A DNA stretch of 64,000 nucleotides from a virus. The stretch is taken from the IMG/VR virus record IMGVR_UViG_3300022074_000004; one strand, given 5' to 3'. Below the pieces are notes generated by a model that was not told where the DNA came from, made no database searches, and saw nothing but the letters and a program-made list of their open reading frames with translations. This document shows positions 1-64,000 of the stretch, piece after piece (within the stretch, counting starts at the first letter, position 1; the number at the start of each line of letters is the position of its first letter). The position numbers and the translations under genes were made by a program.

Positions 1-99
1 CAGATTTAGATTTGTTATCACACGAACATAAAGAAGCACTAGCAGAAGATTGTGAAGATTATCTGCTACATAGAAGTATCCCCCTTATTTCGCATTCTT

Positions 100-258
100 A
101 TGACACAATCATTCGACAAGCATTCAAAGAAGGATATCGATTGGAAAAATTCGATAGACCAATCCGTTTCAACTGAATTTTGGCAACAAGTTGAAGAAGA
201 GTGTAAAGAACACGAAATCACTGTTGATTATTATCTAATGGAGTTTTACACATCATGA
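100..258 (+). CDS. small hypothetical phage protein
   Basis: ORF 52..258; ATG at 100 is the more plausible start; C-terminal ITVDYYLMEF resembles small cyanomyophage proteins. Confidence 0.6.
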   Translation: MTQSFDKHSKKDIDWKNSIDQSVSTEFWQQVEEECKEHEITVDYYLMEFYTS

Positions 259-428
259 CGGACGAGGATCGCCTCAGATCTTCAATTCAACTCGTAGACA
301 AATTGACCTCTCTACTTCTTCCAAATAGAAGTAGGGGTTTTTTGTTTTTTCGCTTGTTGAGTGTTAAAATTGAATTGGAGAGCCAATTAAATCAATTGAC
401 AAAATCTAAATCTTCGACTAAAATTTAA
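255..428 (+). CDS. 57-aa hypothetical protein (absent from ORF track)
   Basis: ATGA overlap with upstream stop; MTDEDRLRSS...SSTKI*. Confidence 0.65.
   Translation: MTDEDRLRSSIQLVDKLTSLLLPNRSRGFLFFRLLSVKIELESQLNQLTKSKSSTKI
396..424 (+). promoter_or_regulatory. sigma70-type early promoter
   Basis: TTGACA(396)-17 nt-TAAAAT(419) ahead of ORF 448. Confidence 0.75.
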
Positions 429-447
429 AGGTAATTTACAGAAGCAA

Positions 448-687
448 ATGGCACCAAAGTTTTTCTACATTGTAAATCATTTTGTACCGTTTCCCTCATC
501 TGAATATGGAGGTATTTGGAATGTAATTGCAGAAAGTGATGAAGAATGTTTTGATCTCATTTCTGAACGAGACGAAAATTATAATGAGCAACATTATGGT
601 CAGCTTCGTGAAAATATCATGAAGTCAATGAACTATGAACTTGCAGAAGATCTTGAATCCGGTATTGTTGAGGAGTTTACAACATGA
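448..687 (+). CDS. hypothetical protein
   Basis: 79-aa ORF downstream of promoter, coupled to the next ORF. Confidence 0.8.
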   Translation: MAPKFFYIVNHFVPFPSSEYGGIWNVIAESDEECFDLISERDENYNEQHYGQLRENIMKSMNYELAEDLESGIVEEFTT

Positions 688-974
688 TTGGAAATTTTGA
701 ACCCGAGGAAAATGTTATGAATCGATGGGAAGTAAAACCTGACATCGTTATTGATTTTCAGGACCACCTGAAGCGTGGAAATGTCTGGCGAGTTGAAATA
801 GAATTGGAGATGCAAGATACTCCTGGCGATGACTACACTTTCTATCGTGTGGAGGTTCATGTAGTAGCACCTACACGAGATCTTGCATCATATATTGTAT
901 CCACAATGTATCCTGATTATGAATCACTCTCTGTCGATGACCATCCAATGCAACCAGAACTTGAGTATTCCTGA
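684..974 (+). CDS. hypothetical acidic protein
   Basis: ATGA-coupled 96-aa ORF. Confidence 0.75.
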   Translation: MIGNFEPEENVMNRWEVKPDIVIDFQDHLKRGNVWRVEIELEMQDTPGDDYTFYRVEVHVVAPTRDLASYIVSTMYPDYESLSVDDHPMQPELEYS

Positions 975-1245
975 TGATTTCCCCCATCAACCCCCGGAAG
1001 GTTACTCCTACGAGGTCAAAACTTTTAAACGCAATATTATTAGTATATGGCTTATCAATCACGGTAATTTTAGTTATACTAATGACAAACCAAAAACAAT
1101 CTGGGGATTTTACGATACAAAAAAGGGAGAGTATTCAGCGCCTATTAACTCCACCAAGTGTGGAAATAAGGTAAATGTCTCAGATACTCGTCCTTATACT
1201 GCTATGCAATTAAACTTATCTCCATTGGAATTGGCATATGTATAA
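883..1245 (+). CDS. hypothetical protein (true start probably downstream of 883)
   Basis: PDDFPHQPPEGYSY...IWGFY...TRPYTAMQLNL; tiles between its neighbours. Confidence 0.7.
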   Translation: MHHILYPQCILIMNHSLSMTIQCNQNLSIPDDFPHQPPEGYSYEVKTFKRNIISIWLINHGNFSYTNDKPKTIWGFYDTKKGEYSAPINSTKCGNKVNVSDTRPYTAMQLNLSPLELAYV

Positions 1246-1489
1246 ACCACTTATCAACGATTATGTTAGATGGGAGACCAGAAACTTAGAAGGGTGGGTT
1301 TACTATGTCGATAATGAGAATGAGTATATCACTATTGAGATAGCAGTTACAGACAAGCTCCCTTATCAACTCGATGCTGGAACATGTCATAGGAAAAATC
1401 ATGTGCTAATCGTTTGTCAAAGTTATTATTGGCACGAATTGGTATTTTTAAAATCAAGACCAAACGCAAAATCGGAGGATCATGTCTAG
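1238..1489 (+). CDS. hypothetical protein
   Basis: 83-aa ORF overlapping neighbours by 8 nt; DYVRW...EGWVY...YITIE. Confidence 0.75.
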   Translation: MYKPLINDYVRWETRNLEGWVYYVDNENEYITIEIAVTDKLPYQLDAGTCHRKNHVLIVCQSYYWHELVFLKSRPNAKSEDHV

Positions 1490-1775
1490 TCGTAGAGAAG
1501 CAAAAAGAGCACGTCGCCCTGGCCTATTGGAGAAGAGAGAGCAACAATATCAAAAAGCAATTGAATACAAACGAGAACAGCAAAGAATCCAGCAAGAGCG
1601 CATGAATGAACTCTTGCAGAAATATATGAAATCAGATGAATTCAAGCGCAGGGAAGCAGAGGCAAAAGCTAAAAAGGAAGAAGAGGAGGGAAATACTCCT
1701 GAAGAAACTTTAGAAGCCCCTGAGAGCGTTGTAGAAGCCTCTGAGACGCCATTAACAGAGGTCGAGGTGGTGTAG
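1482..1775 (+). CDS. charged coiled-coil hypothetical protein
   Basis: 97 aa, E/K/R/Q-rich. Confidence 0.7.
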   Translation: MSSRREAKRARRPGLLEKREQQYQKAIEYKREQQRIQQERMNELLQKYMKSDEFKRREAEAKAKKEEEEGNTPEETLEAPESVVEASETPLTEVEVV

Positions 1776-1993
1776 TCACCTTCAGCGTCACCTTCACGGA
1801 CATGATGCACATATATGTCATCTTCACACGTCATCTTCACGGACATGATGTACATGTATGTCATCTTCACATGTCACCTTCAGTGTCACCTTCACGGACA
1901 TGATGTACATGTATGTCATCTTCACACGTCACCTTCACGTACATCATGCGTAGATGGACAGTCTGTAAAGTGTCACCTTCATAGTCACCTTCA
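1775..1993 (+). repeat. array of 11 GTCAYCTTCA direct repeats with a higher-order duplication
   Basis: copies at 1775, 1787, 1817, 1830, 1860, 1873, 1885, 1915, 1928, 1972, 1984; 1775-1829 nearly duplicated at 1873-1927. Confidence 0.95.
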
Positions 1994-2013
1994 CGTACAT
2001 CATACGTTATGTT
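1956..2013 (+). promoter_or_regulatory. palindrome-type promoter
   Basis: GGACAGTC-TGTA-AAGTGTCA (1956-1975), then 32 nt to TATGTT (2008). Confidence 0.6.
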
Positions 2014-2055
2014 TGTTTTGTGTGGAGCAATCCTCAAATTTACCTTGATTAAATC

Positions 2056-2226
2056 ATGACTGAAGACACCTTCAAATGGTGGGGAGGGAGCATCAATGAC
2101 CTCTCTGAGAAACAGGTTGAAGAACTGATCAACTTCAACCATGTCGAGACAGATCTTGCCGATCTGATTGACGATCAACCACAATTCGATATGGAGGCAT
2201 ACCTCAATGGAACGATTGACTACTAG
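2056..2226 (+). CDS. 56-aa acidic hypothetical protein (absent from ORF track)
   Basis: MTEDTFKWWGG...FDMEAYLNGTIDY*; first ORF after the promoter. Confidence 0.7.
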   Translation: MTEDTFKWWGGSINDLSEKQVEELINFNHVETDLADLIDDQPQFDMEAYLNGTIDY

Positions 2227-2386
2227 TGAGATTGTTAAAAACACATCTTCACTTGGCCCACCAACCCCTCACAACATTGCTTGCATCTCTAGTGCTTTTA
2301 ATTCTAGAATGATTCGGAGGGCTATGGAGGCTGAACGCAGAAGGCTTGCTAAAGCACAAAACAAAAACAAATCCAAAGGACAATGA
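2207..2386 (+). CDS. hypothetical protein
   Basis: part of ORF 2168..2386; ATG 2207 follows GGAGG. Confidence 0.55.
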   Translation: MERLTTSEIVKNTSSLGPPTPHNIACISSAFNSRMIRRAMEAERRRLAKAQNKNKSKGQ

Positions 2387-2598
2387 ACGAAACTGAAACC
2401 GTCAATGTTTTGCATCACATGGAAGATCTGAGGAAAGCCTGGAAAGCCCAGGACTTCAGATTTACTAAAGAACAGAAAGAGCAGTACGACCTGCTGCTAG
2501 CAGCTCGTCGTGACCGTGTCAATTTTTTTCATAAAAATAATATGGTTTTCAAAGGTCCTAAGATTTGTAAAGAAAAGGAAGAAACTGTTGAGGAATAA
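2383..2598 (+). CDS. hypothetical protein
   Basis: 71-aa ATGA-coupled ORF. Confidence 0.75.
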   Translation: MNETETVNVLHHMEDLRKAWKAQDFRFTKEQKEQYDLLLAARRDRVNFFHKNNMVFKGPKICKEKEETVEE

Positions 2599-2745
2599 TT
2601 TCCTTTTTTGTTCATGATTCCAGGGTTGCGTCTCACCTGTCTAATTGGTAACTTCTATGTGGCCGCACTTAACACAACTTGTCAGAGTGTAACGTTTTAT
2701 GTAAACGTTTGTGTATTGTGCAGACGAGCAAAATCATTGGTATAT

Positions 2746-2866
2746 GGGATCCTGGACCCTCTGAGAGGCTGCTGCAAGCCTCTCTAAGGCCCTTCTGAGC
2801 AGGGGCTGAACGATCCACCTCGATCTACCTGGATCAAGGCCCTTCCTGGGCCTCCCAGGCCCCTTT
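2746..2866 (+). ncRNA. candidate structured leader or ncRNA
   Basis: GC-rich island with four consecutive hairpins upstream of the helicase. Confidence 0.4.
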
Positions 2867-2884
2867 AAGAAAATTCACCCCCAT

Positions 2885-4087
2885 TTGACCTTGACCCAGA
2901 TCTCATTACGAGACCACCAAGTCTCAGCCTGCGACTCGATGAAGCGTTCGAGCCTGGGCCAAATCATTATGCCAACTGGATCTGGCAAAACTATTTGCAT
3001 GATCCAGGATTGTATTGACAGATTTACACTTTTAGAGAATAAACCTGCGAAAATGATTGTTGTTGCCCCCAGAATTGTTCTGGCACAACAATTATGCGAT
3101 GAATTTATTAAATATGAAGTAAATGCTGCTGTTTTTCATGTTCACAGTGGAAGAGTACAACATTTCAGTTCAACAGATGCAGTTTACATCAAAAGATGGT
3201 CTGAGCAAGCATATAGGCATCAAATTTACTTTACAACATATAATTCTCTTGCAACTTTGGTTAAGGCAAAGATTCATGCAGATACGATATATTTTGATGA
3301 GGCACATCACAGTGTTAAAAGACATTTTTTCCCTGTGTGCGAAGTCGCTTCAGCTGATTATAGCGACCGCACTTTTTGGTTTACTGCTACTCGCAGGGTT
3401 TCTAATGATCTTCTGAAACCAGGAATGAATGACGAAGATGTTTATGGTAAAGTTTTGCACACGGTATCTCTCAAGGAACTGGTTGATAAAGGTTATATTG
3501 CACCAGCAAAAGTTTCTGTGAGTTCATTTGATAAAGTTAAAAAGGATGATTTGACTTATCAAATTGAAGCTGATAATTTAATTCAAACTATTGACAATGG
3601 TGGAAAGAATAAAATTTTAATTTGTTGTAGATCGACCCGTCAGATGATGGGGATGATACATGGAAGCGATTTAAGTGTCAAGTTGAAAGAGAGAGACTTT
3701 GATCTTTTAACAATAACGTCTAAGTATGGGGCAACTCTGAATGGTCATCGCATTAGCCGATCAGACTTCATGCTGCTGTTAAATGAATATGGAGAGAACC
3801 CTGACAAAAAGTTTTGTGTTTTTCACTACTCAATTCTGACAGAAGGTATAAGCATCAATGAACTCGATAGTTGCGTTTTCTTAAGGAACATGAACGTGGT
3901 TGCCATGCAGCAATGTATCGGTCGCGTAATCAGGAAAGGGAGGGATTCTTACGATGGGGAGAGTAAGGTGGCAGAGTTGGCAATACCTTCCTACTCTAAT
4001 GTTGGCGTGAGTACAGCACGGCAATTAAACAACATTGTCGATGCAACTTTCAATCAAGGTCAATCCTTAATCTCCGAAATTAAATGA
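2885..4087 (+). CDS. superfamily 2 (Res/DEAH-type) helicase
   Basis: Q-motif LRDHQ, Walker A MPTGSGKT, Walker B FDEAHH, TAT, motif VI QCIGRVIR; TTG start. Confidence 0.9.
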   Translation: MTLTQISLRDHQVSACDSMKRSSLGQIIMPTGSGKTICMIQDCIDRFTLLENKPAKMIVVAPRIVLAQQLCDEFIKYEVNAAVFHVHSGRVQHFSSTDAVYIKRWSEQAYRHQIYFTTYNSLATLVKAKIHADTIYFDEAHHSVKRHFFPVCEVASADYSDRTFWFTATRRVSNDLLKPGMNDEDVYGKVLHTVSLKELVDKGYIAPAKVSVSSFDKVKKDDLTYQIEADNLIQTIDNGGKNKILICCRSTRQMMGMIHGSDLSVKLKERDFDLLTITSKYGATLNGHRISRSDFMLLLNEYGENPDKKFCVFHYSILTEGISINELDSCVFLRNMNVVAMQQCIGRVIRKGRDSYDGESKVAELAIPSYSNVGVSTARQLNNIVDATFNQGQSLISEIK

Positions 4088-4362
4088 CTATGATTGAATC
4101 AATGATCGTTCCTGAAACCGATTTTAATCGAGGAACATACAGAGAATTGCTTGCCATTTTGCAAGAAATTCCTGATGAATGTCTCGACAAGCCCGTTGTC
4201 ATTTGTGATGGAGAAATCGAGAAGAAATACATCTCTTCCGATGGTGTTAGTTATCCAACTCCAAATGGAGAAGAATTTAGAGAGGTGAGGGGCATAGGAT
4301 TCACTGGACCTGGGTGTAAAAAACTTGGGTCTGGGAACATGTTACTTTACGTTGGAGATTAG
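4084..4362 (+). CDS. hypothetical protein
   Basis: 92-aa coupled ORF. Confidence 0.7.
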   Translation: MTMIESMIVPETDFNRGTYRELLAILQEIPDECLDKPVVICDGEIEKKYISSDGVSYPTPNGEEFREVRGIGFTGPGCKKLGSGNMLLYVGD

Positions 4363-4363
4363 T

Positions 4364-4498
4364 ATGCAGTTCTTAATTACTTTAACTGCACTTCGTATGG
4401 TCATCGGATCTTTGTGGTTATTTGTTCTTCTTGAACAAGCATACTACATCCAAACAATCTACAACCAGTACTCATCACTCACTTGTAACTTGTCGTAA
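4364..4498 (+). CDS. 44-aa hydrophobic peptide (absent from ORF track)
   Basis: MQFLITLTALRMVIGSLWLFVLLEQ...; exactly fills the gap between neighbours. Confidence 0.55.
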   Translation: MQFLITLTALRMVIGSLWLFVLLEQAYYIQTIYNQYSSLTCNLS

Positions 4499-4499
4499 C

Positions 4500-5414
4500 A
4501 TGAAGAATACGCACCTGGAGCATCCTGAAGACGCCATTCTGACTGGTGATCTCAATGTCCTCGATTGGTTTATTGAAAAAGAAAGTCACTTGTCATGCAA
4601 GATCGACGGATCTCCGGCGATTGTGTATGGAACTGATCCTGAGACTGGGACATTTTTTTGTGGAACAAAAAGTGTTTTCAATAAGAGAAAAGTAATGATC
4701 CCGCACAGTCATGAAGAAATTGATTTTCATTATGCCGGGAAAGGTGAATTAGCTGACATTTTACATGCCTGTTTTGATAACGTACCAAGGACTGATCGTA
4801 TCATTCAAGCTGATTGGATTGGGTGGGGTGGTACTAATTATTTTAAGCCTAACTTAATTGAATATGTTTTCCCATTTTGCGTCTCAGAGACTATCATTGT
4901 CTCTCCGCATACATATTACGAAACAAAGACCACTCTTCGTGAGGCTGAAGCCAGTTCTTTGAGCGAACACTTAACGGGCGGTGATAGGTGTTTTTACTAC
5001 CAACCAGACTGCGATGTTAGCTCACATAGGAAAGAATTGCGCTTAAATTGTGATTTTGCGCGACAAATGGCTACGTTGTGTGAGTTTGTAGACAAAAAGA
5101 AGGCATCAGAAATTAAAAAATACATAAATTCAGTCATCATGCACGGGAAGTTGAGCCTGATGGACGATGCTGAAACTGCTGAAAAATTGCAAATTGACAT
5201 CAACTTGATACGATTGTGGAAACTTGTATTAAGAATCAAGGACGAATTGTTTCTGTATATTGATGAGCCAGAAGATGTTGATTGTTACATCAATGATGAA
5301 CCATCATTCCATGAAGGTTATGTTATGACAAATCGGTATGGTATGTATAAGTTAGTTGATCGGGAAACATTTAGTAGATTTAATTTCCTACAGCATGTTG
5401 CGAGGCAGGCTTAA
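4500..5414 (+). CDS. conserved phage protein (DUF6267-like), predicted ligase-type nucleotidyltransferase
   Basis: MKNTHLEHPED start; KIDGSPA, EGYV and YKLVDR motifs. Confidence 0.75.
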   Translation: MKNTHLEHPEDAILTGDLNVLDWFIEKESHLSCKIDGSPAIVYGTDPETGTFFCGTKSVFNKRKVMIPHSHEEIDFHYAGKGELADILHACFDNVPRTDRIIQADWIGWGGTNYFKPNLIEYVFPFCVSETIIVSPHTYYETKTTLREAEASSLSEHLTGGDRCFYYQPDCDVSSHRKELRLNCDFARQMATLCEFVDKKKASEIKKYINSVIMHGKLSLMDDAETAEKLQIDINLIRLWKLVLRIKDELFLYIDEPEDVDCYINDEPSFHEGYVMTNRYGMYKLVDRETFSRFNFLQHVARQA

Positions 5415-5415
5415 T

Positions 5416-5688
5416 ATGTGTGACAAAATACACAATAACCTAAATAATATGTCAGGAGATAATAACAAAGGAGGTTCACCTTTGTCAAAAACCGACTGGA
5501 ATAAAAGTATTTTAGAAATGCAGTTGAGACGAAGTGAATTGCAAGCACAAATAGATCAAATAAATGAAACTATAGAGTATTTGACACAACAAAGGGATGA
5601 GATTATGAACTGGCAGGGAAACAATGAAGAAAAACTTTATCGTGATGTTCTGGGGATGGAGTTTTGGGACAGTGCTGAGCCTGATTAG
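5416..5688 (+). CDS. coiled-coil hypothetical protein (start uncertain)
   Basis: within ORF 5356..5688; heptad pattern LQAQIDQINETIEYL. Confidence 0.6.
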   Translation: MCDKIHNNLNNMSGDNNKGGSPLSKTDWNKSILEMQLRRSELQAQIDQINETIEYLTQQRDEIMNWQGNNEEKLYRDVLGMEFWDSAEPD

Positions 5689-5789
5689 ATTGTCTTAATC
5701 TTTACAAAACTCAACTCTGATCTAAAGACACAGTATTGTCAATCACAGTTCAGGCCGTTACCTTGTAAAGGTAGTCTATCTGCTACCCA

Positions 5790-6086
5790 ATGACTTCCGC
5801 GAGCTTCGACCCCTTTCCAGTTTCAAGTTTTGTAAAATCTTACAACAAAAATTCAAGAACATTTCAGCTGAACATTAGCGATAAAGATGTAATCTCTTGG
5901 TGCATGTCTGCCAATGAAATGTACGACAGTGCAGATATAGATCCGATTGATAAGATTCTAAGATCTGAAGTAGTTGCTTGGAGTGAGAGGCAACAAAAGA
6001 TTGTGCTTCATTGTCTTTCTATCTGCAAATCTTTTATCTATGGTGCTGAAGAAGTGCATAGTAAAGTAATGGCCCAGTGCGAATGA
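5790..6086 (+). CDS. hypothetical protein
   Basis: 98-aa ORF. Confidence 0.7.
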   Translation: MTSASFDPFPVSSFVKSYNKNSRTFQLNISDKDVISWCMSANEMYDSADIDPIDKILRSEVVAWSERQQKIVLHCLSICKSFIYGAEEVHSKVMAQCE

Positions 6087-6221
6087 TTTCTTAAGTATCC
6101 TGCAATACAGCTTTGCTGAGTTGCATTTAGTAATGTTACTTGGAGGTTGCGCCCATTTTACAGCTCTCTACTATGAGACTGTTCGGGGGGATAACCGAAC
6201 ATAACCAACGCTATCACCAAC

Positions 6222-6389
6222 ATGGCAATGCAACATCTTTACAAAATTCAAAAGAGACGGAATGGTTATTTTCATGAATGGGAAGATCTTCCTTCAAAAC
6301 CTGCTCCATTAGATATTACAATCAGAAATATGCACTATTATATGAATCTTTACAGGAATTGCACATTTCAGGAGGTACGGGTCAAGTGA
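6222..6389 (+). CDS. 55-aa hypothetical protein (absent from ORF track)
   Basis: MAMQHLYKIQKR...QEVRVK* after a hairpin leader at 6180-6201. Confidence 0.6.
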   Translation: MAMQHLYKIQKRRNGYFHEWEDLPSKPAPLDITIRNMHYYMNLYRNCTFQEVRVK

Positions 6390-6520
6390 TACGCAGAACT
6401 TTTAGATTTTACTTTTTCAATGTTCTTGGGGAAGAATTTACCATTGCCGCCAAGTGTTTTGGTTCTGCGACGAAACAGCTTCCAGAGTGGTTTGTGGTTG
6501 ACCACTATCGTGTCAGTTAG
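6386..6520 (+). CDS. 44-aa hypothetical protein
   Basis: GTGA overlap with GGAGG RBS; 3' part of ORF 6278..6520. Confidence 0.55.
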   Translation: MIRRTFRFYFFNVLGEEFTIAAKCFGSATKQLPEWFVVDHYRVS

Positions 6521-6551
6521 TAGAATTTGATTGGTCATCATGAGTTGTTCC

Positions 6552-6579
6552 AGAGGGTCATTTCGACCCTCTTTTTTTT
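6552..6579 (+). terminator. rho-independent terminator
   Basis: AGAGGGTC-ATTTC-GACCCTCT + T-run. Confidence 0.9.
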
Positions 6580-6638
6580 GTTTGAGTTTCATCGAAAAAA
6601 ACAATGTGTGAGCAAAATTTGTTCTAAATAGCATTGGA

Positions 6639-6667
6639 TTGACACTTCATTGTTATTAAAGTATAAT
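6639..6667 (+). promoter_or_regulatory. consensus sigma70 promoter
   Basis: TTGACA-17 nt-TATAAT exact. Confidence 0.9.
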
Positions 6668-6695
6668 GTAAAAGTAACCACCACTCCTACAACTT

Positions 6696-6878
6696 ATGCC
6701 ATCAACTGCTTATCGCGCAAAAAAGTCAAAGTATAGAATTACGATAGAACTAGAGGCTTTGGATGATTTCTGCCCAACGAACATCGACTTCAACAAAGTA
6801 TTTTCTCTTCATGGAGCTGAGCGAGTGACATTCAGATATGTGGAGAATCTCTCCACTCCAGATCGCTACTCAGCTTGA
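6696..6878 (+). CDS. hypothetical protein
   Basis: 60-aa ORF directly after the consensus promoter. Confidence 0.75.
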   Translation: MPSTAYRAKKSKYRITIELEALDDFCPTNIDFNKVFSLHGAERVTFRYVENLSTPDRYSA

Positions 6879-7095
6879 TTGGTTTATCTCCTTTCACAAA
6901 CAAACCATAGCACAAAACAGTGCGGTGTGAACAGTCTCCCGCAAAAATGAGTATTCATTACTACCATTTTGGATTATATGTCTTGTGTTGCTAATTGTTG
7001 AGTTGCAATAAGGGCATATTAAGCTATATTTGCTTTGCAGTTCAAAAAGGATTTGCCACTGGGTAATTTTAGACACATCACATCGGTCGATAACT

Positions 7096-7125
7096 AAGGA
7101 GAGATATTTTATCTCTCCTTTTTTT
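7096..7125 (+). terminator. rho-independent terminator
   Basis: AAGGAGAGATA-TTT-TATCTCTCCTT + T-run. Confidence 0.85.
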
Positions 7126-7139
7126 GTGTTTATTTCATG

Positions 7140-7196
7140 TGGCACTTGCAGAACTGGCATAGATCAGGTCGTGGGGTCAAGAGCTGTGGGTATCAT
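7140..7196 (+). promoter_or_regulatory. palindrome-type promoter
   Basis: TGGCACTT-GCAG-AACTGGCA, then 31 nt to TATCAT. Confidence 0.75.
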
Positions 7197-7286
7197 GTGT
7201 GTGGGGACATAGATCCTGTCCTGATGGTGTTAGGGCTCGTTTCCTGACACCAAAAATACACAAAAAACCCTATTTAACACAAACAA

Positions 7287-7532
7287 ATGCGTAATTTTCA
7301 GAGTTTTGATGACTTTGTTGAGCTGATTGTTCCCTTTTCTATTGGTGCAGTGAGCTTTTCTCTGCTTGCTATTGCTTCTCAGCAGGCAATTTTTAACCAA
7401 AATGCAAAAGACAAGTGTGCTCTGGCCTCTACTCACCGTCTCGTAGTTGTCCAGAGCTTCTTCGGTGATGCCTATGGTTGCGTGAAGCTATTCCAATGGT
7501 ACAATCCAGAATCTGTCACTGACCGGGCTTGA
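7287..7532 (+). CDS. membrane-anchored hypothetical protein
   Basis: N-terminal hydrophobic helix, two Cys. Confidence 0.7.
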   Translation: MRNFQSFDDFVELIVPFSIGAVSFSLLAIASQQAIFNQNAKDKCALASTHRLVVVQSFFGDAYGCVKLFQWYNPESVTDRA

Positions 7533-7557
7533 CACTTATTTGCGATCACACTATTTT
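7499..7557 (+). promoter_or_regulatory. sigma70 promoter with upstream degenerate palindrome
   Basis: GTACAATC-CAGA-ATCTGTCA, TTGACA(7529)-17-TATTTT(7552). Confidence 0.65.
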
Positions 7558-7578
7558 CAGAAGCAAAACTAATTCAAA

Positions 7579-8022
7579 ATGCTAACTACAGAAAGACAAC
7601 TCACAAAACTTTCTCTTTCACAAAAGAATTGGAATAGAACTGATGAGTTGATGAAACATGCGTTTCGCCTTGCCCAACTCCTCAACAAGGACTACTACGA
7701 TCGCACAGGTAAGAAGGATTTGCAGTTTTATGTAGAGTTTCCGACCAAAGATTACATCAAAGTTATGGAGACTTATGATGGTAAAACTCAGGTCCATTGT
7801 CAAATTGACATTAAAACCAGTGAACTTAAAACTCCATCAAAAACGGCAGTAATTGCCAAGCTAATTGACTACGATCACACCGCGAGGTATTTTGTCCTGG
7901 ACTTGCATGAGCTTCTGCAACGCTGCGAGTTTACATCGAGATATTTGTTTTCTCAAGTACATAACAATCGCAGTCTTGGGAAACTAGCATACACCAGGCA
8001 CTTCAATTCAGAATTTAATTGA
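7579..8022 (+). CDS. hypothetical protein, probable paralog of 9278..9691
   Basis: KDYIKV...VHCQIDIKTSELKTPS motif. Confidence 0.75.
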   Translation: MLTTERQLTKLSLSQKNWNRTDELMKHAFRLAQLLNKDYYDRTGKKDLQFYVEFPTKDYIKVMETYDGKTQVHCQIDIKTSELKTPSKTAVIAKLIDYDHTARYFVLDLHELLQRCEFTSRYLFSQVHNNRSLGKLAYTRHFNSEFN

Positions 8023-8327
8023 TTATGACTTCTAAACTAAAGTTCACCCAATTTTCAGAATTACTTGATGAAATTAAATGTGATCCAGAAATGCAGCATC
8101 GCATTGATGAATTGGAAAATTTGCAATGCCACTTAAGCCAACAGGAAAAGTTTAAGACTGTTGTGCAAAGGTCTATTGATAAGCTAGAAGATGCAATCAC
8201 TGTAACTTATAGCGACATCGACACGAGTCTTCCGCCAGATGAAAGGGTTCGTAAACTGAGAAACATTGTTCCAGAAGTGCGGACAATGATGCTGGGGACC
8301 ATTGATGAGTTGAAAATCTTATTATGA
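8019..8327 (+). CDS. helical hypothetical protein
   Basis: 102-aa coupled ORF. Confidence 0.7.
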   Translation: MIMTSKLKFTQFSELLDEIKCDPEMQHRIDELENLQCHLSQQEKFKTVVQRSIDKLEDAITVTYSDIDTSLPPDERVRKLRNIVPEVRTMMLGTIDELKILL

Positions 8328-8557
8328 GCCGTAAAACTTCACATCTCAGTTACAAAAAATTACGTTCAATTTGGTTCACCTTTTACATGAAACTGCTTCT
8401 CATTGCTATTGTCTGTTTTTGGGGATGGAGCCATGACCCAACACGACAATTTGTTTCCGGTCTGCTCTATAAAGTTGCTGATGCAGTTGAGCCTGGAGCA
8501 CCAAAAACCAATTCACAAACTATTGGCGAACGAATTGATTCATTCATGGGAAACTGA
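8324..8557 (+). CDS. membrane-anchored hypothetical protein (start may be internal MKLLLIAIV)
   Basis: hydrophobic segment. Confidence 0.6.
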   Translation: MSRKTSHLSYKKLRSIWFTFYMKLLLIAIVCFWGWSHDPTRQFVSGLLYKVADAVEPGAPKTNSQTIGERIDSFMGN

Positions 8558-8647
8558 TGGCGTACACTACCATTTCGATTTTGAGCATTATCTTTTTGAT
8601 TAGTTTCATGAACTCACCACAAAACCGCACCATGTAATTTATTTACC

Positions 8648-8845
8648 ATGAAAATCAGCTATTTGGTTTCACTCTCCTATCGGGAGCGAGTGTTGTTGAC
8701 CCAGGCTATTGAAAACCATCAAATTAGGCTGGAGCAATATCAACAAAAAACAACAATCAAAAACGATGAGCGTCATGTTGTTCGCATCATGCAGCGTGAT
8801 CTTAAACAACTTGAAATGAAACTGTTAGCAAAGGCAGTTAATTGA
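8648..8845 (+). CDS. hypothetical protein
   Basis: 65-aa ORF. Confidence 0.7.
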   Translation: MKISYLVSLSYRERVLLTQAIENHQIRLEQYQQKTTIKNDERHVVRIMQRDLKQLEMKLLAKAVN

Positions 8846-8864
8846 TCGGCACAGCACAGCTCGC

Positions 8865-9281
8865 ATGGCAGCGAGACTGCGAGAATATAAGTGGGTTACA
8901 TCACTCGATCTGAGCGACTTCCCACTTTCATTCATGAGCAAACCAACCTGCAACTGGCATTTAACTCTCAACGAAAAGGGAGAAAGAGAAACAGTTTTAG
9001 AATTTAAGAGAAAGAAATATCAAAAAAGAAAAGATAGAGATGCCATATATTTTGTTGTACGAAGATATTTTAAGGAGAGTGAGAAAACTGGATATAATCG
9101 TATTGCCATCGAGACAGTTTTTATACACTATGATCGTGATCAGATCATCAATTTTATTAGAGGTCAAGACATTTCTACGGGCAAATATGTTGAGACTACA
9201 CAAGCGACAAAGCTACTAAATTTATATCAGGGATCTATGGTTCCTGACGGCAATGGTGGTTACGAAGAGGTGAAAGCGTGA
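8865..9281 (+). CDS. hypothetical protein (start probably internal MSKPT)
   Basis: 138-aa ORF, GTGA-coupled to the next ORF. Confidence 0.7.
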   Translation: MAARLREYKWVTSLDLSDFPLSFMSKPTCNWHLTLNEKGERETVLEFKRKKYQKRKDRDAIYFVVRRYFKESEKTGYNRIAIETVFIHYDRDQIINFIRGQDISTGKYVETTQATKLLNLYQGSMVPDGNGGYEEVKA

Positions 9282-9691
9282 TGACAGATCCAAAACAAGA
9301 ACGAAAAGTTTTGAACGATGTGCAGAAACTTGTCTGGAAAATTAACCAGACATGGGAAGATCAAGCTGTGGATAGTTGCTTCTCATTTCTCACCATCGAG
9401 GGAACAGATTCGCATTATCAAAAACGGTCAAAGTATCTGAAAATATGCAAAAAACAAGTCATAAATGGCAGAATGGGATTTGGCAGTATCACTTTTATGT
9501 TTATCAATAAGTTTAATGGTGAGGTGCATAAACCAGTATCAACGTCATCACCAACTCGCGATGTTCGTTACGAACTAAAAGAACTTGTAAAGAATCCAAA
9601 GACCATAGATCCTGAGGGCAATTTTTTGAGAATGTCATTTATACTAAAGGACGAGATAACAAATAGGGATCTCAACAAACTCATTCGTTAA
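9278..9691 (+). CDS. hypothetical protein, probable paralog of 7579..8022
   Basis: KYLKI...FMFINKFNGEVHKPVS motif. Confidence 0.75.
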   Translation: MMTDPKQERKVLNDVQKLVWKINQTWEDQAVDSCFSFLTIEGTDSHYQKRSKYLKICKKQVINGRMGFGSITFMFINKFNGEVHKPVSTSSPTRDVRYELKELVKNPKTIDPEGNFLRMSFILKDEITNRDLNKLIR

Positions 9692-9696
9692 TCATT

Positions 9697-9900
9697 ATGC
9701 AATTCCGTGTCACCAAAATCAACTTCGACTTTGAAGATGATAACTTTGAGATGTCTCCGATTGACCAACAACAAGTGATTAAGGAAACACTAGCTACAAC
9801 ATGGGAAGCGTGTGATGACGATGATCTCATCGAAGAAATTACATCAGTAACAGGTTGGTGTATCAATTCTATTGAATTTGTAAACTTCTCCGCTAATTAA
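9697..9900 (+). CDS. acidic hypothetical protein
   Basis: WEACDDDDLIEEITSVTGWCI. Confidence 0.75.
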   Translation: MQFRVTKINFDFEDDNFEMSPIDQQQVIKETLATTWEACDDDDLIEEITSVTGWCINSIEFVNFSAN

Positions 9901-9905
9901 ACAAG

Positions 9906-10010
9906 ATGACTTTCGAGGAATTGAAACTACTGATTCTACTGTTGTCACCGGCAATGCTCATGTCGGTATTATTACTGATAACGTTTGCTGCCGAGACCTA
10001 TGACAGCTGA
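9906..10010 (+). CDS. 34-aa single-helix membrane peptide (absent from ORF track)
   Basis: MTFEELKLLILLLSPAMLMSVLLLITFAAETYDS*. Confidence 0.6.
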   Translation: MTFEELKLLILLLSPAMLMSVLLLITFAAETYDS

Positions 10011-10056
10011 CAAAGTGGCACGGTTCAGCTCACAGATTTAAGAGCTGGATTATTAT
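10001..10056 (+). promoter_or_regulatory. palindrome-type promoter
   Basis: TGACAGCT-GACA-AAGTGGCA, then 30 nt to TATTAT. Confidence 0.7.
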
Positions 10057-10086
10057 GTCTTTATTCAACCAACCCCATTTATCATC

Positions 10087-10512
10087 ATGGGCACCAGAGC
10101 ACGCATTGCGTTCACTGATCGCAGCGCCAAAGTTTTCACATCTGCTTATCACCACTGGGATGGTTATCCCACCTGGCTTGGTGTTAAGCTGCAAGAACAT
10201 TACGGCAACCGAACTAGAGCCACAAAACTGGTCGCAGGGGGCGACATGTCATCATGTTGGACAAATAAAAGATGGCAAAAAAATGGTTGTGACATCGAAG
10301 TTCATGATTATGGCCCACAGTATTATGCAGATCGGGGAGAAAAGGCAGACGCTGAGATTTGTTTGGGGATGAACAAATTGCTTGAATTGTGTGAACAAGA
10401 TGGTGTAGAGTATTTGTATGTTTACAAGCCTTATTCTGGGTGGAAGTGTTACAACACCAGGCAATATGATAAAAACTATGGTCAAATTGAACCTCTCCCC
10501 ACTGTGTCATGA
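10087..10512 (+). CDS. conserved phage hypothetical protein
   Basis: MGTRARI...YHHWDGYP...EYLYVY pattern. Confidence 0.85.
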   Translation: MGTRARIAFTDRSAKVFTSAYHHWDGYPTWLGVKLQEHYGNRTRATKLVAGGDMSSCWTNKRWQKNGCDIEVHDYGPQYYADRGEKADAEICLGMNKLLELCEQDGVEYLYVYKPYSGWKCYNTRQYDKNYGQIEPLPTVS

Positions 10513-10805
10513 TTGCAATCAGGAATCCCAACACTTATCAAGCCTTGAAGAGTTTAATTGTCCTTTATTATGAGGCTAGTAATGAATATGAACAGTTAAA
10601 TAGTTTGTCTACTCAATTATTAACTGTCAAAAAATTTTCAATTACTGAGTTTTCAAAAGTTTTAAGGGAGAAAGACAATAAACATCGACAAGTTATTCAA
10701 CACTTGTGCAATCTCACATTGCATCCAAGTTTTATTGAATTGACAGCACACGAACAGAATCAAATTCTCGATTTGTTCAATCAACCAGTACATCAACCAA
10801 CCTAA
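10509..10805 (+). CDS. hypothetical protein
   Basis: 98-aa coupled ORF. Confidence 0.65.
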   Translation: MIAIRNPNTYQALKSLIVLYYEASNEYEQLNSLSTQLLTVKKFSITEFSKVLREKDNKHRQVIQHLCNLTLHPSFIELTAHEQNQILDLFNQPVHQPT

Positions 10806-10806
10806 A

Positions 10807-11046
10807 ATGAAAACATTTATTCTTCTCTCATCACTGCTGTTTGCTGCCAACCCAGCATCTGCACATCTCCTCCGCCATCATCACCATCATCACTATCCTA
10901 AAATTAAAACACATAAACATTATCATACTCACTACAAAACTGGCGTAACCCACTTCCACAAGCACAAGCACGGTGGTGGTCATGGTCATCATGGAACAAA
11001 ATCTCGCCACAGTGTTCCAACTTGGTTGCACATTCATTTTCACTAA
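10807..11046 (+). CDS. secreted histidine-rich protein
   Basis: signal peptide MKTFILLSSLLFAANPASA; 22 His in the remaining 60 aa. Confidence 0.75.
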   Translation: MKTFILLSSLLFAANPASAHLLRHHHHHHYPKIKTHKHYHTHYKTGVTHFHKHKHGGGHGHHGTKSRHSVPTWLHIHFH

Positions 11047-11054
11047 AATATAAA

Positions 11055-11210
11055 ATGGATCATCTTGAAATGCTGTCTAAACGTGAACAACTCATGGAGG
11101 ACATTGATTGCATCATCGAATCAAATTTTGGTGAGGTTGAGTATAAGGACGATGTAATTCGCCAACTCTGTGGTGCTGTCTGCAAAAACTTTCCCACTCC
11201 TACTAACTGA
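11055..11210 (+). CDS. hypothetical protein
   Basis: MDHLEMLSKREQLMEDIDCII...LCGAVCKNFP within ORF 11022..11210. Confidence 0.7.
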   Translation: MDHLEMLSKREQLMEDIDCIIESNFGEVEYKDDVIRQLCGAVCKNFPTPTN

Positions 11211-11215
11211 AACTC

Positions 11216-11365
11216 ATGGAATTTAAGGTCACTCTCACTCACAAGGACAACTCCGACCAATACAAGTTTTTGGTCGTTGAAGATTGTAAAGACAGAGATG
11301 AATTGATTGACCACATTTGGGAGACCGAACCAGATTGGGCCATTCATGCTATTGATCTAGTATGA
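11216..11365 (+). CDS. 49-aa hypothetical protein (absent from ORF track)
   Basis: MEFKVTLTHK...HAIDLV*; fills the gap. Confidence 0.6.
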   Translation: MEFKVTLTHKDNSDQYKFLVVEDCKDRDELIDHIWETEPDWAIHAIDLV

Positions 11366-11367
11366 GT

Positions 11368-11425
11368 GGACAGTTGATTAAAGTGTCCTCTTACAGGTCC
11401 CAGGGTCACGATCTCTGATTATTAT
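11368..11425 (+). promoter_or_regulatory. palindrome-type promoter
   Basis: GGACAGTT-GATTA-AAGTGTCC (5-nt spacer variant), then 31 nt to TATTAT. Confidence 0.75.
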
Positions 11426-11448
11426 TCAGTTGTTCAGCCATTTCACTT

Positions 11449-11706
11449 ATGCAACTTCTAAACGAACGCAACAATGTTGTTGTTGATTTTTATCCATTAA
11501 AGGATTGGAACAACAACACGATCGAAAACAAAATGTTGAAAGTTGTCACCTTGAATGGTAAAACTTTCTTGAAAAGAATCGTGGATGAAGAGCGGTACGA
11601 TGGTGAAGTCATCAACCGTAAACGCAAATTTGGTTTTATTCAAACTGACATGCACATTGCACGCCAGTATTACTCTGAGCATCTGAGCACATTCATTCTC
11701 AACTGA
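11449..11706 (+). CDS. hypothetical protein
   Basis: 85-aa ORF after the promoter. Confidence 0.75.
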   Translation: MQLLNERNNVVVDFYPLKDWNNNTIENKMLKVVTLNGKTFLKRIVDEERYDGEVINRKRKFGFIQTDMHIARQYYSEHLSTFILN

Positions 11707-11728
11707 AAACTTTTCATTTAACAAAATC

Positions 11729-11896
11729 ATGGCTACCTACAAAGTTCATTGTTCCCAACTCGGTGAGACAGAGTATCACACATCTGAAGAACGTGCTGTT
11801 GATGTATGTTTCAGTATGCACAATGAAAGTGGCGGATATGCTTATGTTGAAGACTTTTATGGTCATAAAATCTACGAGTATGGTGAATTAAAATAA
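11729..11896 (+). CDS. 55-aa hypothetical protein (absent from ORF track)
   Basis: MATYKVHCSQLGE...YEYGELK*. Confidence 0.65.
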   Translation: MATYKVHCSQLGETEYHTSEERAVDVCFSMHNESGGYAYVEDFYGHKIYEYGELK

Positions 11897-11935
11897 ACTA
11901 TTGTCATCTTCACCTTCACCTTCGCGGACATTATC

Positions 11936-12361
11936 ATGCCAAACTGGTGTCACAACAGAGTTGTAATCTCTCACATGGAAGCTCAGCCAATTAAAGAGTT
12001 GGCTGACATTTTCCAAAAAGATCAGCCATTTGCTACACTTGTCCCTCAACCTGATTGGGAGAATACGCCAAACGATAAAGGAGAATTGCCTGTTGTTAGT
12101 GATCTGGGCTTAGAATTTGATGGTAAACAAGATTTGCGCTGGTATGATTGGCGGCTTGATAATTGGGGATGCAAGTGGGATTTGAATGAGGGAGATGTTA
12201 CGGTGAAGTTATCAGAAGATAAAACTATTTTGCAGATGTGGTTTGAAACTCCGTGGGGGCCACCGGATAAGATTAAAGAACACATTGATAACATGAATGA
12301 TGGTTTCGAGATCGAGTGGCACTGGGATGAGCCAGGGATGGGATCAGCAGGTTATCTTTAA
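11936..12361 (+). CDS. DUF1281/YubB ferredoxin-like fold protein
   Basis: MPNWC-N, WYDWRLDNWGCKWD, FETPWGPP, WDEPG motifs. Confidence 0.8.
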   Translation: MPNWCHNRVVISHMEAQPIKELADIFQKDQPFATLVPQPDWENTPNDKGELPVVSDLGLEFDGKQDLRWYDWRLDNWGCKWDLNEGDVTVKLSEDKTILQMWFETPWGPPDKIKEHIDNMNDGFEIEWHWDEPGMGSAGYL

Positions 12362-12394
12362 CTTTAATCTTTTTCATTCATTCATTTCAATTCA

Positions 12395-12583
12395 ATGGCA
12401 CACGCTACAGCACTTAAAATCAACAAAAAATCTTTTTCAAATGGAGAAGATTATCACGTTGGAATGAAAGGATTAGATTTAATGATTACACATATGCCAG
12501 GGTGGACAATAAAAACAGAAATCGTCTCGGACGAGCATGGACACCTGGGCCTGCATGTATGGCACGAGAAGATCCAATCCTGA
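12395..12583 (+). CDS. hypothetical protein
   Basis: 62-aa ORF. Confidence 0.65.
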   Translation: MAHATALKINKKSFSNGEDYHVGMKGLDLMITHMPGWTIKTEIVSDEHGHLGLHVWHEKIQS

Positions 12584-12628
12584 AACTGTCCTAGCAGAGG
12601 TCGCAGGGTCGTGACCTGAGCTTAAATT
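12572..12628 (+). promoter_or_regulatory. palindrome-type promoter
   Basis: ATCCAATC-CTGA-AACTGTCC, then 31 nt to TAAATT. Confidence 0.7.
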
Positions 12629-12652
12629 GGGTTCAATCAACACCGGAAACCA

Positions 12653-13102
12653 ATGCCGACACCAATCAGCACCATGAGCCGTCGCCAGTTCGACGAATAC
12701 AACATTTGGATCGATAAGCTGGATCATATTTGGCACATTTCAAGAGAGGATTATAGGCAGTTGGCTATCATCAACAACGCCCTCATCAGTTGGACTGAGA
12801 GAGAAGTCAATGGTGAGATTTATCGTGATGAAGATACCAATAAATGTTATCGACGTGTTCGTGATTCAAAAACTGGTAAAATCATTGGAGAGTATCGTAT
12901 CAACGATCGTGAAACTGGTTTATATAAAAAAGCAACTGCTATTGCTAATCGTAACCAGGGTTGGATTTATTTTCAGGGAGATTGTCGTGGTTGCATGATT
13001 TACTTTTATCGGACAGCAATGTGTGGTGGCCCTTATGTTATCGGTCCTGATGATAACATTGCTAGCTGCTATTCTACACAAGCACTTGCTTGTCACTTCT
13101 AA
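12653..13102 (+). CDS. hypothetical protein
   Basis: 149 aa; YFQGDCRGC motif. Confidence 0.8.
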   Translation: MPTPISTMSRRQFDEYNIWIDKLDHIWHISREDYRQLAIINNALISWTEREVNGEIYRDEDTNKCYRRVRDSKTGKIIGEYRINDRETGLYKKATAIANRNQGWIYFQGDCRGCMIYFYRTAMCGGPYVIGPDDNIASCYSTQALACHF

Positions 13103-13122
13103 ACTTTTAAGGAATTAAAATT

Positions 13123-13407
13123 ATGAATTACACACTCAAAGAACTTCAGCAACGTGTCAACAAAATGATCGAACAACAGGGGGAAGATGCACATTGTGCT
13201 GCCTGGATTTACACAAAGGAAGATTGTCATTTGAAGGATGAAAATGGTGAGGTTGATTATGATAATGTTGTAGAAGATCCTGATGTTGTTGAGCGTATCT
13301 TCGATGATGTTGGCAACATTGATCACATTTACACTGTAATTCAAGAGTGTGTAGATGAAGTTACAGAAGAGCAAGTTAAGTTACAGCAACAGGAGGCAAA
13401 GTCATGA
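13123..13407 (+). CDS. acidic hypothetical protein
   Basis: AAGGA RBS; 94 aa. Confidence 0.8.
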   Translation: MNYTLKELQQRVNKMIEQQGEDAHCAAWIYTKEDCHLKDENGEVDYDNVVEDPDVVERIFDDVGNIDHIYTVIQECVDEVTEEQVKLQQQEAKS

Positions 13408-13619
13408 CACAAGTTACAACAACTGAAACTCGAATTGCAATCTACGAGGTGCGAAATGTCTTCGGTGAAGATAAGGCGTACCCAGTCAATGATGTTGCCG
13501 AGGCTTTCTGTGATCTGACAAATACAAAAACATTATTGTCTCGTCATAAAAGTGTGATCGAAAGTCTTGGTTATACAGTGAAGTTTGTTTCACCATCAAT
13601 CGAAAACTTTAACTGTTGA
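13404..13619 (+). CDS. hypothetical protein
   Basis: GGAGG RBS, ATGA coupling; VFGEDKAYPV...LTNTKTL. Confidence 0.8.
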   Translation: MTQVTTTETRIAIYEVRNVFGEDKAYPVNDVAEAFCDLTNTKTLLSRHKSVIESLGYTVKFVSPSIENFNC

Positions 13620-13628
13620 GAATCTGAT

Positions 13629-13696
13629 AGCCAATTCTGAGACTGTCTACTCTCAGGGTTGAAAGGCTTGCAGGGTCATCATCCCAGAGCTAGCAT
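13629..13696 (+). promoter_or_regulatory. palindrome-type promoter (one helical turn longer)
   Basis: AGCCAATT-CTGA-GACTGTCT, then 42 nt to TAGCAT. Confidence 0.55.
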
Positions 13697-13701
13697 TAGA
13701 G

Positions 13702-13806
13702 TATAACACACACAGAGAGGTTGATCACCTATGACTGGGTCTCCCCCGAAGACCCACCACACACACGGAAGAGTATTAGGAGAGGCTTGAGAACCTCTCC
13801 TTTTTT
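13702..13806 (+). ncRNA. candidate ~105-nt small RNA (or 19-aa peptide transcript)
   Basis: own promoter, two hairpins, two ACACAC tracts, strong terminator. Confidence 0.5.
13778..13806 (+). terminator. rho-independent terminator
   Basis: AGGAGAGG-CTTGAGAA-CCTCTCCT + T-run. Confidence 0.9.
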
Positions 13807-14297
13807 ATGTCATCTTCATTGATTCTTTACCTGTTAATGTTTTCACCTTCACTAGCATCATCTTCACTCTCATTGTCATCTTCATTATCATCATTTTGAG
13901 CATTATTGCCTACAAAATAGCATAAAAACACATTAAAAATACATTTATAAATATACTTTCGTTTTTTATTCAAATGCACTCCCGATACGCCCAGCAGTGC
14001 CTCCAGAGCATCTCAACAGCATCTAAAACACTAAATCATACTCTATATGTGTCATCTTCACAATCATCATCACATATACACATACATATGTCATCTTCGC
14101 TATCATCATCATATTCATAATTTTTATCTTTATCTTTATACCTGTGGAATGCAGCTGTGGAATTGTGGAATAAATCTTTTATCATAAACTTTTTCTCTCA
14201 ATAGTATATGATTGTAAATTTTATGATTTATATTTTATTAGAAAAACATTTGATTTTTATTTCTCATAAACGTTTCATAATGCTCTGATAATGCTCC
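13807..14297. other. long non-coding AT-rich tract, candidate origin region
   Basis: no ORF of 60 aa or more on either strand; G-poor + strand; GTCATCTTC copies; TGTGGAAT x3. Confidence 0.45.
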
Positions 14298-14321
14298 GGG
14301 GTCTTGTGATCTTAGCCTGCG

Positions 14322-14350
14322 AGCTTAGCACCGACCGCCCGTTTTGTCAA
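14322..14350 (-). promoter_or_regulatory. leftward sigma70 promoter inside an inverted repeat
   Basis: minus strand TTGACA-17-TAAGCT; flanked by GGGGTCTTG/CAAGACCCC. Confidence 0.6.
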
Positions 14351-14448
14351 GACCCCCGCCATAAAAATTCACAAGGTCTCGGTTTTCAAACAATCCGCAT
14401 ACCTCCGAGTTTTATGGTATAATAAGCAAAAAAACACTATAAGGCAGT

Positions 14449-14491
14449 GGACGGTTTATGAAGTGGTACAGTGCCAGTTTTTTATGTGTCT
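14449..14491. promoter_or_regulatory. tandem palindrome pair 1
   Basis: GGACGGTT-TATG-AAGTGGTA-cag-TGCCAGTT-TTTT-ATGTGTCT. Confidence 0.7.
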
Positions 14492-14584
14492 TTGTAACAA
14501 TGTAAAGATTCATAAAATGGTAGTGAGTGACACAGCGCCACGGGCCACGGTGGGCTAGAGTAAGAATAGAGCCTTATGAGGGGT

Positions 14585-14627
14585 GGACAGTTTATGAAGT
14601 GGCACTGTGACACTTTGAGAACTGGCT
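14585..14627. promoter_or_regulatory. tandem palindrome pair 2
   Basis: GGACAGTT-TATG-AAGTGGCA-ctg-TGACACTT-TGAG-AACTGGCT. Confidence 0.8.
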
Positions 14628-14651
14628 GATTGTTACAGTTTGATATAATTA

Positions 14652-14717
14652 TTTTATGGCAGGAGTAGTGGCGATTATTGTTGTCATCGAGGTTACCCCA
14701 CCTCTCGTTTGATTTGA
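14652..14717. ncRNA. structured element E1 (functional strand unresolved)
   Basis: ungapped homology to E2 and E3 with covarying hairpins. Confidence 0.6.
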
Positions 14718-14721
14718 TCAT

Positions 14722-14815
14722 AGTATAGCAGCTCTCAGGGGTCTCTCAGGGCATCCGTGGACACTTATTGGACTGGCACAATAGAGGTAGCGGTGCCGCG
14801 ATCTGAGGTTATTCT
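14722..14815. promoter_or_regulatory. divergent promoter pair sharing one palindrome
   Basis: GGACACTT-ATTG-GACTGGCA (14759-14778) with TATACT on - and TATTCT on +, each exactly 31 nt away. Confidence 0.75.
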
Positions 14816-14838
14816 TTTATCAGTAACGTTCTTCCCCC

Positions 14839-15045
14839 ATGAGCTACGAAGTGTTTCACCGGACTTGGTGGCGGCGCAATGATGAGTGGCCTGATGGCCG
14901 GGAGCCCGGTTGCGGCCGTGCTTACCACATCGGCTGGGCTGCTGACGAAGCCGAAGCCAGTGCTATGTGTAAGGAGTGGAACAGCAAGCATAAGCCCGGG
15001 CTGTTTTCTGACAGAGCAGAGTACAGCGAGGGCCGGTTCACATAA
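14839..15045 (+). CDS. hypothetical protein
   Basis: YEVFHRTWW...WPDGREP; follows the promoter. Confidence 0.75.
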   Translation: MSYEVFHRTWWRRNDEWPDGREPGCGRAYHIGWAADEAEASAMCKEWNSKHKPGLFSDRAEYSEGRFT

Positions 15046-15084
15046 GCACTAAACTTTAACAGTATTTTTTTCCCCTTTTAAGTT

Positions 15085-15348
15085 ATGAACACTGAAACGT
15101 ATGACCTGCCCGCTCACTGGGCAAGCTATCTTATCAACGGCGATGCAACGTCATTCAGCCTGAATGATGATGGCGGAGACGCTGAGATCGCATTGATTGA
15201 TGAGGTTATGTCGAACATTGACCAGAAAGGAAACGCCATCATTGATGTTGATGCAGAAGAAAGTTTCTTCAAAAAGTATCACGATGCTCACATGTATGGC
15301 GTAATGGCTGGTACTTGCCTAACGTATAAGCTGACGTGGATTGACTGA
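15085..15348 (+). CDS. acidic hypothetical protein
   Basis: LPAHWASYLINGD motif. Confidence 0.8.
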   Translation: MNTETYDLPAHWASYLINGDATSFSLNDDGGDAEIALIDEVMSNIDQKGNAIIDVDAEESFFKKYHDAHMYGVMAGTCLTYKLTWID

Positions 15349-15412
15349 TCATAAACTTTAACGTTATTCTTTTTACCTTCCGCATCATAAGTCACCTTGG
15401 CGGTCATCATCG

Positions 15413-15469
15413 GGCCACCTGACACACTGGCACAACAGAGCTTGTGACCTTGAGAGCTGCGGCTATTCT
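15413..15469 (+). promoter_or_regulatory. palindrome-type promoter
   Basis: GGCCACCT-GACA-CACTGGCA, then 31 nt to TATTCT. Confidence 0.7.
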
Positions 15470-15500
15470 TTAGTTGTCAACGTTTTTCCCCTTCTGAGCC

Positions 15501-15749
15501 ATGACCACCACCGTCGTCAAGCACTGCTTCTATAAGGTCGAGATTGACACTAAAGACTCTGTGATCCCCATCATCTACTTTCGTAAGGTGAGACGCTGTA
15601 CCACTGCTAAGGGCATGGATCGTCAGCACAATCGCATCGTTAACGAGACTGTGGAGGCATGGCGTCCTTTTGACCGTCAGATCACGCGCTACACTGTTTC
15701 TCGTGTGCCAGCTGACGTAGTGGTCAAGGGTGAGATCCGCAACGCCTGA
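15501..15749 (+). CDS. basic hypothetical protein
   Basis: 82-aa ORF after the promoter. Confidence 0.75.
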   Translation: MTTTVVKHCFYKVEIDTKDSVIPIIYFRKVRRCTTAKGMDRQHNRIVNETVEAWRPFDRQITRYTVSRVPADVVVKGEIRNA

Positions 15750-15814
15750 TCGGCTCCCACTATGCTAGGATATGGTCAGTCAAAGGGGGCACCGCCTATG
15801 GCCTGATTCGCTAC

Positions 15815-15877
15815 AACCTAACGAGAGGCGATGTAGCCTCGCAGACGACAAAGGTCGCCACTGCCCCTGTAACAAAA
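15815..15877. ncRNA. structured element E2 (inverted relative to E1 and E3)
   Basis: reverse complement matches E1 at 46/63 positions ungapped. Confidence 0.6.
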
Positions 15878-15893
15878 TATAATTATGTAACAT

Positions 15894-15936
15894 AACCACA
15901 TATAAAAGTGTCACAGTGCCACTTCATAAACTGTCA
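15894..15936. promoter_or_regulatory. tandem palindrome pair 3
   Basis: AACCACAT-ATAA-AAGTGTCA-cag-TGCCACTT-CATA-AACTGTCA; largely an inverted copy of pair 2. Confidence 0.8.
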
Positions 15937-15951
15937 CATATCTTATAGGTA

Positions 15952-16017
15952 TTTTATGGCAGGAGAGCTTACGAACTTTATCGTCTACAGGGCGACCCAG
16001 CCCCTCCTCTGATTTGA
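15952..16017. ncRNA. structured element E3
   Basis: matches E1 at 45/66 positions ungapped, with two compensatory pairs. Confidence 0.6.
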
Positions 16018-16179
16018 ACCAATCATATCAGACCCAGCTGCGCTGTCTGTATCGTGTGATACCATTTTGGAAATATGTCGAAATGTGAATTTTCAAACGT
16101 TTCCCACTAGCGTTTCGCTCTCGGTGTCGTAACCTATTGGCAAGCGGGCGCACTGAAGCCCGCGCAACCCCAAAGGACT

Positions 16180-17313
16180 ATGAACAGCTCAGCTCAAGCT
16201 AAGGCTCTCGAAAGCCTTCTGGCTCTTGATACCGGTCGCGCCGATCGCCCGGACGGCTTCCGCATGTCCGCAGCGGATCACAAGCTTTTCCGTGGATACG
16301 CTCGTGTTGTTGAGCCCGGCATGACCGACAGCGACATCCTGATGCACGCTGGTGCTGGCTTCAACGTTGAGACGCAGCCGGTGAGTTTTAAACTGCCCAG
16401 CGGTAGCTACTGCTCAACCCCTGACAGCATCGTGTGGTCTCGGGATGATCGGGACGATGAGACGGCTTTTCTGGGTACGTTCGGCAACCGTCGCGCCGTG
16501 ATCCAGCCTAGCGACTTCCTTTCCTACTTCCAACGCTTCGTACAACAGTCTGGCAAGCGTATCTCCCTAGATGTTGTGGGAACGCTTGACAATGGAAAGC
16601 AATTCTTTATGGGCTCGAAACTTACAGAAAATAACATCGAAGCTATTCTTGACAATCCTGAGCACCAACACGTTGGAATGCGTGTTAATGAGTTCTTCAA
16701 ACAAGAGGATCTATCGGACTATTGGTTAGTCGTTACCGATTTTTATGGCACTAGCAGAGCACCACAGGTGAATCTTTTGTGCAATCGCTTAGTCTGCACC
16801 AACGGAATGACTCGTCAAGTTAAAACTAAGTTGGCAGCATTAACACACCGCAAGGATCTAACCGGCGATAGTGTTGTTGAAGTATTGAACCAAGGGATTC
16901 GTGAGGCTTCAAACTATTGTAAGATCCAGGATTTGCTGACTGAAATGGAACTAACTCCAGAACAATTCAATAACGGTATTAAGAAGTTCTGCCGGGTTAA
17001 AACAGGAACTTTGGACACTGATCTTCCTTCCAAAGTAAAGGGTTTCCGGGAAACGTATCACGCTACAGATAAAGGTAAGATCGTAGGAATCGAGACTTAT
17101 AAGACATCTACAGGTACAGATAACGCCTGGAGAGCACTGAATGCAGTGACACAATATATCACCCACAAGCCATTAAAGAACCAAGACGCTGCATTGCGTT
17201 CATCAATCAATGGCACTCGTGCTAAAGAACCGAACGCTTATTTGCAGTTCCTGGCTGATAACCACGGGACGCCAGATCAGCAGGCTGAGTTGAGAGAACT
17301 CATCGCAGTCTGA
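16180..17313 (+). CDS. DUF932/DUF945-like phage/plasmid protein
   Basis: GTLDNGKQFF, RLVCTNGM, LTH, NAWRALNAVTQYITH motifs; AAGGA RBS. Confidence 0.75.
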   Translation: MNSSAQAKALESLLALDTGRADRPDGFRMSAADHKLFRGYARVVEPGMTDSDILMHAGAGFNVETQPVSFKLPSGSYCSTPDSIVWSRDDRDDETAFLGTFGNRRAVIQPSDFLSYFQRFVQQSGKRISLDVVGTLDNGKQFFMGSKLTENNIEAILDNPEHQHVGMRVNEFFKQEDLSDYWLVVTDFYGTSRAPQVNLLCNRLVCTNGMTRQVKTKLAALTHRKDLTGDSVVEVLNQGIREASNYCKIQDLLTEMELTPEQFNNGIKKFCRVKTGTLDTDLPSKVKGFRETYHATDKGKIVGIETYKTSTGTDNAWRALNAVTQYITHKPLKNQDAALRSSINGTRAKEPNAYLQFLADNHGTPDQQAELRELIAV

Positions 17314-17321
17314 TAACACTA

Positions 17322-17382
17322 AGGGAGGGCTAATCACCCTCCCTCACTATTAAGAATAGATAACGATCACTATCTATTCTTA
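17322..17382 (+). terminator. two perfect hairpins ending the early region
   Basis: AGGGAGGG/CCCTCCCT (8 bp) and TAAGAATAGATA/TATCTATTCTTA (12 bp); no clear U-tract. Confidence 0.5.
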
Positions 17383-17604
17383 TTAAATAACAATCGTTAA
17401 TTATCACATAGCAATCACTAATTATTAATAATAGACAGTGTTTTTATATTATTATTATTTTATTAAGCGCGGCCATGTTGAAAAAAGCAAACATCCCTAG
17501 GCTACAGAGGTGACAAAACGCGATAGATATAAAAAAACGCGAAAATTTTTTGCGGCCCAAAAAGGGTCTTCAAGGGGTCGCGGAGAAAAAAATAATGGGT
17601 GGTA

Positions 17605-17633
17605 TTGACGAGGATATATAAGTTTGTTATAAT
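17605..17633 (+). promoter_or_regulatory. sigma70-type promoter
   Basis: TTGACG-17-TATAAT with extended TG. Confidence 0.8.
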
Positions 17634-17656
17634 AATGAGGTAGTCATTCAGAGATT

Positions 17657-18436
17657 ATGTCTAAAGGATTTACGGTAAAAGCTGATGCAGAAGAGGTGGC
17701 CCCACCAGAATTAGAATGGGACTACGCTGCAATCAAAGAAAGTATGAGAGGGAAGACGATTGTTTTTTGCCTTCCAGGCAGGGGAGTCTCGTATACATTT
17801 CTCAAAAATTTTGTACAATTATGTTTTGACATGGTGCAGAATGGCATGAGCATTCAGATCAGTCAAGATTATAGTTCCATGGTAAATTTCGCCCGTTGCA
17901 AATGTTTGGGTGCCAATGTATTGAGGGGACCCGATCAGGAGCCATGGGATGGTAAGTTAGATTATGATTATCAGTTGTGGATTGACAGTGATATTGTATT
18001 CAACTCCGAGAAATTCTGGCAGTTATGTGCATTAGCAGAACCTGAGAACGGCAAGGAGAATGCCATCACCTGCGGGTGGTATTGTACAGAAGATGGCAAG
18101 ACATCAAGTGTTGCACATTGGATGGACGAGGATGGTTTCAAAGATAACGGTGGTGTAATGAATCACGAAACTCTGACTAGTCTTGATGGACGCACAGAGC
18201 CATTCACTGTAGATTATGCAGGATTTGGATGGATGCTAATTCGCAAAGGGGTCTTTGAGGACAAGGAACTGAAGTATCCGTGGTTTGCACCAAAGATGCA
18301 AATTTTTGAAAGTGGACAAGTACAGGACATGTGTGGCGAGGATGTCAGCTTCTGTCTAGATGCAAAGGAAGCAGGATTTAGTATTCTCTGCGATCCACGC
18401 ATTCGTGTCGGACATGAAAAGAATCGTATTATTTGA
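17657..18436 (+). CDS. GT-A fold glycosyltransferase-like protein
   Basis: LWIDSD (DxD), GFGWMLI, YPWF, GEDVSFC, RVGH. Confidence 0.8.
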   Translation: MSKGFTVKADAEEVAPPELEWDYAAIKESMRGKTIVFCLPGRGVSYTFLKNFVQLCFDMVQNGMSIQISQDYSSMVNFARCKCLGANVLRGPDQEPWDGKLDYDYQLWIDSDIVFNSEKFWQLCALAEPENGKENAITCGWYCTEDGKTSSVAHWMDEDGFKDNGGVMNHETLTSLDGRTEPFTVDYAGFGWMLIRKGVFEDKELKYPWFAPKMQIFESGQVQDMCGEDVSFCLDAKEAGFSILCDPRIRVGHEKNRII

Positions 18437-18447
18437 GGTAAAGATTT

Positions 18448-18588
18448 ATGGCAATGCGAAGTAAGACTGGCGATCTCATTGAAAGCCGTCCAAAGAACAC
18501 AAGGCAAGGTTCTGGAAAGCACACAAAGTATGCCGCCAGTTCACGCAATAAAGCTCGAAAGCGTTATCGTGGTCAGGGAAAGGGCTGA
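18448..18588 (+). CDS. 46-aa basic protein (absent from ORF track)
   Basis: GAGG RBS; K/R-rich, ends RKRYRGQGKG. Confidence 0.75.
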   Translation: MAMRSKTGDLIESRPKNTRQGSGKHTKYAASSRNKARKRYRGQGKG

Positions 18589-18595
18589 GATTTAT

Positions 18596-18627
18596 GAGAG
18601 TGTCTTTATGGGGCGCTCTCTTTTTTT
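18596..18627 (+). terminator. rho-independent terminator
   Basis: GAGAGTGTC...GGCGCTCTC + T7. Confidence 0.8.
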
Positions 18628-18679
18628 ATATCTTATGTCGTAACGCGGCTCTTAGAGGGTGCGAAAAAAGCTCTTAAAA

Positions 18680-18686
18680 ATAAATA
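18680..18686 (+). promoter_or_regulatory. T4-type late promoter
   Basis: ATAAATA at the head of the baseplate operon. Confidence 0.7.
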
Positions 18687-18746
18687 GATCAGGGATAGCA
18701 ACACCCGTAAAACGTTCTGTTAGTACACATTTATTAGGAGACAATT

Positions 18747-18884
18747 ATGGGCAATTCACCAGTAGACAAAAGTAAAGATTTTATTAAATCAGGAATGACA
18801 CTGATTACTGAGATCAGTAGCGATAAATATATGAAGACAAAAAAAGATGAAAAAAAGGCAATAAATAAAAAAGAAGAATCATAA
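18747..18884 (+). CDS. 45-aa hypothetical protein (absent from ORF track)
   Basis: AGGAG RBS; MGNSPVDKSK...SGMTLITE. Confidence 0.7.
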   Translation: MGNSPVDKSKDFIKSGMTLITEISSDKYMKTKKDEKKAINKKEES

Positions 18885-18890
18885 ATTTAG

Positions 18891-19298
18891 ATGCCTTTAG
18901 AGAGAGTTAGTAAAGCGTTTAAGGATATTAGTTTATCTTTTTCAAGAAACCCTTTAACTGGCGATATATTTCCACTTAAGAATGAGACTGCTATTGCAAG
19001 ATCTGTTCGAAATATTGTATACACTCAATTTGGTGAGAAATTTTTTAATGTTCCATTTGGATCAGATATTACAAATTCATTGTTTGAAAATTTAGATTCT
19101 ATTAGTGCTGGTGTCATAGAAGATAGAATTAGAGTTTCGATTAGAGATTATGAGCCAAGAGTTAGATTGATTAGAGTTAATGTACGTCCTAATTTTGATA
19201 ACAATGAATTTAATGTAACAATAGTATATGAAATTATTGGGATTGATATTAACTCACAGGTACAGGAAATAGAATTTATTTTACAGCCAACGAGATAA
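18891..19298 (+). CDS. gp25: baseplate wedge subunit
   Basis: KDISLSF, AIARSVRNIV, GEKFF, YEPRV; synteny. Confidence 0.9.
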   Translation: MPLERVSKAFKDISLSFSRNPLTGDIFPLKNETAIARSVRNIVYTQFGEKFFNVPFGSDITNSLFENLDSISAGVIEDRIRVSIRDYEPRVRLIRVNVRPNFDNNEFNVTIVYEIIGIDINSQVQEIEFILQPTR

Positions 19299-19301
19299 CA
19301 A

Positions 19302-21224
19302 ATGTCACTTATTAATTTCACCTCTTTAGATTTTGAGCAGATCAAAAATCTTCTCAAGGAATATTTAAAAGCAAAATCAGATTTTACTGATTTTGACTTT
19401 GAGGGTTCAAACTTATCTACGATGCTTGATGTATTATCATATAATACGTACATCACATCGTACAATGCCAATATGGTGGCAAATGAAGTTTTTATTGATA
19501 GTGCGACATTAAGAGAGAATGTTGTATCACTCGCAAAAAATATTGGATATCTACCAAGATCAAGAAAAGCATCAAAAGCTGTAATATCATTTACAGTTGA
19601 TGCCGAAGATATCAGTCCACCACCTTCAACACTTACTTTAAAGAAGGGACCTGTTGCAATTTCATCAGCCGGAATATCAGGTCAATCATTTGTATATTCA
19701 ATTGTAGATGATATCACAGTTCCTGTTGTAAATGGGATTGCAAGATTTGATAACATTACAATATATGAGGGGAGTTTATTAAGAAAAACTTATACATATT
19801 CTGCAAGAAGTGTACAGCAAAGATTTTTACTACCAAATGTTGGTGTTGACACAGATTTAATTAGTGTCAAGGTTTCTACAAGTAGTGAATCAACAGCTAG
19901 TACAACTTATCGAGCATACGTCGATATTTTAAATCTAAAAGATTCAAATGTTTTTTATATTCAAGAAGCTGCAAATGAGCAGTATGAAATCTTTTTTGGA
20001 GATGGAGTTTTTGGAAATAAATTAGAAGAAGGTAATTTTATTGATATTAACTATATCATATCACACGGATCAGATGCAAATGGTATAGGTTCATTTTCAT
20101 TTACTGGAAGTTTATATTATATTAGAAATGGTCAAGAATATAACGCAACTCAGGGAATATCACTCATATCAGCAGCTGGGCAATCATTTGGTGGGGACTC
20201 AATTGAATCGATAGAATCTGTTCGTAAGTATGCACCGAAGATATATGGAACACAAAATCGTGCAGTAACTGCTCAGGACTATGAGGTTTTAATTCCAAAT
20301 AAGATTTATCCAAATACGGAATCAATATCAGTATTTGGTGGAGAAGAAGTAGTACCTCCACAATATGGTAAGGTCTTTATCAGTATCAAACCAAGAACTG
20401 GTGATTTCTTATCAAACTTAGCAAAACAAGAGATCAAACAAAAGCTAAAGAAATTTGCAGTTGCTGGTATCGTCCCAGAAATACTTGACCTGAAGTATCT
20501 TTATATTGAAGTTGATTCAAAAATATATTATAACTCAAGTAAAGGTGATAAATTAGAGATATCAACAATTGTACAAAATAATGTTGAAAAGTATTCTGGA
20601 TCGTCTGAATTAAATAGATATGGATCTAGATTTAAGTATAGTAAATTCCTTAATATTATTGATAATAGCCATGAGGCAATTACATCAAACATCACAACAC
20701 TTCATATTAGAAGAGATCTCAGACCTGTACTGAATAGCTTGGCAGAGTATGCGATTGGATTTGGTAATGAGTTCTATGTTAAGTCAACTGATGGATTTAA
20801 TTTAAAAACATCGGGATTTAAAGTAGAAGGAATTTCATCAATGGTTTATATTTCAGATCTACCAGATCCAGATCAAAAATCAGGATCATTATTCTTATTT
20901 ACAGTTCCTTCAGACAACTCTCAAACTCCAACAGTAGTAAGAAGAAATGTTGGAAGAATAAATTATGAAAGTGGGGTAATAATATTAAATCCAATTAATA
21001 TAAGTTCTGCTAAACGTAGGAATGGTCAACCAGTAATTGAGATGTCTATATGCCCAATCTCGAATGATGTCATCGGATTACAAGATCTTTATTTGCAACT
21101 AGATATTAATAACAGTTTATTTGATACTATCATCGACAATATTGCATCCGGTCTTGATCCATCAGCATCTAACTATGTTGTATCATCAAGTTATGCTTCA
21201 GATAGCTTAGTTCGTCCATCCTAA
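19302..21224 (+). CDS. gp6: baseplate wedge subunit
   Basis: LDFEQIK, DFDFEGSNLS, QNRAVTAQDY, PPQYGKVFISIKP. Confidence 0.95.
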   Translation: MSLINFTSLDFEQIKNLLKEYLKAKSDFTDFDFEGSNLSTMLDVLSYNTYITSYNANMVANEVFIDSATLRENVVSLAKNIGYLPRSRKASKAVISFTVDAEDISPPPSTLTLKKGPVAISSAGISGQSFVYSIVDDITVPVVNGIARFDNITIYEGSLLRKTYTYSARSVQQRFLLPNVGVDTDLISVKVSTSSESTASTTYRAYVDILNLKDSNVFYIQEAANEQYEIFFGDGVFGNKLEEGNFIDINYIISHGSDANGIGSFSFTGSLYYIRNGQEYNATQGISLISAAGQSFGGDSIESIESVRKYAPKIYGTQNRAVTAQDYEVLIPNKIYPNTESISVFGGEEVVPPQYGKVFISIKPRTGDFLSNLAKQEIKQKLKKFAVAGIVPEILDLKYLYIEVDSKIYYNSSKGDKLEISTIVQNNVEKYSGSSELNRYGSRFKYSKFLNIIDNSHEAITSNITTLHIRRDLRPVLNSLAEYAIGFGNEFYVKSTDGFNLKTSGFKVEGISSMVYISDLPDPDQKSGSLFLFTVPSDNSQTPTVVRRNVGRINYESGVIILNPINISSAKRRNGQPVIEMSICPISNDVIGLQDLYLQLDINNSLFDTIIDNIASGLDPSASNYVVSSSYASDSLVRPS

Positions 21225-21242
21225 TAGAGTATAAGTAGAAAC

Positions 21243-24200
21243 ATGTCCGAAAGAATTCAGGTCAGTCAGGTTTTAAAAAGTCAGATCCCAAACTATGTTC
21301 GTGAAGAATATCCACAGTTTGAGAAATTTTTACAGCAATATTATATTGGACAGGAATATCCTGGTGGACCTATTGATTTGATAGAAAATATTGACAAGTA
21401 TGTTAAGATTGATTCACTATCAAATATAAATGATTCTGCTGTTTTGGCAACAGACATTTCATTTTCGAGTAGAATTATTAGAGTAGACTCGTCATTATCC
21501 CCACAAGGAACATCTGGATTTCCAGATTCTTACGGCCTACTTAAGATTGGTGATGAAGTCATCACATATAAGAACAAAACTGAGTTTTCATTTACTGGAT
21601 GTATTAGAGGATTTAGTGGAGTAACTAATTACAGAAATGAAGATAACTTGGGAGAGTTGACTTTTGAGAGTACTAAGATTGAAAAGCATAAGTCTGGTGC
21701 AACTATCCATAATCTGAGTGCTCTTTTCTTAAAGGAAATGTTTACGAAATTGAAGTATCAATTTCTTCCTGGATTGGAGAATAAAAAATTTGCTGGTTCT
21801 GTTGATGAGAACCTGTTTCTTCAGAAGAGTAGAGATTTTTATTCTGTTAAGGGAACACGTACAGGATTTGATCTGCTGTTTAAATTATTATACGGAGAAG
21901 AAATTGATATCATAAGTCCCAAGAACTATCTTTTTACTCCATCAAATTCAGACTTTGAAAAGTATGATGAGATGGTATTGGAAATCATTTCAGGAAATCC
22001 GGAAGATTTACTTTTATCTACACTTAGTCAAGAAGAGTATAAGGATATTATTGAAGAAGCATATGCTCCAATCACTGATGTTGAAAAACTTGATGATCCA
22101 GATAGTGATGGGAAGTATTATAAAGTCAAATTAGATTCCGGCTCTGGGGTAAATAGGGACAGTGGAGTTAAGGGCTCTATATCAGGAAGCTTTACAGTAC
22201 ACGCAAAAACTAGAGTTATAGGTGATGTTGAAATAGGAGCATCAATTATAACAGTTGATTCAACTGTAGGGTTCTCAAATGAAGGAGAACTGTATGTAAG
22301 GTATGCAGATCAGACATTTGGAGTTGTTTCATATACATCAAAATCATTCAATCAGTTCTTTGGTTGTTCAAATATAATCAATAATATCTTGGATGGATAT
22401 GGCGTTAGTGTTAACACCTTTGCATATGCTACTTCTGGTGATAATATCGTAAAAGTTAGAGTAAATTCTATACCATCTAGCGTTCAGTATAGCGATGATA
22501 GTTATGGATATCATAAAAATCTTCCCGTAACATTTAAAAATTTAGGCTATACTAGCGATTCTTACAAAAGTGATGGGTGGTTATACAATACTGGACCATG
22601 TTATGATATAAACAGAACTAATTTGATCGATACATCAGATAACACGTATGAAATTGAGCTGAAAACTAAGAATTATTTGCAAATTGACGACTCTGTTAAC
22701 ATCATATCTAGCAATCAGTCTAAAAAATTCGCCAGTGTTATTGATTTAATATCAGAAAATACCATATTGGTTCGCTGTGAGGGGCCAATTTTAGAAAATG
22801 ATCTGAAAGTAGAGAGGAATATCTTAAAATCTGAAGGGTCCATCATCACAAATGTGCAAAATGTCTATAAACACAACACTGAAGAGGAGTATTTGATTGC
22901 TTCGTCATCAATTCCTTCACTTTTGGACGAAAATAATGCAAAAAAAGTTACATTTTCAGGAACTTTCCTCCAAAATCAAGAAATATTGAAAATAAGTGAG
23001 TTCAAAGACCATGGATTTTACACTGGAGATGCGATTTTTTACAAACCAGAAGTAGAAATTCAAATCATTGAGGATGCTGACGAAAATGAAGAAGGTTTTA
23101 CTGAGACTGAGGTGATAAAATCTTCATTATTTGATGAAGGTCTATATTTTATCAAAAGAATATCACCAACTGAAGTTAAATTTGCGTTAAGTTTGTCAAA
23201 TATTGAAAAATCTCAATATATTTCTCCAAAAATTAACACAATTGTTGAAAATAATACTTTAGAGCCATATAAATTTAAAGGAAAAGAAATTAGAAGCCAA
23301 AATTTAGTCAGAAAACTAAAAAATCCGCAAAAAACTTCTGAAAAATCAAAAACAATTCCAGGATTTACTGGAATTATGATAAATGGAACAGAAATTTTAA
23401 ATTATAAGTCATCTGATAGAGTAAAATATGGAAAAATTGAAAAAATTGATGTAATTTCTAAAGGATATGATTACGATGTCATAAATCCACCAAATTTGAC
23501 TATTTCTGATAGTTCTGGACAAGGTGCAGAGGCATATGTTGACGTTTCTGGAGTTTTGCAAGAGCTTAGAATTGTAGATTCTGGATTTGACTATCAAAAA
23601 CCACCTATTTTGACAATAACAGGGGGAAATGGAGAAGGTGCAGAGGTTTCTCCAACAATGTCCGGAATAATTCATTCTGTAGAATTCAATTCTCTATCAA
23701 TTTCAACAGTTGATGACACAATTAAATTTACAGTAAATCATAAATTGAAAACTGGAGAAAGTGTTGTCTATAAAACTAACAATCAACAGTCAATTGGTGG
23801 TATTGTTGATGGATCCGAGTATTTCGTATCTGTAGTTGATAGTAAAACTATTTCTTTACATGAAACACAAAGTGATTCTGTTTCTGCAGCTAATAAAATT
23901 AGTTTTACTTCTCTTGGGGTTGGAAATCATATTATTGAGGCCACTGAAACCAAAAGTGTTGTGGCATCACTCAATGTAGTAAATTCTGGGTTAAATTATC
24001 AAAATAAAAAGAGAATATTGAAAGAAGAAAATATAAATTTACAAAAAGATTGTTTTTATATTAAAAATCATAGGTATGAATCTGGAGAACTCATAAAATA
24101 TTACTCAACAACTGGAACAGCCATAGGTGGACTAGAAATTGGCAAGGAATATGTAGTAACAAAGATAAGTGACGATGAATTTAGCATTTCTCAAGTTGGG

Positions 24201-27200
24201 GAAGACAATGTAAAAGAATTTTATAATAAAAACCAATATATTGACATAATATCTGTTGGTAGTGGCAAGCATACATTTAACTGCCCAGAAATCAAGGTAA
24301 GTATAATCAGTGAGATTGGATTGTCTCCTGTTGGGACAGAGACGTTTGAATTAAAAGTTCAGCCAGTTTTTAGAGGCCAAGTAGAAGCCGTCTACTTGGC
24401 AGATGAAGGTTCTAATTATGGATCTCCAGAGATATTGAACTATAATAGAACACCAAACTTAAGTTTAAGTAAAGGCTCTGATGCTCAAGTAAGCCCTGTC
24501 ATCAAAAATGGCGAAATCGTAGATGTTATTGTTTTAAATCAAGGTAAAAATTATACCTCCCCACCAAATATAAGAACTATCGGAGATGGAGCTGGTGCTG
24601 TACTAACTCCCATCATTGAAAATGGATTCTTGAGAGATGTTAATGTTATAAATGGTGGATTTGGTTTTGGTCAAGAAACATTTATAATTATTGAGTCAGT
24701 TGGTCAAGATTGTAAGTTCAATACAACTATACAATCTTGGAATGTCAATTTATTTGAGAAAAATATATCAAATATTGGTGCGGATGATATTTCAGTCGAA
24801 TGTGGCTTAAATGATAAGTATGGTCTACAGTACTCATATCTATATGCTCCTAGATCTTTAAGAGAATCTGTTTTTTCTATTAATTCAAGTGGAGAAGTGA
24901 TATATGGTTCAAAAGATCTTAAAAAGAAAAATAATAAAGAAACCGAATCCGATCACCACTCACCAATAATAGGATGGGCCTATGATGGAAGCCCAATTTA
25001 TGGACCATATGGTTATTCTCAGAAAAACGGTGGACAAATTGTACAGATGAAGTCAGGTTATAAATTAGACCTGAAACCAAATAGGCCATCAACATCTATC
25101 TTCCCAGAAGGTTACTTTTTAGAAGATTATTCATATTTTGATTCGAATGATGAATCTGTTCTCGACAGAAATAACGGAAGATTTTGCGTAACTCCAGATT
25201 ATCCAAATGGAACTTATGCATATTTCTCTACACTTGATGCAGAGAGTGTAGAATCGTCTGGCCTCTTTGCAAAATATAAAAAACCACAATTCCCATATTT
25301 TATTGGAGATTGTTATGAGAATGTTCCAATAGACTTCAATTTTGAAAAATCTTCTAATCAGGATGATTTTATATTTGGAGGAAATTGGGCAAGAAATACT
25401 TCTCCATACAATTTAGATTTTTCTGGGAAAAATTATAAGTATATTAATGTTCCAGATACTTCATCCCAAAAAGTAGTAATTGATTCTATTAAGTCGAGTG
25501 GAATAGATTCAATTTCAGTCAAAAGTGCCGGAGATCTTTACAAGGTCGATGATAAAGTTTTATTTGACGATGTGGGTAGTGGTGGTAATGGAGTATCAGC
25601 AAAAGTTTCTAGAATATCAGGAAAAACAACTAAACAAATTTCTTTTGATATAGTAAAAAAAGAAAATATAGAAGTATCCTCTACAAATAGAAAAAATGAG
25701 TACCTAGTTACTTCGGATGTCCCACATAGCCTCAATGATGGTGACATAGTGAATCTAAACAGCCTCTCAAGAAATTTTGAATTGACCGGATCTTATCCTG
25801 TTGGTGTAAGTACAAATATACTGAAAATTTCTCAAGATATACTGGATGTATCTCAGACTGGGCAAATCACATACTTTAATGTAATAGGAAACCTTAATGA
25901 AAATGCAATTCGCGAGAATGACATTTTGCAGATTGGTACAGAAAAGATCAAGGTACTAAAAATCAATAGATCAAATTATACTATAAAAGTATTAAGGCAA
26001 TTTGATGGGACTATTGGTTCATCTTACCCAATTTTTACAAATATTATAGAATTGCCAAGGAAACTTAAAATAAACTCAAAAGAAAAAGTATTGTCTCCTC
26101 AAAATAAACAAATATATTTTGATCCATCAAAATCTGTTGCAACTGGCAATACTTTTGGGATTGGTATAGGTGTATCTTTGCTGACAGAAGATGGGGAGTT
26201 GCATATTCCAACAAAGGCAATCTATCTTAAAAATCATGGATTGAAAACTGGAGATAGTATCACATACTCTACTGGAGGTGGAGACGGGTTAGTAGTATCT
26301 GAAGATGGAGTTACAACAAGATCTCTTACAGATGGGGAAAATTTATTTGTAGGAAGAGTTTCTGATGATTTAATTAGTATATCCACTGTTAGGGTAGGGT
26401 TAGATACCCAAGGCGTTTTTGTCGCCCTTGAGGGCGCTTCTGGTGCGTCTAGAACGCTTTATTTTGATAGTATTGGAACTGGAGAAAATCACAGCTTCAC
26501 CACCAACTACGTATCAACCACAGGAAATATTTCAAGAAATGAAGTTACTCTAGAAACAGAAAATCCCCATGAATTGACTGATGGGGATGAGATCTACTTA
26601 GAAGTCAATCCACAGGAAACGTTTACATATGAGGTTTCTTATGATGATCAGAATAGAAGATTAATCTTTAATAAAAAATCTTTCACCGATCCAAATGTAA
26701 GCGTCTCAGAAAATACAATTTATATTGAAAATCATAATTTAAGTTCCGGTGATAAGATATTGTACACATCAGACAATCCTTCAGATGGATTGGTAAGTGG
26801 AGAGATGTATTATGCTATTTTCTTCAATGAAAATAAAATAGGTTTAGCACAAAGTTATTTCGATTCAATCAGCAACAATTTTATTGATATAAAAACCCAA
26901 TCATCCGGAAACATTGGTTCTATAAATCCAAAAATTAGTGTTTATAGAGATTCAACAATTATTTTTGATGTTTCAGACGCATCTCTTTCATACTTGAGAC
27001 AAACCATAAGTTATTCCGCATTTAAGCTTGATTTTTACTTAGATACAAATCTTTCTTTATTTTGGAATGATGCAATAACAAACATACAAAGGTCCGGAAG
27101 GCCAGGGGTGGATTCTGACGCAAAAATTACTTTGAAAATTAATTCAGAATCTCCAGACATGATTTACTATAAGTTAAATCCAGTAATTCAGGATGGATTG

Positions 27201-30200
27201 CCAGATTCTAAAAAATATAGCTTTCCTGATTTGGAAATTGATGGAATGTCAACTATTCAAGTGAAAGATAGTGAATATAGTGGAAAATATAATATAAAAA
27301 CAATTTCTGATACTGAGGTAAAATTCAATACGACAAGAATTTGTGAAAAAGATGTATATACATCAGATATATCAAATATAAACTATAGTACAAATTCAAA
27401 AACTGTATCTGGACCGATTGAAAGTGTCTTAGTAACAAATCCAGGTAAAGAGTATACAAAAATGCCTAGAATCTCTTCAATAGAAAGTGAAGATGGCGAT
27501 AGTGCAATATTAGAACCTTTTGGCTCATCTGTTGGAGAGATTAATAATGTTAAGATAGAAAATCTAAAAAAAGATTATCCATCAGACGAAACATTAAGAC
27601 CAACTGCATCATTTACCCAAATTTTAAAGGTAGAGCCATTGTATTCTATCTCTTCTATAAACTTGACTGATTTCGGAAGAGGATATCTCGTTCCACCAAA
27701 ATTAGTTGTAAAAGATTCTGTTACAGATGAAGTGGTTCAAGATTTAGATCTTGAATATAAATTAGGAGATTCTGAAGTTAAAATTATTAAGAATACTCAC
27801 AGATTAAGGGATGCTATTCCTCAAATAATACCAACCCGCAATAGCAATGGAATTGGCATCTCAACTATTAGCTATGATCCCGATACACATGACGCTACTA
27901 TAACTTTATCAACTCAGTATAGCGATTCATCAGATTTCCCAATAAAACCAGGAGACAAATTTTTAGTAGAAAGTGCATTTGCAGTACCAGGCGGACTTGG
28001 CTTCAATTCTGAGGATTATAACTACAAGCTATTCACTGCAATATCAACAAATGAAAGCATTGGCGGGGGATTTGGCACAATCTCTTATAATATGTCAGAA
28101 TTATTTTCTCTTGGTGATACAGCTGGAACTTATGACCATATAAGATCACTTGGTAGGATTATACCAGAATCATATTTTCCAAAATTTGAAGTATCTATAG
28201 AACAAAGTGATTTTTTGACCAGAGAAACTTATGAACTTAATGAAACTATAAAAGGAAAGCTTCATAATGGGACTATTGAATACTGGGAATCAGAGACTGG
28301 ATTGATGCATATTTTGTCAAATGAAATATATGATATTGGGTCAATTGTAAGAGGAATTTCTTCAAAAGCGGAAGGAAATGTTATATCCTCTATTAGGACA
28401 AAATCATATTTTCCTTTGGGTTCTTCATTAAGTATAAGAAAGTCATCAAATACAAATTCTGGATTTTTAAACGACAGCTTCCAAAGATTACAGGATAGTG
28501 ACTATTATCAGAATTTCTCATATTCAATAAAATCTAGAATACCATATGAGACTTGGAATGATCACATATCTCCACTGACACATACGGCTGGATTTAAAAA
28601 ATTCTCAGACTATCAGATTGAATCTATGGCAGATAGTCAAACATCAATGAGAGTTAATATTTCTAGCAATTCTGTCGATCAAGTCAATGATTTAATTGGA
28701 AAAGTCAATTTAAATTCTTTCTCGGACTTTGATCTAGTATCTGAAAATGATGTTGATGGAATATCAAACAAAATATTGTTTAATAGCAAAATCTTAGGTG
28801 ATTATTTTGAATCTGTTGGTAATAAGGTTTTAGAAGTAGATAACATTTCAAATCTTTTTAATAGCAATCCAAGATCAACAAAATTTAGCCCAGTAGCTAC
28901 ATTTAGTAAACTGGATAATAGATATCTAAAATTCATTACTTTAGTAAAAGATAGAAGATATACGCAACAAAGACAATTAATGATTATCGATCTAATTCAT
29001 GATAATTTTGAGGGGTATATCAATCAATACGGTAGAGTGGAAACAGAGTATGATCTTGGATCTTTTGATTATACAATTATTGGAAATCAGGGTATTTTAT
29101 TATTCTATCCAGAGAGGCATGAAATAAATGATTATGATATATCTGCAATATCATTTAACTTGGATGAGATCATATCAAGTGCTGTAGATACTATCATTGG
29201 TACATCATTAATAACCACTGAAGGGAAAGAGCTGCAAGGTGGCACTTCTACAGTTTTTGAAATAGATGCATCTTACAGCTCGATAAAATTATTATTACAA
29301 ATAAATCCAGAGTCTCAAGTTGGGAAAGAATTTGAGGTTAGTGAATTAAATATCATGAATGATGGTTCAAATATCCACATTTTAGAAAATACAAAATTAT
29401 CTACAGATTTGGGCCAAAATAGCACTGTTGGTTTGGGGACATATCATGCATATATCGATGGATCCAAATTAAAGGTAGACTTTATTCAGAATCAAAATAC
29501 GAACATAGATTCTGGAATTATTAATACATACTGCATTGCTTTAGGCGATGAAAATTCAAGTGGATCTCAGACAGAATATTTGAAGCATGTAACATTCAAT
29601 TCCAAGTCTACAACAATAGCATCATCTCCAACTCCAAGTGAAATAGTAATTGCAGAATATGAAACTGAAGAAACATATAATGCAGCACACTTGATGGTAC
29701 AAATTTCTGATACTACGAATGATAAAAAACAATTCTCTGAAGTTATTGTGGTTGATAGTTATGAATCAGGCATTCCTACATACGAAACATATGATACTGA
29801 ATACGGTATTATAAATGATGGGGATGTGTTAGGCGAGATTAGCTCAAGAGTTATCTTAGATGGTACATATAAAACTCAAATAATGTTTACTCCTATAGCA
29901 AATATTGATACCCATGTCAATGTCTTTATGACTGCTTTGAGAAATCAGGATGATACAAGAGACCAAATCAATATGGCCAGTGGCAGTATTAGAAGTTACG
30001 GCGGTATCTATGAAGGAACACACTCTGATATAAAGAAATCTTTCGAATTATATAACTCCGGAGAAAAAATATTTGAAAGAACTTTTGATAGTCAAGATCA
30101 AGATATTGTGAATATTGCTGATGATAAACTTAATATCAATACTCACTTCTTTGTCACTGGAGAGTCAATTAAATATGTTCCAGGAAGTCCAAATTCAATT

Positions 30201-33062
30201 TTTGAGGCAATCGAGATAGAACCAACATCTTTTGCTGGAATTGGTGTCACTGATAGGTTGCCACAAGATATATTTGCAATTAAGCTTCCAGACAATACGC
30301 TTAGATTTGCTTCTAGTGCAGAAAATGCTCTAAAGTCAACACCGGAGTTTATAAAATTTGTAAATTATGGTGTTGGTTCGGCCCATAGAATTGTAGCTAA
30401 TAATCAAAATACAAAAGCTCTTCTTACAATTGACAATGTAATACAATCACCAATTGTAGAATCTAAAAAGACAGCATCAGTAACTCAAGATGTATTTACA
30501 ACAAGTGATATAATTCGATTTGATGATACGACTGGATTTTTTGGAACTGACTTGATTAGAGTCAATGACGAAATTATGATGATTGAAAGTATTGGGATCG
30601 GATCTCCAGAAAATGTACGTGTTAGAAGAACTCAGTTGGGAACAAAGATATCTCCACACTCTGCTGGCTCAACTATAACCAAATTAAATGGTAATTATAA
30701 TATTGTTGATAATACATTAAACTTTGTAAGAGCACCATATGGAAGATTACCATTTTCAACATCTACTGGGTCTCCAGAAGAAAGAGACTGGTCTGGAATA
30801 TCAACTAGCTCCAATTTTAGTGGAAGAATTTTCTTAAGATCAGGTATACCAAATACAAGTAGTGAAACATATACTACAAATTATATTTTCGATGATATAT
30901 CTGACCAGTTTAATTCGACACAAAATGAATTTGTTTTAAAATCTAATAGCTCGAATGTAAGTGGAATAAAAAATGGCATAGTTATTGTTAATGATGTATT
31001 CCAATATCCAGGAAGAGTAAATTGTGATATATTGACTTCTGATGCTTCTGGAATATCAACCGTCAAATTTACAGGAAATAGTAGGACAATTACAAATGAT
31101 GTTGGTATATCAAGTTTCCCTAGAGGTGGTTTGATTGTATCAGTTGGCTCATCAGAAGGTCTAGGATATCAACCACTTATAACTGCTGGAGGATTTGCAA
31201 CTATCAATTCTAGCGGAGAAATTGATTCCATAACAATGGATAATGTTGGATCTGGATATAGAGCTGGTTTGCAAACTGTAAACGTAAGTGCCATTAATGA
31301 TCCCGATGATATTCAGATAATTGGTACAGCGAATATTGTTGATGGAAAAGTTTCTAGTGTGAATATATCAAATCCAGGTAGTGGATATTCAGCTGCACCT
31401 AGAATTGAATTTGACGATCCACTAAATTACTATGATTTGCCTTTGATTTACTCAGCAAATTCTACTGGGTCTGGACAGGGAGCATCTATAAACATTATAG
31501 TTGGGCAGGAATCTAAAGTAATAGATTTTTCAATAACAAATACTGGTTATGGGTATAATGTTGGAGACAAATTAACTGTTCCAACATCCACCGCAGTTGG
31601 TATAGAAACAAACTCAAATTTTGAAGAATTTGTTATAACTGTTGACAAAACCATTTCGGATACTTTTAGTGGATGGACATTTGGGGAATTGGAAGTCCTT
31701 GATAATATTGAAAGATTCATTGACGGAGAAAACACAATATTTCCTCTATTGAGTTCAAATATTGAGAAATCAATTATTTCAAATAGAGGATCTTCAATTG
31801 ATGTTAAAAATGTATTACTTGTATTTGTCAATAATATTCTTCAGATACCAGGAGAGGGGTATATTTTTAATGGAGGAAGTACAATTCAATTTACAGAGCC
31901 ATTGAAAAAAGAAGATACTGTTGAGATTTTATTCTATAAAGGAAGTGGTGATGTTGATGTAATTCCAAGAAACATTATTGAGACGGTTAAGGCGGGGGAT
32001 GATCTTCAAATAATCAATGACCCCTCAGTTGGTCAAAAAGAATTCTTAAAAGAAGATATACGTGTAGCAACAGAGGTTACATCAACAAATGTTGTGATTA
32101 CAAATCCATATTATGGACCAGGAAATATTGATGAGGAATCTCTATTACGTCCTATAACTTGGACTAAGCAAACTGAAGATAAAATTATTGATGATGTTTT
32201 CGTCGGTAAAGATAGAGAGCTATATGAGGCATCAATAAATCCAATATCTTATATAATCGGTTCTGTTGGTATTGGGCAAACTGTTGTTTATGTTGATAGT
32301 CTAAGACCAACATTTAATTCCAAAAATGAAAATAATATAGACATTTCTTTCCAAAATGAAGTTACACTAATATCTCAAGATGAGGTAAAAGTTGAAAGCA
32401 ATGATGTTACATCTTATTCAGGAGACTATGGTATTATTGTTGGGTTTGGTGTCACAACAACTACATCAAATAAAATAATTTTTGATCTTTATATACCAGA
32501 AGATTCTCCACTGAGAGACAGCTCAATTAATGAAACTCCTATCACGGTTAGCGAATTGTCTGCCGGAGATTATTTCTCAGTCAGTAATTCCATAGTTTCT
32601 GCTGATCCAGATTTATACCCTCTTATCTCTTATGATCACAACTCAGGTGCAGTAGTTGCAAAAACAGATTCATATCTTGACTCTATTTTTGTGGTTGAAA
32701 GTGCAGAGAATGTTGATAAGCAACTAAATGGTATTACAATAACTGTAAGGAGAGTATACTGTAATATAACACCTAATGGAATACTTGACCGCGATCGTTT
32801 TGATTCCAGTCTATTCTCTTTTGATAGTGATAGTACTAAATTTGATAGCGTTCCAAGCAGTCAAAATAGTGGCCCAGTTTACACCGGAACTATTAGTACC
32901 TCCAATTTTATAGGACATTATAGTTGGGGTAAGGTAATTCTTGATGGTAGGATTAAAAACTACTCGTATAATGCATATGCATTAGATGGATATGCTGGGA
33001 TTTCAACTTCTGCAATGGTTAGAAGAACAATACCATTAAAATATAATAATTACACCGGATAA
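21243..33062 (+). CDS. gp7: giant baseplate wedge initiator, 3939 aa
   Basis: follows gp6; DFYSVKGT N-terminal motif, LQDSDYYQNFSY...HTAG, internal repeats. Confidence 0.85.
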   Translation: MSERIQVSQVLKSQIPNYVREEYPQFEKFLQQYYIGQEYPGGPIDLIENIDKYVKIDSLSNINDSAVLATDISFSSRIIRVDSSLSPQGTSGFPDSYGLLKIGDEVITYKNKTEFSFTGCIRGFSGVTNYRNEDNLGELTFESTKIEKHKSGATIHNLSALFLKEMFTKLKYQFLPGLENKKFAGSVDENLFLQKSRDFYSVKGTRTGFDLLFKLLYGEEIDIISPKNYLFTPSNSDFEKYDEMVLEIISGNPEDLLLSTLSQEEYKDIIEEAYAPITDVEKLDDPDSDGKYYKVKLDSGSGVNRDSGVKGSISGSFTVHAKTRVIGDVEIGASIITVDSTVGFSNEGELYVRYADQTFGVVSYTSKSFNQFFGCSNIINNILDGYGVSVNTFAYATSGDNIVKVRVNSIPSSVQYSDDSYGYHKNLPVTFKNLGYTSDSYKSDGWLYNTGPCYDINRTNLIDTSDNTYEIELKTKNYLQIDDSVNIISSNQSKKFASVIDLISENTILVRCEGPILENDLKVERNILKSEGSIITNVQNVYKHNTEEEYLIASSSIPSLLDENNAKKVTFSGTFLQNQEILKISEFKDHGFYTGDAIFYKPEVEIQIIEDADENEEGFTETEVIKSSLFDEGLYFIKRISPTEVKFALSLSNIEKSQYISPKINTIVENNTLEPYKFKGKEIRSQNLVRKLKNPQKTSEKSKTIPGFTGIMINGTEILNYKSSDRVKYGKIEKIDVISKGYDYDVINPPNLTISDSSGQGAEAYVDVSGVLQELRIVDSGFDYQKPPILTITGGNGEGAEVSPTMSGIIHSVEFNSLSISTVDDTIKFTVNHKLKTGESVVYKTNNQQSIGGIVDGSEYFVSVVDSKTISLHETQSDSVSAANKISFTSLGVGNHIIEATETKSVVASLNVVNSGLNYQNKKRILKEENINLQKDCFYIKNHRYESGELIKYYSTTGTAIGGLEIGKEYVVTKISDDEFSISQVGEDNVKEFYNKNQYIDIISVGSGKHTFNCPEIKVSIISEIGLSPVGTETFELKVQPVFRGQVEAVYLADEGSNYGSPEILNYNRTPNLSLSKGSDAQVSPVIKNGEIVDVIVLNQGKNYTSPPNIRTIGDGAGAVLTPIIENGFLRDVNVINGGFGFGQETFIIIESVGQDCKFNTTIQSWNVNLFEKNISNIGADDISVECGLNDKYGLQYSYLYAPRSLRESVFSINSSGEVIYGSKDLKKKNNKETESDHHSPIIGWAYDGSPIYGPYGYSQKNGGQIVQMKSGYKLDLKPNRPSTSIFPEGYFLEDYSYFDSNDESVLDRNNGRFCVTPDYPNGTYAYFSTLDAESVESSGLFAKYKKPQFPYFIGDCYENVPIDFNFEKSSNQDDFIFGGNWARNTSPYNLDFSGKNYKYINVPDTSSQKVVIDSIKSSGIDSISVKSAGDLYKVDDKVLFDDVGSGGNGVSAKVSRISGKTTKQISFDIVKKENIEVSSTNRKNEYLVTSDVPHSLNDGDIVNLNSLSRNFELTGSYPVGVSTNILKISQDILDVSQTGQITYFNVIGNLNENAIRENDILQIGTEKIKVLKINRSNYTIKVLRQFDGTIGSSYPIFTNIIELPRKLKINSKEKVLSPQNKQIYFDPSKSVATGNTFGIGIGVSLLTEDGELHIPTKAIYLKNHGLKTGDSITYSTGGGDGLVVSEDGVTTRSLTDGENLFVGRVSDDLISISTVRVGLDTQGVFVALEGASGASRTLYFDSIGTGENHSFTTNYVSTTGNISRNEVTLETENPHELTDGDEIYLEVNPQETFTYEVSYDDQNRRLIFNKKSFTDPNVSVSENTIYIENHNLSSGDKILYTSDNPSDGLVSGEMYYAIFFNENKIGLAQSYFDSISNNFIDIKTQSSGNIGSINPKISVYRDSTIIFDVSDASLSYLRQTISYSAFKLDFYLDTNLSLFWNDAITNIQRSGRPGVDSDAKITLKINSESPDMIYYKLNPVIQDGLPDSKKYSFPDLEIDGMSTIQVKDSEYSGKYNIKTISDTEVKFNTTRICEKDVYTSDISNINYSTNSKTVSGPIESVLVTNPGKEYTKMPRISSIESEDGDSAILEPFGSSVGEINNVKIENLKKDYPSDETLRPTASFTQILKVEPLYSISSINLTDFGRGYLVPPKLVVKDSVTDEVVQDLDLEYKLGDSEVKIIKNTHRLRDAIPQIIPTRNSNGIGISTISYDPDTHDATITLSTQYSDSSDFPIKPGDKFLVESAFAVPGGLGFNSEDYNYKLFTAISTNESIGGGFGTISYNMSELFSLGDTAGTYDHIRSLGRIIPESYFPKFEVSIEQSDFLTRETYELNETIKGKLHNGTIEYWESETGLMHILSNEIYDIGSIVRGISSKAEGNVISSIRTKSYFPLGSSLSIRKSSNTNSGFLNDSFQRLQDSDYYQNFSYSIKSRIPYETWNDHISPLTHTAGFKKFSDYQIESMADSQTSMRVNISSNSVDQVNDLIGKVNLNSFSDFDLVSENDVDGISNKILFNSKILGDYFESVGNKVLEVDNISNLFNSNPRSTKFSPVATFSKLDNRYLKFITLVKDRRYTQQRQLMIIDLIHDNFEGYINQYGRVETEYDLGSFDYTIIGNQGILLFYPERHEINDYDISAISFNLDEIISSAVDTIIGTSLITTEGKELQGGTSTVFEIDASYSSIKLLLQINPESQVGKEFEVSELNIMNDGSNIHILENTKLSTDLGQNSTVGLGTYHAYIDGSKLKVDFIQNQNTNIDSGIINTYCIALGDENSSGSQTEYLKHVTFNSKSTTIASSPTPSEIVIAEYETEETYNAAHLMVQISDTTNDKKQFSEVIVVDSYESGIPTYETYDTEYGIINDGDVLGEISSRVILDGTYKTQIMFTPIANIDTHVNVFMTALRNQDDTRDQINMASGSIRSYGGIYEGTHSDIKKSFELYNSGEKIFERTFDSQDQDIVNIADDKLNINTHFFVTGESIKYVPGSPNSIFEAIEIEPTSFAGIGVTDRLPQDIFAIKLPDNTLRFASSAENALKSTPEFIKFVNYGVGSAHRIVANNQNTKALLTIDNVIQSPIVESKKTASVTQDVFTTSDIIRFDDTTGFFGTDLIRVNDEIMMIESIGIGSPENVRVRRTQLGTKISPHSAGSTITKLNGNYNIVDNTLNFVRAPYGRLPFSTSTGSPEERDWSGISTSSNFSGRIFLRSGIPNTSSETYTTNYIFDDISDQFNSTQNEFVLKSNSSNVSGIKNGIVIVNDVFQYPGRVNCDILTSDASGISTVKFTGNSRTITNDVGISSFPRGGLIVSVGSSEGLGYQPLITAGGFATINSSGEIDSITMDNVGSGYRAGLQTVNVSAINDPDDIQIIGTANIVDGKVSSVNISNPGSGYSAAPRIEFDDPLNYYDLPLIYSANSTGSGQGASINIIVGQESKVIDFSITNTGYGYNVGDKLTVPTSTAVGIETNSNFEEFVITVDKTISDTFSGWTFGELEVLDNIERFIDGENTIFPLLSSNIEKSIISNRGSSIDVKNVLLVFVNNILQIPGEGYIFNGGSTIQFTEPLKKEDTVEILFYKGSGDVDVIPRNIIETVKAGDDLQIINDPSVGQKEFLKEDIRVATEVTSTNVVITNPYYGPGNIDEESLLRPITWTKQTEDKIIDDVFVGKDRELYEASINPISYIIGSVGIGQTVVYVDSLRPTFNSKNENNIDISFQNEVTLISQDEVKVESNDVTSYSGDYGIIVGFGVTTTTSNKIIFDLYIPEDSPLRDSSINETPITVSELSAGDYFSVSNSIVSADPDLYPLISYDHNSGAVVAKTDSYLDSIFVVESAENVDKQLNGITITVRRVYCNITPNGILDRDRFDSSLFSFDSDSTKFDSVPSSQNSGPVYTGTISTSNFIGHYSWGKVILDGRIKNYSYNAYALDGYAGISTSAMVRRTIPLKYNNYTG

Positions 33063-33065
33063 ATA
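33059..33065 (+). promoter_or_regulatory. late promoter
   Basis: ATAAATA overlapping the gp7 stop. Confidence 0.6.
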
Positions 33066-33082
33066 CAAATAAATTATTTGAT

Positions 33083-33781
33083 ATGAAGCTATATTGTAAA
33101 GACTTTAATAGTATTAATGAAGCTATCAATTTTCCTTTAAATTGTATTTTTGTAGCAATCCCAAAGACTGGGACAACATCTATAAGGGATCAAGTAGCTA
33201 GTAGAGGAAATCATTTTATAAAAAATCCTCACTTAACTCTTAATCAACTAAGAGATATAATATATCCATATTTGCTCACCTGCAATCTGGGCACAAATTC
33301 AAATTATCCGACGACAAATTTTCATCCATCTGATGAAGATATTTTTAATGCATCAAAAAAACTTTTTAATGAGATGTACAAGTTTGGCTCTGTTAGAAAT
33401 CCTTGGGCAAGAGTGTATTCATTATATACTCGTGAAGAAGGTGTAGAGTCTAAGAATAAAATGTCATTCGCCAGCTTTATTGATAGACTATCATATTCAA
33501 GTGATACTTGTATACATCCATTAAGAACAAAATGTCAGTTAGATTGGTTTGAAGATAGAGAAGGAAATGTAATTGCAGACTACATTTATAAAGTAGAGGA
33601 AATGGATGAAGCGGTAGTTAAAATCAGAGAGCAAACCGATGGTAAGATAAGTATTAGAAAAAAACACTTAAATAGAGTGAATACTCCAGACAAATATAAA
33701 GAAATATATTCTGGATATGACAAGAAGGTAGTCGAAAAACTTTTTGAAAAAGATATAGATTATTTTAAATATACTTTTTGA
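33083..33781 (+). CDS. sulfotransferase family protein
   Basis: 5'-PSB loop IPKTGTTSI; 3'-PB VRNPWARVYSLY; C-terminal DIDYFKYTF. Confidence 0.85.
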   Translation: MKLYCKDFNSINEAINFPLNCIFVAIPKTGTTSIRDQVASRGNHFIKNPHLTLNQLRDIIYPYLLTCNLGTNSNYPTTNFHPSDEDIFNASKKLFNEMYKFGSVRNPWARVYSLYTREEGVESKNKMSFASFIDRLSYSSDTCIHPLRTKCQLDWFEDREGNVIADYIYKVEEMDEAVVKIREQTDGKISIRKKHLNRVNTPDKYKEIYSGYDKKVVEKLFEKDIDYFKYTF

Positions 33782-33793
33782 TTTTTATCAGCC

Positions 33794-33800
33794 ATAAATA
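33794..33800 (+). promoter_or_regulatory. late promoter
   Basis: ATAAATA. Confidence 0.65.
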
Positions 33801-33824
33801 CAAATATCGCAGTATAGATGAGAA

Positions 33825-35093
33825 ATGTCTAGATTTGGCATAAACACAGGAACAGTAGCAAATGATGGCACAGGAAGTACTCTCAGAGAAGCTGGAGTTG
33901 GTATAAATGCTAACTTTCAAGAAATATATAATTGTCTTGGAGATGGGACAGATATCTCATTAGATACTAGCACCTTTGCTCTAAAAACAGAGCTAAGTAA
34001 CTACCTAACTTCAGCTGATCTCACTGGATATGCTCAAACAAGTCAACTATTTGACGGTGACTATAACAGCTTAACAAACACCCCAATTAACACGACTATT
34101 CAGATTACAGATACTGAAGTGTCGAATTGGAATACTGCATATGGTTGGGGCGATCATGCACAAGCAGGCTACTTAAGTTCATATACAGAGACAGACACCC
34201 TTTCTACTGTAACTAGTAGAGGTGCTGTTGCAAGTGCAAAAATTGAGGCCGATCACGGCATTTCTCTTCCTGAAGGTTTCAATGTTGACATTGGAAGTGA
34301 CTTTACAATGGGTGTGGTTCCTATTTATGACGCTTCTAGATTCGCCAATGTACAGACAGCAAATATTAAATACACAGGACCTGGCGGTATTTTATTTGAA
34401 ACAGACGATGTTGTGTTTAAAAGTTTAGCAAATAATAGAACTTTCGCCAAATTTGATGATTCTTGGGGTCATGCAGACCTATATTATAACGGTGATCATA
34501 AATTTAGAACTACTAGTGATGGAATTAAAGTATATGGAGATGTTGAAGCTGAGGGAAAGGTATATTTTTCAAATGTATTCACAGATATAGCTAGCTTACC
34601 AGACGCATCAACATATCATGGAATGTTTGCACATGCCCATGGCACAGGGAAGGGATATTTTGCTCATGGTGGCAATTGGACCGAGCTTTTAGATGAAAAC
34701 ACATCTATTCCCACATTATTGGCCAGACAATCTAAATCTATTCAAACTACTTCAACGATTGTCGATGGGGAGACTAATGATACAGAAGAGATAGCGGTCG
34801 GGAAAACTTATATTTTATATAAGATAGAGACATCTGCTGCGGCTTGGGTAAGACTTTATGTAGATACTGCAAGCAGAACAAGTGATTCTACAAGGGATGA
34901 AAACACAGACCCTCAACCAGGGTCTGGAGTAATTGCTGAGGTAATTACTACAGGAGCACAGGAACAAAAAATGACACCAGGCGTATTTGGCTGGTGCGAA
35001 TCAGGGTCAAATATTCCACTGGCGATAACAAATAAAAGTGGCTCTGATCAACAGATAACAGTTACGCTCACATATCTAGTGTTAGAGGGATGA
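33825..35093 (+). CDS. baseplate-attached fibre/structural protein
   Basis: gp9/gp10-type N-terminus INTGTVANDGTGSTLR...INANFQEIY; WNTAYGWGDHA fibre motif. Confidence 0.75.
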   Translation: MSRFGINTGTVANDGTGSTLREAGVGINANFQEIYNCLGDGTDISLDTSTFALKTELSNYLTSADLTGYAQTSQLFDGDYNSLTNTPINTTIQITDTEVSNWNTAYGWGDHAQAGYLSSYTETDTLSTVTSRGAVASAKIEADHGISLPEGFNVDIGSDFTMGVVPIYDASRFANVQTANIKYTGPGGILFETDDVVFKSLANNRTFAKFDDSWGHADLYYNGDHKFRTTSDGIKVYGDVEAEGKVYFSNVFTDIASLPDASTYHGMFAHAHGTGKGYFAHGGNWTELLDENTSIPTLLARQSKSIQTTSTIVDGETNDTEEIAVGKTYILYKIETSAAAWVRLYVDTASRTSDSTRDENTDPQPGSGVIAEVITTGAQEQKMTPGVFGWCESGSNIPLAITNKSGSDQQITVTLTYLVLEG

Positions 35094-35094
35094 T

Positions 35095-36846
35095 ATGGAA
35101 AAAAAGTTATATGTTGTAACACTATACAATCGCGAAGATCTAGAAGATTTTTACGCGGAAATGGAAGAGAGTGGGTATAAAAGAGAATTGAAGAGACCTC
35201 TGAGCAGAAACACTAATTATTTTTTAGATCCATATCAGGTAACAAAACTTAAAGAAGACCCTAGAGTATGGGATGTTGCCCTTGTAGAAGATTTTGAGTT
35301 TAAAGAAGACGGTTTTGTAAATAGAGTTCCATACAACGTCGATGTTGACGCAAATTCTGGAACTTTTTATAAAGGATCTGGGCTTACACTTACAAGTCAA
35401 AGTTGGGCAATACCACATTGTGCCGGTCCAACTACTGGAAAAGGTGTATATGGTAAAGATGCTACAGGAGCATTAACTGGAGATGTTACTGTTTTTGGTG
35501 ATGGTAGGCATGTTGATATAGTTGTTGGAGATAGTCCAATCGCATATGATTCGGAGGAATGGTATAGTCTTGATGGTTCAACAAATAGATTTGTTCAATA
35601 CCAATGGTTTGATGAACTAAATCAATATCTAGATGACTTTGACACAACTTGGGATCAGGCCAGTTTAAACTTAATATTTTCAGATAATCAATATGGTGGA
35701 TCTGGAACTATTGAGTACTACACACTAGCGGAGCAGATTGCAAATTCCATCAATGATCACGGGTATAGTATGGCATCGATCGCTGCTGGAAAAATCTATG
35801 GCTGGGCAAAAGAATCAAACATTTATAGTTTAGTTTGTATTGGAACTTACAAAAGTGGTCAATATATAAGAAATGATCTATTAATGGATTATCTACGTGC
35901 TTTTCACAGATATAAACCAATAAACCCCGAGACTGGGAAACAAAATCCAACTGTTTTTAATGCAAGTTTTAGCACTTCGACGCCAACAGCAAAAAGAGTT
36001 GATGCTAACGGAAATGTGACTTATGATTTAGAGCTTTCTGATATAGTGGCAATTCTTTCGGGGCCAGATGTATCAAATATAACAAACTATAATGCAGGAA
36101 ATCCGGGACCATCTGGTTGGACAGAAGCTGGACTTGCAGCAGATTTTGGAATAACCTTTGGTGTTGATAGTTATCCATTGTATAGTACATCATTAGTTGC
36201 TGATTTAGAGGATGCAATAGATGATGGAATAATTGTTTGCACATCAGCCGGAAATACTGATTTAAAAATTGATAAGGAGACAGGAAGTGATTGGAATAAT
36301 CATATTGCAATTCTAGATTCAGACGAAGCACAAGGTTATAGACTATTTCCATACAATAAAGGTTCTTTCCCAGCTTCTCCAGAGACATCAGTAACCATTG
36401 TAGGTGCTATTGGTGCAAACTCTGATCTTGGGATATGGGATGACTCAAATTATGGACCAGGAGTTGGTGTATATGCTCCAGGAGAATTAATAATATGTGG
36501 GGTAGCACGATCAGCAGCTTCATTTGAAAATGCAGCATCATATTCTTCTGGTGGTCATTATTTCTATGTAAGTACTGGAACGAGTGCTGCAACTCCACAA
36601 GTTTCGGGAGCGGCAGCATTGCTTGCATCTGGTTCATATAGATTTACTCAAGACGATCTGAATGCATATTTAGAAAACCATAGTATATACGATCTATTGA
36701 CTATACCAACATCAAAGGATGGCAGTGAGAACAAGATGCTACACATAGAAAACCCAAGGAATGAATCTGGATATATTGATAACAGTGTAGGGATAAGAGG
36801 TGATAGTGGATCTGTTTATCCTCGCAAAGATACACTTTTTGGTTAA
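35095..36846 (+). CDS. S8 subtilisin-like peptidase
   Basis: VDIVVGD, DHG, SAGN oxyanion, GTSAATPQVSGAAAL. Confidence 0.85.
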   Translation: MEKKLYVVTLYNREDLEDFYAEMEESGYKRELKRPLSRNTNYFLDPYQVTKLKEDPRVWDVALVEDFEFKEDGFVNRVPYNVDVDANSGTFYKGSGLTLTSQSWAIPHCAGPTTGKGVYGKDATGALTGDVTVFGDGRHVDIVVGDSPIAYDSEEWYSLDGSTNRFVQYQWFDELNQYLDDFDTTWDQASLNLIFSDNQYGGSGTIEYYTLAEQIANSINDHGYSMASIAAGKIYGWAKESNIYSLVCIGTYKSGQYIRNDLLMDYLRAFHRYKPINPETGKQNPTVFNASFSTSTPTAKRVDANGNVTYDLELSDIVAILSGPDVSNITNYNAGNPGPSGWTEAGLAADFGITFGVDSYPLYSTSLVADLEDAIDDGIIVCTSAGNTDLKIDKETGSDWNNHIAILDSDEAQGYRLFPYNKGSFPASPETSVTIVGAIGANSDLGIWDDSNYGPGVGVYAPGELIICGVARSAASFENAASYSSGGHYFYVSTGTSAATPQVSGAAALLASGSYRFTQDDLNAYLENHSIYDLLTIPTSKDGSENKMLHIENPRNESGYIDNSVGIRGDSGSVYPRKDTLFG

Positions 36847-36856
36847 TAAATAAATA
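36846..36856 (+). promoter_or_regulatory. late promoter (tandem)
   Basis: ATAAATAAATA. Confidence 0.65.
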
Positions 36857-36870
36857 AAAACCTTTGTGTA

Positions 36871-38424
36871 ATGGCAGCAATAATCACGGACCAAATTAGA
36901 ATTTTAAATGCAAAGAATTTTGTCAATGAAGTAAAGTCTTCTAACAATTCTTATTACTCATTTATTGGTCTCCCAAACTCAACAGAATATCAATCTGATT
37001 GGAATGTAAGCCCGCCTTCACCAAAAGATAATTTTGATGAAGAGAATAATTATTGGGATACAATGATTGCAATGAAGAGGATAAGCTCTTCCGATATAAG
37101 GAGAGTTGTTGTAAGAAGGCCATGGAACTCTGGTACAACTTATGACATGTATAGACATGATTATAACAGATCAAATACTGCAAAAATATCTGGAGCCACT
37201 AATTTATACAACTCATCTTTTTATGTTGTAAACAGTGAATATAAAGTATATATTTGTCTGCAAAATGGAACTACGCCGGATAACCCAAGCGGAAAGCCAT
37301 CATTGGATGAGCCACTTTTCACGGATCTAGAACCTAGAGCTGCTGGAAGTAGTGGAGATGGATATATTTGGAAATATTTGTATACAATTAAGCCAAATGA
37401 TATTATAAAATTTGAATCGACAGATTTTATTCCTGTCCCAGAAGACTGGGAAAGCGGACCAGATAATGACTCTGTGCGAAATAATGCTGTAAATGGATCT
37501 ATTAAGACTGTAGTTATACTCAATAGAGGGGAAGGGATTGGTCCTATTGGAGGAACCGAATTTACCAGGGTTCCGATATCTGGTGATGGTACAGGAGCAG
37601 AGTGTACTATTATAACAAATAATGATAGAAAAGTTGAGTCAATAACAATTTCAAATCAAGGGCAGAATTATACATACGGAACTGTAGATTTAAGTGCAGG
37701 ATCTGTTCCAGATGGAACTGTTACACCAGTATTTGATGTAATAATGTCACCACAGGGTGGACATGGTGCAGACATTTATAAAGAGTTGGGAGCATATAAT
37801 GTATTACTCTATTCTAGAATAGAGAATGATCAATCAAACCCAGATTTTATTTCCGGGAATCAAATTTCTAGAGTTGGCATCGTAGCAAATCCGAGACAAA
37901 CTGATAATACTATCTTAACCTTAGATAAAGCCAGTGCTGTTTATGCATTGAAATTGACTGGGGTTGGTTTTGATACTGCATCCTTTACTCCAAATTCAAC
38001 TATTACACAAACTGTAGGAACAAATAAGACTGCTGTTGGTAGAGTTATTAGTTATGATCAAGTTACAGGAGTCTTGAAGTATTGGCAAGATAGAACCTCT
38101 CATGGATTTACGGTTTCTGGTGATGCTGTAGCCAATCCACAGTATGGGTTGGAATTATTAGAATTTACAAATACCCCAGAATCTGGAGGTAGTTTAACTA
38201 TTGTTCCATCATCTGGTCAAAGTTTGGATATTGATACCAATTTTTCGGGTATTTCTACCACAATAAATAATAGAACTTACTATCTTGGTCAAGAATTTTT
38301 TGGCGGTTTATCTCTCCCAGAGGTTAAAAAATATTCTGGAGATATAATTTACGTAGATAATAGGCCATCTATTACTAGATCGCAAAATCAAAAAGAAGAT
38401 ATAAAGGTCATCTTGCAATTCTAA
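36871..38424 (+). CDS. gp8: baseplate wedge subunit
   Basis: AIITDQIR, VYICLQN, DGYIWKYLYTI, YVDNRPSITR...QKEDIKVILQF. Confidence 0.95.
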   Translation: MAAIITDQIRILNAKNFVNEVKSSNNSYYSFIGLPNSTEYQSDWNVSPPSPKDNFDEENNYWDTMIAMKRISSSDIRRVVVRRPWNSGTTYDMYRHDYNRSNTAKISGATNLYNSSFYVVNSEYKVYICLQNGTTPDNPSGKPSLDEPLFTDLEPRAAGSSGDGYIWKYLYTIKPNDIIKFESTDFIPVPEDWESGPDNDSVRNNAVNGSIKTVVILNRGEGIGPIGGTEFTRVPISGDGTGAECTIITNNDRKVESITISNQGQNYTYGTVDLSAGSVPDGTVTPVFDVIMSPQGGHGADIYKELGAYNVLLYSRIENDQSNPDFISGNQISRVGIVANPRQTDNTILTLDKASAVYALKLTGVGFDTASFTPNSTITQTVGTNKTAVGRVISYDQVTGVLKYWQDRTSHGFTVSGDAVANPQYGLELLEFTNTPESGGSLTIVPSSGQSLDIDTNFSGISTTINNRTYYLGQEFFGGLSLPEVKKYSGDIIYVDNRPSITRSQNQKEDIKVILQF

Positions 38425-38430
38425 AGGATT

Positions 38431-41400
38431 ATGCCACAGCAAACCAATCTCAACGTAGAGCCTTACTTTGACGATTTTAATTCTCTTAATGACTATCATC
38501 GGGTTCTATTTAAACCAGGATATCCTGTTCAAGCTAGAGAGCTAACAACTCTTCAGTCAATAATGCAAGATCAGATTGAAAAATTTGGTCAGCATTTTTT
38601 CAAGGAAGGATCCAAAGTTATTCCGGGAAATACTGGATACTCTCAATTATATTACTGTGTGCAGATAAATGCGACATACTTGGGCGTTCCAGTTTCTGCG
38701 TACATTGATCAGGTTGTTGGATCTAGAATAACTGGATTGACATCAGGAGTTTCTGCTTATGTTGATTTTGTATTGCCTGCTGATCAATCTGAAAGAGGAT
38801 TATTGACATTATACGTCAATTATTTAAGCTCAAGCACCCAAAATAACTCAACTCAAACATTCTCAGACGGAGAAGAGTTAGTTTCTGATGATGTACTAAC
38901 ATCAACTCTTTTTGCAAATCCATTTGTGCAACAAGGATCTCCATTCGCCACAACAATTTCGAATGGTGCTGCAGCAACTGGTTCAGTATTCCAAATAGAA
39001 AGTGGTGTTTACTTCGTAAGAGGAAACTTTGTAGCAGTAGATAAGGAATATTTAATTTTAGATCAATATTCAGATAGACCAAACTATAGAGTAGGACTAT
39101 TAATCAGTGAAGAAATTGTTACTGCTGATATTGATGAGTCTCTCAATGACAATTCTCAAGGATTTAATAACTACTCATCTCCTGGAGCAGACAGATTAAA
39201 AATTACTGCAAGTTTATTTAAGAAAGGATTAGATGATCTAGATGACACTAATTTTATTGAGCTTGCAATAGTAGAAAATGGAATTTTAAAAGTAAATAGT
39301 AATATATCCACATCAGGAACTGGAATTAGGGATGGAATATCTGATGCGGTTGCAAATAGAAGCTTTATTCAATCTGGCAATTTTTATACAAAACCGTTTG
39401 AAGTTAGCGTAGAAGATTCTCTTGATAACAAAATAGGAAATAGAGGATTATTTGATGTAGACCAATTCACTCCAAGTGGTGGTTCTCCATCAGAAGACTT
39501 GGCAATATATAAAGTTTCTCCAGGAAAAGCTATAGTTAGGGGATTTGAAGTTGAAACGACATCACCAGTGATGATTGATGTGCAGAAGCCAAGAGTTAGC
39601 AAATCTCTAACAGATCAATTGATTTCCTTTAATACTGGAAGCACTTTAATTATTAAAAAATTATATGGACTGCCAACCATAGGAATTGGAAATGGATATC
39701 ACGTAAGTTTGAGGAATGCTGTAGTTGCTTCTTCTACAGGTGAAGCTGGAATGGAGATTGGTGTTGCGAGAGTTTACGATTTTAGATTAACATCAAGTAC
39801 ATATAATGCCAATTCTGATGATAATGAGTGGGGTATTTCTCTTTATGATATTGATATATTTTCAACTGTAACTTTAAGCTCGTCAGTAACTTATGACACT
39901 CCAACATTTATAAGGGGTAGTAATAGTGGAGCAACTGCATTTTTAAGAGATAGTGTATCTTCCAGTAGCTCTATAACTGTATATGGTATAAAAGGAACTT
40001 TTGAAGATGGTGAAAAACTGTATTTTGATGGTCTAGAAAGTGATATAACTATATCATCAATAACAAATTATGGATTGTCAGAAGTAAAATCATTGCTTTC
40101 AAAAGATGGAGCTACTGTTGATTTTAGTTGTGATTTGGTCAAAGTAAGTGACTCATCAGAAGATTCTTTATACACAGAGTTGACAAAGAAAAATATTTCT
40201 TCGGTAAATTTAGAAGATTCATCCATTACAATTAGAAAAACATATACAGTAAATATCACAAATAATACTGTAGAGACAAATACAACACCTACTGCAGGTA
40301 CTAATGAAGTATTTTTGCAGTTCAACCCAGAGAGATATTCCTTAGTTAGATCTGATGGGACTACAGAGCAATTAGATTTTTCAAAATTACAGCTTTCTTT
40401 AGACTCAAAGTCTCTTATTTTCTCTAATTTAGGATCTGATGATGTAGGAGCTACTCTTATTGCGACATTAGAAAAGACTGCTCCGACTTCAAAAGCAAAG
40501 ATACTGAATAGAGTTGATTCGATTGTCATTGATAAGACAAAGTTATCTCATGCTCCAAATAACTTAGATTACAATACATATCCATTTGGAACCAGAGTAG
40601 AAGATGAAATTATATCCTTAAATAAACCAGATATCGTAGAGATACATGGCGTATTTGAATCTGCATCAAGTACGGTTAATGCATCTTGTCCAATGATTTC
40701 ACTTATAACATTGAGTACTCAGTCTTCAACAACAAGCGAACTGATAGCTGGAGAAACTATAGTAGGACAAATTAGCGGAGCTGTTGCAATTCTTGCGGAA
40801 AAACTTACCAATCCCACAGACATTTCTATTTTATATAAAAATGATACAAAGTTTAGAATTGGAGAACAAGTAATCTTCTCTGATTCAGACCACACAGCAG
40901 TAGTCAATAATGTAGTCGCTGAAAGTTTTGATATATCTTCAAATTACACATACTCAAGTGGTCAGGAAAAAACATTCTATAATTATGGAACTATAAAGAG
41001 AAAAACAGATGCTAATTCCCCAAGCAAGAGGTTAAAAATTTATTACTCAGTTGGTTACCATGATTCCACAGATGATGGTGATATTACCACTGTAAATTCA
41101 TACCAAACTTTTAATTATGGGTCAGAAATTCCATCTATCGATGGAATTAGAAACACAGATATTATCGATATCAGACCTAGAGTATCTGATTTTACTTATG
41201 ACGAAACATCAGAACGCTCTCCACTAGAATTTTTTGGAAGAAGCTTTTCTCAGCAAGGAAATACTGCAAAAAATATTTTAGCATCAGGAGAGCAAATTTC
41301 TATTGACTTGGCTTACTACAGAGGAAGAATAGATAGCATTTTCCTGACAAAAACGGGGAAGATGCAGGTTAAGTATGGAGTTCCTTCTGACAATCCAGAA

Positions 41401-44400
41401 AGACCAGATCAAGTAGATGGTACTTTAGAAATTGCTACTATCAATATGCCCCCGTATCTTTATGATACAGAGGATAGCTCAATTACTATCTCTGAAAATA
41501 AGAGATACACTATGAGTGACATAAAGAAATTAGAAGATAGAATTGAGAGCCTAGAAAAGTACACAACATTATCAGTACTAGAAACAAAAGCAGCAAATTT
41601 GTTTGTAGAAGACTCTACTGGTCAAGACAGATTTAAATCTGGCTTCTTTGTTGATGACTTTACAACATTTAAATCCCAAGACGATTCCATTCCAATCAAC
41701 AACAGCATTGACGAAAGTTGTAACGAATTGAGGCCAAGCCACTATACAACATCAGTTGATTTTATTCCAGGACCTGTGACTGGAATAGCCCCAGGAGAAG
41801 ATTTATCACTATCCGAGATAGAGGGAGTTAATATTAAGAGAGAGAATAATATAGTAACTTTAGATTATTCTGACGTTGAATGGCTTTCTCAAATGTTTGC
41901 TACAAGGACTGAGAGTGTTACCCCATTTATAACCAATTTCTGGCAGGGATTTGTAGATATTACTCCGAGCTCAAGTTCTTGGGTTGATATTAGAAAAAAT
42001 GGAAGTGTAGATACCCAAGATGGATTTGAGCCAAATATTTGGAATTCTTGGCAAAAGAATTGGATTGGAGTAAGTCAAAATTATTCATTGAATGAATACT
42101 CTGCAGCAAAATATAAAAATTCATCAATAACTCAAGAAGAAGGGAAAGCGACAGTTGGAATCAATAATCATGTCAATACTTTAAAGCCAAATCCTGGTTC
42201 TGGTCATAGAGTTCAAGATAAGATTATTAAAAAAATAAGTTTGAGTACAAAATCAAAAAATATTCACTTCGAGGCAAAAAACATAAAGCCAGGAACAAGA
42301 ATGTATGCATTCTTTGATGGTAAAGATGTCAGTAAGTATTGTGTTCCAAAAATGTTGGAAATATCGATGCTAAATGGTACGTTTGAGGTTGGAGAAACTG
42401 TTGATGGTATTATGATTTCAAATGGCTTAGATCAGAAAACAAGTGAATCTGCTCGTATTTCATTTAGAGTCGCAAAAGCAAATCACAAAGAAGGTCCATA
42501 CAATGCTCCAACCAAATTGTATGCAGAGGATCCATATAATGTCAGAATCATCCCTGATAACTATTCTTCAACGTCAACAATACTGAATGTAGATACAGTT
42601 TCACTATCAAATTATGCTGAAGTTGGATATCATGGATGGGTGGAAGTTGGTATGCTTCTCACAGGAAGAGATAGTGGAGCACAAGCAACTATATTAAGCA
42701 CATCATTGGTATCAGATGCCACTACCTGTCTCACAGGCAGCTTCTATATTCCAGATTCATCAAGATCTATAAATCCAAAATTCGAATCAGGAGAGAAGGT
42801 ATTTACTCTAAACAGTGATGAAGATAATGATGAAAATATATCAACATCTGTTGCAGAAACATCATATTTCTCTTCCGGTATTCTAGAAACTGTATATGAT
42901 GATATGGTATCTATTAGAAATCCAATATCTCAAAATAGACACGAATTTATTGAAAGTCTTGTCAGAAATGGAATTGATACTGAGGTTACATCTGGTGCTT
43001 CAAATAAAACATCACTTGAAAATACTGTCGCCTGGTGTGATCCACTTGCACAAGTATTTAAAGTTGAAGATGATCATGGAATATTTGCAACAAGATGTGA
43101 TGTTTACTTCAGAACAAAGGATGTTACTGGAATACCAGTTGAAATTCAAATAAGACCGATGAAGAATGGTGTTCCATCTGATAAAATTGTTCCTGGATCA
43201 AGGATTGCACTAAATCCTGCAGAAATACAAACATCTTCTGATGGTTCATTAGCAACAACATTTGAGTTTGGTTCTCCAGTGTACTTAGAAGGTTCAAATA
43301 CAGAGTATGCAGTCTGCTTGAAGTCAAGTTCAACTAAGTATTCCGTATATATTTCAAAAATAGGTGAGTTTGATATCCTTTCAGATTCATACATATCAAA
43401 TCTCTCATATCTTGGCCCATTATTTAAATCACAAAATACTTCTAGTTGGGAGCCAAGTTTACTGGAAAATCTCAAGTTCTCTATCTACAGAGCAGATTTC
43501 TTAGAATCCGGATCCGTAGAATTTTATAATAAAGAATTGGCATCATCTAAACTAATGCCAGATTCTCTGTCATTTAGTTCTAGAAAAATAAAAGTAACAT
43601 TAACAGCTGCCATAACTGCCCTATCACCAGGAACTGTTCTGACACAAGATAATACAAATGCAACAGCAATTGTAACTAAATCAACAACAACTGAGTTAAC
43701 ACTCGACAATGTTCAGGGAGAATTTTTACAGAATAATACGGATAAACTAATATACACTCCTGTAGGTGGATCTGCTACTGATTTAGTAGATGGATCAAGT
43801 AATTTAGTTTATCCAAGTGCAATCAATATTACAGGTGATGGATTGCATGTAAAGATCAATCATAAAAATCATGGAATGCACTCAACGAATAATAAAGTTA
43901 AATTATCAAAGGTTAGCTCTGATATAAAAGCAACCAAATTGAGTGTTCTTTATCCTACAGGATCTACAATATCAATATCGCTTGATGATGCATCTGAATT
44001 TTCAACTTTTGAAAATGTTCCTGTAGGGACAAATAATACTGGCTTCATAATAATTGAGGATGAAATAATTGAATACACTGGTGTAACCGGAAATCAACTT
44101 ACTGGTATCACTAGAGGAATTGATAATACCTCTTCCAGAACATATCCTTTTGGAACTCCAGTTTATAAGTATGAAGTAAATGGAATAAATTTGAGAAGAA
44201 TCAATAAAACTCATGATATTGCTATTTCGGAAACAACACCAGTAACATTTGATTCTTATTATATTAAATTGGATATGTCCGAAGTGTTCAATTCAAATAA
44301 TGATCCTAGAGATGATGATCTCATATCAGCTAAGTTGTTTGCAAAGGAGACAAAAACTTGTGGGGGATATTTGGCTGAGGCTGCATACAATATCCCATTT

Positions 44401-45132
44401 GAAATAATAACTCCAAATATTCACAACTTGACAGTTGATGGAACAAATATATCTGCTCAAATAAGAACTACTACAGGCCAATCTTTGAGTGATGAAGAAG
44501 TGCCGTTCCTGAATACTGGATTTGAAGAGGTATCAATAAATAAGACAAATTATTTAAATTCTCCAAGAATTATTTGCTCAAAAGTTAATGAAGATGCGAG
44601 AATGTCCGCAAATCCAGGAAGCAAATCAGCAAACCTCAGATTATTCTTAAGCACGACAAATTCAAAACTAAGTCCTGTAATTGATGCAGAAAGAGTAAGT
44701 ATGATACTTACATCAACAAGGATCAATAGTATAATTGAGAATTATGCTACGGATGATAGAGCTAATCAATTGTTCACAGATCCCACTGCATGCCAATATG
44801 TTTCCAAGGAAATGAATATTGAGAGTTCAGCAAAAGCAATCAAGATCCTACTCAATGCAGAATTAACCCAGGGAACAGAAATTCGTGCTTTCTATGCCAC
44901 GAGTCCAAACAAAGGGTTTGATCCAGTATTTACACCATTCCCAGGAAAGGGAAGTGCTAAAGATGGAACCCCAGACAAAACGGTTGCAAAATCTCTTGGA
45001 TATAAAGAATATGAGTTTACAACTCCAGAACTATCTGAATTTAAGTCATATAAGATAAAAATAATCTTAACGTCTAAGAGCCAGGTAAATATCCCAAGAA
45101 TTAGAGATTTAAAAGTAATCGCATTGGCATAA
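38431..45132 (+). CDS. vrlC: VrlC-like (DUF4815) large virion structural protein
   Basis: PYFDDF...VLFKPGYPVQARELTTLQS, RFKSGFFVDDF, DPLAQ. Confidence 0.85.
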   Translation: MPQQTNLNVEPYFDDFNSLNDYHRVLFKPGYPVQARELTTLQSIMQDQIEKFGQHFFKEGSKVIPGNTGYSQLYYCVQINATYLGVPVSAYIDQVVGSRITGLTSGVSAYVDFVLPADQSERGLLTLYVNYLSSSTQNNSTQTFSDGEELVSDDVLTSTLFANPFVQQGSPFATTISNGAAATGSVFQIESGVYFVRGNFVAVDKEYLILDQYSDRPNYRVGLLISEEIVTADIDESLNDNSQGFNNYSSPGADRLKITASLFKKGLDDLDDTNFIELAIVENGILKVNSNISTSGTGIRDGISDAVANRSFIQSGNFYTKPFEVSVEDSLDNKIGNRGLFDVDQFTPSGGSPSEDLAIYKVSPGKAIVRGFEVETTSPVMIDVQKPRVSKSLTDQLISFNTGSTLIIKKLYGLPTIGIGNGYHVSLRNAVVASSTGEAGMEIGVARVYDFRLTSSTYNANSDDNEWGISLYDIDIFSTVTLSSSVTYDTPTFIRGSNSGATAFLRDSVSSSSSITVYGIKGTFEDGEKLYFDGLESDITISSITNYGLSEVKSLLSKDGATVDFSCDLVKVSDSSEDSLYTELTKKNISSVNLEDSSITIRKTYTVNITNNTVETNTTPTAGTNEVFLQFNPERYSLVRSDGTTEQLDFSKLQLSLDSKSLIFSNLGSDDVGATLIATLEKTAPTSKAKILNRVDSIVIDKTKLSHAPNNLDYNTYPFGTRVEDEIISLNKPDIVEIHGVFESASSTVNASCPMISLITLSTQSSTTSELIAGETIVGQISGAVAILAEKLTNPTDISILYKNDTKFRIGEQVIFSDSDHTAVVNNVVAESFDISSNYTYSSGQEKTFYNYGTIKRKTDANSPSKRLKIYYSVGYHDSTDDGDITTVNSYQTFNYGSEIPSIDGIRNTDIIDIRPRVSDFTYDETSERSPLEFFGRSFSQQGNTAKNILASGEQISIDLAYYRGRIDSIFLTKTGKMQVKYGVPSDNPERPDQVDGTLEIATINMPPYLYDTEDSSITISENKRYTMSDIKKLEDRIESLEKYTTLSVLETKAANLFVEDSTGQDRFKSGFFVDDFTTFKSQDDSIPINNSIDESCNELRPSHYTTSVDFIPGPVTGIAPGEDLSLSEIEGVNIKRENNIVTLDYSDVEWLSQMFATRTESVTPFITNFWQGFVDITPSSSSWVDIRKNGSVDTQDGFEPNIWNSWQKNWIGVSQNYSLNEYSAAKYKNSSITQEEGKATVGINNHVNTLKPNPGSGHRVQDKIIKKISLSTKSKNIHFEAKNIKPGTRMYAFFDGKDVSKYCVPKMLEISMLNGTFEVGETVDGIMISNGLDQKTSESARISFRVAKANHKEGPYNAPTKLYAEDPYNVRIIPDNYSSTSTILNVDTVSLSNYAEVGYHGWVEVGMLLTGRDSGAQATILSTSLVSDATTCLTGSFYIPDSSRSINPKFESGEKVFTLNSDEDNDENISTSVAETSYFSSGILETVYDDMVSIRNPISQNRHEFIESLVRNGIDTEVTSGASNKTSLENTVAWCDPLAQVFKVEDDHGIFATRCDVYFRTKDVTGIPVEIQIRPMKNGVPSDKIVPGSRIALNPAEIQTSSDGSLATTFEFGSPVYLEGSNTEYAVCLKSSSTKYSVYISKIGEFDILSDSYISNLSYLGPLFKSQNTSSWEPSLLENLKFSIYRADFLESGSVEFYNKELASSKLMPDSLSFSSRKIKVTLTAAITALSPGTVLTQDNTNATAIVTKSTTTELTLDNVQGEFLQNNTDKLIYTPVGGSATDLVDGSSNLVYPSAINITGDGLHVKINHKNHGMHSTNNKVKLSKVSSDIKATKLSVLYPTGSTISISLDDASEFSTFENVPVGTNNTGFIIIEDEIIEYTGVTGNQLTGITRGIDNTSSRTYPFGTPVYKYEVNGINLRRINKTHDIAISETTPVTFDSYYIKLDMSEVFNSNNDPRDDDLISAKLFAKETKTCGGYLAEAAYNIPFEIITPNIHNLTVDGTNISAQIRTTTGQSLSDEEVPFLNTGFEEVSINKTNYLNSPRIICSKVNEDARMSANPGSKSANLRLFLSTTNSKLSPVIDAERVSMILTSTRINSIIENYATDDRANQLFTDPTACQYVSKEMNIESSAKAIKILLNAELTQGTEIRAFYATSPNKGFDPVFTPFPGKGSAKDGTPDKTVAKSLGYKEYEFTTPELSEFKSYKIKIILTSKSQVNIPRIRDLKVIALA

Positions 45133-45133
45133 T

Positions 45134-45331
45134 ATGGAATACAAAAGAGATGATTCTACAAATTCTATATCAAATACAGATACAAACAAATATGAGGAAT
45201 ATGTATCAAGAAGAAATTCTAAGATAAAACATAATAAAAAAGTTGATTCTATGAGAGTTGATTTGGACAATATGAAAGATGAAATTAGTGAAATTAAAAT
45301 GATGTTAAAAAAACTCACTGATGGAATATGA
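45134..45331 (+). CDS. small coiled-coil (chaperone-like) protein
   Basis: C-terminal DEISEIKMMLKKL; follows the VrlC-like gene. Confidence 0.75.
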   Translation: MEYKRDDSTNSISNTDTNKYEEYVSRRNSKIKHNKKVDSMRVDLDNMKDEISEIKMMLKKLTDGI

Positions 45332-45587
45332 TGAGCTTATACTGACTGGAAACATGTTAAATTTTGAACAGCTAAAAGAAAAGTGCCTTGAAAATCCACC
45401 AAGACACCCACAGTTTAAAAACTTAATACCATATATTGAAGAATGTGATGATATTGAGGAAATGAGAAAAATGGCATTATCTTGGTGTTGGTCTGTCTAT
45501 CACCAAGAAGATGCTAAAAGAGACATGTATAATACTATAAGATATATGGAAACAGGAACTTGTGATGGTGATGGTGGGGTTTTATGA
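45321..45587 (+). CDS. hypothetical protein, possibly NblA-like
   Basis: helix-turn-helix-like pattern IEECDDIEEMRKMA...YHQEDAKRDM. Confidence 0.6.
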   Translation: MEYDELILTGNMLNFEQLKEKCLENPPRHPQFKNLIPYIEECDDIEEMRKMALSWCWSVYHQEDAKRDMYNTIRYMETGTCDGDGGVL

Positions 45588-45593
45588 ATAATG

Positions 45594-45600
45594 ATAAATA
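45594..45600 (+). promoter_or_regulatory. late promoter
   Basis: ATAAATA. Confidence 0.65.
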
Positions 45601-45625
45601 CTTTCAATAGGTCTATTAGAAGTAA

Positions 45626-46474
45626 ATGTCAAAGCCATCAAGTAGGTCTGAATTAGTAAATTATTGTAAAAGACAATTAGGTGCTCCAGTACTAGAAATT
45701 AATGTTGCCGAAGAGCAACTAGATGATCTTGTAGATGACGCTCTGCAGTATTATCATGAAAGGCATTTTGATGGAGTGGTGCAAACTTACTTAAAGTATA
45801 AAATAACACAAGATGATATTGATAGAGGTAGAGCAAAAGAAAAAGATGGAAATGTAGGTGTAACTACAACGACTGTTAGCTCAGAGATGCCAGGAATGGG
45901 AACTGTAAGTTTTTCCTACAATGAATCTGGTAATTATTTACAAGTTCCATCGTCTGTAATAGGAATAACTAAGATATATCACTTTGATGGTGCAAATACC
46001 ACTACAAATAATATGTTTAGTTTGAAATATCAAATGTTTCTAAATGATCTCTACTATTGGGGGTCTATGGAGATTCTTACATATGCGATGACTAAAACAT
46101 ATTTGGAAGATCTTAACTTCTTATTAACGACTGAAAAGCAAATCAGATTTAATCAGAGAATGGATCGATTGTATATTGATATTGATTGGTCAGCCGTAAA
46201 AGAAGGCGAGTACTTGATTATAGATTGCTATCGTCTTCTTGACCCAAACGAATATACAGATGTATGGAACGATTCTTTTTTAAAAAGATACCTAACGGCA
46301 CTCGTGAAGAGACAGTGGGGGCAGAATCTAATTAAGTTTACTGGAGTAAAACTTCCCGGAGGAGTTGAGTTAAATGGAAGAATGATATACGAAGATGCTC
46401 AGAGAGAAATTGACTATATCCTAGAGGAAATGTCAAGCACATATGAGCTCCCACCACTAGATATGATTGGTTAA
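45626..46474 (+). CDS. gp13: neck protein
   Basis: RQLGAPVLEINV, QWGQNLIKF...LPGG. Confidence 0.95.
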   Translation: MSKPSSRSELVNYCKRQLGAPVLEINVAEEQLDDLVDDALQYYHERHFDGVVQTYLKYKITQDDIDRGRAKEKDGNVGVTTTTVSSEMPGMGTVSFSYNESGNYLQVPSSVIGITKIYHFDGANTTTNNMFSLKYQMFLNDLYYWGSMEILTYAMTKTYLEDLNFLLTTEKQIRFNQRMDRLYIDIDWSAVKEGEYLIIDCYRLLDPNEYTDVWNDSFLKRYLTALVKRQWGQNLIKFTGVKLPGGVELNGRMIYEDAQREIDYILEEMSSTYELPPLDMIG

Positions 46475-46475
46475 T

Positions 46476-47894
46476 ATGTTAAATCCATTTTTTACACAAG
46501 GTACGGTAGGCGAGCAAAGCCTAATCCAAGATCTAATTAATGAACAATTGAGAATGTATGGCATTGAAGTTCACTATATGCCAAGATCTTTTATTGGGGA
46601 AAACGATGTTATAAGAGAGGTTGTACAGTCAGCATTCACAAGTTCATATCCAATAGAAGCTTACATACAAAATTATGAAGGATATGCAGAGAACCCAGTT
46701 CTACTCTCAAAGTTTGGTATAGAACAAACTCAAGAAGTAGTTTTTGTAATATCTCAGGAAAGGTGGGAAAGTTATATTGAACCGCTTATTAGAGATAAAC
46801 CGGATGTAAAATTATCCAGTAGACCAAAAGAAGGTGATTTGATATATCTTCCTCTGGGAGATCGTTTATACGAAATAAAATATGTAGAACATGAGAAACC
46901 ATTTTATCAACTCCAGAAAAATTATGTTTATGAGTTGAGATGTGAACTCTTCCGTTATGAAAATGAAGTTATTGATACTGACATTCATGAAATTGATGAC
47001 AATCTTATTGGAAATGAAATTGATGGAAAAAATTCAGATGGAACTTCAGTAATCTTAGGTCCAACACAAACAATTCTTGTCACTGGTATAGGTATTACTG
47101 CTACCGCAACAGCAACAATTGCTGATGGTGGCATACAACTCGTTTCAATTACAAATAGAGGAAGTGGGTACTTTGATAATCCAACAGTTAAGTTTTCAAC
47201 TGCCCCAAGTGGTGGAGTTACTGGTATTGCAACAACTAGATTGATTGGCGGAATAAATCTACATGATGCAACACTTGGAACAAGATCTAGATTGGTTCAA
47301 CATGTTGATATTGTAAATACAGGATCTGGATACACAAAAGCTCCTGGGGTTGGATTTGATGGGACTGGAAGTGGTGCCGCAGCTGTAGCTCAAATCGCAG
47401 ATGGTGTTGTAAGTTCATTTGATATTACAAACCCTGGACTTGGATACGTAGATCAACCTACTATCACAATTACCGGCGATTCTACCGTAGGAGCCGCTGC
47501 AACGGCTGTAATTGGAGAGGATGGGCAAATTACTTCAATTAATCTAATTAACGCTGGAATAGGCTATACAGAGGCTCCTACGATCACCATATCTGATCCA
47601 TATATGGAATCTCAAGGAAACTTTATATTTAATGAAGTTGTAACAGGATCCGAGACTGGAACAACTGCCAGAGTTAGGTCATGGAGTTTTACAAATGTTT
47701 TGGATGTTTCAAATATCGCTGGAGAATTTAAGGTAGGAGAAGTCTTAACAGGGTCAGAATCTGGAGCAACTCATAGAGTATTATTTGTTGACAAGTTCCC
47801 AACAGATGATGGATTTGCTGACAATTTCAATATAGAAGCAGAGTCTGATAATATTATAGATTTTTCTGAAAACAATCCATTCGGAACTCCATAA
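46476..47894 (+). CDS. gp14: neck protein
   Basis: NPFFTQG...EQSLIQDL, RPKEGDLIY, PFYQL, DFSENNPFG; ATG at 46476. Confidence 0.9.
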   Translation: MLNPFFTQGTVGEQSLIQDLINEQLRMYGIEVHYMPRSFIGENDVIREVVQSAFTSSYPIEAYIQNYEGYAENPVLLSKFGIEQTQEVVFVISQERWESYIEPLIRDKPDVKLSSRPKEGDLIYLPLGDRLYEIKYVEHEKPFYQLQKNYVYELRCELFRYENEVIDTDIHEIDDNLIGNEIDGKNSDGTSVILGPTQTILVTGIGITATATATIADGGIQLVSITNRGSGYFDNPTVKFSTAPSGGVTGIATTRLIGGINLHDATLGTRSRLVQHVDIVNTGSGYTKAPGVGFDGTGSGAAAVAQIADGVVSSFDITNPGLGYVDQPTITITGDSTVGAAATAVIGEDGQITSINLINAGIGYTEAPTITISDPYMESQGNFIFNEVVTGSETGTTARVRSWSFTNVLDVSNIAGEFKVGEVLTGSESGATHRVLFVDKFPTDDGFADNFNIEAESDNIIDFSENNPFGTP

Positions 47895-47897
47895 ATA
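47891..47897 (+). promoter_or_regulatory. late promoter
   Basis: ATAAATA overlapping the gp14 stop. Confidence 0.6.
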
Positions 47898-47918
47898 CAG
47901 TATATAAAAGCTATAATT

Positions 47919-48914
47919 ATGTTTGAATATTATTATAACGAAATATTAAGAAAAACAATCATCGCCTTTGGTACGATGTTTAACAATATTTCCATCAAGC
48001 ACTTTGATAAGAATAATAATGTAGTTGATGTTATAAAGGTTCCTCTTGCCTATGGACCAACTCAAAAATTTCTCGCAAGAATTGAGCAGTCTCCAGATTT
48101 AAATAAATCTACTGCGATCACTCTTCCAAGAATGTCATTTGAGTTCAATGGTTTAAAATATGACTCTTCAAGAAAAGTAACAACAACACAACAATTTGTT
48201 GCTATTGACAGTGAAGAAGGTGCAAAGAAGACTTATATGCCAGTTCCATATAATATGGAATTTGAACTAAGCATCATGGCAAAAGTAAATGATGATATGC
48301 TCCAAATAGTTGAACAAATATTACCATACTTCCAGCCATCTTACAACATAAGTATAGAAGTAGTAGAAAGGATAAAGGAGAAAAGAGATATTCCAATCGT
48401 ATTGGAAAATATCACAATGCAAGATGATTATACAGGAGATTTCACTAGCAGAAGAGTTTTAACATACAGTCTTAAATTTACTGCAAAAACATATCTGTTT
48501 GGTCCTGTTACATCTGCAACTAAGGATATTATCAAAAAAGCAACTGTCAGATATCTCGATGGGAAAGATAGTACTAGTGCAATTCGTGATGTTACATATT
48601 CAGTAAAGCCAAGAGCAATAAAAGATTACAATGGAGATATTGTAACTACTGTATCGGAAGATTTTGATACAACAGCTATAACAATAGAGGTTGATGATTT
48701 AAGCACTTTAACCGAAGATAGCTACATTGATATAGAAGGAGAAAGAATGTATGTAAAAACAATATCAGATTCTAAGGCGTTAGTGGAGCGTGGTAGAGAT
48801 GGAGCCATAGTCACTTCACACTTGAGAGGAGCTCCTGTAAAACTCATTACTCAAGAGGATGATGTTTTAGTAGAAGAGGGTGATGATTTTGGATTTAGTG
48901 GAGATCTATTCTGA
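47919..48914 (+). CDS. gp15: tail sheath stabilizer/terminator
   Basis: FGTMFNNI, VPLAYGP, LPRMSFE, QIVEQILPYFQP. Confidence 0.95.
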   Translation: MFEYYYNEILRKTIIAFGTMFNNISIKHFDKNNNVVDVIKVPLAYGPTQKFLARIEQSPDLNKSTAITLPRMSFEFNGLKYDSSRKVTTTQQFVAIDSEEGAKKTYMPVPYNMEFELSIMAKVNDDMLQIVEQILPYFQPSYNISIEVVERIKEKRDIPIVLENITMQDDYTGDFTSRRVLTYSLKFTAKTYLFGPVTSATKDIIKKATVRYLDGKDSTSAIRDVTYSVKPRAIKDYNGDIVTTVSEDFDTTAITIEVDDLSTLTEDSYIDIEGERMYVKTISDSKALVERGRDGAIVTSHLRGAPVKLITQEDDVLVEEGDDFGFSGDLF

Positions 48915-49336
48915 TGTCAGATAAATTTAAAGATTTAAATGAAACCTTTGATGTAGAACCAAGTGATTCAGAATCCAGTAAGATACAAAAGATTGAAGAT
49001 ATTAGTTCTACAGTAGAAGATATTAAAAAAGACTATGAATATACTCGTGGTAATTTATATTCAATCATAGAAAAAGGTCAAGAAGCAATTGATAGTGTTC
49101 TTGAGTTGGCACAAGAAACAGAACAGCCAAGAGCATATGAAGTTCTTGGCCAGTTGATTAAAAATGTCTCTGATACAACAGATAAGTTGATGGAGCTTCA
49201 GAAAAAACTTAAAGATGTTGAAGAAGAAAGTGGAAAAAATAAAGGTCCTTCAACAGTTAACAATGCCCTATTTGTTGGCTCCACAGCAGAGCTTTCAAAA
49301 CTATTGAAGAATGGCCTTAAGGATCTTGATAAATAA
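48914..49336 (+). CDS. gp16: terminase small subunit
   Basis: DYEYTR.NL, PRAYEV, NNALFVGSTAEL. Confidence 0.95.
   Translation: MSDKFKDLNETFDVEPSDSESSKIQKIEDISSTVEDIKKDYEYTRGNLYSIIEKGQEAIDSVLELAQETEQPRAYEVLGQLIKNVSDTTDKLMELQKKLKDVEEESGKNKGPSTVNNALFVGSTAELSKLLKNGLKDLDK
49329..49335 (+). promoter_or_regulatory. late promoter
   Basis: ATAAATA. Confidence 0.55.
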
Positions 49337-49360
49337 AACAGGTATTCTTTCTGATGTGAC

Positions 49361-50044
49361 ATGTTAGAAGAAAAGAAAAAGAAGAGTGACAAAGAAAAGA
49401 TCAAAGGGATTGGTCGTGGGTATTGGGGAAGATTTGGTATAGAAGATGACCCAGAAGAGTGTTCCAATGGTGGGGATGTTGGAGAATCTGTAGTAATTGA
49501 TGATGCGAATGGAAAAGCATACGCAAAAGTAATAGATATAATCAAAAATAAAAGTATTAAAGACTATTACAATATAGATGAGGCAGTCAGAATTCCAGCA
49601 AAGACTGGAAATATGATTGATGTATATTTCAACTGGAGAGGAAGATATATTTCCTTAAAAATGTTTTTCCCTGAAGTAAGAATGCCTACAAAGCAGGATA
49701 TTGGGGATCAAATTGAAAAGGCATATCCAGGTGCCCGTGTACTTACATACAACTTATCAAAGTTAGTCTCTGGAGAACCATTTCTGCAGATTGAAGATAT
49801 GTCAGGAATGTCCCAAAGATCTGGTGACAAGAGAAGCACCAAGAGTGGTGCAGGAATGACTGCAAAGGGTGTCGCAAAGTACAACAGACGCACTGGTGGT
49901 AATTTGCAGACTGCCGTAACTACGCCCCCATCTAAACTTAAGCCAGGATCTAAATCAGCAAAACGTAGAAAGAGTTTCTGTGCTCGTTCAAAGAGTTGGA
50001 ACGGTGAAAGAGGAAAAGCAGCACGTCGTCGCTGGAATTGCTGA
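49361..50044 (+). CDS. conserved cyanophage protein with basic C-terminal domain
   Basis: GAGMTAKGVAKY...RRKSFCARS...RRWNC. Confidence 0.75.
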   Translation: MLEEKKKKSDKEKIKGIGRGYWGRFGIEDDPEECSNGGDVGESVVIDDANGKAYAKVIDIIKNKSIKDYYNIDEAVRIPAKTGNMIDVYFNWRGRYISLKMFFPEVRMPTKQDIGDQIEKAYPGARVLTYNLSKLVSGEPFLQIEDMSGMSQRSGDKRSTKSGAGMTAKGVAKYNRRTGGNLQTAVTTPPSKLKPGSKSAKRRKSFCARSKSWNGERGKAARRRWNC

Positions 50045-50271
50045 TGAAAACATTTAAAGAATTCATGAAGGAGGCAAAGGATGAGACCGAAATTGGTGCT
50101 CATACTGGAAAATTAGTGCCTAAGAAAAAAATGTCTGCTGCGAAGCGACATGAATTTGAAAAGCAGAGAAGAGAGAACTTAAAGAAACGACCTGGAGACG
50201 CTCCTGGTGATAATAAGTTGATTAATGCACTTAGAGATAAGGCAAAAAGAGAAGGAAATTATGCCAATTAA
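50044..50271 (+). CDS. putative internal head protein
   Basis: MKTFKEFMKE start resembles the T4 capsid targeting sequence. Confidence 0.65.
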   Translation: MKTFKEFMKEAKDETEIGAHTGKLVPKKKMSAAKRHEFEKQRRENLKKRPGDAPGDNKLINALRDKAKREGNYAN

Positions 50272-50274
50272 ATT

Positions 50275-51924
50275 ATGACTGATTCTTATCTTGGTAATCC
50301 CCTACTTAAAAAGTATGGAACAACCCATGAGTTTACACAGGAACAAATTATTGAAATTATGAGGTGTCAAGATGACCCAGTATACTTTGCAAGTCATTAT
50401 GTAAAAATCGTTTCTCTTGACGATGGTTTGACACAATTTCAGCCATATGATTTTCAGGAGAAATTGATAAGCAATTTCCATGAGAATAGATTTAATATTT
50501 GCAAAATGCCTCGTCAGACAGGTAAGTCTACAACTGTGATTTCATATCTTTTACACTTTTTATTATTCAATGCAAATGTAAGTATTGGTATATTGGCAAA
50601 CAAAGCGTCAACCTCAAGAGAACTTTTGAGTAGACTTGCAACTGCATATGAAAACATTCCAAAGTGGATGCAGCAAGGTGTGATAAACTGGAACAAAGGT
50701 AATATTGAATTAGAAAATGGCAGTAAGATATTGGCAGCTTCTACGTCTGCAAGTGCTGTTCGAGGTATGTCATTTAACATCCTCTTTCTCGACGAGTTCG
50801 CGTTCGTCCCAAATCACGTTGCTGACCAATTCTTTGCATCTGTTTATCCTACTATTACTTCTGGTAAAAGCACCAAAGTAATTATTGTTTCTACGCCACA
50901 TGGTATGAATCACTTCTACCGAATGTGGCATGATGCAGAAAGATCAATTAATGAATACGTACCGACTGAAGTTCATTGGTCAGAAGTTCCCGGTAGAGAC
51001 GATAAGTGGAAAAAGCAAACAATTGCAAATACTTCTGAATCTCAGTTCAAGGTTGAGTTTGAATGTGAATTCTTAGGATCTGTTGATACTTTAATTGCAC
51101 CAAGTAAATTGAAGTCTTTGGTTTATGAGAACCCAAAGACAATGAATGCTGGTTTAGATGTATATAAAGACCCGATAAAAGATCACGATTACGTTATAAC
51201 TGTTGATGTTGCCCGTGGAGTTGGAGAAGATTTTTCGGCATTTGTTGTTGTAGATATTACAGAGTTCCCACACAAGGTTGTAGCAAAATATAGAAATAAT
51301 GAAATAAAGCCAATGCTATTTCCAAATGTTATTTGGGAAGTTGCGAGAAGTTATAATAGTGCATATATTTTATGCGAAGTTAATGATGTTGGAGACCAAG
51401 TAGCATCAATCATTCAATATGATCTAGAATATCAAAATTTACTTATGTGTTCCATGAGAGGTCGTGCTGGACAAGTAGTGGGTCAAGGATTTTCAGGCAA
51501 AAAAACTCAATTGGGATTAAAGATGTCCAAGACCGTAAAGAAGGTTGGATCTCTTAATCTAAAAGCGATGATTGAGGAAGATAAACTTATTTTTTCTGAT
51601 TATGAAATAATATCAGAGCTAACTACTTTTATTTCAAAAAGAAATTCATTTGAAGCTGAAGATGGTTGCAATGACGACTTAGCAATGTGTCTTGTCATTT
51701 ACGCTTGGTTAGTCGCTCAAGATTACTTTAAAGAATTAACAGACCAGGATGTAAGAAAAAGATTATATGAAGAGCAAAAAAATCAGATTGAACAAGACAT
51801 GGCACCTTTTGGATTCATGTCAGATGGTCTAGATGATAATGAAAGTTTTGTAGATCAAGATGGTGATCGCTGGCATACGGATGAGTATGGAGATAGAGCT
51901 TATATGTGGGATTATCTATCATGA
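50275..51924 (+). CDS. gp17: terminase large subunit
   Basis: YLGNPLLK, PRQTGKST, FLDEFAF, STPHG, DDLAM. Confidence 0.97.
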   Translation: MTDSYLGNPLLKKYGTTHEFTQEQIIEIMRCQDDPVYFASHYVKIVSLDDGLTQFQPYDFQEKLISNFHENRFNICKMPRQTGKSTTVISYLLHFLLFNANVSIGILANKASTSRELLSRLATAYENIPKWMQQGVINWNKGNIELENGSKILAASTSASAVRGMSFNILFLDEFAFVPNHVADQFFASVYPTITSGKSTKVIIVSTPHGMNHFYRMWHDAERSINEYVPTEVHWSEVPGRDDKWKKQTIANTSESQFKVEFECEFLGSVDTLIAPSKLKSLVYENPKTMNAGLDVYKDPIKDHDYVITVDVARGVGEDFSAFVVVDITEFPHKVVAKYRNNEIKPMLFPNVIWEVARSYNSAYILCEVNDVGDQVASIIQYDLEYQNLLMCSMRGRAGQVVGQGFSGKKTQLGLKMSKTVKKVGSLNLKAMIEEDKLIFSDYEIISELTTFISKRNSFEAEDGCNDDLAMCLVIYAWLVAQDYFKELTDQDVRKRLYEEQKNQIEQDMAPFGFMSDGLDDNESFVDQDGDRWHTDEYGDRAYMWDYLS

Positions 51925-52124
51925 TCAATAGAAAAAACACCAAAGAAAAAGTTATTGATCTAATACGCTTTGTTATTTTTACACAATTACTGATTGTTGC
52001 TGCAACTATCTTTGGATGTTTTGTACCAGGTAAAACTTGTGATGGAGAATCAAAGCAATATATTGCAAATATGATGACTCTTATAACTACCTCTACATTT
52101 GCATTATATGCAGCAGAAAAATGA
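51921..52124 (+). CDS. small two-helix membrane protein
   Basis: two hydrophobic segments; ATGA coupling. Confidence 0.65.
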   Translation: MINRKNTKEKVIDLIRFVIFTQLLIVAATIFGCFVPGKTCDGESKQYIANMMTLITTSTFALYAAEK

Positions 52125-52360
52125 TAGATGGATTTGATGACAATCAAATTAAATTAGGGCATCTCCTGCTCACTGATAGAACTTGCAATAAATGTGGGCA
52201 GGTAAAAAATTTATTGGATTGTTTTTACAGGACAAGAAAAGACAGAGGTCCGGTAGCGGCTTCATACTCATATGAATGTAAAGAATGTACAAAAGAGAGG
52301 ATTGTCTCAAAAAGAAGAAAAAAAGACAGAATTGATAGATGGGAATACCCTGATTGGTAG
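52121..52360 (+). CDS. small Zn-finger protein
   Basis: CNKC...ECKEC. Confidence 0.75.
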   Translation: MIDGFDDNQIKLGHLLLTDRTCNKCGQVKNLLDCFYRTRKDRGPVAASYSYECKECTKERIVSKRRKKDRIDRWEYPDW

Positions 52361-52397
52361 TTCACGCTAGGTTTCCCCAATGAAACTTGCCCTTTTA

Positions 52398-52404
52398 ATA
52401 AATA
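52398..52404 (+). promoter_or_regulatory. late promoter
   Basis: ATAAATA. Confidence 0.7.
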
Positions 52405-52437
52405 ATTTTTAGTTTAATATAGTTAACGGAGAAACAA

Positions 52438-54567
52438 ATGGCAACTCCACAATTATCTCCCGGTCTGATTTCAAGAGAGATTGACCTGACAGTTGGTAGA
52501 GTTGATAATGTAATCGATATTACTGGAGCTTTTGCAGGCCCATTTTCAATTGGACCAGTTGATGAGACAGTAATTATTGAGAGTGAAAGAGATTTGATTG
52601 ACACATTCGGACAACCAAGCGAAGTGGGCAATCACTTTGAGTATTGGATGAGTGCTGCATCATATCTTTCATACGGTGGAAATATGAACATCGTAAGAAC
52701 ATCAGGAAGCAATCTCAAAAATGCGAATGATACTGGTGTTGCGACTATGATCAAAAATTATGATGACTATCAATTGTATCACACAACAGCATCTTCTTAT
52801 AGCTTTGCTGCTAAAAACCCAGGAACATGGGCAAATGGAATGGCAGTATGTATGATCGATGATTTGGCAGATCAAATTATTGAGATTGACTCGAACGATC
52901 TGGCTGCAGATGGAGCTGTTGTTGGCGAAGGCATCACTGCACCGTTAACAGCCGTAACAATACCAGGAAGTGGTTCAACAGCACCATTCACTGGAGTTCT
53001 TAAAGGAATTATTACATCAGTTAATAGCTCAACAACAGCTAATAGTACACTGACAGTAAAGATTGTATCCAGAGTCTCCACAGCAGGAGAAGAAACAGCT
53101 ATGAGCTATGTGCCACTTAGCGCATATGCAGCTTTTGCAGCAGCATCAACTATTTCGTATGTAGATTCCACTGGAACAGAAGTAGCAACAGCAACTGTAG
53201 AGAAAGCATATGACTGGTACGATCAACAAACTCTTAATTTAACAAACAGTGTTGTTTACTGGAAATCTATTGCACCAAAACCAGTAGCCACAAACTACAC
53301 ACTTTCCAGACAAGGAAATAACGATGGTCTTCACATTGTTGTAGTTGATGATCTCGGTACTGTGACAGGTGTCCGTGGAAATATCATGGAGAAGCATCTG
53401 TTCCTCTCGAAAGCAAAAGATGCAGTTTCAGACGTAAGTTCACCACAAAAAAATTATTATAAGAATTATATTGCAGATTTCTCTACAAATGTGTATGTTG
53501 GAGATAATGCTTTAACATTAGCAGCAACAGGTTTTTCATCTGGCTATACTCCAGCTAGTGCTGAGTGGGGAGAAGATGCACAAGGTAGTGTATTTAAGTC
53601 TGCAGGAAATCTATCATTTACACTTTCTGCTGGTGCAGATTATGGTGCAGACGGTTCAATGGATACCGGACTGCAAGATTTGATGGCATCATATAGTCTT
53701 TTCACTAATTCCGATAACGTGGAAGTTGATTTCTTGATCATGGGTCCAGGTCTAGCTGATAGAAACGAATCTCAAGCAAAAGCAAATTATTTGATTTCTA
53801 TTGCAAATGAGAGAAAAGATTGTATGGCGGTTATTGGGCCACATTATTCCGATCTTGTTGGTGTAACTAATTCAGATACTCAAACAGATAATTTGATTAG
53901 TTATTTTGGATCACTACAGTCTTCATCATATGCAGTATTTGACAGTGGATACAAGTATACTTACAATAGATTTGCAAATAAATTCTGTTACCTTCCTTGC
54001 AATCCAGACATTGCAGGAATCATGTCTAGAACAAATATTGACTCATTCCCATGGTTCTCTCCTGCAGGAGAGAATAGAGGAACTCTGAATAATGCAGTTA
54101 AGTTGGCATATAACCCATCTAAGACAGATAGAGATCGTTTATATCCAAATAGAATTAACCCTGTTATCACTCAAACTGGTAAAGGAACATTCTTATTTGG
54201 AGATAAAACTGCTCTATCATATCCATCTGCATTTGATAGAATAAATGTTCGTCGTTTGTTCTTAACAATTGAACAGGCTCTAGATGGTGCTGCACAGGCA
54301 CAATTATTCGAGCTTAATGATGATACAACTAGAAGCGGATTTATTAACATTGTTGAACCATATCTTCGTGATATCCAGGCAAAGCGTGGATTAGTTGATT
54401 TTAGAGTTATTTGTGATGTCACAAACAATACTCCAGATGTTATTGATAATAATGAGTTTAGAGCAGATATCTTCTTAAAACCAACAAAGTCAATTAACTA
54501 TATTACATTAACATTTGTTGCCACCAGAACTGGTGTTGACTTTGAAGAAGTTATAGGTCGAGTTTGA
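52438..54567 (+). CDS. gp18: tail sheath protein
   Basis: LSPG...REIDLT, PWFSPAG, FDRINVRRLF, FELND. Confidence 0.97.
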   Translation: MATPQLSPGLISREIDLTVGRVDNVIDITGAFAGPFSIGPVDETVIIESERDLIDTFGQPSEVGNHFEYWMSAASYLSYGGNMNIVRTSGSNLKNANDTGVATMIKNYDDYQLYHTTASSYSFAAKNPGTWANGMAVCMIDDLADQIIEIDSNDLAADGAVVGEGITAPLTAVTIPGSGSTAPFTGVLKGIITSVNSSTTANSTLTVKIVSRVSTAGEETAMSYVPLSAYAAFAAASTISYVDSTGTEVATATVEKAYDWYDQQTLNLTNSVVYWKSIAPKPVATNYTLSRQGNNDGLHIVVVDDLGTVTGVRGNIMEKHLFLSKAKDAVSDVSSPQKNYYKNYIADFSTNVYVGDNALTLAATGFSSGYTPASAEWGEDAQGSVFKSAGNLSFTLSAGADYGADGSMDTGLQDLMASYSLFTNSDNVEVDFLIMGPGLADRNESQAKANYLISIANERKDCMAVIGPHYSDLVGVTNSDTQTDNLISYFGSLQSSSYAVFDSGYKYTYNRFANKFCYLPCNPDIAGIMSRTNIDSFPWFSPAGENRGTLNNAVKLAYNPSKTDRDRLYPNRINPVITQTGKGTFLFGDKTALSYPSAFDRINVRRLFLTIEQALDGAAQAQLFELNDDTTRSGFINIVEPYLRDIQAKRGLVDFRVICDVTNNTPDVIDNNEFRADIFLKPTKSINYITLTFVATRTGVDFEEVIGRV

Positions 54568-54605
54568 TACTTAAAATTAACAACACAAATTAAAGGAGAA
54601 AAAAA

Positions 54606-55256
54606 ATGGCCACTGAGACTAATACACAAGCTGATGAGCACGCAGGAAAAAGTAGTATTACGGATTTTAAAACAAAATTAAGTGGAGGAGGTGCCCGCCC
54701 CAATCTATTCTATGTTGAATTCACAGATCTTTTTAATGATCCCATTGAGGATGATCTTACTGGTCAAGATCTGACTGACGCTAAAGAGTCCAATGTTACA
54801 AGAAATGATCAATTTTCATATCTTTGTAAGGCAGCACAAATTCCAGCATCTGTAATTGCATCAATTGATGTTCCTTTTAGAGGTAGAATTTTGAAGGTTG
54901 CAGGCGACAGAACATTTGAGCCATGGACAATTACAGTCATTAATGATCAAAATTTCAACGTTAGAGAAAGATTTGAAGATTGGATGCAAAAAATTGCACA
55001 ATATACTGATGCTTCTGGTGATGCAAAACCAGACTCCTACTATAAAAAAGCAACAGTACATCAACTCGGTAGAGGTGGAGATGCTAAATCTGATCTAACT
55101 AAATTGAATGGTAGTGGATTGAAAACTATTAAGAAGTACAAGTTCCATGATATTTTCCCAACCAATCTTGGTGCAATTGAATTGAACTATGAATCAACAA
55201 ATGCAATTGAAGAGTTTACTGTAGAGCTGCAAGTTAACTATTGGGAATCCATATAA
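54606..55256 (+). CDS. gp19: tail tube protein
   Basis: GGARPNLF, VPFRGR.LKVAGDRTFEPW, IEEFTV. Confidence 0.97.
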   Translation: MATETNTQADEHAGKSSITDFKTKLSGGGARPNLFYVEFTDLFNDPIEDDLTGQDLTDAKESNVTRNDQFSYLCKAAQIPASVIASIDVPFRGRILKVAGDRTFEPWTITVINDQNFNVRERFEDWMQKIAQYTDASGDAKPDSYYKKATVHQLGRGGDAKSDLTKLNGSGLKTIKKYKFHDIFPTNLGAIELNYESTNAIEEFTVELQVNYWESI

Positions 55257-55259
55257 ATA
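55252..55259 (+). promoter_or_regulatory. late promoter
   Basis: exact TATAAATA. Confidence 0.8.
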
Positions 55260-55282
55260 GTAGAAAACAAATCTATTAAATA

Positions 55283-56989
55283 ATGGCAAGGCTCTTTGGT
55301 TTTTCAATTGATGATAATGAAGATAAGCTGAGTAAATCAGCGGTCTCCCCCGTTCCTCCAAATAATGAGGACGGGGTTGACCATTATATGAGTAGTGGTT
55401 TTTTTGGTTCGTATCTTGATATCGAAGGTGTTTATAAGACAGAATTTGATCTAATAAAAAGATATCGCGAGATGTCTCTTCACCCAGAGGTTGATACTGC
55501 AATCGAAGATATCGTAAATGAAGCAATTGTTTCTGATCAAAATGATAGTCCAATAGAAATTGAACTATCAAATCTTAAAGCCAGTGATGGTATAAAGAAG
55601 ACTATTAGAGAAGAATTTAGGCATATCCTTGATATGCTTGATTTTCATAAAAAGTCTCACGAAATTTATAGAAATTGGTATGTTGATGGTAGATTGTATT
55701 ACCATAAAATTATTGATTTAAAAAATCCACAAGATGGTATTCAAGAGCTGCGTTACATAGACCCAATGAAAATGCGGTATGTTAGGCAGCAAAAGAAAAC
55801 GGAAAAAGATAAGTATAATCAGCTTATTAGTAGTAATATGCTGAGAGATGAAAATCCAATGGAATATAATTTTCCAGAAATAGAAGAATATTTCATCTAT
55901 AACCCCAAATCTACTGGGACTGGAAACCCAATGCAAACAAATACAACAAAAGGTATTCGTATTGCAAAAGATTCCATCACATATTGCACATCTGGTTTGG
56001 TAGATAGAAACAAAGGAACTACTCTTTCTTATCTTCACAAATCAATTAAATCTCTCAATCAACTCAGAATGATTGAGGATAGTTTGGTAATCTATAGATT
56101 GTCAAGAGCACCAGAGCGTCGTATTTTTTACATCGATGTTGGCAATTTGCCTAAAGTAAAAGCAGAGCAGTATTTGCGTGATGTAATGATGCGTTACAGA
56201 AATAAACTTGTATATGACGCATCAACAGGAGAGATCAGAGATGACAAAAAGTTCATGTCTATGCTTGAGGACTTCTGGCTCCCTAGAAGGGAGGGAGGAC
56301 GTGGAACTGAAATTACTACTCTGCCTGGAGGTCAAAACCTCGGAGAAATCACAGATATTGAATACTTTAAGAAAAAACTCTACCGGGCCCTTAATGTTCC
56401 GCCGTCGCGTATGGACGGAGAAGGTGGATTTAATCTGGGTAGATCATCTGAAATCCTTAGGGATGAGTTAAAATTTACAAAGTTTGTAAGTCGTTTGAGA
56501 AAGAGATTCTCAAATATGTTCCATGATATTTTGAGAACTCAACTAATTCTGAAGAATGTAGTCACCCCAGAAGATTGGGAAAAGATGAAAGAGCATATTC
56601 AATATGACTTCTTGTATGACAATCACTTCTCAGAACTCAAGGAATCCGAATTGATGCAGGATAGATTTGGATTATTAGAAACCGCTCAACCTTATGTTGG
56701 AAAATATTTCTCACAAGATTATGTACGTAGGAAGATTTTACGTCAAACTGATGAGGAAATCATTGAACAGGATAAGATGATTGAAAAAGAAATTGCAGAT
56801 GGCGTTATCCCAGATCCAAATCAACCAGTTGATCCAGAAACGGGAATGCCTATGGACCCGACTGGAATGGATGATCCTGCAGTTGCAGCAGGTGGTGGCG
56901 AAATGGGAGCTGTTCCAACAGAACCAGATTTGGAACAACAAGCAAGAGCAACAAAAGCACCAGAAATGCCTAAAGGTGGTGAAATATAA
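55283..56989 (+). CDS. gp20: portal protein
   Basis: IYRLSRAPERRIFYIDVGN, EDFWLPRREGGRGTEI. Confidence 0.98.
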   Translation: MARLFGFSIDDNEDKLSKSAVSPVPPNNEDGVDHYMSSGFFGSYLDIEGVYKTEFDLIKRYREMSLHPEVDTAIEDIVNEAIVSDQNDSPIEIELSNLKASDGIKKTIREEFRHILDMLDFHKKSHEIYRNWYVDGRLYYHKIIDLKNPQDGIQELRYIDPMKMRYVRQQKKTEKDKYNQLISSNMLRDENPMEYNFPEIEEYFIYNPKSTGTGNPMQTNTTKGIRIAKDSITYCTSGLVDRNKGTTLSYLHKSIKSLNQLRMIEDSLVIYRLSRAPERRIFYIDVGNLPKVKAEQYLRDVMMRYRNKLVYDASTGEIRDDKKFMSMLEDFWLPRREGGRGTEITTLPGGQNLGEITDIEYFKKKLYRALNVPPSRMDGEGGFNLGRSSEILRDELKFTKFVSRLRKRFSNMFHDILRTQLILKNVVTPEDWEKMKEHIQYDFLYDNHFSELKESELMQDRFGLLETAQPYVGKYFSQDYVRRKILRQTDEEIIEQDKMIEKEIADGVIPDPNQPVDPETGMPMDPTGMDDPAVAAGGGEMGAVPTEPDLEQQARATKAPEMPKGGEI

Positions 56990-56996
56990 AGATATC

Positions 56997-57158
56997 ATGG
57001 ACACTGATTTAAAGAAGTGTGTTATCAGTTATATCATAGAAAATCAATGGAAACATCCACACTTAGGTGGATTAAATTTACAAAATAGCCATCCATATCT
57101 ACATCCATATAAAAATATTCATCCACTTTATCTAAGAAATATACCTAAGAATAAGTAG
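56997..57158 (+). CDS. 53-aa His-Pro-containing peptide
   Basis: MDTDLKKCV...HPHL...HPYLHPY...HPLY. Confidence 0.4.
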   Translation: MDTDLKKCVISYIIENQWKHPHLGGLNLQNSHPYLHPYKNIHPLYLRNIPKNK

Positions 57159-57159
57159 A

Positions 57160-57167
57160 TATAAATA
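57160..57167 (+). promoter_or_regulatory. late promoter
   Basis: exact TATAAATA. Confidence 0.8.
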
Positions 57168-57197
57168 ACTGTTAGTAAACTTTAATATTTTATAACT

Positions 57198-57374
57198 ATG
57201 GATGAGCTATTAGATATGATTTCACGGGACGAGTCACCATCCCAAGTGAGCGATTCTATTAAAGAGCTTTTATTCCAAAAAGCAACTCAAAGGGTTGACG
57301 CATTCCAACCAATGGTAGCAAAAACTGCTTTTGATTTAGAGGCAGAGCAAGAGGAGGAAGCTGGAGATGAATAG
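57198..57374 (+). CDS. small acidic prohead-core-like protein (absent from ORF track)
   Basis: MDELLDMI...EEEAGDE*; lies between gp20 and gp21. Confidence 0.75.
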   Translation: MDELLDMISRDESPSQVSDSIKELLFQKATQRVDAFQPMVAKTAFDLEAEQEEEAGDE

Positions 57375-57627
57375 AACTTTACTAATTGGAGATGAGTCTC
57401 CAATCCCAACACTAAGTACTTCTGCCAGTACTTTTGATTCAGCTACTGTTGTTAGAGTGGTTAACTCCACTGCTACAGCAGAAACTTTGACAATGATTAA
57501 TGATGATGCGGAATCCGTATCCATTACTATCATGCCAAACTCTATTGAGTTTATTGAAAAGAAGCCAACCTATACTATTTGGTGCAGTGCATCACTGCGA
57601 GGAGCAAAAGTAGGATTTACAAATTAA
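57367..57627 (+). CDS. conserved hypothetical protein
   Basis: 86 aa; ends GAKVGFTN. Confidence 0.8.
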   Translation: MNRTLLIGDESPIPTLSTSASTFDSATVVRVVNSTATAETLTMINDDAESVSITIMPNSIEFIEKKPTYTIWCSASLRGAKVGFTN

Positions 57628-57631
57628 GAAA

Positions 57632-58282
57632 ATGAAACTAATTAGGGAAGAGATAGAGAACGTAGAAGTCATTACAGAAAATGTAAATGGCAAAAAAACA
57701 CTCTTTATTCAAGGTCCATTCCTGCAGACAGAGATGAAAAATAGGAATGGAAGAATGTACAGAATGAATGTAATGGAACCAGAAGTTGGTCGTTACACCG
57801 AGTCTTACATTAATAGAGGTCGTGCTTTAGGCGAATTGGGTCACCCAGATGGTCCAACTATCAATCTCGATAGAGTTTCGCATAAAATCGTAAGTCTTCA
57901 TAGAGAAGGAAATAATTTTATTGGAAAAGCACAAATCCTCTCTACACCAATGGGGAAAATTACAGAGTCTTTATTAAAAGATGGTGTTACCCTTGGCGTC
58001 TCTTCTCGTGGTATTGGTTCATTAAGAGAAACAAAAGATGGATATAAAGAAGTTGGTGAAGATTTCCAGTTAGCAACAGCTGCTGATATTGTTGCTGATC
58101 CTTCTGCGCCAGATGCTTTTGTTAATGGCATTATGGAAGGGAGAGAATGGGTTTGGGAAGGTGGTATCCTTCGGGAACAACTCGCAGAAAAAACTAAAAA
58201 AAGAATAAATACATTAGTTGATCAAAGATCGCTTGAAGAACATAAATTAAGTCTTTTTGAAGATTTTATATCAAAACTTTAA
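57632..58282 (+). CDS. gp21: prohead protease
   Basis: NRNGRMY, ALGELGHP, GVSSRGIGS, DIVADPSAPDAFV. Confidence 0.97.
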   Translation: MKLIREEIENVEVITENVNGKKTLFIQGPFLQTEMKNRNGRMYRMNVMEPEVGRYTESYINRGRALGELGHPDGPTINLDRVSHKIVSLHREGNNFIGKAQILSTPMGKITESLLKDGVTLGVSSRGIGSLRETKDGYKEVGEDFQLATAADIVADPSAPDAFVNGIMEGREWVWEGGILREQLAEKTKKRINTLVDQRSLEEHKLSLFEDFISKL

Positions 58283-58290
58283 ATTACTAA

Positions 58291-58297
58291 ATAAATA
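58291..58297 (+). promoter_or_regulatory. late promoter
   Basis: ATAAATA. Confidence 0.7.
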
Positions 58298-58331
58298 TAG
58301 ATTATTCAAAGGTTAAATTGGGAGAATAAAC

Positions 58332-59522
58332 ATGTCCAGTGGAGATCTACAAGAAATGGAAGTAAGCACAAAGCAGTCTAAGACTGCTGTAAATGCTGGT
58401 GCAAAACCTGCTGAACCAATGCCAAAAATGGCCGACCCAGGAACTCAACTTGGTGCTATTGAAGATCTCGGTGGTCCTACCCCCGAGAACTATAAGCCCG
58501 ATAACGATTCCGCCAAGTTCAAGGATCCTTCAGCTACCTTGAAACAGGTGAAGGATATAATCACAAAGGGTGCAAAAGCTGCAGACCCAATGCCAACCTT
58601 GGATAAGAAAAATGCTCTACCTGAAGAGGTAGAATCTGAAGAAACCGAAGTCGAAGCAGAAGCTTCTCAGGAAGTTGTTTCAGAAGATGAGCTTGACGAG
58701 GGCTCATGTGGAAGCAAGCCAAAGAAGAAGAAAGCTGCCTACGAAGAAACTGAAGAAGAAGGTGAAGAAGTTTCTGAGGAAGAAGAAATCACTGTCGAAT
58801 ATAGCGTTGAAGAAGATGTCAATGCATTGTTTGAGGGTGAGGAACTATCAGAAGAATTCCAAGATAAAGCAAAAACAATTTTTGAAACTGCAATCAACGC
58901 TAAGCTCGATCAACTGAACGAGCAGCTGACTCAGAAGTATGAGGAAGCATTTGAAGAAGAAGTTGCAGAAATGAAGAGTGCGCTCACTGAAAGAGTGGAC
59001 TCCTACCTTGAGTACGTTGCTGATGAATGGTTCACTGAGAACATGATCAGCATCGAAAAAGGTCTGAAGATTGACATGACTGAGAGTTTCCTCTCAGGCA
59101 TGAAGGATCTTTTTGAAGCACATTATGTAGAAATCCCTGAAGATAAATATGATGTTCTCCATAGCATGACAAATAAACTTGATGAAATGGAAAGTAAACT
59201 CAACGAGCAGATTGAGAAAAACGTTTCCCTGAATGCACGTCTCTCCGAGTCTGTTGCTGATGGAATCGTAGATCAAGTCTCTGAAGGTCTTGCACAGACA
59301 CAGAAAGAGAAGCTCGCCTCACTTGCCGAAAGTGTAGAGTTTGAAAGTGAAACCCAATATCGTGAAAAGTTGGAGACTTTAAAGGAAGCATATTTTGCAC
59401 CTAAGAAACAGTCTACAGCTACAACAACTGAAACCCTGTCAGAAGGCGTAAGCAATGATCACCAGCAATATTCTGGATCGATGAGTGCATATGTCAGAGC
59501 ACTGGGAAGCACAGTTAAATAA
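58332..59522 (+). CDS. gp22: prohead core scaffold
   Basis: acidic coiled coil, VDSYLEYVADEW; synteny. Confidence 0.93.
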   Translation: MSSGDLQEMEVSTKQSKTAVNAGAKPAEPMPKMADPGTQLGAIEDLGGPTPENYKPDNDSAKFKDPSATLKQVKDIITKGAKAADPMPTLDKKNALPEEVESEETEVEAEASQEVVSEDELDEGSCGSKPKKKKAAYEETEEEGEEVSEEEEITVEYSVEEDVNALFEGEELSEEFQDKAKTIFETAINAKLDQLNEQLTQKYEEAFEEEVAEMKSALTERVDSYLEYVADEWFTENMISIEKGLKIDMTESFLSGMKDLFEAHYVEIPEDKYDVLHSMTNKLDEMESKLNEQIEKNVSLNARLSESVADGIVDQVSEGLAQTQKEKLASLAESVEFESETQYREKLETLKEAYFAPKKQSTATTTETLSEGVSNDHQQYSGSMSAYVRALGSTVK

Positions 59523-59575
59523 CTGAAACTGATTTATTAAATCAAACCGTAAACGTCACACAAAGGTAAACGCAA

Positions 59576-61051
59576 ATGTTCCACTCAGAGCATCTGCAGG
59601 AAAAGTGGGCACCTCTCCTCAACCATGAGGGTCTTGATCCTATCCAGGATTCCCACCGTAAGGCAGTTACTGCCGTCCTGCTCGAAAACCAAGAAAAATT
59701 CCTCCGTGAGCAAAGTGCATTCGAAAATGGCACTACAATGCTTACAGAAACACCAAATATGCACACCAATAGCGGTGCATCTGGTTCACCTGCTGGTTTC
59801 TCAGGTACTGCTGCTGCAGCAGGTCCTGTCGCAGGTTTCGATCCAGTTCTGATCTCCCTGATCAGACGCTCTATGCCTAACCTGGTCGCTTATGACCTCG
59901 CAGGCGTTCAACCAATGAATGGTCCTACCGGACTGATCTTCGCAATGCGTTCGCGCTACGAAAATCAGGCTGGAGCGGAGACATTCTTCGACGAAGTCGA
60001 TTCAGCATTCTCTGGACAAGATGCTGGTGGCGACATCACCCAAGGTAACTATGTTGATGGTTCCAGTGGTGCTGCTGCTGGTTTTGGTGCTGCTGCACAA
60101 GCAGGATCCAACCCTAACGTCCTGAACCCAGTTGGCGCTGACGAAGCTGCACAAAATGCACAGCAGCTTCAGTATAAAGTTGGTCAGGGTATGCAAACTG
60201 CAGATTCTGAGGCACTCGGAAGCGCAGCTGGCGATCACTTCAACCAGATGGCATTCTCAATCGAGAAGGTCACTGTAACCGCTAAGTCCAGAGCACTGAA
60301 GGCAGAATACAGCCTTGAGCTTGCACAGGATCTGAAGGCAATTCATGGCCTGAATGCAGAAGCTGAGTTGGCAAACATTCTGTCAACTGAGATTCTTTCT
60401 GAAATCAACCGTGAAGTCATCAGAACTCTGTACAAGGTTGCTGAACCTGGCGCACAGCACAACGTTGCAACCGCTGGTCTGTTTGACCTCGATGTTGACT
60501 CCAACGGTCGTTGGTCTGTTGAGAAGTTCAAGGGTCTTCTGTTCCAGATGGAGCGTGATGCAAACGCAATCGCACAAAGAACACGTCGCGGAAAGGGCAA
60601 CATCGTCATGTGCTCAGCAGACGTTGCTTCTGCACTGACCATGGCTGGTGTACTCGATTACACCCCTGCTCTGAATGCAAACCTGAACGTTGATGACACC
60701 GGCAACACCTTCGCAGGTACACTGCAAGGCAAGTATCGCGTATACATCGATCCTTATTCAGGTGGTTCAAACCCAGGATCCAATGGTGCTCAGTACTATG
60801 TCATGGGTTATAAGGGTTCTTCACCTTATGATGCTGGCATGTTCTACTGCCCATATGTACCTCTGCAGATGGTACGTGCAGTTGGAGAGAACACCTTCCA
60901 GCCTAAGATCGGCTTTAAGACCCGTTACGGTCTGGTAGCTAACCCATTCGCTGAAGGTCCAGATACCGCTAACGGCGCACAAGGTCTTGGAAGACTGACA
61001 ATGAACTCCAACCGTTACTACAGACGTGTAATGGTTAAGAACCTTATGTGA
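59576..61051 (+). CDS. gp23: major capsid protein
   Basis: GVQPMNGPTGLIFAMR, ELAQDLKAIHG, FQPKIGFKTRYG. Confidence 0.99.
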   Translation: MFHSEHLQEKWAPLLNHEGLDPIQDSHRKAVTAVLLENQEKFLREQSAFENGTTMLTETPNMHTNSGASGSPAGFSGTAAAAGPVAGFDPVLISLIRRSMPNLVAYDLAGVQPMNGPTGLIFAMRSRYENQAGAETFFDEVDSAFSGQDAGGDITQGNYVDGSSGAAAGFGAAAQAGSNPNVLNPVGADEAAQNAQQLQYKVGQGMQTADSEALGSAAGDHFNQMAFSIEKVTVTAKSRALKAEYSLELAQDLKAIHGLNAEAELANILSTEILSEINREVIRTLYKVAEPGAQHNVATAGLFDLDVDSNGRWSVEKFKGLLFQMERDANAIAQRTRRGKGNIVMCSADVASALTMAGVLDYTPALNANLNVDDTGNTFAGTLQGKYRVYIDPYSGGSNPGSNGAQYYVMGYKGSSPYDAGMFYCPYVPLQMVRAVGENTFQPKIGFKTRYGLVANPFAEGPDTANGAQGLGRLTMNSNRYYRRVMVKNLM

Positions 61052-61083
61052 TATAATATAAGTTCCGTGTGAAGGAAGTGTCT

Positions 61084-61110
61084 GAGGGTCTTTCGAGACC
61101 CTCTTTTTTT
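61084..61110 (+). terminator. rho-independent terminator
   Basis: GAGGGTC-TTTCGA-GACCCTC + T7. Confidence 0.92.
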
Positions 61111-61114
61111 ATCC

Positions 61115-61121
61115 ATAAATA
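61115..61121 (+). promoter_or_regulatory. late promoter
   Basis: ATAAATA 9 nt before the gp3 ATG. Confidence 0.65.
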
Positions 61122-61130
61122 TTCAATAAA

Positions 61131-61685
61131 ATGGCAAATTTTGCAAGACAAATTGAAAATAGAAATTTTTTGTCTCCGATAGGATTCAAGTTTACTTTGA
61201 CTAGAGCTCCAAAGTCATCATATTTTTGTAACAAAGCAAATATTCCCGAGTTGGTTTTGGGAACAACTGCTCAACCAAACTACTTCAGACCAATTCCACA
61301 ACCAGGTGAAATAATTGAGTTTGGTGATTTGACAATAACATTCTTAGTAGATGAAAATTTAGAAAATTATATGGAAATCCAAAATTGGATACGTGGTTTA
61401 GGATTTCCGGAAAGGGGTTCTGAGTTTGGAGAATTATTAGATGGAGGAGTAGTTCCAGTTGGAGATCCTACAGACCCTCAAAACATATATTCTGATGGAA
61501 CTCTTCAAGTGCTGGGTAGCAATTTTACTCCAAAATTTGAAGTATACTTCAATGATTTATTTCCATATAGGTTGACTACACTCGATTTTGATGCTACAAG
61601 TACGGATGTAGACTACTTTACAGCAGAGGTAGGTTTCAAGTATACTATGTACAAGATATGTAATGAAAAGGGCGAATACTTATGA
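61131..61685 (+). CDS. gp3: tail tube terminator/completion protein
   Basis: NFLSPIGFKF, FLVDENLENY.EI.NW; synteny. Confidence 0.88.
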   Translation: MANFARQIENRNFLSPIGFKFTLTRAPKSSYFCNKANIPELVLGTTAQPNYFRPIPQPGEIIEFGDLTITFLVDENLENYMEIQNWIRGLGFPERGSEFGELLDGGVVPVGDPTDPQNIYSDGTLQVLGSNFTPKFEVYFNDLFPYRLTTLDFDATSTDVDYFTAEVGFKYTMYKICNEKGEYL

Positions 61686-62164
61686 TCGGATTTGAGAATG
61701 AAATTGTTATTGAAGTTGATAAGGGTGCGATTAATCTTGAGGTAGTCCAAAAAATGTGGGAAAAAGATTCCGAACTTGATATGGACAATCTACATCAGGA
61801 AGCAATTAATACATCCAGGTTACATGCAAAATATTATGAATTATATAATATGACAAAATTATTGAAAGAGAGGGCTGAGCAGGTAAGAAAAAACATTAGA
61901 CATCAAAGATATGAATTTTATTCCGGGAAAGCAGATCCTGAAATCTATCAAGAAAATCCTTTTCCCAAAAAGATTAGGGATAAAGAAACTATGCAAAAGT
62001 ATCTGGATGCAGATCAGGAACTCACAAGATTTTCGTTAAAGATTAAGTATTACGATATAATTTTAGATTATATAGATAATATACTGAACAAAATGATTGC
62101 TAATAGATCTTACCAGATTCGAGCCGCAATTGATTTCATGAAATTTAACTCAGGGTTGGGATAA
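61682..62164 (+). CDS. uvsY: recombination mediator
   Basis: LHAKYY, YLDAD, NRSYQIRAAIDFMKF. Confidence 0.9.
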   Translation: MIGFENEIVIEVDKGAINLEVVQKMWEKDSELDMDNLHQEAINTSRLHAKYYELYNMTKLLKERAEQVRKNIRHQRYEFYSGKADPEIYQENPFPKKIRDKETMQKYLDADQELTRFSLKIKYYDIILDYIDNILNKMIANRSYQIRAAIDFMKFNSGLG

Positions 62165-62376
62165 TGGAAGACGAATTTTTTGAGGAAGAATTTGAAACAG
62201 CATATCAATTAGAAGTCGGTATAGACGATATATATTTGATGTATCACTGTGTTCAAGAAACAATTAAAAATTGGCCAGGAGCTCCTGCTAGGCCAGTTGA
62301 AGAACAACAACATCTTTGGGATTTGAGAGATAATCTTTATCGATGTATTTTGGATCATAAGTTTCACGAAATGTGA
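62164..62376 (+). CDS. hypothetical protein
   Basis: 70 aa; WPGAPARP.EEQ. Confidence 0.75.
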   Translation: MEDEFFEEEFETAYQLEVGIDDIYLMYHCVQETIKNWPGAPARPVEEQQHLWDLRDNLYRCILDHKFHEM

Positions 62377-62382
62377 TAAATA
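62376..62382 (+). promoter_or_regulatory. late promoter
   Basis: ATAAATA before uvsW. Confidence 0.65.
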
Positions 62383-62403
62383 ATCATAGATGATTATACG
62401 TTT

Positions 62404-63891
62404 GTGATTGATACGACAGCAAATCTTATTATATCCAAATCCAACGAAGTTTTTTTAAAAGTAAAAACAGAACCTCACATTGAATATGAGCTAAGAGATC
62501 ATTTTACTTTTGAAGTTCCGAATGCAAAGTTCATGCCACAGTATCGTGGCAAAAATTGGAATGGAGAAATACATTTATTTGATATGAGATCAAAACAGAT
62601 CTATGTTGGTCTGTTAGATAAGATTGTGCAGTTTTGTGATAATTATAATTACACGTATAAATTTGAAGATAATAAATTTTACGGAGCTCCATATGAAGAG
62701 AATGAAGACATCACGTATGAAGGTGTCAAAGGATATATGGAAGCAATTACTCGCTATAGTCCAAGGAAGTATCAGGTCGAGGGAGTATATGGTGCGCTAA
62801 AACATAACAGGAAATTATTGATAAGCCCAACTGCTTCTGGAAAATCTCTGATGATTTACTCAATCGTGAGATACTATCATTCTCAAGGCGAAAAAATATT
62901 GCTAGTTCTACCAACGACATCTTTAGTAGAGCAGTTATATAAGGATTTTGAGGATTATGGATGGGATTCGGAAGCATACTGTCACAAAATATATTCAGGT
63001 AGAGAAAAAAGTAATGATATGCCAGTTACAATTACAACGTGGCAATCTATTTACAAGTTGGATAGATCTTTTTTTGAAGATTATAATGTCATTATAGGTG
63101 ATGAAGCTCATTTATTCAAGAGCAAGTCTCTTATACAAATTATGACTAAATTACACCATGCAAAGTATAGATTTGGGTTCACAGGTACTTTAGACGGCAC
63201 ACAGACGCACAAGTGGGTCTTAGAGGGCTTGTTTGGACCGTCATATAAAGTAACAAAAACAGAAGAGTTGATGAGGAAGGGTCATCTTGCTCAACTTGAT
63301 ATTCAGTGCCTTGTCCTAAAACATGAAGGAAAAAATTTTAACAGCTATGAAGATGAAATTCAATATTTAATATCTCATGAACAAAGAAATGCATTTATAA
63401 AAAACTTGACACTAGATCTAAAAGGAAATACTTTAGTTCTCTTTCAAAGAGTAGAATCTCATGGATCTATATTATACGAAAAGATAAATAAAGATAAGCG
63501 AGATGAGCATAAAGTATTTTTTGTACATGGCGGAGTGGATACTGAAGAAAGAGAATTAGTTCGTGAAATTACTGAAAGGGAAAATCACGCAATTATTGTA
63601 GCATCATATGGAACTTTTTCAACAGGGATCAATATAAAAAATCTTCATAATGTGATATTTGCATCTCCATCAAAGTCTAGAATTAGAAATTTGCAATCGA
63701 TTGGTAGAGTTCTTAGGAAGTCTAGCAATAAATCTAAAGCAATTCTTTATGATATCGGAGATGATATAAGAAAGGGATCTAAAAATAATTATACTCTTAA
63801 TCACTTAATAGAGAGAATAAAAATATATAATGAAGAAAAATTTAATTATGAAATAGTCACAATTCAACTTAGAAAAGGAGATTCCATGTGA
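62404..63891 (+). CDS. uvsW: UvsW RNA-DNA/DNA helicase
   Basis: SPTASGKS, GDEAH, TGT, LQSIGRVLR; synteny with uvsY. Confidence 0.96.
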   Translation: MIDTTANLIISKSNEVFLKVKTEPHIEYELRDHFTFEVPNAKFMPQYRGKNWNGEIHLFDMRSKQIYVGLLDKIVQFCDNYNYTYKFEDNKFYGAPYEENEDITYEGVKGYMEAITRYSPRKYQVEGVYGALKHNRKLLISPTASGKSLMIYSIVRYYHSQGEKILLVLPTTSLVEQLYKDFEDYGWDSEAYCHKIYSGREKSNDMPVTITTWQSIYKLDRSFFEDYNVIIGDEAHLFKSKSLIQIMTKLHHAKYRFGFTGTLDGTQTHKWVLEGLFGPSYKVTKTEELMRKGHLAQLDIQCLVLKHEGKNFNSYEDEIQYLISHEQRNAFIKNLTLDLKGNTLVLFQRVESHGSILYEKINKDKRDEHKVFFVHGGVDTEERELVREITERENHAIIVASYGTFSTGINIKNLHNVIFASPSKSRIRNLQSIGRVLRKSSNKSKAILYDIGDDIRKGSKNNYTLNHLIERIKIYNEEKFNYEIVTIQLRKGDSM

Positions 63892-64000
63892 TAGAAGAAG
63901 ACTTTTATGCTGTCATTAAACTTAAAACAGGAGAGGAAGTATTTGCAAAGGTTGCTGCCTCAGAAGAAGATGATAGAATATTTTTAATATTATCAAATCC
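63888..64000 (+). CDS. conserved hypothetical protein, truncated by the window end
   Basis: GTGA coupling, AGGAG RBS; DFYAVIKLKTGEEVFAKV. Confidence 0.75.
   Translation, partial: MIEEDFYAVIKLKTGEEVFAKVAASEEDDRIFLILSN

Follow-up and report, generated by a model that had tools for sequence, protein, structure and literature searches.

A repeated element of T4-like cyanophages may encode a small RNA read away from an early promoter

The window, a 64,000-nt stretch of viral DNA (IMG/VR record IMGVR_UViG_3300022074_000004), carries three copies of a short element within 1.4 kb of a variable region upstream of gp25 (Table 1). The copies, E1, E2 (inverted), and E3, lie where an earlier note on this DNA had placed them and align without gaps at the identities it gave, 46/63 positions for E1/E2 (47/66 over the full span) and 45/66 for E1/E3; E2 and E3 agree at 41/66. 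A covariance model built from E1–E3 scored the three copies at 81–88 bits, and the next best site in the 64-kb window reached 10.9 bits. E2 and E3 are arranged head-to-head with a tandem palindrome pair between them. Two short reading frames in the element were rejected. An 18-codon frame (beginning MAG in E1 and E3) is spurious: its ATG is missing in most copies, the position of its stop varies, one clade has a 1-nt insertion that shifts it, and entropies at codon positions 1, 2, and 3 are 0.70, 0.61, and 0.53, with the third position not the most variable. The other, of 12 codons and located on the opposite strand, has no conserved AUG.

Table 1. Features of the three copies and their surroundings in the window. 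Promoters and RNA starts are predicted.
Feature	Position	Strand	Remarks
Extended –10 TGATATAAT, convergent into copy 1, clade-specific	14641..14649	+	
Tandem palindrome pair beside copy 1	14583..14626	.	Second pair at 14447-14490
Copy 1 (E1, 14652-14717)	14646..14721	-	Read as RNA gene, predicted start near 14715; R2 81.7 bits, R1 87.8 bits
Covarying 5-bp hairpin of copy 1	14689..14704	-	GAGGU-GGGGUA-ACCUC
–10 box TATACT, predicted to drive copy 1 leftward	14722..14727	-	Fixed offset, 60/61 members
Early-promoter palindrome	14757..14779	.	29 nt to copy 1 –10, 30 nt to TATTCT; common to copy 1 and the 68-codon gene
–10 box TATTCT of rightward gene 14839-15045	14810..14815	+	At the 268-site spacing peak
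Small cargo genes (three) that separate copies 1 and 2	14839..15749	+	Missing in three relatives, which have the flanking modules
Candidate promoters of copy 2	15766..15802	+	Distal TAGGAT 15766-15771; proximal decayed TATGGC 15797-15802
Copy 2 (E2, 15812-15877 in this analysis)	15808..15883	+ (RNA sense)	Hairpin 15825-15840; R2 72.4 bits
Tandem palindrome pair, copies 2/3	15895..15937	.	
Copy 3 (E3, 15952-16017)	15946..16021	- (RNA sense)	Hairpin 15989-16004; R2 68 bits
–10 box TATGAT, TGA ahead, predicted to drive copy 3	16022..16027	-	
NtcA-type box GTATC-N4-GATAC	16049..16062	-	21 nt upstream of copy 3 –10; centre about –40.5

In contigs of T4-like cyanophages, model R2 found 113 matches (81 distinct sequences) and model R1 found 91 (62 distinct). 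Part of the sequence conservation seen in the family stems from the search patterns themselves. R2 detected two copies each in phages B3 and S-SRM01, one each in DSL-LC03 and P-SSM2, and four in a complete 207-kb relative; a copy in B23 was found by BLAST only. Syn9, S-PM2, and S-CAM4 carry no copy, and none was present at the loci of relatives of the DUF932 gene (L003–L019). A pattern scan of 596 Gb of bacterial genomes gave 16 matches, all in high-GC organisms, and none passed the covariance model; a host origin of the element was rejected, as none of these matches is a real copy. The note's inference of a selected structured element from a family it did not recognize is supported, with genuine covariation (below) and no counterpart in Rfam: the window and three relatives gave no match at the gathering score in Rfam 15, including the wcaG, manA, glnA, PhotoRC, Yfr1, and Yfr2/Cyano-1 models, and relaxing the threshold to E values of up to 10 returned only chance matches of 12–21 bits to unrelated families. 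Judged by these comparisons, the three repeats are true copies of an uncatalogued element carried by many viruses that infect cyanobacteria of the sea and of lakes, and the element is phage-specific in the sequence scans.

The earlier note had described two hairpins. Its account of hairpin 2, with two double changes, is correct, and the wider family displays strong covariation in this helix, with compensatory changes in four of its five pairs and an observed score reached by none of 500 shuffles. On the strand opposite to the one preferred in the note, 99.3% of 278 cells of this hairpin pair, as do 99.8% of 403 cells (69 of them G·U) in a second alignment, with the caveat that alignment A7 was fitted to the model's own structure and is thereby biased toward pairing. 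The outermost pair is G·U in 63 sequences, G–C in 16, and A–U in 2; it is a G·U pair in copy 3, whose hairpin reads GGGGC-UGGGUC-GCCCU. On the strand preferred in the note, by contrast, only 80–82% of hairpin 2 cells are paired, and 48 of 62 sequences contain A·C mismatches. Folding on the strand that reads TTTT..CAGG first is thus not supported, because the covarying hairpin needs G·U pairs that are found only on the other strand, where alone it is complete. Hairpin 1 holds among the three copies but gains no compensatory support as a selected helix across 62 family members, in which one sequence has a lone double change, the other pairs are invariant or change on one side, and each variable pair has 8 to 41 broken cells. 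Covariation is limited to one short helix, and the remainder of the element is conserved sequence that could be read equally well on double-stranded DNA. No single copy stands out by its fold energy (z –0.9 to –3.1), and these energies do not separate the strands. A long-range helix or pseudoknot between the 5′ arm and loop of the hairpin and a CCUGCC segment scored no better than shuffles.

In 60 of 61 copies, this opposite strand has a TAnnnT box at a fixed offset from the element; its T1, A2, and T6 are invariant, and positions 3–5 are free. The boxes TATACT (E1) and TATGAT (E3), which the note had recognized as –10 boxes pointing into the element, occupy this conserved minus-strand position. 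Its box for E2, TAGGAT, is kept in the three E2-type orthologues seen but is off the family-standard position, where E2 has the decayed TATGGC and orthologues have TATGCT. The extended –10 sequence TGATATAAT, which had been assigned to the opposite strand, lies on the plus strand and is a second promoter-like box that aims into E1 from its TTTT end. Tandem palindrome pairs do lie close to the TTTT ends (at 25, 17, and 14 nt), as the note had observed, but this adjacency occurs only in the window's own clade. From the sequence comparisons, the rule for the family is a predicted promoter at the other end of the element, usually with one palindrome common to the element and the neighboring gene.

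This 22-bp palindrome, GTGCCASTT-N4-AASTGGCAC, lies 30 nt from the TAnnnT box of the element in most members; in P-SSM2, where the element occupies 66477–66551 on the minus strand, the order is palindrome, 30 nt, TATAAT, element. Across 268 sites, –10 boxes peak 30–31 nt from the palindrome, and genes downstream of it have the palindrome and a –10 box but no –35 sequence. It is enriched over controls in Syn9 (9/0), Syn1 (8/0), and S-CAM4 (9/1) and in the early region of the window. Boxes flank both sides of 58 of 229 palindromes that have no element, and two-way geometry alone is therefore no proof of a functional leftward RNA. Three promoter designs converge on the single TAnnnT box: the palindrome, a TTGACA or TTGACG sequence at a distance of 17 nt (L082, L083, L126, and DSL-LC03), and an NtcA-type site. 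A textbook NtcA promoter has GTA-N8-TAC centered near –41.5, about 22 nt upstream of TAN3T. Copy 3 shows this geometry, on which the assignment of its putative site, GTATCGTGTGATAC, is based.

The modules also mark places at which gene content changes. Non-coding modules are 74–76% identical between the window and relatives L051, L065, and G001, in which the genes that intervene in the window have no counterpart. On this comparison, the element DNA and its palindromes form a conserved joint between cassettes that differ among related phages. This arrangement resembles the promoter-early stem-loop (PeSL) cassettes of T4-type phages. These are short non-coding units with a promoter and a terminator, which recur in the variable regions of T4-like genomes and border small genes that vary from one close relative to the next (Arbiol et al., 2010, PMC2839356; Comeau et al., 2014, PMC4122927); here too, the repeats lie in a variable region and the flanked genes differ between close relatives. 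A PeSL, however, combines a terminator hairpin with a σ70 promoter directed toward the next gene, whereas most modules of our family combine a palindrome with a –10 box, and their covarying hairpin is, in most clades, not terminator-like. A near-consensus σ70 early promoter (TTGACA-N17-TATAAT) does not face the downstream gene, and TTGACA-type promoters, present in few members, face backwards into the element. A conserved 66–76-nt unit read backwards is not part of the PeSL description, and the PeSL paper does not mention cyanophages.

Comparison establishes the family, the hairpin with its strand assignment, the promoter boxes, and the exchange of cassettes; the production of an RNA, its end, and its function are what we infer from there. 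Each copy is probably the body of a small non-coding RNA gene, encoded on the strand opposite to that chosen in the earlier note, beside an early promoter and read away from it. Host RNA polymerase would start ~7 nt past the TAnnnT box, which is 5 nt beyond the 'TTTGA' end of the element. On its other side as well, the palindrome stands 30–31 nt from a –10 box, that of the next early gene, so that promoters facing outward on both sides would share one site. The predicted RNA would begin with a purine-rich 5′ end of 12–16 nt containing GAGG, continue into the 5-bp hairpin with its conserved G-rich loop (RRGGUM), and carry the conserved unpaired stretch UG..GACG..AAA..UCGCCAC. Its A/U-rich tail would, in many relatives although not in this window, enter the terminator hairpin of the upstream gene from behind.

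With respect to the RNA's end, a terminator-like site in the RNA's direction was present in only 12 of 56 copies, and in 37 of 56 the element is preceded by a separate terminator that belongs to the upstream gene. In most clades, the 5-bp hairpin of the element itself has no U-tract, and only the clade of E1 passes a simple terminator scan. Antitermination of the nut or put type was set aside because there are no genes downstream in the RNA's direction. Low-depth contigs from public RNA libraries (X18, X19, and X20) were compared with positions 13800–17400. Single read-length pieces cover E1 (14645–14795) and E3 (15881–16043) at a depth of 2–4, and one contig crosses the predicted RNA start; as these contigs are strandless and possibly DNA carry-over, they carry no information on expression.

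An arrangement on the strand preferred in the earlier note would have the RNA run from the TTTT end, docked to the tandem palindromes, with starts after TGATATAAT in E1, TATAGG in E3, and CATAAT in E2 and with hairpin 2 and a tail rich in U at its end. E1 has features that fit: its extended –10 is perfect and has a palindrome over the –35 region, an arrangement kept in three of four E1-clade members, and its hairpin 2 followed by UCGUUUGAUU is the only terminator-like site found by the scan between 14000 and 16400. The G·U pairs of hairpin 1 also exist only on this strand. We nevertheless consider this arrangement unlikely, since only 14 of 61 copies have a sense-strand TAnnnT where E1 has it and the majority of copies have the terminator and T-run of the upstream gene there instead, most clades lack a U-rich tail past hairpin 2, hairpin 1 is often broken and does not covary, and the covarying hairpin suffers from the A·C mismatches described above. 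At some loci, RNAs from both strands may coexist as a convergent pair.

Somewhat less probable still is a role confined to DNA, in which the cassette joint would act without any RNA function as a patch of recombination homology, like a PeSL, or as a site for a protein on duplex DNA, and the leftward box would arise incidentally from the symmetry of a promoter site. Conservation of the modules while their cargo differs, the location of the copies in the variable region upstream of gp25, the many element-free palindromes with boxes on both sides, and the predominance of conserved sequence over structure are all consistent with such a joint. Neither recombination nor duplex binding, however, explains compensatory changes that keep a hairpin or tolerance of G·U on one strand only, and three unrelated promoter designs ending at one box beside the element are also left unexplained. 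The T4 origins oriF and oriG each consist of a promoter and a downstream unwinding element, and an origin of this type, in which a G-rich transcript would enter an AT-rich tract and persist as an R-loop that primes DNA synthesis, could be drawn here from the purine-rich start of the RNA (GAGGGGCGGGG) and the very AT-rich tract of 20–30 nt that follows in most copies. We regard an origin as very improbable: one to four copies within 1.4–3 kb are unlike an origin, Syn9, S-PM2, and S-CAM4 have no copy at all, and the AT-rich tract consists at many loci of the T-run and spacer that belong to an upstream terminator. Apart from this tract, none of the observations favors the primer/R-loop, priming-signal, or self-cleavage ideas of the note.

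The preferred reading, a small-RNA gene beside an early promoter, has partial parallels. An element reported by Doron et al. in 2016 is said to be conserved upstream of early genes and common in T4-like cyanophages; our palindrome, which is enriched in Syn9, Syn1, and S-CAM4 and in the early region of the window, resembles it in setting. What differs is the leftward RNA unit attached to the promoter palindrome, of which we found no mention in the accessible literature. Face-to-face or back-to-back phage promoters operate in the lysis-lysogeny switches of temperate phages, as with the OOP RNA of λ and with pR and pL of coliphage 186, which are 62 bp apart. The similarity is a short RNA made against the gene flow and, at E1, two facing promoter-like boxes with predicted starts about 60 bp apart, but the phage here is lytic and T4-like, and most copies have no second, facing promoter.

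Other small structured RNAs are known from these viruses and their hosts, among them wcaG, manA, glnA, PhotoRC-II, abiF, and CfrI (PMC9964418, PMC2864571) and the host sRNAs Yfr1 and Yfr2 (PMC6778093, PMC6191309). Like the proposed RNA, Yfr2 has conserved motifs at its 5′ end and in its first stem-loop, is present several times in a genome, and has a palindromic element in its promoter. That element, CGRE1, of the CGRE1/PlmA-type promoters of the Yfr2 genes, is described as a 21–22-nt palindromic motif that starts 55–57 nt before the RNA start and is flanked by GTTG/GTTA (PMC6778093, PMC6191309). Going by this description, CGRE1 differs in position and flanks from our palindrome, which spans about –64 to –43 and is flanked by GTGC..GCAC.

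Conservation of the hairpin loop and of the unpaired stretch suggests a conserved partner, RNA or protein, and the role of the RNA would therefore most likely be that of an early, trans-acting regulator. A more specific and decidedly speculative version, to which we give little weight, is a portable early small-RNA gene that cyanomyoviruses of the open ocean (P-SSM2) have in common with those of lakes (B3 and S-SRM01). Through its exposed, GAGG-rich 5′ end and its G-rich loop, the RNA would act in trans on host sequences rich in C and U, for example the motif of Yfr1-type sRNAs or the anti-Shine-Dalgarno tail of 16S rRNA, as a phage-made mimic or sponge in the small-RNA network of the host, wired to the early-promoter factor, to σ70 alone, or to NtcA depending on the phage.

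T4-like cyanophages kill a large share of the picocyanobacteria of oceans and lakes, and to our knowledge little is known of their regulatory RNAs, those catalogued being a handful of Rfam motifs. The family described here provides a conserved, strand-resolved candidate RNA gene that at least four cultured phages carry, the model phage P-SSM2 among them. It suggests that the early-promoter palindrome can work in both directions, and the same predicted RNA body stands behind three promoter designs. The modules mark seams of small-gene exchange, and with them the PeSL idea, drawn from coliphages and vibriophages, would come to cover cyanophages as well.

The ~65-nt element is genuine and widespread, with no entry in Rfam and no mention in the searched literature. 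Its three copies in the window (E1, E2, and E3) aligned without gaps, with identities of 46/63 (E1/E2), 45/66 (E1/E3), and 41/66 (E2/E3), and a covariance model built from them, as the earlier note had proposed, scored 81-88 bits for the copies and 10.9 for the runner-up site in the window. Both hairpins, and the two double changes of the 5-bp hairpin 2, were present as that note described; covariation among the three copies gave modest support, with 37 of 500 shuffles attaining the observed score. No Rfam family matched, whether at its gathering score or with E values allowed up to 10; the earlier note had likewise not recognized the family.

Coordinates of the three copies and of neighboring promoter features (orientation of the copies as in the earlier note)
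Feature	Position	Strand	Remarks
E1	14652-14717	+	gap-free alignment
E2	15812-15877	-	gap-free alignment
E3	15952-16017	+	gap-free alignment
-10 box of E1, TATACT	14727-14722	-	conserved TAnnnT position
-10 box of E3, TATGAT	16027-16022	-	conserved TAnnnT position
Boxes of E2			decayed TATGGC at the standard place (TATGCT in orthologues); conserved TAGGAT 40 nt further out
Palindrome near E1	14757-14779		29 nt to the E1 box; 30 nt to TATTCT, box of the gene at 14839-15045

Two IMG/VR pattern scans combined with the model yielded 91 matches (62 distinct sequences), and a second model, made for the opposite strand, yielded 113 (81 distinct). The latter found copies in the Synechococcus phages DSL-LC03 (one), B3 (two), and S-SRM01 (two) and in Prochlorococcus phage P-SSM2 (one, at 66477-66551); phage B23 matched by BLAST only, Syn1 had only a weak, chance-level match, and Syn9, S-PM2, and S-CAM4 had no copy. 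In a complete 207-kb relative, four copies occupy the same genomic site. In bacterial and archaeal genomes (596 Gb), the same pattern gave 16 hits, none of which passed the model, and the element thus looks phage-specific within reach of that single pattern. In P-SSM2 (66124-66930), the copy is followed in the RNA direction by a second leftward unit (palindrome, 30 nt, TATAAT), beyond which lies a third palindrome; the whole arrangement fits into 400 nt without genes between PSSM2_098 and PSSM2_099.

Hairpin 2 was the sole helix with real covariation in family-wide alignments. On the TTTT..CAGG-first strand, which the earlier note preferred for folding, 48 of the 62 sequences had A.C as its outermost pair, and pairing extended to 80-82% of cells. 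On the opposite strand, this pair was G.U (63), G-C (16), or A-U (2), and the remaining four exchanged G-C/A-U/C-G, G-C/U-A/A-U, G-C/C-G, and C-G/A-U/U-A/U-G, respectively; pairing there reached 99.3% of 278 cells in an alignment independent of the model and 99.8% of 403 cells in the model-fitted one. Neither shuffles nor sliding the partner by 1-3 columns came near the observed score. A common loop type, RRGGUM, capped diverse stems (GGGGC/GCCCU, GAGGU/ACCUC, GGGGA/UCCCU, GGCAGA/UCUGCC, and, in P-SSM2, AGGAG/CUCCU). Because G.U pairs become A.C on the other strand, these results point to an RNA read from the opposite strand and do not support the original preference. Hairpin 1 exists in the three copies but lacks compensatory support as a selected helix across the family: one sequence has one double change, the remaining pairs are invariant or altered one-sidedly, many cells are broken, and the helix scarcely forms on the opposite strand.

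Promoter boxes point the same way. An opposite-strand TAnnnT hexamer begins ~5 nt beyond the element's end in 60 of 61 copies, with T1, A2, and T6 fixed and the middle variable (TATAAT 15, TATACT 11, TATGAT 9, and others), compared with only 33 of 61 for the same motif at this position on the TTTT-first strand. Behind this box lies a 22-bp palindrome at 30 nt in most copies, TTGACA or TTGACG at 17 nt in others (L082, L083, L126, and DSL-LC03), or, at E3, GTATC-N4-GATAC at 21 nt, a sequence arrangement with textbook NtcA geometry. The predicted RNA start coincides with the element's first conserved bases, and this placement is the strongest argument for a 'backwards' transcription unit. The -10 boxes noted earlier at the ends of E1 and E3 away from TTTT occupy this conserved position; the one assigned to E2 is conserved but displaced outward from a decayed standard site.

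The palindrome GNCASTT-N4-AASTGNC is presumably the element of early genes reported in Syn9 and P-TIM40. It has 18 occurrences in the window versus 6.1 expected, 12 of them between 1957 and 15935, and is enriched over a reversed-pattern control in Syn9, Syn1, S-CAM4, and DSL-LC03. It fits PlmA/CGRE1, as worded in the paper describing that site, poorly. Among 268 distinct sites in fetched contigs (L020-L129), -10 boxes show a sharp peak at 30-31 nt to either side of the 22-mer. A two-way layout is by itself weak evidence, since 58 of 229 palindromes without the element are also two-sided; several boxes at such sites aim antisense into the upstream gene's end, and leftward transcription may be a general property of early promoters. 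In one contig (L087, 1440-1540), the early gene that follows the element has a ~95-nt leader with a GC-rich hairpin (GGCGGG...CCCGCC) and then CCCCUUUUAU ahead of the ATG, resembling an attenuator or terminator.

At the TTTT end, 37 of 56 copies are preceded by the upstream gene's intrinsic terminator and an AT-rich spacer, and only 12 of 56 have a terminator-like site oriented with the RNA. The tandem palindromes described there hold for the window's own clade but not family-wide. The promoter-like box reported upstream of E1 exists, but on the + strand rather than the opposite one (TGATATAAT, 14641-14649); a good -10 box aimed in from this end is likewise a trait of that clade. E1 thus has a facing pair of promoter-like boxes, with predicted starts ~60 bp apart, and the scan of 14000-16400 picked up a single terminator-like site, formed by hairpin 2 of E1 and the U-rich tail after it. 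Together these features make an additional plus-strand RNA possible at E1. An 18-codon frame starts exactly at the predicted plus-strand start in E1 and E3; a peptide was rejected, as ATG and stop are not kept family-wide, a clade with a 1-nt insertion shifts frame, and variability is lowest at the third codon position. In public runs the stretch is present mostly as DNA, and three RNA-library runs gave read-length contigs only, at depth 2-4. The assembly of the best DNA run fragments precisely over the repeats (14587-14770 and 15850-15980), leaving short contigs whose summed depth is doubled (110 and 123 versus ~45-50), as expected if co-occurring phages share the modules.

The window belongs to a T4-like cyanomyovirus, and E1-E3 lie in a block of small early-type genes immediately upstream of the gp25 baseplate gene (18891-19298) and large structural genes; the structural block includes two very long ORFs (21243-33062, 3939 codons; 38431-45132, 2233 codons). 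This block (14000-18000) has 45% G+C versus 31-43% elsewhere in the window, and its gene at 15501-15749 (phrog_5495) is ~80% identical in DNA to genes of S-CAM4, Syn1, and other Synechococcus phages, whereas no close relative of the whole region was found in the phage collection, suggesting recent cassette import from higher-GC phages. The ~1.2 kb at 13620-14838, portions of which are kept in three relatives, has no ORF >50 codons and is dense in repeats: two 32-nt direct repeats (14044-14114), an AT-rich tract, a hairpin with a 9-bp stem (GGGGTCTTG...CAAGACCCC, 14299-14357) followed by GCCATAAAA, similar to the element's tail, a TGGTATAAT box (14420-14428), and a third tandem palindrome pair (14447-14490). 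This stretch may hold additional small RNAs.

Three relatives (L051, L065, and the 207-kb genome) retain the non-coding modules of 14265-14830 and 15745-16054, with 74-76% DNA identity to the 207-kb genome, but even tblastx revealed no counterpart in them of the DUF932 gene (16180-17313) or of the three genes spanning 14839-15749. In a more distant clade, the element lies ~3 kb upstream of a phrog_1574 gene, the same gene that follows it in the window. PeSL cassettes, as described, behave similarly, with conserved modules and changed genes, although their component parts differ. The main rival readings of the element are an RNA of the TTTT-first strand (possibly an additional one, at E1), a joint that works only as DNA, and an origin of the R-loop type. 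Judged from sequence, the element is most likely a small RNA gene on the opposite strand, coupled to early promoters and lying within cassette joints, and we favor a trans-acting early regulatory RNA as its product.

What the first reader, a model, noticed from the sequence alone, without database searches (positions are those of the whole stretch)
15706..16085. Mirror-symmetric cassette: promoter > E2 > double palindrome < E3 < promoter
Seen: a rightward extended -10 (TGCTAGGAT, 15763-15771) and a leftward one (TGATATGAT on the minus strand, 16022-16030) face each other. Each reads through a structured element into an AT-rich centre holding palindrome pair 3, with no ORF and no U-tract terminator in between. 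Established: T4 oriF/oriG are promoter-plus-unwinding-element origins primed by R-loops that UvsW later removes, and uvsW is in this window. Inference: a candidate bidirectional RNA-primed origin, or a convergent sRNA pair.
Basis: inference. Interest (0 to 1): 0.72.

Follow-up and report, generated by a model that had tools for sequence, protein, structure and literature searches.

The report
Inverted pair of cyanophage non-coding cassettes
The mirror-symmetric stretch is two head-to-head copies of a conserved ~93-base non-coding unit that T4-like cyanophages place between small early genes; it most likely yields short regulatory RNAs and marks points where genes get swapped, and is probably not a replication origin.

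Summary
Both -10 boxes, both structured elements and the AT-rich palindromic centre are at the stated coordinates.

E2 (15795-15886, minus) and E3 (15943-16034, plus) are inverted copies of one ~93-nt unit. A third copy lies at 14643-14734. A covariance model finds the unit in cultured Kyanoviridae (B3, six copies; DSL-LC03, one) and in dozens of viral and metagenome contigs, up to 11 copies in 8.3 kb. A pattern scan of 185,579 prokaryotic species genomes gave only chance hits.

Its core is a 5-bp hairpin with compensatory changes. The closing pair fits only the strand read against gene flow (35/35 versus 13/35). In about 18 of 42 distinct copies a -10 box reads into the unit from a 20-bp dyad exactly 31 nt away. 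No peptide frame is conserved.

Two related lineages keep the mirror pair with all four -10 boxes, while the genes between units are replaced.

Best reading: short non-coding RNAs bracketed by face-to-face promoters, at boundaries of swappable gene cassettes (PeSL-like). Transcription is inferred, not shown.

This scan had already noted the same family on other DNA (e1-5340299).

The parts
15706..15725 (.). Weak copy of the 20-bp dyad (TGCCAGCTGACGTAGTGGTC, 2 mismatches), 40 nt before the rightward -10. It lies inside the 3' end of the 82-aa gene.
   Evidence: Sequence. It falls below the 1-mismatch search. I found no dyad-like sequence at the matching place in L044.
15763..15771 (+). It faces into unit E2.
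   Evidence: Conserved as TGCTAAGAT in L044 and TGCTAGGAT in L113, 20-22 nt beyond the unit end.
15795..15886 (-). Unit E2: one copy of the ~93-nt conserved non-coding unit, inverted relative to the flanking genes.
   Evidence: cmsearch with model R1: 74.4 bits, E 3.7e-17. Orthologues in L044 and L113.
15825..15840 (.). E2 hairpin: GAGGC / GATGTA / GCCTC on the + strand.
   Evidence: Compensatory changes against the L044 orthologue (GGTG...CACC) and across the family.
15882..15887 (-). Outward (leftward) -10-like CATAAT at the head of E2, 29 nt from the far dyad.
   Evidence: The same hexamer at the same 29-nt spacing occurs in L044 and L113.
15894..15936 (.). AT-rich centre with two 20-bp dyads (15894-15913, degenerate; 15917-15936, perfect TGCCACTTCATAAACTGTCA). 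Their junction forms the palindrome at 15906-15924.
   Evidence: Conserved in L044 with changes only at the free (N) positions. A 31-nt stretch is identical, in inverted orientation, to 14586-14616.
15943..16034 (+). Unit E3: second copy of the unit, in the family's usual orientation relative to the genes. Its head carries a -10-like TATAGG at 15943-15948.
   Evidence: cmsearch 76.8 bits, E 8.7e-18. In L113 and L044 the head -10 is TATGAT or CATAAT, 30-32 nt from the far dyad.
15989..16004 (.). E3 hairpin: AGGGC / GACCCA / GCCCC. The closing A.C becomes G.U on the minus strand.
   Evidence: The L044 orthologue has GTGC...GCAC, a compensatory change.
16022..16030 (-). It is the conserved tail -10 of the unit family.
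   Evidence: Homologous position reads TATAAT, TGCTAGAAT, TACAAT or TATACT in most family members; TATAAT in L044 and TATGAT in L113.
16049..16062 (.). GTA-N8-TAC (NtcA-type) palindrome, 21 nt upstream of the leftward TATGAT.
   Evidence: Sequence. Not present in L044 or L113 at the matching place, so it may be chance.
14585..14778 (+). Paralogous unit A (14643-14734). Double dyads at 14585-14604 and 14608-14627. Head -10 TGATATAAT at 14641-14649. Hairpin at 14689-14704. Tail -10 TGCTATACT on the minus strand at 14722-14730. Dyad at 14759-14778, with -10 boxes 31-32 nt away on both sides.
   Evidence: cmsearch 91.6 bits.

Best explanation
The cassette is a head-to-head inverted pair of a conserved, phage-specific, multi-copy non-coding unit of T4-like cyanophages (Kyanoviridae).

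**Usual layout of the unit.** It sits between the terminator of one small early gene and the dyad-controlled promoter of the next. It consists of an AT-rich head (TAT..GCAGG), about 30 nt of conserved sequence, a 5-bp hairpin with a conserved 6-nt loop, and a tail carrying a -10 box.

**Likely transcription (inferred).** The tail -10 box lies 31 nt from a palindromic 20-bp dyad, which has a second -10 box 30-32 nt away on its other side. The dyad therefore looks like a two-way promoter. One arm would drive the next gene. The other would drive a short RNA through the unit, against the gene flow.

**This phage lineage.** The upstream terminator is replaced by a pair of dyads, which also carry outward -10 boxes. 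Each unit is thus bracketed by face-to-face promoters. In the finding, two units share one pair of dyads, so two unit RNAs would converge on the centre.

**Shown:** homology of the copies, copy numbers, hairpin covariation, strand asymmetry of the closing pair, fixed spacings, absence of a coding frame, and replacement of the genes between conserved units.

**Inferred:** that the -10 boxes fire, that the product is a short regulatory or antisense RNA, and that the dyad binds a dimeric factor. What the RNA does is unknown. My best guess is control or insulation of neighbouring early-gene cassettes by antisense pairing or promoter interference. Separately, the units appear to serve as recombination points for gene swapping.
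For: **Family membership and spread**
- E2 and E3 are copies of one unit, with a third copy at 14643-14734.
- Related units occur in phage DSL-LC03 (1 copy), B3 (6), viral contig G002 (11 in 8.3 kb) and G001/G003 (1 each). The metagenome loci added 47 more cmsearch matches, some of them duplicates of the same phages.
- All 12 viral hits to a 20-nt pattern were true homologues. All 10 hits in 185,579 prokaryotic species genomes were chance matches.

**Hairpin**
- All four inner pairs show compensatory changes. The covariation score is 0.47 against 0.21 in shuffles (0 of 500 reach it) and below 0.21 when partners are slid.
- The closing pair is A.C in 22 and G-C in 13 of the 35 distinct copies. 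It is therefore a valid pair in 35/35 only on the strand opposite the genes (overall 164/174 versus 144/174 cells paired).

**Promoter geometry**
- The tail -10 reads TATAAT, TGCTAGAAT, TACAAT or TATACT on that same strand.
- In about 18 of 42 distinct copies, from several lineages, it is 31 nt (range 29-32) from a dyad that has another -10 box 30-32 nt away on its far side.
- By eye, at least 21 of 42 copies follow a terminator hairpin plus T-run.
- The dyad pattern is enriched in the window (16 matches against 4.4 expected); 13 of the 16 lie in the first 16 kb.

**Conservation of the mirror pair**
- The pair, with all four -10 boxes, is conserved in L044/L053 and L113.
- The ORFs between units are unrelated between the window and L044, and partly differ between L044 and L113.

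**Not coding**
- The start codon, stop codon and reading frame of the 18-aa ORFs are not conserved. Copies differ by 1-nt indels, and B3 has an in-frame stop.
Against: - There are no transcript data for any family member, so every promoter is a sequence inference.
- The strand call rests mainly on one base pair. The other four pairs are strand-neutral.
- The hairpin is only 4-5 bp. Single-sequence folds are not clearly better than shuffles (z from 0 to -2.3), and no other helix covaries.
- In the finding itself, neither inward -10 box has a good dyad at 31 nt. The left one has a 2-mismatch dyad at 40 nt; the right one has none.
- E2 is inverted relative to the family norm, and its own tail hexamer has decayed.
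- No terminator is evident for the inward RNAs.
- The outward head promoters are also conserved. The functional transcripts could therefore run out of the centre, with E3 serving as the leader of the DUF932 gene.
Confidence: 0.6

Rival explanations
1. Plain promoter/terminator cassettes (PeSL-type) with no RNA product of their own. The head -10 boxes next to the dyads would fire outward. E3 would be the promoter and 5' leader of the DUF932 gene, and unit A an upstream promoter of the 14839 operon. The small hairpin would be an attenuator or a protein site in the leader, and E2 an inverted by-product of recombination between units.
For: - Units are co-oriented with genes in this sense in most cases: 9 of 11 in G002, 6 of 6 in B3, 2 of 3 here.
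- They follow terminator hairpins.
- Head -10 boxes are perfect extended -10s in unit A (TGATATAAT) and DSL-LC03 (TGTTATAAT).
- In the window lineage they lie 29-32 nt, or 39 nt for unit A, from a dyad in all three lineages.
- A few copies have a T-run after the hairpin, and the scan flags 14689-14704 as terminator-like.
- Genes between units are swapped, as with PeSLs (PMC4122927).
Against: - By my reading of the aligned heads, the head -10 boxes are poor in many members, for example the G002 copies and the L045 type.
- The ORF at 14839 already has its own dyad promoter (TATTCT at 14811-14816), so unit A is not needed as its promoter.
- The closing-pair asymmetry favours the other strand.
- The fixed 31-nt spacing between tail -10 and dyad is unexplained if the tail is not a promoter.
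- About 60 nt of conserved leader is more than a promoter plus terminator needs.
Confidence: 0.22
2. Bidirectional RNA-primed replication origin. Convergent transcripts would enter the AT-rich centre, form R-loops and prime DNA synthesis, as at T4 oriF/oriG.
For: - Two conserved inward -10 boxes face an AT-rich centre.
- RNA read in this direction contains a G-run (GAGAGGYGGGG) followed by an A/U-rich stretch. By general knowledge, that composition favours RNA-DNA hybrids.
- uvsW is present in the window.
Against: - The same unit occurs up to 11 times in 8.3 kb and usually singly, not as a mirror pair.
- The centre is built from conserved dyads and -10 boxes that also occur at ordinary early promoters.
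- The conserved feature is a covarying hairpin, not an unwinding element.
- I saw no T4-type MotA box before either -10 box.
- Cumulative GC skew has no turning point at the cassette; its local minima are near 14.4 and 17.45 kb.
Confidence: 0.06
3. Small-peptide genes or a type I toxin-antitoxin-like pair. The 18-aa ORFs starting at 14656 (MAGVVAIIVVIEVTPPLV) and 15956 (MAGELTNFIVYRATQPLL) would be translated and controlled by the antisense RNA.
For: - Two ORFs of equal length start at the conserved ATGGCAGGAG. One is hydrophobic.
- Face-to-face promoters resemble type I toxin-antitoxin layouts.
Against: - The ATG is replaced by ATT, TTG or TAG in most relatives.
- E2 has no start codon.
- B3 has an in-frame TGA, and L045 lacks the stop.
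- Six of 20 aligned copies differ by 1-nt indels inside the frame.
Confidence: 0.03
4. A mobile element. Unit A and E2 would be terminal inverted repeats (about 125 nt, with a 31-nt perfect core) of a composite element carrying the three ORFs at 14839-15749.
For: - Inverted repeats at 14586-14714 and 15815-15935 flank three GC-rich ORFs.
- The cargo differs between lineages.
Against: - There is no transposase or integrase, and I saw no target-site duplication at the flanks.
- Unit copies within a genome are old paralogues. Each is closer to its orthologue in L044 or L113 than to its neighbours.
- Most family members are single and flanked by a terminator and a dyad promoter.
Confidence: 0.04

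Closest known systems
PeSLs (promoter-early stem-loops) of T4-type phages RB49/phi1, PST/T4 and nt-1/KVP40 (Arbiol et al. 2010, PMC2839356; Comeau et al. 2014, PMC4122927)
   Same: - Multi-copy composite regulatory units in the hyperplastic regions of T4-like genomes.
- They combine stem-loops with -10-type promoters.
- They sit next to small ORFs that differ between close relatives.
   Different: - A PeSL is a terminator stem-loop followed directly by a sigma-70 promoter with -35 and -10 boxes. Here about 90 nt of conserved non-coding sequence with its own small covarying hairpin lies between the terminator and the gene promoter.
- These promoters lack a -35 box and use a 20-bp dyad 31 nt from the -10.
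- The best-conserved promoter points against the gene flow.
- Copies are only about 65-80% alike.
Antisense small-RNA cassettes of lake-water T4-like cyanophages, noted earlier in this scan (e1-5340299; phages B3 and B23)
   Same: Apparently the same family. My model finds six copies in phage B3. I reached the same orientation, against the gene flow, independently.
   Different: That note describes single units after small early genes. Here two units are fused head to head on a shared pair of dyads, and each unit also has an outward promoter.
T4 oriF / oriG (promoter plus downstream unwinding element, R-loop primed); from general knowledge
   Same: A promoter-like site reads into an AT-rich stretch, in a T4-like phage that encodes UvsW.
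   Different: - T4 origins are few and use MotA-dependent middle promoters.
- This unit is highly repeated.
- Its AT-rich part consists of protein-site-like dyads and -10 boxes.
- Its conserved core is an RNA-type hairpin.
Genome-wide antisense RNAs of cyanophage P-SSP7, reported to protect mRNA from host RNase E (Stazic, Lindell and Steglich 2011, NAR 39:4890). I saw this only as a reference listed in PMC6191309 and did not read it.
   Same: Phage-encoded transcripts running antisense to phage genes in infected picocyanobacteria.
   Different: That is a T7-like podovirus, and no repeated promoter-plus-hairpin unit is known to me from it. Any functional link is speculative.
Face-to-face promoter pairs of temperate coliphages (for example 186 pR/pL); from general knowledge
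   Same: Two promoters 60-100 nt apart fire toward each other across a short conserved segment.
   Different: Those are single developmental switches in temperate phages. Here the layout is repeated at many gene boundaries of a lytic T4-like phage.

Membership tests
PeSL (promoter-early stem-loop) cassettes | Composite of a terminator stem-loop followed directly by a sigma-70-type early promoter | tested here: inconclusive
   At least 21 of 42 family members have a terminator hairpin plus T-run just upstream of the unit head. About 150 nt of unit plus dyad then separate it from the gene's -10 box, and there is no -35 box. The copies in the finding have dyads in place of a terminator.
PeSL (promoter-early stem-loop) cassettes | Many copies concentrated in hyperplastic regions | tested here: met
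   3 copies within 1.4 kb here; 11 in 8.3 kb of G002; 6 in 6.6 kb of B3. All lie among small ORFs of unknown function.
PeSL (promoter-early stem-loop) cassettes | Copies mark the endpoints of gene replacements between close relatives | tested here: met
   Window versus L044: the flanking genes are conserved (60-94% aa identity), the units are conserved, and none of the ORFs compared between units has a counterpart. L113 versus L044 differ in part.
PeSL (promoter-early stem-loop) cassettes | Recombination between copies (mini-circles, deletions) | not testable with these tools
   This needs PCR or sequencing of phage DNA. The only hint is a 31-nt perfect match between units A and E2 within about 74% background identity.
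T4 oriF/oriG-type origin | MotA-dependent middle promoter (MotA box near -30) giving the primer RNA | tested here: not met
   By eye, no (a/t)(a/t)TGCTT(t/c)A about 30 nt before either -10 box. By general knowledge, cyanophages lack MotA; I did not test that here.
T4 oriF/oriG-type origin | One or a few sites per genome | tested here: not met
   The constituent unit is present 3, 6 and 11 times in short stretches of different phages. The mirror arrangement itself occurs once per contig examined.
T4 oriF/oriG-type origin | Origin activity (R-loop, nascent strands, marker-frequency peak) | not testable with these tools
   Experimental only.
Curated RNA families (Rfam 15) | Match at the family's gathering score | tested here: not met
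   No match in the whole window at gathering thresholds. In 13500-16300 there were only two chance-level hits, at E 2.7 and 4.
Type I toxin-antitoxin / small peptide gene | Conserved small ORF with start, stop and frame kept across relatives | tested here: not met
   Start codon absent in most copies, stop codon not conserved, 1-nt indels inside the frame.
Cyanophage antisense small-RNA cassette family (scan note e1-5340299) | Conserved unit with a covarying mini-hairpin, present in B3/B23, oriented against the gene flow | tested here: met
   Model R1 hits B3 six times. Hairpin covariation. Strand asymmetry and tail promoter geometry. Transcription itself is untested.

The most novel reading that the evidence does not exclude
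The unit RNAs could form an RNA-based 'punctuation' system for early transcription in T4-like cyanophages, which lack MotA/AsiA and whose hosts lack Rho (both from general knowledge). Each gene cassette would carry a dyad-driven antisense RNA whose conserved hairpin (loop GGGGUA on that strand) recruits a dedicated host or phage protein. That protein would end, process or time the neighbouring messages. The mirror pair would then be a two-way stop or switch between two cassettes.
Probability: 0.15. Interest if true: 0.7.

Novelty: new variant of a known kind. Interest (0 to 1): 0.5.

Why it matters
Little is known about how T4-like cyanophages control early genes, and they lack the T4 middle-mode factors.

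This unit is conserved, phage-specific and multi-copy. It has a covarying hairpin and is wired to a palindromic site with fixed 31-nt spacing. It therefore gives a concrete handle that can be tested in cultured phages (B3, B23, DSL-LC03).

It also extends the idea of swapping genes at repeated regulatory cassettes, known from PeSLs of enterobacterial and vibrio T4-like phages, to cyanophages in a different form.

For the question actually asked, the result is sobering: the attractive origin reading has little support.

Tried and rejected
- **My first reading was purely divergent transcription out of the centre**. I revised it after the strand asymmetry of the closing pair and the fixed tail -10 to dyad spacing.
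- **Peptide coding by the 18-aa ORFs:** rejected.
- **A conserved ORF on the + strand across E2** (36 aa, 15772-15882): rejected, because frame-shifting indels occur in L044.
- **Extra RNA helices.** I checked a GGCGA/TCGTC stem, pairing of the 5' end with the hairpin loop, and the long-range helix GGGGGCA...TGCCCC of E2. By inspection none is kept across the family, and RNAalifold predicts only the hairpin.
- **tRNA and Rfam searches:** nothing.
- **The central palindrome as a search pattern in viral contigs:** it returned only unrelated palindromes.
- **Host origin of the unit:** the pattern scan of prokaryotic genomes gave chance hits only, none in cyanobacteria.
- **Mimicry of a host CRISPR repeat:** considered and dropped for the same reason.
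- **The NtcA-type site at 16049-16062:** present, but not conserved in L044 or L113.
- **Single-sequence folding:** uninformative.
- **Doron et al. 2016,** the Syn9 transcriptome paper said to describe the early-gene element, is not held in the library. I therefore could not check the proposed link between the dyad and that element. I also could not check the link to the host CGRE1/PlmA site, because PMC6191309 gives the motif only as a figure.
- **DNA search of cultured phages:** the nearest relatives of the cassette's flanking genes share only about 80% identity over the 82-aa gene.

Full report
**Setting**

The window comes from an uncultured T4-like cyanomyovirus.
- It encodes gp25 and gp6 baseplate proteins, portal gp20, capsid gp23, large terminase, tail sheath and UvsW.
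- Its DNA matches only Kyanoviridae, and only over short stretches.
- All long ORFs are on the + strand.
- The finding lies in the small-gene region upstream of the baseplate module. It sits between an 82-aa gene (15501-15749, phrog_5495) and a 377-aa DUF932 gene (16180-17313).

**The observation**

The key point is that the two 'structured elements' are homologous. E2 (15795-15886, minus strand) and E3 (15943-16034, plus strand) are inverted copies of one ~93-nt unit, and a third copy (A) lies at 14643-14734.

The centre holds two copies of a 20-bp dyad, TGnCAS-N8-STGnCA. This pattern is enriched in the window (16 matches against 4.4 expected), and 13 of the 16 lie in the first 16 kb.

**The unit is a family**

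- BLAST first found the unit's core in unannotated intergenic DNA of the cultured phages DSL-LC03, B3 and B23.
- A 20-nt degenerate pattern taken from the hairpin hit 12 viral contigs, all true homologues. It hit 48 metagenome stretches, in which the model then found 47 unit copies. Its 10 hits among 185,579 prokaryotic species genomes were all chance matches, none in cyanobacteria.
- A covariance model built from 20 copies finds 3 copies here, 4 in L044, 6 in B3, 11 within 8.3 kb of contig G002, and 1 each in DSL-LC03, G001 and G003.
- Rfam has no match.

**What is conserved**

- GCAGG is invariant, a TAT triplet in the head is nearly so, and GTGnCGA is well conserved.
- There is a small hairpin with a conserved loop. 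All four inner pairs show compensatory changes: A-U 13 / G-C 11; G-C 22 / U-A 3; G-C 23 / C-G 4; C-G 15 / U-A 6.
- The covariation score is 0.47, against 0.21 in shuffles (0 of 500 reach it) and below 0.21 for slid partners.
- No other helix is supported.
- The 18-aa ORFs that start in two of the window's copies are not conserved in start codon, stop codon or frame.

**Which strand**

Three observations point to the strand opposite the flanking genes.
1. The fifth, closing pair is A.C in 22 and G-C in 13 of the 35 distinct copies. It is therefore a valid pair (G.U or G-C) in 35/35 only on the opposite strand. Over all five pairs, 164 of 174 cells are paired on that strand against 144 of 174 on the other.
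2. The tail of the unit, read on that strand, is a good -10 box (TATAAT, TGCTAGAAT, TACAAT or TATACT) in most copies.
3. In about 18 of 42 distinct copies, from several lineages, this -10 box lies 31 nt (range 29-32) from a 20-bp dyad. On its far side the dyad has another -10 box at 30-32 nt, in front of the next gene.

Many copies also follow the terminator hairpin and T-run of the upstream gene.

The usual module is therefore: terminator, unit, tail -10, 31 nt, dyad, about 31 nt, -10, next gene. The dyad looks like a two-way promoter, one arm of which reads back through the unit.

I reached the orientation before reading it.

**This lineage and the mirror pair**

- The window is 99% identical to metagenome contig L080. 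L044/L053 and L113 represent two further lineages. In all three, a pair of dyads replaces the terminator at the unit head.
- The heads carry outward -10-like boxes at conserved distances from the far dyad: CATAAT at 29 nt for E2 in all three lineages; TATAGG, TATGAT or CATAAT at 29-32 nt for E3; and TGATATAAT at 39 nt for unit A.
- Each unit is thus bracketed by face-to-face promoter-like sites 60-100 nt apart. The finding is two such units sharing one pair of dyads.

**Genes are swapped around the units**

- Between the window and L044, the outer genes are conserved (60-94% aa identity) and the units are conserved in place. None of the ORFs compared between units has a counterpart in the other phage.
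- L113 and L044 share some of these ORFs and differ in others.
- The inserted ORFs in the window are GC-rich (up to 64%) compared with roughly 40% GC in the sequence around them.
- This is the signature described for PeSL cassettes of other T4-like phages. A study of cyanophage S-PM2 found little sign of PeSLs there.

**Interpretation**

- The most likely reading is a pair of conserved non-coding transcription units. They probably give short RNAs that converge on the shared dyads, and they sit at the boundaries of swappable early-gene cassettes.
- The origin reading has little support. The unit is far too repeated. It normally occurs singly between a terminator and a promoter. Its AT-rich part is made of motifs that also occur at ordinary early promoters.
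- The weak points are plain. There are no transcript data. The strand call rests mostly on one base pair. The hairpin is small. In the finding itself, the inward -10 boxes lack a good dyad at 31 nt.
- What the RNA does is unknown.

Noticed in passing
window 1956-15936 (for example 7140, 10001, 11368, 12572, 14759, 15413, 15917): A 20-bp dyad, TGnCAS-N8-STGnCA, is enriched (16 matches against 4.4 expected), and 13 of the 16 lie in the first 16 kb. In relatives it has -10 boxes about 31 nt away on both sides, so it looks like the operator of a -35-less, two-way early promoter class. Another scan note links it to the host PlmA/CGRE1 site; I could not verify that.
   Followed up: partly
window 14283-14392 (minus strand): A further structured element: TTTTATGGCGGGGG followed by a long hairpin, GGGGGTCTTG...CAAGACCCC. 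It is conserved at 81-82% in L044, L053 and L113. Its head and tail resemble the unit family, but model R1 does not detect it. It may be a diverged member.
   Followed up: partly
window 14143-14170; L043 (phage S-H35) about 2815-2910: The motif CTGTGGAA(T) occurs three times in tandem in the window. It recurs several times in an intergenic region of phage S-H35, which also shares the dyad module GTGGACACTT-N6-ACTGGCACAAT (window 14757-14785).
   Followed up: no
window 14811-14838, 15050-15084, 15352-15379, 15464-15500: The small ORFs at 14839, 15085 and 15501 share a leader of the form TATTCT..TAACGTT..TTTTTCCCC just before the ATG. It has no Shine-Dalgarno-like purine run. One extra copy, at 15352-15379, has no ORF after it.
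   Followed up: no
window 14839-15045, 15501-15749, 16180-16500: These ORFs have 57-64% GC, against roughly 40% in the sequence around them. The 82-aa gene is about 80% identical in DNA to genes of S-CAM4, ACG-2014e/j, S-RIM44 and Syn1. This suggests recent lateral spread among cyanophages.
   Followed up: partly
window 16049-16062: A perfect NtcA-type GTA-N8-TAC site lies 21 nt from the leftward TATGAT. It is not conserved in L044 or L113.
   Followed up: partly
window 13843-14139: Degenerate direct repeats of TCATCTTCA-type 9-15-mers lie in a stretch with no long ORF. The syntenic place in L044 encodes an 89-aa histidine-rich protein with a signal-peptide-like start.
   Followed up: no
window 21243-33062 and 38431-45132: Two giant ORFs of 3939 and 2233 aa lie within the baseplate and tail region.
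   Followed up: no
L021/L023 (IMG/VR contigs), about 11620-11650: The half-motif GGGACAGTTTATGAAGTGGAAC follows a hairpin in an unrelated AT-rich viral contig. This suggests the dyad half-site is used beyond this lineage.
   Followed up: no
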